A stretch of 32,000 nucleotides of DNA from Nostoc punctiforme PCC 73102 (GCF_000020025.1 NC_010628.1:510001-542000); one strand, 5' to 3'. Positions 1 to 32,000 are shown, counted from the first letter of the stretch. Numbers and translations are program-made. The notes: a model not told the origin generated them from the letters alone.

Positions 1-39
1 AAATTTATATCAATAAACTAAGAAAAGCGATGTCAAAGT

Positions 40-57
40 CATTCTGTATATAGATTT
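40..57 (+). repeat. 18-bp direct repeat copy 1 (cattctgtatatagattt) flanking the PIN-like gene
   Basis: Matches 1059-1076 at 17 of 18 positions in the same orientation. Confidence 0.55.
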
Positions 58-150
58 GGGACTATTTTTTGGCATTAAACGTAAAGTCCGATTACAACTA
101 TATGGGAAGCACTTTGCTAAGTAATATCTTCAACCCTAATTAGTTTCAGA

Positions 151-954
151 ATGAACGCTCTTATTTTTATAGATACAAACATCTTTCTAGATTTCTACCG
201 AGTTCGAGGTGGTGAGCAGAAACTTAATCTCCTCAAGCGAGTTGACGATCATCATGACAGAATTATTACTACTGCTCAGGTAGAGATGGAGTATAAGAAA
301 AACCGTCAGATAGTTATTCTTGAGTCCTTAAATAAATTCAAAACTCCAGATTGGGGTGGTTTGACTCCTCCAGCATTCCTTTCAGATGCACAACCAGCAA
401 TTGCCATTACGAAAAGTAAATCAGAAATATCTTCTCAACAAAATAAACTTAAGAAGAGAATTGAGGCCATTCTTAAAAATCCCTCTACAAATGATCCTGT
501 TTTCAAAATTTTACAAAGGTTGTTCAGAAGCAAGAGCGACTTTAATCTTTCAAGAGAAAAGAAAATTCGATTTAAGATTCGAGGTTTGGCATGGAAACGT
601 TTTATTTTAGGTTATCCGCCACGTAAGGATAAAGATACATCTATAGGAGATGCTATCAATTGGGAATGGATTATCCACTGTGCCGAAAATACAGAAAAGG
701 ATATAATACTTGTGACTAGGGATACAGATTATGGTGTCAATTACAATAAAGAACTGATTTTAAATGACTGGCTCTCTCAGGAGTTTAAGCAGAGAGTTGG
801 TCGAAAAAGGAAAATAATCATTACTGACCGTCTAACCCAGGCTTTTAAAACGATTTCAGTTACCGTTACTAAACAGGAAGAGATAGAGGAAGATTCACTT
901 CTTGAGGAGAAGATACGTAACACTGAAGAGTTTTCTTTAGAAAATGAGTTTTGA
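151..954 (+). CDS. PIN-like domain protein (DUF4935-like predicted nuclease), cargo of the nifD element
   Basis: 267-aa ORF with an ATG start. N-terminal IFIDTNIFLDFY and C-terminal ILVTRDTDYG acidic motifs are typical of PIN-like folds. A strong hairpin lies downstream. Confidence 0.6.
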   Translation: MNALIFIDTNIFLDFYRVRGGEQKLNLLKRVDDHHDRIITTAQVEMEYKKNRQIVILESLNKFKTPDWGGLTPPAFLSDAQPAIAITKSKSEISSQQNKLKKRIEAILKNPSTNDPVFKILQRLFRSKSDFNLSREKKIRFKIRGLAWKRFILGYPPRKDKDTSIGDAINWEWIIHCAENTEKDIILVTRDTDYGVNYNKELILNDWLSQEFKQRVGRKRKIIITDRLTQAFKTISVTVTKQEEIEEDSLLEEKIRNTEEFSLENEF

Positions 955-999
955 GTTAAAGAACATACTATGAGAAGGTCTGAAATGTTTTCTTATTTC

Positions 1000-1036
1000 A
1001 AACCACTCTAACCAAATCTTTTGGTTAGAGTGGTTT
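1000..1036 (+). terminator. Perfect 16-bp stem hairpin downstream of the PIN-like gene
   Basis: aaaccactctaaccaa (1000-1015), loop atctt, ttggttagagtggttt (1021-1036). The following T tract is weak (cctagttttc). Confidence 0.5.
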
Positions 1037-1058
1037 CCTAGTTTTCTTGTGACCAACA

Positions 1059-1076
1059 CATTCTGTATGTAGATTT
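1059..1076 (+). repeat. 18-bp direct repeat copy 2 (cattctgtatgtagattt)
   Basis: 17 of 18 identity with 40-57. The two copies bracket the PIN-like ORF and its hairpin. Confidence 0.55.
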
Positions 1077-1302
1077 ATTCCTACTTTTGCTGATCGCATC
1101 CCGTATCACACGATCGTCTACCTTGTTGCAAATAAAACTGCTCGCACCATTTAATCTAAAAAATCGTCATTAAAAATAGTCTTTCATTTTACAGTTTTTC
1201 TTTGAGCAAAATGCCAGCAAATCCTAAAAACCAGATTCCATAAGAGTTATACTGTCTGAAGCATCAAAATAGATTGTTACTATATAACCCTGCAACTCGC
1301 GT

Positions 1303-2745
1303 TTAGGCTAGAAATAAGCTCTTTTTTATCTCGTCGCGAAAAAACCTTGCATTATATGATGTTGAGGAGCGATCGCTAGGTTCGGAGTAATCCCAAGAGT
1401 GCATTTGACGGAAAGGTAGACCCATCTTTTGGAAGACGTACTTCTCTTTCACACCAGAAGCTACCAAATCAGGCTTCAGCGCTTTGATAAATTCCTCGAA
1501 TTCGTAAGCGGTAACGTCGTCATAAACGATGGTGCCGTTTTCGATGTAGTGAGTGGTACGTTTGTAGTCGTCATTATGAGCGAACTCATAACCTGTACCA
1601 ATCATCTTCATACCCAAGTCTTGGAAGGCTGGGACAACGTGGCGAGGACGTAGACCACCAACCATGATGGCTACAGTCTTACCATCCAAGCGGGGGCGGT
1701 ACTTAGCGACTACCGCATCCATTGTGGGCTGATACTTGGCGATAACTTTCTCAGCGTTTGCTTGGATTGTTTCGTCAAATTTGGAAGCGATTTCCCGTAA
1801 AGATTCAGCAATCTTGGTGGGGCCGAAGAAGTTGTATTCCAACCAGGGTATACCATAAGCTTCTTCCATGTGACGGCTGATGTAGTTCATCGACCGGTAA
1901 CAGTGGATGAGGTTCATCTTCACATTGGGGGTCATCAACATTTCGTTGATGGTGCCATCACCTGACCACTGAGCGACTACGCGCAAGCCGATTTCTTCTA
2001 ACAGGATGCGGCTAGCCCAAGCATCTCCACCGATGTTGTAGTCACCTATGATGGCTACATCATAAGGAGTACCTTCAAACTTGAGTGTACCGTCTTTCTT
2101 AGCTTGGTCGGATCTGGTGAAAACCCAGTCACGAACCATGTCGTTAGCAATGTGGTGTCCCAAAGATTGGGAAACACCCCGGAAGCCTTCGCAACGCACA
2201 GGTACAACTGGCTTGCCAATTTCTTTCGATGTCTTCCGAGCAACTGCTTCGATGTCATCCCCAATTAGACCGATGGGACATTCTGATTGAATGGAAACAC
2301 CACGGTTGAGTGGGAAAAGTACATCTAGTTCTTGGATGAGCTTGACAAGTTTCTTGTCACCACCGAACACGATATCTCTTTCTTGGAAGTCAGAGGTGAA
2401 GTGCATGGTACCAAAGGTATCAATACCTGTGGTGCCGATGTAGTAGTTACGACGACCAGACCAAGACCAGTAACCGCAACCTACAGGCCCGTGGCTGATG
2501 TGGATCATGTCCTTAATAGGACCCCAAACCACACCTTTAGAACCGGCATAAGCACAACCACGAGCGGTCATTACCCCAGGAAGGGATTTGATGTTAGACT
2601 TAACGCCGCAATCGGACTTACCTTCTTCGTATACACTTAAGTGCTTTTCCCGTTTTTTCTTAGCTTTATCGGGGTAAGCGTCTAGAACTTCTTTAATTAG
2701 TTCTTTTCTTTCTTCGATGATGTTTTGATTTTCTGGAGGTGTCAT
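1303..2745 (-). CDS. nifD: Nitrogenase MoFe protein alpha chain NifD, interrupted. Authentic nifD codons span 2745 down to about 1383; the last 26 codons (EPSDRSS...LFLA) are read-through into the element
   Basis: 480-aa ORF. NifD hallmarks seen: [17 protein letters not shown] (FeMo-co Cys region), [10 protein letters not shown] (His ligand region). The C-terminal roughly 40 aa of normal NifD are missing. Confidence 0.92.
1383..1393 (-). repeat. 11-bp nifD-element recombination core GGATTACTCCG (read on the minus strand)
   Basis: Exact motif located inside codons W-D-Y-S of nifD, exactly where NifD similarity ends. Confidence 0.8.
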
Positions 2746-2908
2746 ATTTAGCCTCTGTGACTCGTAAGGATCGGGGCATAGGGGGACTAGGAGTCCCCTC
2801 TAAGATTAGGGGGGAGATTAGAGGGAAAGGTCAAAGGTCAAAGGTCAAATGTGAGATTCTTCCTTTTTCCTTTTTCCTTGTGCTAAAGCGTTATTTCTTA
2901 GCAGCGAT

Positions 2909-3859
<951 letters not shown>

Positions 3860-4150
3860 TCACGCCAGTTGAGCGACAGTAGTGAGCGCGTGTAGAGCAT
3901 CGTTGGTAGCGTTGGCATAAATGCCTGCTGGGGGCGATCGCTCCACAGCCAAAATTATTGACAGTAAGTACATCGATCTTCCTCGTTAAAATTTTTTTCT
4001 TTTTGTTTTTGTCCTTTGTCCTTTGTCATTTGTTTTGACAAAGAACAAAGAAAATTACGCGATTTACAAATACGTCATAATGTGTTTCAGCTTGCAAGAT
4101 TCAATAGGACTTGATGTTGTTATTTGTCAACAATCAATGCATAAGTCCTA

Positions 4151-4507
4151 TTACTTGTTCAAAATAGCGCCCTTCATATTTGTGACGCGATCTAGTGCAG
4201 CTTTAGTGTTTTCTGCTGACACTCCACGCACAGCCATTGCTTCACCGAGATGCTTGGCGATCGCATCGAAGTGTGGTTGCTGTAAATTCAATCCTGCGTG
4301 GGTTTTGTCCATTGGACGACCGCCGTACTGCTTTGGCCCTTCAAATATTTGACCTAAGAAAGCAACTAGATGATTACGTTGCTTCGCCATATCTGTACCA
4401 GCAAAAATGGGACTGAGGAGGCTGTCTGTAGCAATGCGTTTGTGGAGTTCATCTACTACTTGTTCAATAGCTGGTTGTCCACCAATATTGTCGTACAATG
4501 TGCTCAT
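4151..4507 (-). CDS. glbN: Group I truncated hemoglobin (cyanoglobin) GlbN
   Basis: MSTLYDNIGGQPAIEQVVDELHKRIA... closely matches my recollection of Nostoc commune GlbN. I chose the ATG at 4507, preceded by a GGA-rich RBS. The ORF track extends to 4549. Confidence 0.88.
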   Translation of the reverse strand: MSTLYDNIGGQPAIEQVVDELHKRIATDSLLSPIFAGTDMAKQRNHLVAFLGQIFEGPKQYGGRPMDKTHAGLNLQQPHFDAIAKHLGEAMAVRGVSAENTKAALDRVTNMKGAILNK

Positions 4508-4575
4508 ATCCTGTTCCTTTGAAGCGAGTTGGATGATGAAAGAAAGCAAGTAGGCACTGAATCTATGAAGCCTAT

Positions 4576-4610
4576 ATGCTGTTAGCCGTCATAGCTAATT
4601 TAGCTATCGG
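4576..4610 (-). promoter_or_regulatory. Conserved intercistronic element upstream of glbN (partner at 5661-5690)
   Basis: atgctgttagccgtcatagctaatttagctatcgg shares atgctgttagc..atagctaa..ttagc with the nifU-upstream copy. It contains gctaa/ttagc hairpins. Confidence 0.35.
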
Positions 4611-4731
4611 TTGTCGGTAGGATTGAAGCATTGATGTGGAGACAATTATATGGTTCAAATCCTACTTTCTATTCCTGGCTGAATGCATATTAGAGCGTAT
4701 TTGTAGATTACGTTAAGTCCTACAGCAATTC

Positions 4732-5631
4732 CTAAACTGCTTCGACTACAAGGCTCTTGCTGACACGATCTTGTAATCTGGCTTCGATCGCAATTTTCAG
4801 AGTTGCTGTACTACTAGAACAGGAACCGCAAGCACCTTGCAGTACAACTTTAACGCGATCGCCTTCTACATCATATAGTTCTACATCTCCCCCGTCTGCA
4901 ATGAGTACGGGTCTGACTTCTTCATCAAGAACCTTTTGAATTAGAGCAATCTTTTGCACGTTTGTTAGCGATCGCTCTTTAGACGTAACAATTTCTGTGG
5001 CAACTTGTACGCCGTAATTGTTGAGAGCAGGTGAGGCGTATTCCTGTTGAACTGATCTAATAATATCATCAATGTTCGCTAGACAGGAACCGCATCCGCC
5101 ACCAGCTTTTACATAATTTGTTACTTGTTCAGCATCAGTGAGATGATTTTCTAGAATCACGCGGCGAATTTTAGATTCGCTGATGCCAAAGCAACTGCAA
5201 ATTAACGCGCCTTCATCGTCATCATCGTGGGTAGCTAGAGGTATGCCACGATAATTGTAGATAGCGGCTTCTAGCGCTTCTTGTCCCATCACAGAGCAAT
5301 GCATCTTTGCTTCTGGCAAACCACCAAGGTAATCTGCAATGTCTTTGTTGGACACTTTCAAAGCTTCATCTAAGGTTAAGCCTTTGACCATTTCGGTTAA
5401 TGCACTAGAAGATGCGATCGCACTAGTACAACCAAAGGTTTGAAAGCGAGCATCTAGAATTTTATCAGATTCTACTTCCACTTTCAGGTGCAATCTCAGA
5501 GCATCACCGCAAGCAATGCTACCGATTTCACCCGTTGCAACCTTAACTCCAGCTTCGCCCGTTTCTTCAATTTCTCCCTGATTTTTGGGATCGTAAAACA
5601 GTTCTAATACTTTATCAGTGTAGTCCCACAT
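4732..5631 (-). CDS. nifU: Fe-S cluster scaffold protein NifU
   Basis: 299 aa. IscU-like N-terminus (GSIACGDALRLHLKV, FGCTSAIASS), central CSCFG...GGGCGSC, C-terminal GACGSCSSS. Confidence 0.95.
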   Translation of the reverse strand: MWDYTDKVLELFYDPKNQGEIEETGEAGVKVATGEIGSIACGDALRLHLKVEVESDKILDARFQTFGCTSAIASSSALTEMVKGLTLDEALKVSNKDIADYLGGLPEAKMHCSVMGQEALEAAIYNYRGIPLATHDDDDEGALICSCFGISESKIRRVILENHLTDAEQVTNYVKAGGGCGSCLANIDDIIRSVQQEYASPALNNYGVQVATEIVTSKERSLTNVQKIALIQKVLDEEVRPVLIADGGDVELYDVEGDRVKVVLQGACGSCSSSTATLKIAIEARLQDRVSKSLVVEAV

Positions 5632-5660
5632 ATTATTAAGTTCTGAGTGGTGAATGCTTA

Positions 5661-5690
5661 ATGCTGTTAGCGGATAGCTAAGGTTTAGCC
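5661..5690 (-). promoter_or_regulatory. Conserved intercistronic element upstream of nifU (partner at 4576-4610)
   Basis: atgctgttagcggatagctaaggtttagcc lies 30-60 nt upstream of the nifU ATG. Confidence 0.35.
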
Positions 5691-5735
5691 CGTGGGGAGT
5701 GGAGAATAGTTAATTCCCTATTCCCTATTCCCTAA

Positions 5736-6944
5736 TTAACGATGCGCTAGTGCTTGTTCTTGTCCTTGCAACCAACCTGCATCATCATTTTTGAAGGGTG
5801 AGAGGGCGCGTAGACGTTCTACAATACTGGGCATTACCTCTATTACTTGATCGATTTCGGCTTCGGTGGTGTAGCGACAAAGACTGAAGCGAATTGAACC
5901 GTGCAAAGTTGTATAGGGTAAGCCCATTGCCCGCAGGACGTGGGAGGGTTCGAGAGAACCGGAGGTACAAGCAGAACCGGATGATGCACAGATACCGTAT
6001 TTGTTCAATAACAGTAGAATTGCTTCACCTTCGATGTACTTGAAACCGATATTGGTTGTGTTTGGCAATCTCTGCGTAACGTCGCCATTAACTACACAAT
6101 CGGGAATTTTAGCGAGTAAAGTTTGTTCGAGGCGATCGCGCAGCTTTCTTTCTCTTGTAGTGGCTTCTTCCAAGTGTAACAGTTCTAGTTCCGCAGCTTT
6201 GCCCAAGGCGATAATTGCTGGAACATTCTCTGTTCCAGCCCTACGTCCGCGTTCTTGGTGTCCCCCAATCATGAAGGGACGGAACCGAACCCCGCGCCGA
6301 ATATATAAAGCACCAATTCCTTTTGGCCCGTGTAGCTTGTGACCAGACAGGGTTAACATATCCACGGTGCTAGTTTTCATATTCAACGGGATTTTTCCCA
6401 CTGCTTGCACCGCATCTACATGGAAGATAGCGCCATACTCTTTGACACGCAACCCAATTTGCTCAATTGGGAAAATCGTTCCGGTTTCATTATTAGCATA
6501 CATAATTGTCACCAAGGCGGTGTTACCCGTCAAGGAAGCTTCTAGTTCATCTAGATCCAACTGCCCTTGATGATTTACTGATAAATAGGTAACACTATAA
6601 CCTTGGGTTTCTAATTGTTTGCAGACATTGAGTACTGCTGGATGTTCAACTTGAGTAGTGACGATGTGTCGCTTTTCAGGTTGCGCTAACAGTGCGGCTC
6701 GAATCGCCGCGTTATCTCCCTCAGTACCGCAACTTGTGTAGACAATTTCTGACTCATCGGCTCCCAGGATGGCTGCAAGTTGTTCTCTTGCTGTTCTCAC
6801 TGCTTTACCGACTTGCCCACCAAAGGTATGCATACTGGAGGGATTGCCGTAATAATCTGTGAGGTAAGGTAGCATTACCTCTATAACTTCTGGGTCTACC
6901 TTAGTGGTAGCATTATTATCAAGATAGATGCAGTTATTTTGCAT
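5736..6944 (-). CDS. nifS: Cysteine desulfurase NifS
   Basis: IYLDNNATT start region, SGHKLHGPKG PLP-lysine motif, SSGSACTSG active-site Cys loop. The ORF track begins at a TTG (6956); the ATG at 6944 is more likely. Confidence 0.93.
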   Translation of the reverse strand: MQNNCIYLDNNATTKVDPEVIEVMLPYLTDYYGNPSSMHTFGGQVGKAVRTAREQLAAILGADESEIVYTSCGTEGDNAAIRAALLAQPEKRHIVTTQVEHPAVLNVCKQLETQGYSVTYLSVNHQGQLDLDELEASLTGNTALVTIMYANNETGTIFPIEQIGLRVKEYGAIFHVDAVQAVGKIPLNMKTSTVDMLTLSGHKLHGPKGIGALYIRRGVRFRPFMIGGHQERGRRAGTENVPAIIALGKAAELELLHLEEATTRERKLRDRLEQTLLAKIPDCVVNGDVTQRLPNTTNIGFKYIEGEAILLLLNKYGICASSGSACTSGSLEPSHVLRAMGLPYTTLHGSIRFSLCRYTTEAEIDQVIEVMPSIVERLRALSPFKNDDAGWLQGQEQALAHR

Positions 6945-6978
6945 TGTTGTCTTCAATTAAGAATTAGGAATTATTTAA

Positions 6979-7335
6979 TTAAGCTTCAGAACCCACTGAT
7001 TGGGATTGACGCTTTTGCAACTGCTCTGAGTATTTCTGAGAATAGGTTTGAAACCAACGTTCCCAGTAATCTTGTTTATTTGTTAATTTAGCGACTACGC
7101 GGTTGTAATTAGCAAACCAGCCTTCCCAGTAATCGCTAGGCTGCTTAACGCAACCATCGCACGTGGGACAACCAGCTTTACACTGAGGTACGGTATGAAT
7201 GCTACCAACACAATTTGTACAAAGTTCAGGGTCAATCCAGTGCTGTCCGTCAACCACTTTAACTGCATTTGTGGGACATACCGTTAGACAGAGATTGCAG
7301 GAAATACACTGGCTAGTAAGAATTTTGTAAGCCAT
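6979..7335 (-). CDS. fdxN: Ferredoxin FdxN (2x[4Fe-4S] type), uninterrupted
   Basis: 118 aa. CISCNLCLTVCP and CTNCVG...CKAGCP cysteine clusters. Position between nifB and nifS. Confidence 0.88.
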   Translation of the reverse strand: MAYKILTSQCISCNLCLTVCPTNAVKVVDGQHWIDPELCTNCVGSIHTVPQCKAGCPTCDGCVKQPSDYWEGWFANYNRVVAKLTNKQDYWERWFQTYSQKYSEQLQKRQSQSVGSEA

Positions 7336-7371
7336 GATTTATTCTCCTTTTGGGAAATGGGGCATTAGAGT

Positions 7372-7445
7372 CAGGGGAGAGGTTACAGGTGACAGGTGAT
7401 AGGTAATAATCTCTCCCCTGTCCCCTGTAACCTATTCCCTATTCG
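7372..7445. repeat. Heptameric STRR-type repeats in the nifB-fdxN spacer
   Basis: ggttaca ggtgaca ggtgata ggtaata ... tcccctg tcccctg, partly self-complementary. Confidence 0.7.
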
Positions 7446-8890
7446 TTATTCCCTAATTCCTTAACGTATTGCTCGTAAAACTCTAAAGCAACCTTTTCAA
7501 TCACGTCGTAAGCTTCAACAGTCTTGATTCCAGCTTCTTGCAATTTTTCTTGAGGACAGTTACCAATCTTGGAAACTAAAACTGCTTTGCAATCTGCGAT
7601 CGCTTTCATAATATGCTCAAAAGAAGCTTCTTCGCCGTATCCACCTTGGCAGTATTGGTCAATTTTGCGATGACCGATAAAGCGAACTTCGTTTCCACCC
7701 ACTTCGTAAATTTGGAATTCTTTCGCATGACCGAAGTGTTGGTTAACTAATCCGCCGCCTTTGGTTGCTACTGCAACTAAAACTTTCGGACTATTGGCAA
7801 TTTTCTTGCCAGCTAGCGCCTTATCTTTGGCTACTTTAAGTTCTTCTTTAAACTTCTCAATTCCTTCGTGAACGGTAGCGCGTTGCTCCATGTCATATTC
7901 GGGAGCCATTTCCAAGAATTTCTCTTTGGAAAACTCTTGGCTGCGGTCTTCTCCCAACAATCCGACTGCATCGGCACGACACTGACGACAGTGGCGCATC
8001 ATTTTCATGTTACCAGAGCAGTTGTCTTGAACTTCTTTGAGTTCTTTGGGTGTGGGGCCGCGTTGACCGATTAAACCAAAGTGTGTGCCATGTTCTGGTG
8101 CAGAAATCAATGGCATGATGTTGTGCAAGAATGCACCTTTCTCACGAATGACTCGATTCACTTCGACTAAGTGATGGTCATTAATTCCGGGAATCATCAC
8201 GGAATTGACTTTGCACAAGATGTCAGCATCTTTCAGGGCTTGCAATCCTTCCATCTGTCTTTCGTGGAGGATTTTCGCACCTTCAAGACCTCTGTAACGC
8301 TTGCGTCTGTAGTGAACCCAAGGATAAATCTTAGCACCGATCTCTGGATCTACCATGTTAATGGTGATCGTTACGTGATCTATATTTAATTGTTTAATGC
8401 GATCGATGTAATCAGGCAGCATTAAACCATTGGTTGATAAGCACAGCTTGATGTCTGGTGCTTGTGCTGCAATCAACTCAAATGTGCGGAAGGTTTTTTC
8501 TGGGTTCGCCAATGGGTCGCCAGGGCCAGCAATTCCCACAACTGTCATTTGGGGAATCTTGCCACCAATGACCAAAGCTTTGTGTGCGGCTTCTTCTGGT
8601 GTTAGCAATTCGCTAACTACTCCAGGACGGCTTTCGTTAGCGCAATCATATTTGCGGTTGCAATAGTTGCATTGAATGTTGCAAGCTGGTGCAACTGCAA
8701 CGTGCATCCGAGCGTAGTGGTGATGAGCGTCTTCGCTGTAGCAGGGATGTTTAGCAATGCGTTCTTGGAGCTTTTCGTCCCTTTCCACGGTGGTGCTGGT
8801 GGTGCTATCGCAGCCGCAACCACCTGATTTTGCTTGGGTTGGCGATTCCGTAGCGTTGGAGTTGAGGAGTCGTGTAGACGGTGATGTCAT
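7439..8890 (-). CDS. nifB: Nitrogenase cofactor biosynthesis radical SAM protein NifB with C-terminal NifX-like domain
   Basis: [12 protein letters not shown] radical SAM motif. C-terminal [26 protein letters not shown] NifX/NafY-like domain. I chose the ATG at 8890 (MTSPSTRLL...). The ORF track extends to a TTG at 9067, which I consider leader. Confidence 0.93.
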
Positions 8891-9247
8891 TGAATTTCGC
8901 AAAAGGTCGGTGGACTTGGCTGCCACTGTGGGAGATGCTGTTGCTACTCTTTCATGCCCAGAATTGAAGTCGCGTCTTCCACACTGCCTGCAAACCCTTG
9001 GGTGAGGGCGACTTGTTTTCAAGTCAGGCAGGCGATAGATATCTGATGTTCGGCTGGTGTGTGTCAACGTTCGGTTCTTGGGTAGAATTTGTGCTTACAG
9101 CCGCGACTTCTCTTCACTTCAGGCATGGTGCTATGTCATCCCTCCACTCACCCTTCGCTTTGTTTTGTTTCAGAGCGTTAGGTGATTGGCGATATAAGAT
9201 TTATAGCAGCCGTCTCCCAGCCAGATGTTGCGTCTCTCTAGGATAGA

Positions 9248-9385
9248 ATTTATTGGATTTATTACTTTTGTACTCAAATACTAAAAACCCTAATTCTTCA
9301 AGCATTACAAGAATTAAAAAAGTTTTTTTTGGGTAGGGGTTCTAGTATTTTTTGGTTGGGGTTCTAGTGTTTATAGACAGGGGTT
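9248..9385 (-). promoter_or_regulatory. nifB upstream promoter-like module (blocks AACCCCTG, 2x AAAYACTAGNNCCCC, GGGTTT-N-TTTGAGTACAA, AATCCAATAAAT)
   Basis: The reverse complement aligns block for block with 17867-17994 upstream of cysE, in the same orientation relative to each gene. The spacing between the two ACTAG motifs is an identical 22 nt in both copies. Confidence 0.6.
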
Positions 9386-9933
9386 CAGGATTTCTTTGTA
9401 CTCAGCCAAAACCCAATCCTAGCAATAACTTTAACTAAATTGAAACTAGGTTTGGGTTATTTAAATGTGTACTCAGATTGCCCTCAATTTCCGTCAAAAG
9501 CCATAAATGCCAAGGGTTTGAGGGTGAAAAACTGGAGTAGTCTACATCGTTCTACTCCAGAAACGTGCGAAATTCAATTCTGTATCTAACATATCATTTT
9601 TTTCAGGGTAAAAATGCAATTCATATTTATTTAATTTTTGCTTTGACCCTTCGACTTCTCTACGAGACGCTACGCGAACGCTCAGTGTTAACAATGATAT
9701 TCAATTGTGGTTCTAAGTCTTATCTGATAAGCGATATGAGGCAATGAAAATAGATGTCTTGCTACACATAATTTTCAAAAAACTTAACTTTTAACTCCTT
9801 TTTTTTATTCCCACAATGAGGAGATGGGTAGAAAACTCTCAGATTTTGTGTTTAAGAGAAACAACAAACTATAATCTAACATGATTGAACGATCGCAATG
9901 AATTTTCTGAATTGCTCACTACAAACCTTAACG

Positions 9934-9963
9934 AAAAACCCCCTTCCCGTGTTGGGAAGGGGG
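9934..9963 (-). terminator. Rho-independent terminator of the dehydrogenase gene
   Basis: Perfect 10-bp stem cccccttccc/gggaaggggg with loop gtgtt, followed on the minus strand by TTTTT. Confidence 0.8.
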
Positions 9964-9988
9964 AAAATTTCAAATCCGGCGAGTGGTG

Positions 9989-11617
9989 CTACTTAACCTC
10001 TATAAACGAGATTATGTTATCGAAGTCAGCCCCAACGGATTTATAATCACCAGGGCTAAACTCACGGCATCGACCACCAGTTTCATGTTGGCAGACACGT
10101 ACAACGGTACCTGATGGTACACTTAACGAGCTAATAGCGTCATTTCCCACAACCTTTAAGTCACCTTGGTTGGCTTTGTATACTCCTGGAGTTGTAGGAA
10201 AAGACTGGGAAGAACCAGCAAAATTAGCATCTCTGTAGGCCTTAACCACCTTTGCTGACGGCGTGTAGGAGAGCTTGTAGATGGTGCCGCTATAATCATC
10301 CGAAATTAACAAATTACCTTGTTGATCGACTACCATATCTACGGGTCGCCCCCAGATTTCTTGTGTTCCTGGAACTAGCCAACCGTTGACTAAATCCATC
10401 TCCTGCTCTGGAGCCTTTGTGCTGTTGTTCCAGGGAAAGTAAGCTATTTTGTAGCCCGTTTTCTTCTGTCGATTCCATGAACCATGCAGCCCCGCCACTG
10501 CCCCATTTGAGTACAGGCTGGGAAAATTGGTATTTTGTAGGAATGTTAGTCCCAAGGGAGCGGAATGGGCTTGGATACCCTTGCTAATCCTGTCCATTGC
10601 ATTGCAATTAACCTTGCCATTGGCATTGAACTCATAGTCGCGGTCAAAGGGCATATTGTTCACGCCATTTGAAGTGTCAGGATTGGGGTTGCAAAAAGGC
10701 CAACCGTAGTTACCACCATCTTGGACTCGCGTAAACTCCTCTGGTGGGTGGTCGTCCACGTAGGAAGGGATAATCTTACCGTAATTGCCACTGCCATCGT
10801 TGAAGGGATAGGCGATGTTATCTCGATTATTAACAACTACCCAAAGGTCATTTGTGTTAGGCAAGAATGCTAATCCTTCGGCATTACGTAAGCCTTGGGC
10901 AAACAGCCGCCGATTGCTTCCATCTGCGTTGTACTGGTAAACTGCACCACGCACTGGGTTACTGATAGTATCTTCCTTGCAGGCATTGCAGGTAGAGGCT
11001 ATGGACACATACAGTTTGTGATTGGCATCAAGTGCGATGTTTTTCAGTTCGTGACCATAAGCGCCTTTAAGTTCTCCTGTGCTGCTATCTGGTAAGCCAG
11101 TTACAACAATTTGACGATTTTTTGCGGTTAAGTCTCCAGAGTTGTAGATAAAGCGGTTAATTTGATGAGTTTCAGAGATATAAACGTATGTGGTGTTGTT
11201 TATCTTATGAAACACAATGTCATGTGGCTTGCGTAGACCCGTTACAAAGTCAGAAATAATTGGGTCTTTGCTGCCATTTGCCCGGACAATTAATACTTTA
11301 TTCGCACTGGGTTGTGATACTAGAAGATCCCCATTGGGAGCAACTGCCATAAAGCGAGCTTTGTTTATACGAGCATAAACAGCAATGGAGAAGTTGGGGG
11401 GTACTTTCAAGTAACGGTTAATATTGAAAGGTGCATAGTTCATGCTACTAGGCACTGTCAGCTTGGTTTCAACAGACGCAGCAGGCGGTTGGCCCAACGC
11501 TGTGGGGGAAAAAACCTCTAAGGTTATTAAACTAGCAACTGAAGGGATCAAACTAAGTAGTGACGCAGATAATATGCGTCTGAGCATTGGTATTTGGTTT
11601 AGGGAAAACATAACCAT
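9989..11617 (-). CDS. Secreted PQQ-dependent sugar (glucose/sorbosone) dehydrogenase-like beta-propeller protein with a C-terminal beta/gamma-crystallin-like domain
   Basis: 542 aa. N-terminal signal-like hydrophobic segment, GGNYGWPFC motif typical of soluble glucose/sorbosone dehydrogenases. The last roughly 90 aa show the pattern Y.DANFAG...GNDAISSLSV...DFDNIISFIEV. Confidence 0.65.
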   Translation of the reverse strand: MVMFSLNQIPMLRRILSASLLSLIPSVASLITLEVFSPTALGQPPAASVETKLTVPSSMNYAPFNINRYLKVPPNFSIAVYARINKARFMAVAPNGDLLVSQPSANKVLIVRANGSKDPIISDFVTGLRKPHDIVFHKINNTTYVYISETHQINRFIYNSGDLTAKNRQIVVTGLPDSSTGELKGAYGHELKNIALDANHKLYVSIASTCNACKEDTISNPVRGAVYQYNADGSNRRLFAQGLRNAEGLAFLPNTNDLWVVVNNRDNIAYPFNDGSGNYGKIIPSYVDDHPPEEFTRVQDGGNYGWPFCNPNPDTSNGVNNMPFDRDYEFNANGKVNCNAMDRISKGIQAHSAPLGLTFLQNTNFPSLYSNGAVAGLHGSWNRQKKTGYKIAYFPWNNSTKAPEQEMDLVNGWLVPGTQEIWGRPVDMVVDQQGNLLISDDYSGTIYKLSYTPSAKVVKAYRDANFAGSSQSFPTTPGVYKANQGDLKVVGNDAISSLSVPSGTVVRVCQHETGGRCREFSPGDYKSVGADFDNIISFIEVK

Positions 11618-12151
11618 TCTTAACTTTTCTCTAGCCTGGTAGTGATGTATCTGACACGTAGCCCTCGGCTAGCCGATTTTTCCGAGAGCCAAAACAAAGA
11701 TTACCCACGGTACTTGTTTTTGAAAATACTTCGTTAAATATCTTTATGTAGTACATTTACTATTATCTTTCCTAACTCATCAAAAAATGGGTGAACCAAA
11801 AGTTGCAAAGAAAGGCATAGCGATCGCTCTTTCCAACTAAAAAAGTCCTCAAAACCAACGGAATTATCACCATTGTACCTAGCCACAAGAGCTTGTACAG
11901 AGAGTCTTACAGCGTTATTTCCCTATCAATAAGCCAAATTGGTATTTGAAAAACCATAAGCATTCAAGACTTGGTTTTTCTCAAAGAAATGATTGAACCT
12001 GGTAAAAGCCGTTTGGTAATTGAGCGCACATATCCCTTGGTATAATTAGCGGCAGATACCTGTGATATTTCTGCAATAACCCTGAAATCTGGAAACATTA
12101 CTCCAGCTAGTGGATATACTCGTAATCAAAATCTCAACAGAAGCGAGTATT

Positions 12152-15100
12152 ATGCTGGACTGGTTAGCTATTTGGGGTGTAACTCAGGCCGCCGGGTTGA
12201 TTTTTAAACCCATTCTGGAAGACTTAGCCAAGGATGCTGCTAAAGATTGGGCTAAAGATTTATTAAAAGGCATCCCTGGCAAGATTGTGCAGAAACTTAA
12301 GAAGGAAGACATAGAAATTGCTGCTGGTAAAGCCTTAAAGGAATTTTTGCAACTCATGCAGCAGCAGTTAAAGGTTCGTTGCAAACTTGCTGAAACTGAG
12401 ATTAAAGAGTACACCACAGACATCCAGAAATTTATCAGCGATAAGTCAGTTGCAGAACTTCTTGGTAAGGCTTTTGATATTAATTGTGAATCTCTAGATG
12501 CTAAAACGCTAGAAGATAGTTGGAACAGGCTGCAATTAAAACCTCTGCCATCTAAGTTTAACTGGCAATCAATTACAGAACAGTATTTTACACAAGTCCA
12601 AGAACTTCTTTTAGATTCAAAAGAATTACACCATATCCTAGAATTACAAAAATTATCTGATATTGAAATAAATACCAAAGAAATTGCTGGCGTTATTGTA
12701 GATTTTAATTTAGTTAAATATCAAGAAGGAATCCGCGAACGTTATGGCAATCTCAAGTTAGATAGCTTAGATACTAGCGGCTATGCCTATAACGAACTGA
12801 AGTTATGGCGGATTTTTACTGCTCAAAATGTCCGGGAAACTCATCAAGTTTTACCACAAGTTCACGAACTGCCTAAAGAACATCTGAGACGACTGCGAGA
12901 AAGTGAGCAAGTAGAAGCTGTTGAATTAGAAGAATTAGAACGCCACAAACGGGTTTATTTTGAACAGCCGATCCGTTCAGTTTTAGATGTTGTCAATAAA
13001 AAACAAGATTATAAATATATTGTCATTTTGGGCGATCCTGGTTCCGGGAAGTCTACATTGTTGCAATTTCTGGCTTTGAATTGGGCTGAGTCACCACTGG
13101 ATAATGTTATATCTTTACCAATTCCCTTGCTAATTGAATTACGCACTTATATGCGGCGACGAGAAGATAAAGAGTGCAATAATTTTCTAGAATTCTTTCA
13201 TCAATGTAGTGGTGCTGTTCATCATCTCAATCAGCTTGAAGTAGATAAACAATTAAAAGCTGGTAATGCCTTAGTGATGTTTGATGGTTTGGATGAGGTA
13301 TTTGAGCCTGGTAAGCGAGAGGATGTAATTACTGATATTCATCGCTTTACTAATGACTATCCTGATGTGCAGGTAATTGTCACTTCTCGGATTATTGGCT
13401 ATAAACCGCAACGATTGCTTAATGCTGAGTTTCGCCACTTTATCTTACAAGATTTAGACTCAGAACAAATTCAGGATTTTATCAACCGTTGGCATGAGTT
13501 AACTTTTACCGATGCAGTAGATAAAGTGAGAAAACAGGAACGGCTACAAAGAGGAATTGAAGCTTCCAAATCTATTGCAGAATTAGCGGGAAATCCTCTG
13601 CTGTTGACGATGATGGCAATTCTGAATCGGAATCAAGAGCTACCAAGAGATAGAGCTACACTTTACGATCAAGCATCACGGGTATTGCTACATCAATGGG
13701 ATGTGGAACGCGTTTTGATTGAAGATAAGAGGTTAGATCCCAAAACGATTGATTATAAGGATAAGCAAGCGATGCTGCGTCAGGTTGCTTATCTTATGCA
13801 AACTGGTGATAAAGGTTTGGCTGGGAATTTGATTAATGAAAATGATTTAGTCAAAGTTCTGACTGATTATCTCAAAACCATAGAATTTGATAAACCCAGA
13901 GAAGTTGCGAAGGTGATGATTAATCAGCTGCGGACTCGTAACTTTATGTTATGTTTCCTGGGTGCGGATTATTATGCTTTTGTGCATCGGACATTTTTAG
14001 AATATTTCTGTGCTTGGGAGTTTGTCTGGCAGTTTAAAGAAACGCAAACGCTGACTATTGAGGAACTTAAGAATGAAGTTTTTGGCAAACACTGGCAAGA
14101 TGAAAGTTGGCATGAAGTCTTGCTGCTAATTACGGGAATGATTGAGGCTAAATTTGTTGGTGAAATTCTTGATTATTTAATAGTGCAAGATGGCGAAGAG
14201 GAGAAGTTTGTTAATCTGTTTTTAGCGGCTAAGTGTCTTGTAGAGGTGAGAAACCGCGCGGCGATCGCGTCAATAGCTATTCAATTACTTAACCAGTTAA
14301 AGGACTTAACTAAATATGATCTCTGGTACTATTACGACCCCCGGCTGTATGGAGCAGAAACGGAGCTAGTTCAGGAAATTCGCACTCAAGCAGTCACAGC
14401 AATTGCAACGACCTGGCAAGAATCTCTCAATACCAAAACCTGGCTCAAAGAACGCGCTACCCAGGATGATGACAACGATGTGCGACGTGCAGCAGTCGAA
14501 GAATTAGCGAATCACTTCAAAGATGACCCCGACACCAAATCCTGGCTCAAAGAACGCGCTACCCAGGATGATGACAACGATGTGCGACGTGCAGCAGTCG
14601 AAGAATTAGCGAATCACTTCAAAGATGACCCCGACACCAAATCCATCCTCAAAGAACGCGCTACCCAAGATGATCACGAAAATGTGCGAAGTGCAGCAGT
14701 CGAAGGATTAGCAGAGAATTTCAAAGATGACCCCGACACCAAATCCATCCTCAAAGAACACGCTATCCAAGATGATCACGAAGATGTGCGATGTGCAGCA
14801 GTCGAAGGATTAGCGAAGAATTTCAAAGATGACCCCGACACCAAACCTATCCTCAAAGAACACGCTACCCAAGATGATCACGAAAATGTGCGAAGTGCAG
14901 CAGTCGAAGGATTAGCAGAGAATTTCAAAGATGACCCCGACACCAAATCCATCCTCAAAGAACGCGCTATCCAGGATGATGACTGGTATGTGCGAAGTGC
15001 AGCAATCCGAGAATTAGCGAAGAACTTCAAAGATGACCCCGACACCAAAGCTTGGCTCAAACAAATTGCTAACCACGATGATGACAGACTTGTGCGAGGT

Positions 15101-15772
15101 GCAGCAGTCGACGAATTAGCGAAGAACTTCAAAGATGACCCCGGCACCAAAGCTTGGCTTAAACAATGCGCTACCCAAGATGATGACTCGGTTGTGCGAA
15201 GTGCAGCAATCCGAGAATTAGTGAAGAACTTTAAAGACTCCGACACCAAAATCTGGCTCAAACAACTTGCTAACTACGATGATGACTCAGTTGTGCGAAG
15301 TGCAGCAATCCGAGAATTAGCGAAGAATTTTAAAGATGACCCCGACACCAAAACCTGGCTTAAACAATGCGCTACCCAAGATGATAACTACTTGGTGCGA
15401 AGTACAGCAGCCCACGAACTAGCGAAGAACTTCAAAGATGACCCCGAAACCAAATCCATCCTCAAAGAACTTGCTACCAAGGATGATGACAACGATGTGC
15501 GAGGTGCAGCAGTCCAGGAATTAGCGAAGAACTTCAAAGATGACGCTGATTTATTTGACATCTACTACCAGTGCGCTGTTAATGACCCCTTTAAGGGTAG
15601 CCATGAGTCCTATATATCCAACCCTCGGCGCATTGCACTAGAGATAATTATCAAGCAATATCCTCAGCATCCCCAGACTTTACCACTGTTGCGCGATCGC
15701 GCAGAGAATGACCCAGATGAGCAAGTGCGGGAATTTGCTCAGAAGAAGTTGGCACAATTAAGCAATAATTGA
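12152..15772 (+). CDS. NACHT-family STAND NTPase with an unknown helical N-terminal domain (about 300 aa) and a C-terminal HEAT-type repeat array (NLR-like architecture)
   Basis: Walker A GDPGSGKST (13031-13057), Walker B LVMFDGLDEV (13271-13300), then 11 tandem 34-aa repeats of consensus TKxWLKxxATQDDDxxVRxAAxxELAKNFKDDPD. ATG at 12152; the ORF track starts at a GTG at 12110. Confidence 0.85.
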   Translation: MLDWLAIWGVTQAAGLIFKPILEDLAKDAAKDWAKDLLKGIPGKIVQKLKKEDIEIAAGKALKEFLQLMQQQLKVRCKLAETEIKEYTTDIQKFISDKSVAELLGKAFDINCESLDAKTLEDSWNRLQLKPLPSKFNWQSITEQYFTQVQELLLDSKELHHILELQKLSDIEINTKEIAGVIVDFNLVKYQEGIRERYGNLKLDSLDTSGYAYNELKLWRIFTAQNVRETHQVLPQVHELPKEHLRRLRESEQVEAVELEELERHKRVYFEQPIRSVLDVVNKKQDYKYIVILGDPGSGKSTLLQFLALNWAESPLDNVISLPIPLLIELRTYMRRREDKECNNFLEFFHQCSGAVHHLNQLEVDKQLKAGNALVMFDGLDEVFEPGKREDVITDIHRFTNDYPDVQVIVTSRIIGYKPQRLLNAEFRHFILQDLDSEQIQDFINRWHELTFTDAVDKVRKQERLQRGIEASKSIAELAGNPLLLTMMAILNRNQELPRDRATLYDQASRVLLHQWDVERVLIEDKRLDPKTIDYKDKQAMLRQVAYLMQTGDKGLAGNLINENDLVKVLTDYLKTIEFDKPREVAKVMINQLRTRNFMLCFLGADYYAFVHRTFLEYFCAWEFVWQFKETQTLTIEELKNEVFGKHWQDESWHEVLLLITGMIEAKFVGEILDYLIVQDGEEEKFVNLFLAAKCLVEVRNRAAIASIAIQLLNQLKDLTKYDLWYYYDPRLYGAETELVQEIRTQAVTAIATTWQESLNTKTWLKERATQDDDNDVRRAAVEELANHFKDDPDTKSWLKERATQDDDNDVRRAAVEELANHFKDDPDTKSILKERATQDDHENVRSAAVEGLAENFKDDPDTKSILKEHAIQDDHEDVRCAAVEGLAKNFKDDPDTKPILKEHATQDDHENVRSAAVEGLAENFKDDPDTKSILKERAIQDDDWYVRSAAIRELAKNFKDDPDTKAWLKQIANHDDDRLVRGAAVDELAKNFKDDPGTKAWLKQCATQDDDSVVRSAAIRELVKNFKDSDTKIWLKQLANYDDDSVVRSAAIRELAKNFKDDPDTKTWLKQCATQDDNYLVRSTAAHELAKNFKDDPETKSILKELATKDDDNDVRGAAVQELAKNFKDDADLFDIYYQCAVNDPFKGSHESYISNPRRIALEIIIKQYPQHPQTLPLLRDRAENDPDEQVREFAQKKLAQLSNN
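14429..15550 (+). repeat. 11 tandem 102-bp (34-codon) HEAT-type repeats inside the NACHT gene
   Basis: Copies 1 and 2 are identical over the full 102 bp from 14441 (second copy from 14543). Later copies differ mostly at a few codon positions. Confidence 0.9.
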
Positions 15773-15785
15773 CGAGAATATTCTT

Positions 15786-15850
15786 GTAGAGATGGCGATT
15801 TATCGCATCTAACGTGCCAGTTTTTCAGACGCGATAAATCGCGTCTCTAC
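15786..15850. repeat. Inverted pair of a Nostoc-type small dispersed palindromic repeat (GTAGAGACGCGATTTATCGCGTCT-like); probable terminator hairpin after the NACHT gene
   Basis: gtagagatggcgatttatcgcatct (15786-15810) and agacgcgataaatcgcgtctctac (15827-15850) are near reverse complements. A related palindrome lies at 31827-31846. Confidence 0.6.
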
Positions 15851-15910
15851 ATGAGGGCTTTCTGGTTATCCCATCTAAATCAGTAAAATTAAATAAAAAT
15901 AGGTAATCTC

Positions 15911-16165
15911 ATGACTACATCTATAAATACAGCCAAAGTCTACGACGAAATTATAGAGTTTATTGCTGCTGGAACCACTCCTCAAAGTGTTATCGATTTC
16001 AAACTCTCGGATGCAGCCAAAGACCGTTTAGAGGATTTGGTTTACCGCGCAAAAACTGAAGGTCTTACAGGAAGTGACCAGCGAGAGTTAGATCATTTCC
16101 TCACGCTAGAGCATATTATGAGGTTGGCAAAAGCAAAAGCTCATCAGTATATTAACCCTAAGTAA
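15911..16165 (+). CDS. Small (84 aa) helical protein of unknown function, immediately upstream of the HNH gene
   Basis: ATG start, 9-nt gap to the next ORF. No motif I can assign. Confidence 0.6.
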   Translation: MTTSINTAKVYDEIIEFIAAGTTPQSVIDFKLSDAAKDRLEDLVYRAKTEGLTGSDQRELDHFLTLEHIMRLAKAKAHQYINPK

Positions 16166-16174
16166 GTATTCAAA

Positions 16175-16615
16175 ATGCCTCGTCTATATATTAATGCAGA
16201 ACTGCGGCGTTTAGTTGCCGAGCGCGCCGCCCATCTATGCGAGTATTGTTTATATCCAGAATTAGACGGCTTAGGTTTTCAAGTTGACCATATAATCAGT
16301 GTGAAACACGGCGGCGCTACAACAGCAGATAATCTCTGCTATGCCTGTATTTTCTGTAACCTGCAAAAAGGGACGGATTTAGGCTCAATTAATTGGCAAA
16401 CTGGCGAACTTGTGCGGTTTTTTAACCCACGCAGAGACTTTTGGGGCGATCATTTTCGACTAGATGAGGCTGTGATTCAGCATCAAACAGATATCGGTGA
16501 AGTTACCGCACGTATCCTAGATTTTAACAGCGATGAAAGGATTGTAGAACGACAAGCTTTGATTGCATCTGGTCAGTATCCCTCAGCATCAGCGCTAAAA
16601 CAGATAAATAAATAG
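16175..16615 (+). CDS. HNH endonuclease family protein
   Basis: 146 aa. CEYC...DHIISVKHGG...DNLCYACIFCNLQKG is a classic HNH/zinc-ligand pattern (16286-16315 encodes DHIISVKHGG). Confidence 0.8.
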   Translation: MPRLYINAELRRLVAERAAHLCEYCLYPELDGLGFQVDHIISVKHGGATTADNLCYACIFCNLQKGTDLGSINWQTGELVRFFNPRRDFWGDHFRLDEAVIQHQTDIGEVTARILDFNSDERIVERQALIASGQYPSASALKQINK

Positions 16616-16705
16616 GTTATGATGTGCGATCGCATCCATCAATGGGAATTCTATACTTAGCAACTATTGCTACTTCACCATTAGAACTCCCAAGGTAAAT
16701 ATATA

Positions 16706-17182
16706 ATGGCTTATCAGAATATTGCAGCCACCCTTTCGCCACAAGATATCCAAGAAATTAAAGCCGCGCTACAGACAGTCCAAAAAAAGATGCCCTTTCT
16801 GATTACTCTCAGCACTGAAGAACGGCGGAAGTTAGTAAAAATGGGCGATAAAAGCCTAGCTTTTGTGAATAATAGCATTACTGCTGCTCAGTCTAACCGC
16901 GAAATTCTTCCAGCCACTTTTGATGTTGAGGAACTGGTTCAAGATTATCAATTAGCGGCTGCGCTTACCGAACTTTTAACTTCAATGCAGCAACTCACCG
17001 AACAGGTAGATGATACCCTAATGGCTGTCGGTAGTGAAGCGATGACTAGCAGTTTGACTGTTTATGATTACGTGAAGACTGCATCAAAAAAGACTCCAGG
17101 CTTAAAAACTGTCGCTGAACAGTTGGGAGAACGTTTTAAAGCTATCAAAGGTAGACCAACTAAAGCCGCGTCCGGTTCTTGA
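16706..17182 (+). CDS. Hypothetical protein (158 aa), function unknown
   Basis: ATG preceded by aaggtaa. Coding-like composition. Its stop codon overlaps the first unit of the 21-bp array. Confidence 0.6.
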   Translation: MAYQNIAATLSPQDIQEIKAALQTVQKKMPFLITLSTEERRKLVKMGDKSLAFVNNSITAAQSNREILPATFDVEELVQDYQLAAALTELLTSMQQLTEQVDDTLMAVGSEAMTSSLTVYDYVKTASKKTPGLKTVAEQLGERFKAIKGRPTKAASGS

Positions 17183-17411
17183 GGCTTTGATACTCATTAA
17201 TGAGTCTTTGAACCCCATTAATGAACCTTTGAACTCCATTAATGAGCCTCTGAACTCCATTAATGAGGCTTTGATACTCATTAATGAGTCTTTGAACCCC
17301 ATTAATGAACCTTTGAACTCTATTAATGAGTCTCTGAACTCCATTAATGAGGCTTTGATACTCATTAATGAGTCTCTGAACTCCATTAATGAGGCTTTGA
17401 ACTCCATTAAC
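17181..17411. repeat. Tandem array of eleven 21-bp units (consensus gagKctttgaactccattaat) with an 84-bp higher-order period
   Basis: Units counted by hand. U1=U5=U9, U2=U6, U8=U10. Each unit junction carries the palindrome CATTAATG, extended to ACTCATTAATGAGT at some junctions. Both strands are open across the array. Confidence 0.9.
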
Positions 17412-17866
17412 GAATTTTTAGATACCTCATTCCCAGTCTATGGCTGGGAATGACTATTGGTAGGCTCCGCCTTCCAAATTTGCAGCAGAGCCGCAATGAA
17501 GCAGATTTTCAGGTTCTACCTAAAAATAAGATTTAAATCTGGAAACGAGATTTATAAAATTTTGGCGATCGCTATTCTCGTACATCTATATAATAAGAAA
17601 ACAGTCGCTACGAGCTATAACTATATTTTGAAACGTATATCTGCATACAGACAGCAAATCCTAAAAGAAAATAAAGAAACCTGTCTTTCGCTCAACTCAA
17701 TAATAGGATACTAATAGTAGTAGCATATACAAAAAATCAATTTCTAGCTTCATGTAAATCATATTTGAGTGCATCTGAGTACAACTTAATATATTGCAAA
17801 ATATCTTGACGAAATCTTAGCAAAGGCTTACGGGTAAAGTTTCTTGTAGCGTGAACAGAAATTCTT

Positions 17867-17994
17867 AACCCCTGCCCCAAAAATACTAGTACCCCCATCG
17901 TTAAATACTAGCGCCCCTAACCCCAGACGAATTTTAACTTTATGTTAAGTCGGGGTTTCGGCGTTTGAGTACAACCTTAATCAATCCAATAAAT
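17867..17994 (+). promoter_or_regulatory. cysE(nifP) upstream promoter-like module, inverted partner of 9248-9385
   Basis: aacccctg...aaatactagtaccccc...aaatactagcgcccctaacccc...ggggtttcggcgtttgagtacaa...aatccaataaat, ending 92 nt before the cysE ATG. Confidence 0.6.
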
Positions 17995-18085
17995 CCAATC
18001 AGCATTGGGTTTTCTATCGAGTTGGAAGTCACCTGATATAAGCATAAAAATAGCAGATGAATCTTTTACCAGATAGACATTACCG

Positions 18086-18826
18086 ATGCAACAGTCTTTA
18101 GACAGTATTAGCGATCCCCCCAGTACCAAAACGCAGGATTCTGCACATAAATCCATGCTGAAAAATTTACTCTCTGGCGTTTTTTTTGAGCCATTATTGA
18201 GTGATTTTCGCATTATCTTTGAGCGCGATCCCGCAGCACGTAATTGGTTAGAGGTGGTGTTTTGCTATCCCGGATTGCACGCACTCTGTTTGCATCGTCT
18301 TGCTCACTGGTTACATGGTCGAGGAGTGGGTTTTATCCCTCGTTTCATTTCCCATTTGGGGAGATTTTTGACGGGAATTGAAATTCACCCAGGTGCAGAG
18401 ATTGGCCAGGGCGTGTTTATCGACCACGGAATGGGTGTTGTCATTGGCGAAACTGCGATCGTGGGCGACTACACACTGATTTACCAGGGCGTTACCCTTG
18501 GCGGAACTGGTAAAGAAACTGGTAAGCGTCATCCCACAGTGGGCAAAAATGCAGTGATCGGGGCGGGTGCGAAAGTTTTAGGTAATCTGCAAATTGGCGA
18601 TCGCGTCCGCATTGGTGCAGGTTCGATTGTCTTGCGGAATATACCCAACGATTGCACAGTTGTGGGAATTCCCGGTCGAATTATTTCCCGAAATGAAAAC
18701 GCCAGCCTTTCTCCTTTAGAACATGGAAAGCTACCCGATATGGAAGCAACCGTGATTCGTTCTTTGCTCTCGCGCGTTGAGCAACTCGAAAAACAACTGC
18801 AAACTCTAGGCGTTAAGAGTCATTAG
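18086..18826 (+). CDS. cysE: Serine O-acetyltransferase, nif-cluster associated (CysE/NifP type)
   Basis: 246 aa. ERDPAARN motif and hexapeptide-repeat region [32 protein letters not shown]. An alternative start at 18155 is possible. Confidence 0.88.
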
Positions 18827-18900
18827 TCATTAGTCATTGGTCATTAGCAAAGGACAAAGGACAAAGGACAACTGACAAAGGACAAAGGACAAATGACAAA
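18819..18900. repeat. Bipartite heptamer STRR block, (GTCATTA)n followed by (AGGACAA)n, filling the cysE to next-ORF spacer
   Basis: gtcattagtcattagtcattggtcattag + caaaggacaaaggacaaaggacaactgacaaaggacaaaggacaaatgacaa. Confidence 0.85.
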
Positions 18901-19123
18901 TCACGTTTTGCAGATTCCTCTGAGCGATCGCTGGCGAATCTATCACCGATTGCAAGAGTTAAAAATAAATAGCTCTTGTCCCCCCGATGGTTCTTTACGA
19001 GTGCAAGTGAACAATTTGCTAGAAGTAATTCTAATTCGCAGTACAGTTATGCAATTTCTCGCTTCTCGCCAGGAATTATTAGAGTGGCTAGAGCGTTGCT
19101 GGTATTACAGCGATGAATCATGA
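18893..19123 (+). CDS. Small conserved nif-cluster protein (Asr1405/Asl0597-like family, by recollection)
   Basis: 76-aa ORF between cysE and nifV. I recall the same gene order around nifV1 in Anabaena PCC 7120. Confidence 0.55.
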   Translation: MTNHVLQIPLSDRWRIYHRLQELKINSSCPPDGSLRVQVNNLLEVILIRSTVMQFLASRQELLEWLERCWYYSDES

Positions 19124-19408
19124 ATCTTCTAATTAATCTTGAATTCATGACGCAATCACTGAACTTTATCCTTTTTGTTCATGGATGCACAAAGCTCAAA
19201 TAGCTTTAGAGTTTGAAGCTACTGTATGCTTGCAGAATTTATTGCAGACTGAGATGGATTAGATAAGGTTTAGATTTTTTTCCTTATGCTAAATCTGAAA
19301 TTCTCCTGACATATAGCAACAATTAAAAATTCGGAATTCCCAAATAAAAATTGGAATTTCTGATTTTTAAGTTTTTCCCAAATTAAGAAATTGAAAGTTC
19401 AATCATTT

Positions 19409-19606
19409 ATGGCGACTCGGAACAGAGATATAAAACTCCTCAATTATTTGCACAACGAACTTGAACTTTCAAATGCCGATATTGCTGTAGCTCTGCGACA
19501 CCGTGAATTAGAAAATGGGCCACTACCGATGCTTCTCTGGCAGTATGGTTTAGTTGATTTGGAGCAGCTAGGAAAAATATTTGATTGGCTAGCCGAACAC
19601 AGTTAG
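19409..19606 (+). CDS. DUF2949-like small protein
   Basis: ELELSNADIAVALRHRE...LPMLLWQYGLVDLEQLGKIFDWL resembles the DUF2949 family pattern as I recall it. ATG at 19409; the track starts at a TTG at 19391. Confidence 0.55.
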   Translation: MATRNRDIKLLNYLHNELELSNADIAVALRHRELENGPLPMLLWQYGLVDLEQLGKIFDWLAEHS

Positions 19607-19977
19607 TGAATTTGTACCTTGTAGCTCCCAGTCCCATTACCTGCCTAAAGTACACACCAATGCTCTAGAAAATCTGAGGTTACTAAGATGATTACATCCT
19701 TAATTGCTGGATTCTGTGTTTTACTTTGTTCAGGATTTGCTAATAGTTATATTAGTTCATTGCTACTCGAACCAAACTCAACTGACATCGGTAAAAACGA
19801 TTAGTAAATTATACATTGTTTTAGTTCCCTGTCATACAGATGTGATGCTGCTAATAAGTCAATAATTAAGGATCATGTATCCTACATTATGAATTGTGAT
19901 ATTTTTAGCATTTGCCATCGCTGGGGATTGTAGAGAGAAAGGATATTAAGAATACTTCCAAGAGAGGGATATTTGCA

Positions 19978-21111
19978 ATGAATCAAATCATAATTAATGA
20001 CACTACACTACGTGATGGCGAACAGGCAGCAGGTGTTGCTTTTACCCTACAAGAAAAAGTAGCGATCGCTAAGTTTCTCGATTCTATTGGTATTCCCGAA
20101 TTAGAAGTCGGTATACCAGCAATGGGTGACGAAGAAACCCGTGCGATCGCCGCAATTTCTGACTTGGGTTTACAAGCAAAACTCCTGGGCTGGAACCGCG
20201 CTGTCATCTCAGATATTAAGGCTTCTATCGCTTGCGGTCTGAACCGGGTGCATATTGCCATTCCCGTCTCTGGTATCCAAATCGCCGCCAAATTCCACGG
20301 TCAATGGCGAGTAAGTTTGCAAAAACTCAAAGACTGTATTAGCTTCGCCGTCGATCAAGGTCTTTGGGTAGCAGTCGGCGGAGAAGATTCTTCCAGGGCT
20401 GACGAAAACTTCCTTTTAGATGTAGCGCTTTATGCTCAAGAATGGGGTGCATCCCGGTTCCGCTTCTGCGACACCGTAGGAGTTCTCGACCCTTTCACCA
20501 CCTACACCAAGGTTAAACGGCTGGTTTCAGCTTTGATGATTCCTCTAGAAATCCACACCCACAACGATTTTGGTCTGGCAACAGCCAACGCCCTTGCGGG
20601 TATCAAAGCTGGAGCCTTATCAGTGAATACCACAGTTAACGGATTAGGCGAAAGAGCGGGAAACGCAGCTTTAGAAGAAGTTGTCATGGCAATCAAACGC
20701 ATCTATGGCGTTGATTTGGGCATTGACACACCCGGTTTGCTGGAACTATCTCAACTAGTTGCAGCCGCATCAGGAGCTAGCGTACCACCTTGGAAAGCGA
20801 TCGTTGGCGAAAATACCTTTGCTCACGAATCTGGCATCCATGCTCACGGGGTATTGCAAAATCCCATTACCTACGAACCATTTGCTCCCGAAGAGGTGGG
20901 TTGGGAACGGCGTCTAGTATTAGGTAAACATTCTGGACGGCATTTGGTTTCAAACTTGCTAGAACAACATGGAATTTTCTTGAACTCCCAAGAAACCCAA
21001 TCTGTTTTAGATGCAGTGCGCCATCAATCGGTACAGAAAAAACGCAGCCTGACGACAGAAGAACTATTGAATTTGGTCAGAGAACAGAGGTACTCTCATG
21101 CAACGCGATGA
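19978..21111 (+). CDS. nifV: Homocitrate synthase NifV
   Basis: [11 protein letters not shown] start of the HMGL-like domain, [15 protein letters not shown] metal-site motif. Followed by nifZ and nifT. ATG at 19978; the track starts at a TTG at 19912. Confidence 0.92.
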
Positions 21112-21385
21112 ATTAGAGCTAAACTTGCCACCTGCTTTTGAAATTGGTGAAAAAGTCAGAGTTCGGAAACTGCTCAAGAACGATGGTACTTTTCCTGGTA
21201 AAGAAGTTGGGCAAGTTTTAGTGAACAAAGGAGATATCGGCTACATAGCCAGTATAGGAACATATTTGCAGACTTCCTATATTTATGCTGTGCATTTTTT
21301 GGAAACAGGATTCGTCGTCGGCTGTAAGAAAAAAGAACTAGAATCTGTTGAGGAATCTCATGAAAGTAATGCTACGCATGAATGA
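21098..21385 (+). CDS. nifZ: NifZ
   Basis: 95 aa. [21 protein letters not shown]...GDIGYI is the NifZ signature region. Overlaps the nifV stop by 14 nt. Confidence 0.85.
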
Positions 21386-21563
21386 TGCCGGTACTTTAGT
21401 AGTCTACGTTGCTAAAAAAGACCTTGAAGAAGAAGTAGTCAAACAAACCGATGGGAATGATGGCAAGATTCTCACCTTAGCAAATGGTTGGGAATTAGAA
21501 TTTCGTAATTTGCCAGACACAGCAAATTTACCTCAAACAGTAGAAGCTAAACGCCTCGCATAA
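21360..21563 (+). CDS. nifT: NifT/FixU
   Basis: MKVMLR... start typical of NifT, about 67 aa, gaggaa RBS just upstream. Overlaps the nifZ 3' end. Confidence 0.8.
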
Positions 21564-21570
21564 AGAGGCA

Positions 21571-21661
21571 GGGGGCTGGGGATTGGGGACTGGGGAATAA
21601 ATCTTTTCCCAATCCCCAATCCCCAATTCCTAATTCCCAATTCCCAATTCCCAATTCCCAA
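21571..21661. repeat. STRR heptamers (GGGGACT/GGGGATT type) forming a long imperfect hairpin after nifT
   Basis: gggctggggattggggactggggaa ... tcccaatccccaatccccaattcc, then (aattccc)n. Probable operon terminator or RNA stabiliser. Confidence 0.7.
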
Positions 21662-21677
21662 TAACTTTTTATCAATC

Positions 21678-22220
21678 ATGGGTGATAAGTATTTGACGTT
21701 ATCAGAATTGAACCTTGAGGGACAGTTACTAGGTTTTGTTGGTGGTGAACCAGGAAAATATAAATACTTGCAATTGGCAGTTCCATCTGGAAATGTAGAA
21801 ATTAAACTGCCTAAAGAATTGCGCCGTTCTCTAAGTTTATCTTTGGTTCCCGGCCAGCACATTCGCATTTGTGGTCATAGTAAGGTAGATTCGCGCACAA
21901 GTAAAATAAAAATTAAAGCCTATCGGGTGACACCAATTGATGGGTGTCCAAAGCAAGATTTACCACCTCAAATCAAAGCAAGGATTATGGTATGTCAAAA
22001 GGGCGGTTGCCTGAAACGTGGTGGTAAAGGGTTATTATCAGATTTAGAAAAAACTTTGTGCGATCGCGGTTTGTTAGACAAAGTTACCATTGAACATACC
22101 AGTTGCCAAAAATGCTGTAACAGCGCTCCCAACTGTGTTTTACACCTTGGTAAAAAGAAATACAAGAATATTCATCCTGATGCGATCGCATCTTTGCTAG
22201 AAAGTCACTTAACAGAGTAA
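21678..22220 (+). CDS. Two-domain protein: unknown N-terminal domain plus C-terminal thioredoxin-like [2Fe-2S] ferredoxin domain
   Basis: 180 aa. The C-terminal half has VCQKGGCLKRGG ... TSCQKCCNSAPN cysteine spacing. Confidence 0.6.
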   Translation: MGDKYLTLSELNLEGQLLGFVGGEPGKYKYLQLAVPSGNVEIKLPKELRRSLSLSLVPGQHIRICGHSKVDSRTSKIKIKAYRVTPIDGCPKQDLPPQIKARIMVCQKGGCLKRGGKGLLSDLEKTLCDRGLLDKVTIEHTSCQKCCNSAPNCVLHLGKKKYKNIHPDAIASLLESHLTE

Positions 22221-22363
22221 TAATCTTCTCTAGCTATTCTTAAAATAATACATAACTTTGTAGGGGTAAAAATTTTACCTCTATTTGTTGTAAGTATTGT
22301 TTCCATAAATCAAATCAGAGTCCTATATTTTAATTAATTGGCTAAAACATCATTCACTCATTA

Positions 22364-22600
22364 GTGATGATAATTATTCCAGTATCAAGATTTCAACTCA
22401 ACAACAAGTCAGGACATACGGAGGATAGTAGATTTGATATTGTAGTTGAAATTTCAACTGGTTTACGCACAGATGTAATATTTATTGGATCAAAAATTGG
22501 CGCTAAGGATGGAAGTGATGCTTTAAAACAATATGCTGAAATTTTGAGTAATCTACCAAGATCTTGCAGAATAACTAGTGGTTCGTCTACTTGTGTTTGA
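22364..22600 (+). CDS. Hypothetical small protein (weak call)
   Basis: 78-aa ORF, GTG/ATG start, no recognisable motif, AT-rich surroundings. Confidence 0.25.
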   Translation: MMIIIPVSRFQLNNKSGHTEDSRFDIVVEISTGLRTDVIFIGSKIGAKDGSDALKQYAEILSNLPRSCRITSGSSTCV

Positions 22601-22671
22601 CAAATTTTATAAGCGTTACCGAGATTATTTGGAGAATAGCCTGATTAGTTTTTGTATTTGGTAACTATCTT

Positions 22672-22704
22672 AAAAAAAATGCCCTTGCTAGAAACTAAGG
22701 GCAT
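22672..22704 (-). terminator. Rho-independent terminator downstream of the PEP-CTERM gene
   Basis: Stem atgccctt/aagggcat followed on the minus strand by an 8-T run. Confidence 0.7.
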
Positions 22705-22887
22705 TGAAGTTTACCTATTTAATGTTTAATGAGTAAATCTATATAGATTGGGATACTTTTCGCTTAATACTTATTCAAAAACTCATGATTCCAGCCATTA
22801 TTTTTTCTGACAAAAAGTAGCCTTTTATTTTGTCTATAATCACTGAAAATAAATCAAGCCGTATTGCGAATAGTCCCCACACAATTT

Positions 22888-23817
22888 CTATGCTAATTTC
22901 TTGCGTCGCTTGCTACCAGCCAAAGCCAGACCGACGATTCCTAAACCAGCGAGACTAGCAGGCTCAGGAGTCGATTGGACAACACCAGATTTCTTGAATT
23001 CAAATGCAATAGTTTGTGTGCCATTAAATTTGCTGGCATCATAACCAGTGGTTAACAACTGCTGCGTTACATTACCCTGTGCTAGGAACGAGATTCCACT
23101 CAGATATTTTCCAGAGTCGATGACATTAAGATTAAATGTATTGTCCTTGCCATTATTAGTAAAATAACTACTGGTCAAATCACCATAACCGACAATACCA
23201 CCACCTTGTTTTACCTGACTTTCGTAAGAATTCCCTCCTCCTGCTAAACCACCATATGTAGCAACAGTATAGCCCTCTTTGATATTAGTAACTGTCTTTG
23301 CCTGAACACCACTATAAACACCTAGTTGTTGTACTCCTGAAGCATTCGCTGAAGCGAAATGAATACCAAACAAATCCCCACTGCTCATAGCATTGTCAAA
23401 GGTCTTACCGGCCATATTGAAGAATAAATCACCATATCCAATCTGACCGCCGACAGCACCCTGTTCAGCCTCTCCTGTTAACTTCATATTGCCATTGATT
23501 GCCACAATGATGCTGGTAGCAGTTTCTTTGATAGCCATACCAGAGATATCGTAGGGATTTACTTTCCCTGGGGCAGCACCAACCCAGTAGTTCCCGTTCA
23601 TCCCATCTTTGTTTGAATCAAATGCATACTGCCAGCTATTAGCATCGGTAGAGTTTTGACCCATGAGAAGACCAGTAGTGTCATTCATACACTCCAAAGA
23701 TATGCTAAATGCTGTTCCCTTTAAGTCGGAGGCATACGCTCCTTGACCAGCCACAAAAAAGATTCCAAAAGTGGTAATGCCAACTTTGAGTAAATTGAAT
23801 AAGCTTTGAGTTTTCAT
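22888..23817 (-). CDS. PEP-CTERM sorting-domain surface protein
   Basis: N-terminal signal peptide. C-terminal PEPASLAGLGIVGLALAGSKRRKK (PEP motif, TM helix, basic tail). Confidence 0.75.
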   Translation of the reverse strand: MKTQSLFNLLKVGITTFGIFFVAGQGAYASDLKGTAFSISLECMNDTTGLLMGQNSTDANSWQYAFDSNKDGMNGNYWVGAAPGKVNPYDISGMAIKETATSIIVAINGNMKLTGEAEQGAVGGQIGYGDLFFNMAGKTFDNAMSSGDLFGIHFASANASGVQQLGVYSGVQAKTVTNIKEGYTVATYGGLAGGGNSYESQVKQGGGIVGYGDLTSSYFTNNGKDNTFNLNVIDSGKYLSGISFLAQGNVTQQLLTTGYDASKFNGTQTIAFEFKKSGVVQSTPEPASLAGLGIVGLALAGSKRRKKLA

Positions 23818-24342
23818 TATTTATAACTTGATTGATTTAGAGAATCACAATTTACTGGACTTCTTTATTTGTAATTTGAATTACAAGAACAGAGAAGCGT
23901 GATTCTTCTGAAAATATAATTTGGATAACTTAACGGTAATTTTATAAAACTTAAATAAAAAATGACATATTTAGTAAGAATTGCTTTTATCTAACGTAAT
24001 TGTATTAAATGTGAAATAGTAACAAAGCTAGGTAGGCCTAGTAGCCTACGATTCCTGCACCCATTGAATTAGATAGCTTGAAAAAGCTTTTGGGTTTGTG
24101 TAAGCTTAATAAACCATATCCTGCCAGCATCTCCGTACAGGACACCTAAACCCGCGATCGCTAGAAGTGTTTTGTCTGCATCGATCTACTTTAGAAAGTA
24201 ATATCCGATTCGGATGAACAATTGGGCATTGACATTGCACCTTGCTAGTTAAGGGAGTCAAAAGCCAGGTGTCGAAATCAATAAGCCTCCTGACGACTGA
24301 CACCTTTATTCTGGTTCTTAGCTAAAGATGCAACCCTTCTAA

Positions 24343-25725
24343 TCAAATCAATCCTTCTAACGCGTGTTGCAAATCATTAGTTACATCAGCAACAGCTTGT
24401 CTAGCACCCAAACGATTTTCCTTATACGCCGGGTAATGCTCAGAAATAGATATAGGTTCACCCACAGTAATTTTAACTTTTTGCTTACCCAATTGTGGAC
24501 GCTGTACACCTTTATCGCCTTTTATTTTAGCAATCATTTGCCATAAAATTAAAGTTGTTTCAGCAAACCTTTCTACTGTGGGATTTTCCCTAATATAATT
24601 ACCAGAAACTGCCACAAAACTTTCTACTAAACGCATGTGCCACATACGTGCATTCGCTTCTTCAGCAACGCGATCGCCTAAAGCTCTTTCAACCGCAGAT
24701 ACTCCTTTTACATCCTTAAATTCTTCTCTAAATATATAATTCCAACCCGCTTGTTCTACTCGCCGGCAACGGTCGCTCAAACTACCTTTTGACTGCAAAT
24801 TAAAATACTGTTCTGAGATTAACAGCGCTGCATTTAATAAAGCTTGTAGACGAACAGCTAACGCTTCATTTCTATCTGGAATTTGCCCGTTGACAATCTT
24901 GGAATCTGGCAGTTTCTGATGATAAAACCGGGTGTAAAATTCCTCCATGAGCAAAAGTAAATGTTCTGCCAAAGCCAACAACCGGGGATAAAGCGACTCT
25001 ATAGAAGCATTTTCTGCTGAATTCACAGGTAAACCACTAGCCGCTTCCAATTCACTTAAAAGATTTGCGATCGCATCCCAAGGAGCATCAACGTAACTAT
25101 ATTTAATCCCAACTGGTACAATTAGAACCTGTTCCGGGCGTTCAGCTTTGTGCAAGTCTTCAGCACACCAAAAGCCTAATTGGGCGATACCAGGTTCTAA
25201 GGGGCTGATATTCTCTGATAAACCATTGGTTGCACCCTCTGGCGCAGCCGCCATCGGGAATTTACCATTGGCGAACAAGTCACGCGCCGAACGTAACCCT
25301 GTCCAGTCAGCCTTACCTCGCTGAATCGGAGTCCCCCCTAAACGAGAAGCAATCCAGCCAACGTAGGAACCTGCCCAGAGAGGAATGCCGCGATCGTAGA
25401 TAAAATGAGCGTGAATCGGAAGTTGTAGTGTTGTACCTTGCGATCGCGCTATCTTTGGTACAAGTTGAGATAACAAGTAAGCCAAACAAAACGGATCGTC
25501 TGTTTTCGGATGGCGAAATGCCAGCATAAAACGGATCTTACCCTCCTGAAACTGGCGATAGAGATCCACCAGCACCTCTACGTTGTCTGCTTCAATTTGG
25601 GTAATAGGTGTTTGCCAGTTTATCCAACTGGGTAGCAACAGATGGACAAATCGTAGAAATAAGGGGTTAAACGCCGGAGGAATAAATTCTAAGGGTGGCT
25701 GTGCTTGATAAATTACATCTGCCAA
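24343..25725 (-). CDS. Glycerolipid acyltransferase family protein (PlsC-like)
   Basis: 460 aa. FRHPKTDDP H(X)4D acyltransferase motif. Apparent TTG start. Confidence 0.6.
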   Translation of the reverse strand: MADVIYQAQPPLEFIPPAFNPLFLRFVHLLLPSWINWQTPITQIEADNVEVLVDLYRQFQEGKIRFMLAFRHPKTDDPFCLAYLLSQLVPKIARSQGTTLQLPIHAHFIYDRGIPLWAGSYVGWIASRLGGTPIQRGKADWTGLRSARDLFANGKFPMAAAPEGATNGLSENISPLEPGIAQLGFWCAEDLHKAERPEQVLIVPVGIKYSYVDAPWDAIANLLSELEAASGLPVNSAENASIESLYPRLLALAEHLLLLMEEFYTRFYHQKLPDSKIVNGQIPDRNEALAVRLQALLNAALLISEQYFNLQSKGSLSDRCRRVEQAGWNYIFREEFKDVKGVSAVERALGDRVAEEANARMWHMRLVESFVAVSGNYIRENPTVERFAETTLILWQMIAKIKGDKGVQRPQLGKQKVKITVGEPISISEHYPAYKENRLGARQAVADVTNDLQHALEGLI

Positions 25726-25742
25726 GGTAGTTTTCTCCTAAA

Positions 25743-25785
25743 GGGACTGGGGACTGGGGAGTAGGGACTGGGGATTGGGAACTAG
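25743..25785. repeat. STRR heptamers (GGGACTG type)
   Basis: gggactggggactggggagtagggactggggattggga. Confidence 0.8.
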
Positions 25786-25988
25786 TATTTTTTACTCAGC
25801 ACTTTTTCAAGTAAATCTCCATATACTTCTTACATAAAGAAGGATGAAAATCTTTCTTGTTTAGCCCTTAGCCCCTAACCTGTAGATAAAAATGAAAAAT
25901 AAATAACGCTGTGTACTTTGTACTTCATCCTTAATACCTCATACTTTAGTTGACATAGAAATTAGCGATCAAAGAAAGGCTATAAACG

Positions 25989-27803
25989 ATGCGACTGTCA
26001 CAAATGTTATTCGTTACACTCCGGGACGATCCAGCTGATGCTGAGATTCCCAGTCATAAATTATTACTCCGTGCAGGCTACATTCGTCGCATCGGTAGTG
26101 GTCTTTATGCTTATTTGCCGTTAATGTGGCGGGTATTGCAAAAAGTTTCCCAGATTGTGCGGGAAGAAATGAACGCTACAGGCGCACAAGAATGTCTCCT
26201 ACCACAATTACAACCTGCTGATTTATGGAAGGAATCAGGACGCTGGGACACTTACACCAAAGCTGAGGGGATTATGTTTTCCCTAATTGACCGCCGTGAG
26301 CAACAATTAGGATTAGGCCCAACTCATGAAGAAGTAATCACAGCGATCGCTCGTGATATGATTCGCTCTTATCGCCAGTTACCCCTACACCTCTACCAAA
26401 TTCAAACTAAATTCCGCGATGAAATTCGTCCCCGCTTTGGTTTGATGCGCGGACGCGAGTTCATCATGAAGGACGGCTACTCCTTCCATACCGATGAAGC
26501 CAGCCTCAAAGAAACTTACCAGGATATGTATAAAGCCTACAGCAATATTCTGCGACGTTCTGGTTTAGCTTTTCGGGCAGTGGAAGCCGATTCTGGTGCA
26601 ATTGGTGGTTCTGGTTCCACAGAATTTATGATTTTGGCGGAAGCTGGTGAAGATGAAGTTCTCTACACTGAGGATGGTAAATACGCCGCTAACGTAGAAA
26701 AGGCTGTTTCTTTACCAATTGATGCCGAAACCTCACGGTTTACAACCTACGAGAAACGCGATACACCTGGAACAGAAACGATTGAAAAGGTGTGTCAACT
26801 CCTCAACTGTTCTCCTACTCAATTGGTGAAAAATGTCCTTTATCAGACAGTTTATGATAATGGCAAAACAGTGTTAGTTTTGGTAAGCATTCGAGGCGAT
26901 CAGGAAGTTAATGAGGTCAAATTGCAAAATGAACTGACTAAATTAGCTTCTGAATATGGCGCTAAAACTATTATTAGTTTGAATGTACCAAATGTAGAAG
27001 CCCAGCAAGCATGGACAACTAAATCTCTGCCTTTAGGCTACATTGCGCCAGATATCGCAGATGAGTATATTGCTGCTAATAAACAGATCCATTCCAAGTT
27101 TTTGCGCTTGGTGGATCAAACAGCAGTTGATTTAAAAAACTTTGTTACAGGCGCAAATGAAGCTGGTTATCACGTAGTTAGTGCTAATTGGGATGAGCAA
27201 TTTAAGTTACCAGAGCGAGTAGTAGATATTCGTAAGTCAAGACCAGGCGATCGTGCCATCCATAACCCAGAACAAACCTTACAAAGCGCCCGTGGAATCG
27301 AAGCCGGTCATATTTTCCAATTAGGCACTAAATATTCCCAAGCAATGGGAGCAACTTATACCAATGAACAGGGTGAAGAAAAGCCACTATTGATGGGTTG
27401 TTTTGGTGTGGGCGTGTCACGATTAGCGCAAGCTGCCGTAGAGCAATCTTACGATAATGATGGGATTATTTGGCCAGTTGCGATCGCACCCTACCACGCG
27501 ATTGTGACGATTCCTAACATTAAGGATGCTCAACAAGTCGAAGTCGCCCAAAAACTCTACACAGAACTCAATCAAGCAGGAATTGAAACCCTACTAGATG
27601 ACCGCGATGAACGGGCGGGAGTGAAATTTAAAGATGCTGACTTGATTGGGATACCTTATAGAATTGTAACCGGACGAGCGATCGCTAATGGCAAAGTCGA
27701 AGTTGTAGAAAGAGCCACCCGTAAATCTCAAGAAATAGTCATTGATGAAGTTACCACTACACTCCAACAATGGATTACCGCCGCAATTGATGTAAAAAAT
27801 TAA
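25989..27803 (+). CDS. proS: Proline--tRNA ligase
   Basis: 604 aa. Class II aaRS ProRS pattern ([29 protein letters not shown]), with an INS editing domain and a C-terminal anticodon-binding domain. Confidence 0.95.
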
Positions 27804-27816
27804 ACACTAAAACTTC

Positions 27817-27858
27817 CGCAGAGGAATAAATACTTTACTTTGTGTTCCTCTGCGTTTT
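27817..27858 (+). terminator. Rho-independent terminator of proS
   Basis: cgcagaggaa ... ttcctctgcg followed by tttt. Confidence 0.75.
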
Positions 27859-28130
27859 CCAGCCTGCGGCAAGCCGCAAAAACATCTACTACTGAATTGT
27901 AAATTTAATCATCTCCAAAAAGAATGAAATTTACATAATTTGGTAGGTGACGGATTAGAAATATAAATTCTAAAATTGATAAAGGGACTTGCGGAATTAA
28001 AAATAATCGCCTTTTGAGGCATAAAGTCTCCTCCAGGTTTCGGGAAACTCTCTACTTGTAAGTATCGTCTTTAACCAGGCTGCTCCTCACATAACGACCA
28101 TATCAGCCCTCAGTCAGGAAGGTTTCGAAC

Positions 28131-28742
28131 ATGAAAGACCAACAAGGATCTAATCGCATTTCTTCAGGCACAATTGCAGCCGTTTCAGCAGTGGTTGTAG
28201 CGGTGGGTGGCGGTGTGGCTTGGTTTACTACACACTCCAGCAATCCTCCCACACCATCAAACCCCTCTGGACCCATCGCTCAACCAGCACAGCCATCAAC
28301 TAGGCAGCCAGCTAATGAGCAAAGCCCTAATGTTTATTGGCTCAGACCAAAAGACAAAAGTGTTGCTTTGGTTCCCCAACCTGTTAAAGTCGCTTCTATA
28401 CGAGCCAGCCAGCCTTTAGAAGCAGCTTTTCAAAGTTTGTTGGCAGGGCCGACAGAAGGAACAGATTCCACAACTATCCCCAAAGGAACTAAGCTGTTGG
28501 GACTGAAATCAGAAAATGACGAAGTTCACGTTAATTTATCTGAAGATTTTACCAGTGGTGGTGGTAGCACATCAATGATGGGTCGTGTCGGACAAGTTGT
28601 TTATACTGCGACAAGTTTAAATCCTAAAGCAAAGGTTTACATTGACGTGAACGGTAAACCATTGGATGTTTTAGGTGGTGAAGGCGTAGAGTTACAACAA
28701 CCATTAACTCGTGAAAGCTTTGAGAAAAATTATCAGCTTTAG
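28131..28742 (+). CDS. GerMN domain-containing membrane-anchored protein
   Basis: N-terminal TM segment, Pro-rich linker, LEAAFQSLLAGPTEGTDSTTIPKGTKLLG pattern typical of GerMN. Confidence 0.7.
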   Translation: MKDQQGSNRISSGTIAAVSAVVVAVGGGVAWFTTHSSNPPTPSNPSGPIAQPAQPSTRQPANEQSPNVYWLRPKDKSVALVPQPVKVASIRASQPLEAAFQSLLAGPTEGTDSTTIPKGTKLLGLKSENDEVHVNLSEDFTSGGGSTSMMGRVGQVVYTATSLNPKAKVYIDVNGKPLDVLGGEGVELQQPLTRESFEKNYQL

Positions 28743-28744
28743 TT

Positions 28745-28806
28745 ATTGGTCATTAGTCATTAGTCATTAGTCATTAGTAAAGGACAAAGGACAAATGACA
28801 ACTGAC
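28745..28806. repeat. Second copy of the bipartite (GTCATTA)n + (AGGACAA)n STRR block
   Basis: ttggtcattagtcattagtcattagtcattagtaaaggacaaaggacaaatgacaactgac. Same composite as 18819-18900. Confidence 0.85.
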
Positions 28807-29154
28807 CTAACGTTTGCTATTTAATACACGAAAATTACGGGCTTGCTCCTCTAACCTTGTGGCCAGGCGATCGCAAACCCGATTACACAAATCAAAAATC
28901 ATTTCATCTTCCACCCGGTAATAGGCGCAAGTTCCTTCACTGCGGCGGCTAAGGATACCTGCTTGCCACATTACCTTCAGGTGTTTTGACACATTTGCCT
29001 GAGAAGTCTGTGTTGCCTCTACCAACTCTTGCACGCATTTTTCTTCATCCCGTAATAAGTGGAGCAGCCGCAAGCGCATCGGCTCACTTAACAGGCTGAA
29101 GTATTCAGCTACTTGTTGCACCACTTCTGGCGGTAAAGGCAACGTTTGTTTCAT
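28807..29154 (-). CDS. ArsR/SmtB family transcriptional regulator
   Basis: 115 aa. LSEPMRLRLLHLL...CVQELVEATQTSQANVSKHLKVMWQAGIL winged-HTH signature. Confidence 0.85.
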   Translation of the reverse strand: MKQTLPLPPEVVQQVAEYFSLLSEPMRLRLLHLLRDEEKCVQELVEATQTSQANVSKHLKVMWQAGILSRRSEGTCAYYRVEDEMIFDLCNRVCDRLATRLEEQARNFRVLNSKR

Positions 29155-29229
29155 CAGGATTAACCCGCAAGGACTGAAGTTTTAACGATGACTCATTTTA
29201 GATGACTCATTTGATATATAGATTAATAC

Positions 29230-29787
29230 TTAATCAGGGTTAATTCGCATCAAAGGTTGACCATATTCTACAGCGTCACCATTTTGGAGAAGAATTTCCA
29301 TCACCTGTCCAGAGACTTCGGCTTCGATTTCATTCATCAGCTTCATGGCTTCAATGATACAGACTGTTTGACCCTTGCGGACGCGATCGCCAACTTCCAC
29401 AAATGCCGCTTCTCCGGGCGCAGGAGCGCGATAAAACGTTCCCACCATTGGGGAAGGCACTTCTACTAATCTCTGATCGATGATTGAGGGAGGATTTACT
29501 GACAACTGCAATTGTGTGCTAGTACCAGTATTCTCAAACACGCGAGATGTGGACACCTCCGTTACCTGACTCGCGTTCACCTGGTTTCCCCCAGATGAAC
29601 CCGATGTCAGGCCAGAACCTACCACACCGCCGAAGGTCGCTTGACCTACCGACAACATCTGATTGCTGACGCTCACAGCCTTACGGACTGTTAGTTCAAA
29701 ATCATCGCTTTTGAGCGTGACTTCTGCAATATCTGTTTGTGCGATAGTTGCCAATAGTTGGCGGATTTCATTAAAGTCCAATGGCAC
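29230..29787 (-). CDS. accB: Acetyl-CoA carboxylase biotin carboxyl carrier protein
   Basis: C-terminal biotinyl domain with EAMKLMNEIEAE. GTG start. Confidence 0.93.
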   Translation of the reverse strand: MPLDFNEIRQLLATIAQTDIAEVTLKSDDFELTVRKAVSVSNQMLSVGQATFGGVVGSGLTSGSSGGNQVNASQVTEVSTSRVFENTGTSTQLQLSVNPPSIIDQRLVEVPSPMVGTFYRAPAPGEAAFVEVGDRVRKGQTVCIIEAMKLMNEIEAEVSGQVMEILLQNGDAVEYGQPLMRINPD

Positions 29788-29895
29788 AGTTTTTATTACC
29801 TCGACCTAACCGTAAATTAGCATCTTAAGTGTGGCAGGGATTAAATCCCTATGTAGGGATTTCAAGCGGGACTTGCGTCTCCGTAGAGATGAAAG

Positions 29896-30453
29896 TTATT
29901 CCCTGCTGATATATTTATCTTCCTGGGTATCAACTTTGATGCGTTCTCCTTGGGAAATAAACAAAGGAACCATCACAATTGCACCAGTTTCCAAAGTTGC
30001 GGGTTTTGAGCCACCTGTGGCAGTGTCACCTTTTAAACCTGGATCTGTTTGTACAATTTCCAGAACCACAGATTTAGGCAATTCTACTCCCAGCACCTGA
30101 TCGCCCCACTTAATAACTTCAGCTTCCATACCTTCCTTCAGGTATTTGACGCGATCGCCAATTTGTGTGCGGGTCAATCTGCCTTCTTCATAGGTTTCCA
30201 TATCCATAAAGACGAACTCATCGCCCTCTTTATAGGTATGTTGCATCGTGCTTTTTTCTAGAGTAGCTTGGGGCACAGTTTCCCCAGCTCGGAACGTTTT
30301 TTCCATCACGCTCCCACTCTGGACATTTTTTAACTTAGTTCGGACAAAGGCGGAACCTTTGCCTGGTTTGACGTGCAAGAATTCAAGCACTCGCCATACA
30401 GACCCATCTAATACAATCGAAACACCGGGTCGAAAGTCGTTACTGGAGATCAT
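29896..30453 (-). CDS. efp: Elongation factor P
   Basis: 185 aa. [10 protein letters not shown]...[16 protein letters not shown]. Confidence 0.95.
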
Positions 30454-30506
30454 GAAACTTTCAAATTTTGGAAGACAATCGGCATTTATTGTACCCTTCT
30501 AGAGTC

Positions 30507-30556
30507 GTCATTGGGCATTTGTCATTAGTCATTTATCATTTGTCATTAGTCACTTG
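30507..30556. repeat. STRR heptamers (GTCATTW type)
   Basis: gtcattgggcatttgtcattagtcatttatcatttgtcattagtcacttgt. Confidence 0.8.
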
Positions 30557-30667
30557 TACTGAGCGACTTGCCTTGAGCGAAGTCGAAAGGAGTCGAAGTA
30601 TTTGTCATTTATCCTCCGCCCTTAACGTGGGAAGATTATTGATGGGTTACGTCCAGTCAACAATTTA

Positions 30668-31795
30668 ATGCTGCATTTGAGTTATCCCATGCTTAACTTA
30701 TTAAAATCCTGGCTGAAGAACAGCCTAATGGCAATACTGCTGGTAACAATATTTTTAGGCATAACTACAGCTGGGTGGACTCCCTCCAGTAGCGCCGCGC
30801 TGCCAGCCGGCAACGCAATTACCGACGGCAAGGCTTTGTTGCGGTATGCACTCCCGATAGATAACAAACCTGTACGGCAACTACAAGCCAGTTTAGAGGA
30901 CATCTCTGCCCAACTGCGGGCTAATCGGCGATGGGGTGCTATTTCCAAGGACATCAGCAAAGCATCCCGAATTCTCGATAAACCCTCCCAAATCTTAACA
31001 AGCGTTCCCACAGAACGCCAACCCCAAGTAGAAGCTTGGATTACCGAGTTGAAATCTGGGGTGGGTAAATTAGAAGAATTGGCGAACAACAAAGATAAAG
31101 AACAAATTCTGCAAGAGAGAGGCAAACTTCTAAATCTTGTGACTCAGATAGAAGAGTCAATGGTAAAAGAATTCCCCTTTGAAGTGCCTGCCCAATACAG
31201 TAATCTGCCACAACTTAAAGGTCGCGCTACTGTAGAATTCAAAACCAACAAAGGCGATTTGACTGTCGTAGTGGATGGTTATAGTGCCCCTGTCACTGCT
31301 GGTAATTTTGTAGATTTAGTACAAAGGGGTTTTTACAATGGCTTAGAGTTTACCCGTTCTGAAGAATCTTACTTTCTGCAAACTGGAGATCCTGCAGGTA
31401 AAGATGTAGGTTTCATTGATCCCAAGACGGGCGAATATCGCGCTATTCCCTTAGAAGTTTTAGTTCAGGGTGATAAAACACCTACTTATGGTATTACGCT
31501 AGAAGAAGCTGGTCGTTACGTTGATATGCCAGTTCTGCCTTTCTCTGCTTTTGGTGCAGTAGTCATGGCTCGTCCCGAAAGTGAAGTAAATGGTGGTTCA
31601 TCGCAATTTTTCTTCTTTCTCTTTGAACCGGAACTCACCCCCGCTGGACGCAACCTATTAGATGGTCGCTATGCCGTTTTTGGCTATCTCACCGAAGGCA
31701 AGGAAGTTTTGGATAAACTAAAGGCGGGTGACAAAATTGAATCGGCAAAAGTCGTTCAAGGAATAGAAAATCTGGTTGAGCCGCAAGCAGCATAA
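30668..31795 (+). CDS. Cyclophilin-type peptidyl-prolyl cis-trans isomerase with N-terminal targeting/helical domain (TLP40-like)
   Basis: C-terminal cyclophilin core (VDGYSAPVTAGNFVDLVQRGFYNG, SQFFFFL). An alternative ATG lies at 30689. Confidence 0.85.
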   Translation: MLHLSYPMLNLLKSWLKNSLMAILLVTIFLGITTAGWTPSSSAALPAGNAITDGKALLRYALPIDNKPVRQLQASLEDISAQLRANRRWGAISKDISKASRILDKPSQILTSVPTERQPQVEAWITELKSGVGKLEELANNKDKEQILQERGKLLNLVTQIEESMVKEFPFEVPAQYSNLPQLKGRATVEFKTNKGDLTVVVDGYSAPVTAGNFVDLVQRGFYNGLEFTRSEESYFLQTGDPAGKDVGFIDPKTGEYRAIPLEVLVQGDKTPTYGITLEEAGRYVDMPVLPFSAFGAVVMARPESEVNGGSSQFFFFLFEPELTPAGRNLLDGRYAVFGYLTEGKEVLDKLKAGDKIESAKVVQGIENLVEPQAA

Positions 31796-31826
31796 GAAGA
31801 GAGTAGGGGGAGAATAATTCCTGTAC

Positions 31827-31846
31827 AGACGCGATTAATCGCGTCT
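31827..31846. repeat. Perfect 20-bp palindrome agacgcgattaatcgcgtct (small dispersed repeat; probable terminator after the PPIase gene)
   Basis: Self-complementary. Related to the arms at 15786-15850. Confidence 0.7.
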
Positions 31847-32000
31847 CTTCTAACTCCCCTGATTTAGATTCCCGGCGGTGAATACTTGATCAACTGCGTT
31901 CACGAAGTGTGCCGAAGGTATCGCTAATTCTGAAAAAGTCCGTGATACAATTTCCTAAGTACCAGTAAAAACTGTTTCTTCGTAAAATCCATCTTCCAGT

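What the first reader, a model, noticed from the sequence alone, without database searches (positions are those of the whole stretch)
12152..17411. Candidate NLR-like defence island: NACHT-HEAT STAND NTPase followed by a small ORF, an HNH endonuclease, an unknown 158-aa protein and a phased palindrome array
Five co-oriented elements sit back to back on the plus strand in a region with no relation to nitrogen fixation. They are (1) a 1206-aa NACHT NTPase with a repeat-type sensor, (2) an 84-aa ORF, (3) a 146-aa HNH nuclease beginning 9 nt later, (4) a 158-aa protein with no recognisable motif, and (5) an 11 x 21-bp repeat array that starts on the stop codon of (4). Bacterial NACHT/STAND proteins are an established class of anti-phage sensors, but they normally carry a recognisable effector fused at the N-terminus. 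Here the N-terminal 300 aa show no nuclease, protease, TIR or similar motif, while a stand-alone HNH nuclease lies next door. A split arrangement, with the sensor in one gene and a nuclease effector plus a small partner in trans, is my inference. I do not recognise it as a named system.
Basis: partly seen in the sequence, partly recalled or inferred. Interest (0 to 1): 0.8.

Follow-up and report, generated by a model that had tools for sequence, protein, structure and literature searches.

The report
NLR-like sensor beside autonomous nuclease cassette
A Nostoc gene for an immune-type sensor protein has stayed next to a small "inhibitor plus DNA-cutting enzyme" gene pair across many cyanobacteria, which suggests but does not prove that they work together, while the last gene and its DNA repeat array form a separate unit of unknown function.

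Summary
All five elements are real and lie at the stated coordinates, but they are three modules, not one island.

(A) The 1206-aa protein is NNH2 + NACHT + 11 HEAT repeats. This bacterial NLR architecture is already catalogued in Kibby et al., Table S1. Its N-terminus is a named helical domain with no known enzymatic activity.

(B) The 84-aa ORF (s84) and the HNH form a two-gene cassette. s84 is homologous (hhalign 99.4%) to the C-terminal domain of ~120-aa partners that abut paralogous HNH genes on cyanobacterial plasmids, where no NACHT is present. That layout resembles an antitoxin plus toxin.

(C) The 158-aa protein (p158) and its 21/42-bp array recur together in 50 of 50 assessable loci, and also in Stenomitos with no HNH nearby. 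The array is non-coding.

In 80 genomes anchored on the HNH, 57 of 75 assessable loci carry the NACHT orthologue directly upstream. These loci span at least 10 unrelated flanking contexts and several orders, often with gaps of only 25-27 nt. However, 18 loci keep an intact s84-HNH under purifying selection without any NACHT, and NACHT relatives also exist without the pair.

I conclude that this is an ancient NACHT-s84-HNH operon that can come apart. The nuclease cassette is plausibly the sensor's effector in trans (about 0.45) but may be an independent neighbour (about 0.4). The surroundings are nif and housekeeping genes, not a defence island.

The parts
12152..15772 (+). Module A: a 1206-aa bacterial NLR-type protein. 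NNH2 helical domain at aa 25-208 (nt ~12224-12775). NACHT NTPase at aa 289-449, with Walker A at aa 294 and DGLDE at aa 378. Eleven near-identical 34-aa HEAT repeats at aa 761-1134.
   Evidence: Pfam; motifs and repeat register; orthologues at 55-96% identity in 57 loci; the same architecture is listed in Kibby et al., Table S1.
14432..15544 (+). A 102-nt x 10.9 tandem repeat that encodes the HEAT sensor. Differences between repeats cluster at a few positions (D-[DHN]-x-x-V-R-x). Orthologue length ranges from 887 to 1365 aa.
   Evidence: TRF; repeat listing; ORF lengths; PDB matches only to alphaRep HEAT binders.
15786..15850 (.). A long hairpin in the NACHT-s84 spacer. It is a copy of the dispersed palindromic repeat GTAGAGACGCGATTTATCGCGTCT. 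In many other Nostocales this position holds a HicB-like antitoxin ORF instead.
   Evidence: z = -5.2; for the HicB-like insert in relatives.
15911..16165 (+). Module B, gene 1: s84, an 84-aa protein predicted to have four helices. It is homologous to the C-terminal domain of the ~120-aa partners of plasmid HNH cassettes. Proposed role: HNH-binding inhibitor or adaptor.
   Evidence: 557 cyanobacterial homologues and no Pfam family; AF2 pLDDT 82; hhalign 99.4%, E 2e-21 against the plasmid partners; dN/dS 0.11-0.28.
16175..16615 (+). Module B, gene 2: a 146-aa HNH nuclease. Its CxxC...DH...N...CxxCN motif set is invariant across homologues.
   Evidence: Pfam HNH; invariant C22, C25, D38, H39, N53, C58, C61, N62; the core aligns with the Cas9 HNH domain and Gme HNH; weak PADLOC PtuB matches, E 6e-6; absent from phage collections.
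16706..17182 (+). Module C, gene: p158, a predicted all-helical protein. It belongs to a large uncharacterised family with no Pfam or PDB relative.
   Evidence: 2381 clusters at 50% identity; no family or structure match; found without s84-HNH in Stenomitos and Drouetiella.
17180..17410 (.). Module C, cis element: a non-coding tandem array of 11 x 21 bp with an 84-bp super-period and three exact CTCATTAATGAG palindromes. It is conserved in position and period, but not in unit sequence, next to p158 genes.
   Evidence: arrays found in 50 of 50 assessable p158 loci; absent where p158 is absent, except L073; present in Stenomitos; no reading frame is open in all arrays.
17427..17453 (.). A 10-bp-stem hairpin immediately after the array. 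It may mark the 3' end of the p158-array unit.
   Evidence: (I8).

Best explanation
The region holds three separately conserved modules.

**A.** A catalogued type of bacterial NLR: NNH2 helical N-domain, NACHT ATPase switch, and a variable HEAT-repeat sensor.

**B.** A self-contained nuclease cassette. s84 is a small helical partner, and the HNH is a Cas9/PtuB-like DNase. Plasmid-borne relatives show an antitoxin-plus-toxin layout: a partner with an extra N-terminal segment directly abuts the HNH gene.

**C.** p158 with its own 21-bp non-coding array, unrelated to A and B.

A and B descend from an ancient three-gene operon, NACHT -> s84 -> HNH. In this Nostoc the operon has been loosened by a 139-nt spacer carrying a repeat hairpin.

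**Proposed mechanism**
1. s84 holds the HNH inactive.
2. A foreign protein binds the HEAT repeats.
3. The NACHT domain oligomerises using ATP.
4. The clustered NNH2 domains capture s84 or the s84-HNH complex.
5. The nuclease is released and cuts DNA, giving abortive infection.

B can also act, and be maintained, without A.

**Shown:** the domain content, intact catalytic motifs, conserved adjacency, and the modularity. **Inferred:** that s84 binds the HNH, that A activates B, and any role in phage defence.
For: **Linkage**
- 57 of 75 assessable HNH-anchored loci have the NACHT orthologue directly upstream on the same strand.
- These loci fall in at least 10 different flanking contexts: Nostoc, Coleofasciculus, Microcoleus/Lyngbya, Potamolinea, Chroococcidiopsis, Westiellopsis, Scytonema, Iphinoe and Anabaena cylindrica. 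Their neighbours are unrelated housekeeping genes.
- The NACHT-to-s84 gap is only 25-27 nt in L064, L066, L077 and L080.
- dS is already above 1 between orders, so the adjacency is old.
- NACHT-less loci look derived. They share flanks or junction sequence with trio loci: L056 with L064/L080, L060 with L063, and L065/L078 with L066.

**An effector is missing from A**
- NNH2 occupies the N-terminal slot. In other proteins of clades 2 and 3 of the same table, that slot holds REase, Tox-HNH, TIR, DrHyd or caspase domains.

**B looks like an inhibitor plus nuclease**
- The HNH catalytic residues are invariant.
- s84 matches the C-terminal domain of the partners that abut plasmid HNH paralogues.
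- The s84-to-HNH spacing is -20 to 19 nt everywhere.

**The sensor varies**
- The HEAT repeat number and a few repeat positions vary between orthologues.
Against: - The linkage is dispensable both ways. 18 loci keep an intact s84-HNH with no NACHT within at least 4.5 kb upstream. dN/dS stays near 0.13 in such a locus (L053).
- Members of the linked NACHT clade occur without the pair: the Gloeocapsa plasmid (L081), L084 and L086.
- All deeper NNH2-NACHT relatives found in the metagenome scan lack the pair, and the two examined in detail (L084, L089) sit beside housekeeping genes.
- No motif is shared between NNH2 and either s84 or HNH.
- In Nostocales the spacer is 0.14-1.5 kb, and often carries an inserted HicB-like gene. 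This implies separate transcription there.
- s84-HNH evolves as slowly as a housekeeping gene.
- PADLOC finds no system.
- There are no defence genes nearby.
- All loci may trace back to a single linkage event.
- No experiment or complex model was available.
Confidence: 0.45

Rival explanations
1. The modules are independent neighbours. The NACHT protein is a complete single-gene NLR, as most tested bNACHTs are. NNH2 would be its own effector or adaptor, for example through its hydrophobic N-terminal helix. s84-HNH would be an unrelated toxin-antitoxin-like or housekeeping nuclease cassette. The two lie side by side only through common descent or block transfer.
For: - The pair exists alone on plasmids and in 18 chromosomal loci, under purifying selection.
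- NACHT relatives exist alone.
- No adaptor motif is shared.
- Nostoc loci tolerate 0.5-1.5 kb inserts between the two.
- The most hydrophobic stretch of the first 300 aa is residues 4-22 of NNH2.
Against: - The same-strand, same-order adjacency survives complete turnover of flanks in at least 10 contexts and several orders. Gaps of 25-27 nt leave no room for a separate promoter.
- Chromosomal s84 lacks the N-terminal extension of the plasmid partners. This fits a cassette that no longer regulates itself.
Confidence: 0.4
2. One reading: all five elements (NACHT, s84, HNH, p158 and the array) form one defence island or system.
For: The elements are co-oriented and contiguous in this window. They are syntenic across Nostoc.
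Against: - p158 and the array are missing from every trio outside Nostocales.
- They occur together without s84-HNH in Stenomitos.
- Within Nostoc the synteny extends equally to the nifV-side genes, so it does not discriminate.
Confidence: 0.05
3. The HNH is a mobile homing endonuclease or a phage-derived selfish element.
For: HNH domains are common in homing endonucleases. PHROGs HNH families match the core of the domain.
Against: - No relative is found in IMG/VR or in GenBank phages.
- The gene is single-copy and syntenic, with dN/dS about 0.1.
- It is always paired with s84 and is never inside another gene.
Confidence: 0.02

Closest known systems
Bacterial NACHT (bNACHT) NLR-related proteins, clades 2/3 of Kibby et al. 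(bioRxiv 10.1101/2022.07.19.500537; architecture 'NNH2+NACHT+HEAT_2')
   Same: The domain architecture is identical. The Westiellopsis prolifica IICB1 protein in their Table S1 has the same architecture as the NACHT in locus L059, which comes from the same strain. The NACHT-specific Walker B signature and a repeat-type sensor are both present.
   Different: The bNACHTs tested were described as rarely lying in operons, and then only poorly conserved ones, and bacterial NACHT proteins as typically carrying fused effector domains. No NNH2-type protein appears among those tested. Here a conserved downstream s84-HNH pair accompanies the gene in about three quarters of the loci.
Septu (PtuA ATPase + PtuB HNH nuclease)
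   Same: A P-loop NTPase gene lies next to a separate small HNH nuclease gene. The HNH gives its best PADLOC matches to PtuB models, with some alignments extending past the HNH core to about residue 130.
   Different: The matches are weak (E 6e-6). The NTPase is a STAND NACHT, not an ABC/AAA_15-type PtuA; only the P-loop matches, at E 0.002. A third small gene (s84) intervenes. No PtuB structure was recovered by sequence search.
Type II toxin-antitoxin cassettes (small upstream antitoxin abutting the toxin gene)
   Same: The gene order and spacing match: s84 lies -20 to 19 nt upstream of the HNH. Plasmid paralogues encode a ~120-aa partner whose C-terminal domain matches s84. That partner also has an N-terminal 'M-x-L-T-I-Q-I-P-D-E-L' segment that I read as ribbon-helix-helix-like. 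The cassettes sit next to ParA/ParB, ParM and integrase genes.
   Different: s84 itself has no DNA-binding extension. No TA family model matches. Neither toxicity nor neutralisation has been tested. The strong purifying selection on the HNH is unusual for an addiction toxin.
STAND/NTPase conflict systems with effector-associated domains (EADs) recruiting an adjacent-gene effector (Kaur et al. 2020, PMC7159879; 2021, PMC8195603)
   Same: The logic is the same: a non-catalytic N-terminal helical domain on the NTPase, with the enzymatic effector encoded by the neighbouring gene. These systems are also enriched in filamentous cyanobacteria.
   Different: EAD systems are defined by the same domain being present on both proteins. 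No similarity was detected between NNH2 and either s84 or HNH.
Colicin E-type HNH DNase with its immunity protein (Im7/Im9)
   Same: By analogy only, from my own knowledge: an HNH DNase is kept inactive by a helical protein of about 85 aa.
   Different: Foldseek against the PDB returned no significant match for the s84 model, and Im proteins were not among the hits. The gene order is the opposite. Colicins are secreted toxins.

Membership tests
NACHT-clade STAND NTPase / bNACHT | Pfam NACHT above the gathering score, with Walker A GxxxxGK[ST] | tested here: met
   46.9 bits against a cut-off of 26.7. GDPGSGKS at aa 294.
NACHT-clade STAND NTPase / bNACHT | NACHT-specific Walker B signature D[GAS]hDE (as quoted from Kibby et al.) | tested here: met
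   DGLDE at aa 378.
NACHT-clade STAND NTPase / bNACHT | C-terminal superstructure-forming repeat sensor and an N-terminal effector or adaptor domain | tested here: met
   HEAT_2 at 240 bits with 11 repeats; NNH2 at 207 bits. The same architecture appears in their Table S1.
NACHT-clade STAND NTPase / bNACHT | Confers phage resistance | not testable with these tools
   No experiment was possible. No NNH2-type protein appears among those tested in the paper.
Septu (PtuAB) | PtuA-type ATPase partner | tested here: not met
   PADLOC PtuA matches only aa 281-312, the P-loop, at E 0.0021.
Septu (PtuAB) | PtuB-type HNH nuclease | tested here: inconclusive
   Ten PtuB models match at E 6e-6 to 7e-3. 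No PtuB chain was found by PDB sequence search.
Type II toxin-antitoxin | Bicistronic small antitoxin gene abutting the toxin gene | tested here: met
   9-nt gap in the window. Gaps are -20 to 19 nt in 20 loci and -10 to 12 nt in the plasmid paralogues.
Type II toxin-antitoxin | Antitoxin with a DNA-binding domain for autoregulation | tested here: not met
   s84 is 82-93 aa with no upstream in-frame extension. Only the plasmid partners carry an extra N-terminal segment, and no Pfam RHH model hit it.
Type II toxin-antitoxin | Toxin toxicity neutralised by the antitoxin | not testable with these tools
   Requires co-expression experiments.
EAD / Death-like adaptor STAND systems | The same adaptor domain on the NTPase and on the adjacent effector protein | tested here: not met
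   hhalign of NNH2 against s84 gives probability 0.5%; against HNH, 0.03%.
Defence island | Neighbourhood enriched in known defence genes | tested here: not met
   The window flanks are nifB/S/U/H/D, a GSDH-like gene, a cysE-like gene and nifV. Other trio loci are flanked by aconitase-family, NdhH, SSB, lipoamide-dehydrogenase-type, ABC and MscS genes. Only scattered Uma2 or HicB genes occur nearby.

The most novel reading that the evidence does not exclude
A toxin-antitoxin-like nuclease cassette (s84 inhibitor + HNH) has been domesticated as the trans-acting effector arm of a bacterial NLR. On sensing a ligand, the NACHT oligomer would strip s84 from the HNH through its NNH2 domain. This would be a three-gene NLR system with a releasable nuclease, conserved across filamentous cyanobacteria and different from both fused-effector bNACHT/Avs proteins and homotypic EAD recruitment.
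Probability: 0.3. Interest if true: 0.75.

Novelty: new variant of a known kind. Interest (0 to 1): 0.5.

Why it matters
Most characterised bacterial NLR-like sensors (bNACHT, Avs) carry their killing domain on the same polypeptide. How "effector-less" versions such as the NNH-type proteins act is an open question.

A conserved NACHT-s84-HNH operon would give NNH2 a concrete, testable partner. It would also show a route by which toxin-antitoxin-like cassettes become immune effectors.

The tight-gap versions, with 25-27 nt between genes, are compact enough to clone and test.

Separately, the p158 gene with its position-conserved but sequence-divergent 21-bp array is an unexplained, widely conserved cis element in cyanobacteria.

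Tried and rejected
- **Homotypic adaptor idea.** Profile-profile comparison of s84 and of HNH against the NACHT N-terminus found nothing.
- **Array as a heptad-repeat gene.** One minus-strand frame in the window reads as LMEFKAS-type heptads. However, no frame is open in all 42 arrays, and L143 has stops in all six frames (L043 in five of six). Rejected.
- **Phage or homing HNH.** No relatives in IMG/VR or in GenBank phages.
- **Known RNA.** Rfam found nothing at gathering thresholds.
- **Promoter and terminator scans.** No excess over shuffled sequence, so uninformative.
- **p158.** The single-sequence AF2 model was unusable at pLDDT 43. No Pfam or PDB relative was found even with a 43-member profile. 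The alignment was too diverse for a viral-contig scan.
- **Distance correlation.** NACHT distances against s84+HNH distances gave r = 0.72. Shared ancestry would produce this anyway, so it was not used as evidence.
- **Single-linkage clustering of flanks.** It lumped 70 loci together through repeated families. I replaced it with explicit gene-order strings.
- **Literature.** I found no description of a NACHT + small ORF + HNH trio.

Full report
**1. Observation**

The window is a Nostoc-type nif region. It holds nifD, nifH, nifU, nifS and nifB on the minus strand at 1303-9067, then a GSDH-like gene. On the far side of the finding are a cysE-like gene (18086-18826) and nifV (19912-21111).

All five reported elements lie between these, on the plus strand:
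- NACHT ORF, 12152-15772
- s84, 15911-16165
- HNH, 16175-16615, 9 nt after the s84 stop
- p158, 16706-17182
- A tandem array at 17180-17410 (period 21 x 11.0 copies; period 84 x 2.8 at 95% matches). It begins on the p158 stop codon.

The three small ORFs are real genes. Against orthologues their dN/dS is 0.06-0.28, with dS up to above 1. That is the same range as the adjacent cysE-like gene.

**2. Module A, the NACHT protein**

Pfam finds NNH2 ('NACHT N-terminal Helical domain 2') at aa 25-208 with E 2e-61. It also finds NACHT (aa 289-449) and HEAT_2 at 240 bits.

Walker A (GDPGSGKS, aa 294) and the NACHT-specific Walker B (DGLDE, aa 378) are intact.

The sensor is eleven near-identical 34-aa HEAT repeats, encoded by a 102-nt tandem repeat. 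Differences between repeats cluster at a few positions. Orthologue lengths range from 887 to 1365 aa. The only PDB relatives are engineered alphaRep HEAT binders.

It has no enzymatic motif, but it is a named domain.

The architecture NNH2+NACHT+HEAT_2 is listed for several cyanobacteria in Table S1 of Kibby et al.. One entry is Westiellopsis prolifica IICB1, the strain that locus L059 comes from. In clades 2 and 3 of that table the N-terminal slot of other proteins holds REase, Tox-HNH, TIR, DrHyd or caspase domains. The paper does not assign NNH a function. It says bNACHTs were only rarely in poorly conserved operons.

PADLOC models do not recognise the protein beyond its P-loop.

**3. Module B, s84 and the HNH**

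*The HNH.* It has the invariant set C22, C25, D38, H39, N53, C58, C61 and N62 across homologues. Its core aligns with the Cas9 HNH domain and Gme HNH. Its best defence-library matches are weak hits to Septu PtuB (E 6e-6). Its closest homologues are all cyanobacterial and 70-97% identical. None occur in IMG/VR or in GenBank phages.

*s84.* It has 557 cyanobacterial homologues and no Pfam family. A confident four-helix model (pLDDT 82) matches nothing significant in PDB or BFVD.

*The plasmid paralogues.* These gave the decisive clue. 35 cyanobacterial plasmids carry HNH paralogues at 33-54% identity. In all four examined, a 118-124-aa 'hypothetical protein' abuts or overlaps the HNH start. The four are pCC7120alpha, Pseudanabaena ABRG53a, Gloeothece Cy782204 and Nostoc C057 p057_G. 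The cassettes sit beside ParM, ParA/ParB or integrase genes, and none has a NACHT.

The C-terminal ~80 aa of these partners are homologous to s84 (hhalign 99.4%, E 2e-21). Their extra N-terminal segment reads MAQLTIQIPDELA..., which looks ribbon-helix-helix-like to me. That is my reading only; no Pfam RHH model hit it.

So the wider family is an autonomous two-gene 'partner + HNH' cassette laid out like a type II toxin-antitoxin pair. Chromosomal s84 is a partner without the N-terminal extension, whether or not a NACHT is present.

**4. Is A linked to B?**

*From the HNH side.* I fetched 80 loci around HNH orthologues from one-genome-per-species contigs and mapped the window's proteins onto them.
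- s84 accompanies the HNH in 77 of 80 loci.
- A NACHT orthologue (55-96% identical over the first 700 aa) lies directly upstream on the same strand in 45 loci.
- In 9 further loci, only a C-terminal part of NACHT is seen, at the start of the fetched stretch. In 3 loci only fragments remain.
- NACHT is absent in 18 loci that have at least 4.5 kb of upstream sequence. Five loci cannot be assessed.
- This gives 57 of 75 assessable loci with NACHT evidence.

*Flanks.* The trio occurs in at least 10 flanking contexts that share no other gene. Immediate neighbours include aconitase-family, NdhH, SSB, lipoamide-dehydrogenase-type, ABC-transporter and MscS genes.

*Spacing.* In Chroococcidiopsis, Anabaena cylindrica UHCC 0172, Microcoleus and Lyngbya, the NACHT stop and the s84 start are 25-27 nt apart. 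Synonymous sites are saturated between these lineages. Retention of order, strand and tight spacing is therefore the signature of an operon.

*Direction of change.* The NACHT-less loci look derived. L056 shares downstream genes with L064 and an s84 variant with L080. L060 shares its flanks with L063. The ADA-clade loci L065 and L078 retain the L066-type junction sequence. In the NACHT-less loci the upstream genes are unrelated: TPS-domain, NHL-repeat and HsdM genes.

**5. Evidence against obligate coupling**

- The 18 NACHT-less loci keep a full-length s84-HNH. dN/dS is about 0.13 in NACHT-less L053.
- Several NACHT genes are frameshifted or truncated while the pair stays intact: L007, L026, L037, L062 and L074.
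- Sampling from the NACHT side gave the opposite picture. None of 59 metagenome loci found with an NNH2-NACHT profile contains an s84 or HNH family member.
- In a neighbour-joining tree the HNH-linked NACHTs form one clade. That clade also contains the Gloeocapsa pGLO7428.03 copy, which lies next to Swt1-HEPN and DUF1156 genes, as well as L084 and L086, all without the pair. The deeper paralogues all lack the pair too; the one examined (L089) sits beside housekeeping genes.
- No motif is shared between NNH2 and either s84 or HNH. Recruitment of the EAD type is therefore not supported.
- In Nostocales the NACHT-s84 spacer is 0.14-1.5 kb and often holds a HicB-like antitoxin ORF.
- In this window the spacer is 139 nt. 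It contains a strong hairpin that is a copy of a dispersed palindromic repeat.
- About 45 nt upstream of s84 are conserved whether or not NACHT is present. This suggests the pair has its own promoter there.

**6. Module C, p158 and the array**

p158 is present in 53 of the 80 loci. All of these are Nostocales-type apart from one Chroococcales-labelled MAG, and none of the non-Nostocales trios has it.

In every one of the 50 p158 loci with enough downstream sequence, a tandem array of period 21 or 42 lies 0-285 nt after the stop, with 9-15 x 21 bp in most. The unit sequence differs by lineage. Most units share a GAGTnTTTGAnACTC-like core.

Loci without p158 lack such arrays, with one exception: L073 has an array but no p158.

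A p158 orthologue in Stenomitos frigidus has no s84-HNH nearby, yet it is followed by a 21/63-bp array. In Drouetiella, p158 also stands apart from any HNH.

No reading frame is open in all arrays, so the array is non-coding. As a single strand it folds far better than shuffled controls (z = -7 and -10). That does not tell us whether it acts as DNA or RNA.

p158 belongs to a large uncharacterised family: 2381 clusters at 50% identity, with no Pfam or PDB relative.

I conclude that p158 and its array form a separate unit of unknown function, possibly a protein with its own binding platform or a structured 3' UTR. It is not part of the NACHT/HNH system.

**7. Verdict**

The conserved trio makes this plausible, and I could not find it described in the literature available here.

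However, the pair is an autonomous, widespread cassette, and the linkage breaks in both directions. My probabilities are:
- Functional coupling (the NACHT triggers a nuclease held inactive by s84): about 0.45
- Independent neighbours: about 0.40
- The five-part island: about 0.05

It is not a defence island, and PADLOC gives no system call. I classify it as a new variant of a known kind (a bacterial NLR), of moderate interest, with clear experiments that would decide the question.

Noticed in passing
window 17180-17410; L001-L079 downstream of p158; L143 6563-6864: A 21/42-bp tandem array follows p158 genes across Nostocales and in Stenomitos. Its position and period are conserved, but its unit sequence diverges, so it evolves in concert within each lineage. 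It is non-coding and its function is unknown.
   Followed up: partly
L143 3211-5682 and L144 2576-5795: In Stenomitos and Drouetiella the p158 orthologue sits divergently next to conflict-type genes. These are a Peptidase_C14 caspase-like protein in one and an AAA_16 + TPR STAND-like pair in the other. In Nostoc it sits after the NACHT/HNH genes. This may be coincidence or a recurring association.
   Followed up: no
window 15786-15850 and 31823-31850: A dispersed palindromic repeat, GTAGAGACGCGAT(T/A)TATCGCGTCT, forms long hairpins after genes. It is probably a Nostoc MITE-like or terminator-like repeat family.
   Followed up: partly
L006 9191-9475, L063 8965-9276 and many Nostocales loci (families F18/F20): A HicB-like antitoxin ORF is inserted between NACHT and s84 in many Nostocales. 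Its last ~45 nt are still recognisable upstream of s84 in the window.
   Followed up: partly
alignment A3, first ~60 aa of NNH2 (window 12152-12330): The start of NNH2 comes in two sequence types: MLDWLAIWGVTQAAG...KDWAKDLLKG and IVEWFTTWIATKAVGFLVKTIIS...KDYAKDFFK. They are combined with different downstream blocks, which suggests recombination between NACHT alleles or paralogues.
   Followed up: no
L081 (Gloeocapsa sp. PCC 7428 plasmid pGLO7428.03) 7998-16837: An NNH2-NACHT orthologue (61% identity) lies on a mobilisable plasmid without s84-HNH. It is convergent with a Swt1-family HEPN protein, a four-helix-bundle protein and a DUF1156 protein, which looks like a defence cluster.
   Followed up: partly
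L091 3808-8453: A distant NNH2-NACHT paralogue is followed by a reverse-transcriptase gene (RVT_1). This may be a diversity-generating or retron-like neighbour.
   Followed up: no
window 9321-9398, 18818-18900, 21606-21662, 25743-25783, 28739-28778, 30507-30557: Short tandem heptamer arrays (AGTCATT, CAAAGGA, TTCCCAA, GGGACTG, TTAGTCA and others) occur in intergenic regions. From my own knowledge, these are typical STRR-type repeats of heterocystous cyanobacteria.
   Followed up: no
L147 (Pseudanabaena plasmid ABRG53a) 1-4857: A plasmid 'partner + HNH' cassette lies just downstream of caspase-family, TPR and Uma2 genes, and upstream of an mfd-like gene. Here again the cassette sits beside conflict-type genes.
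   Followed up: no
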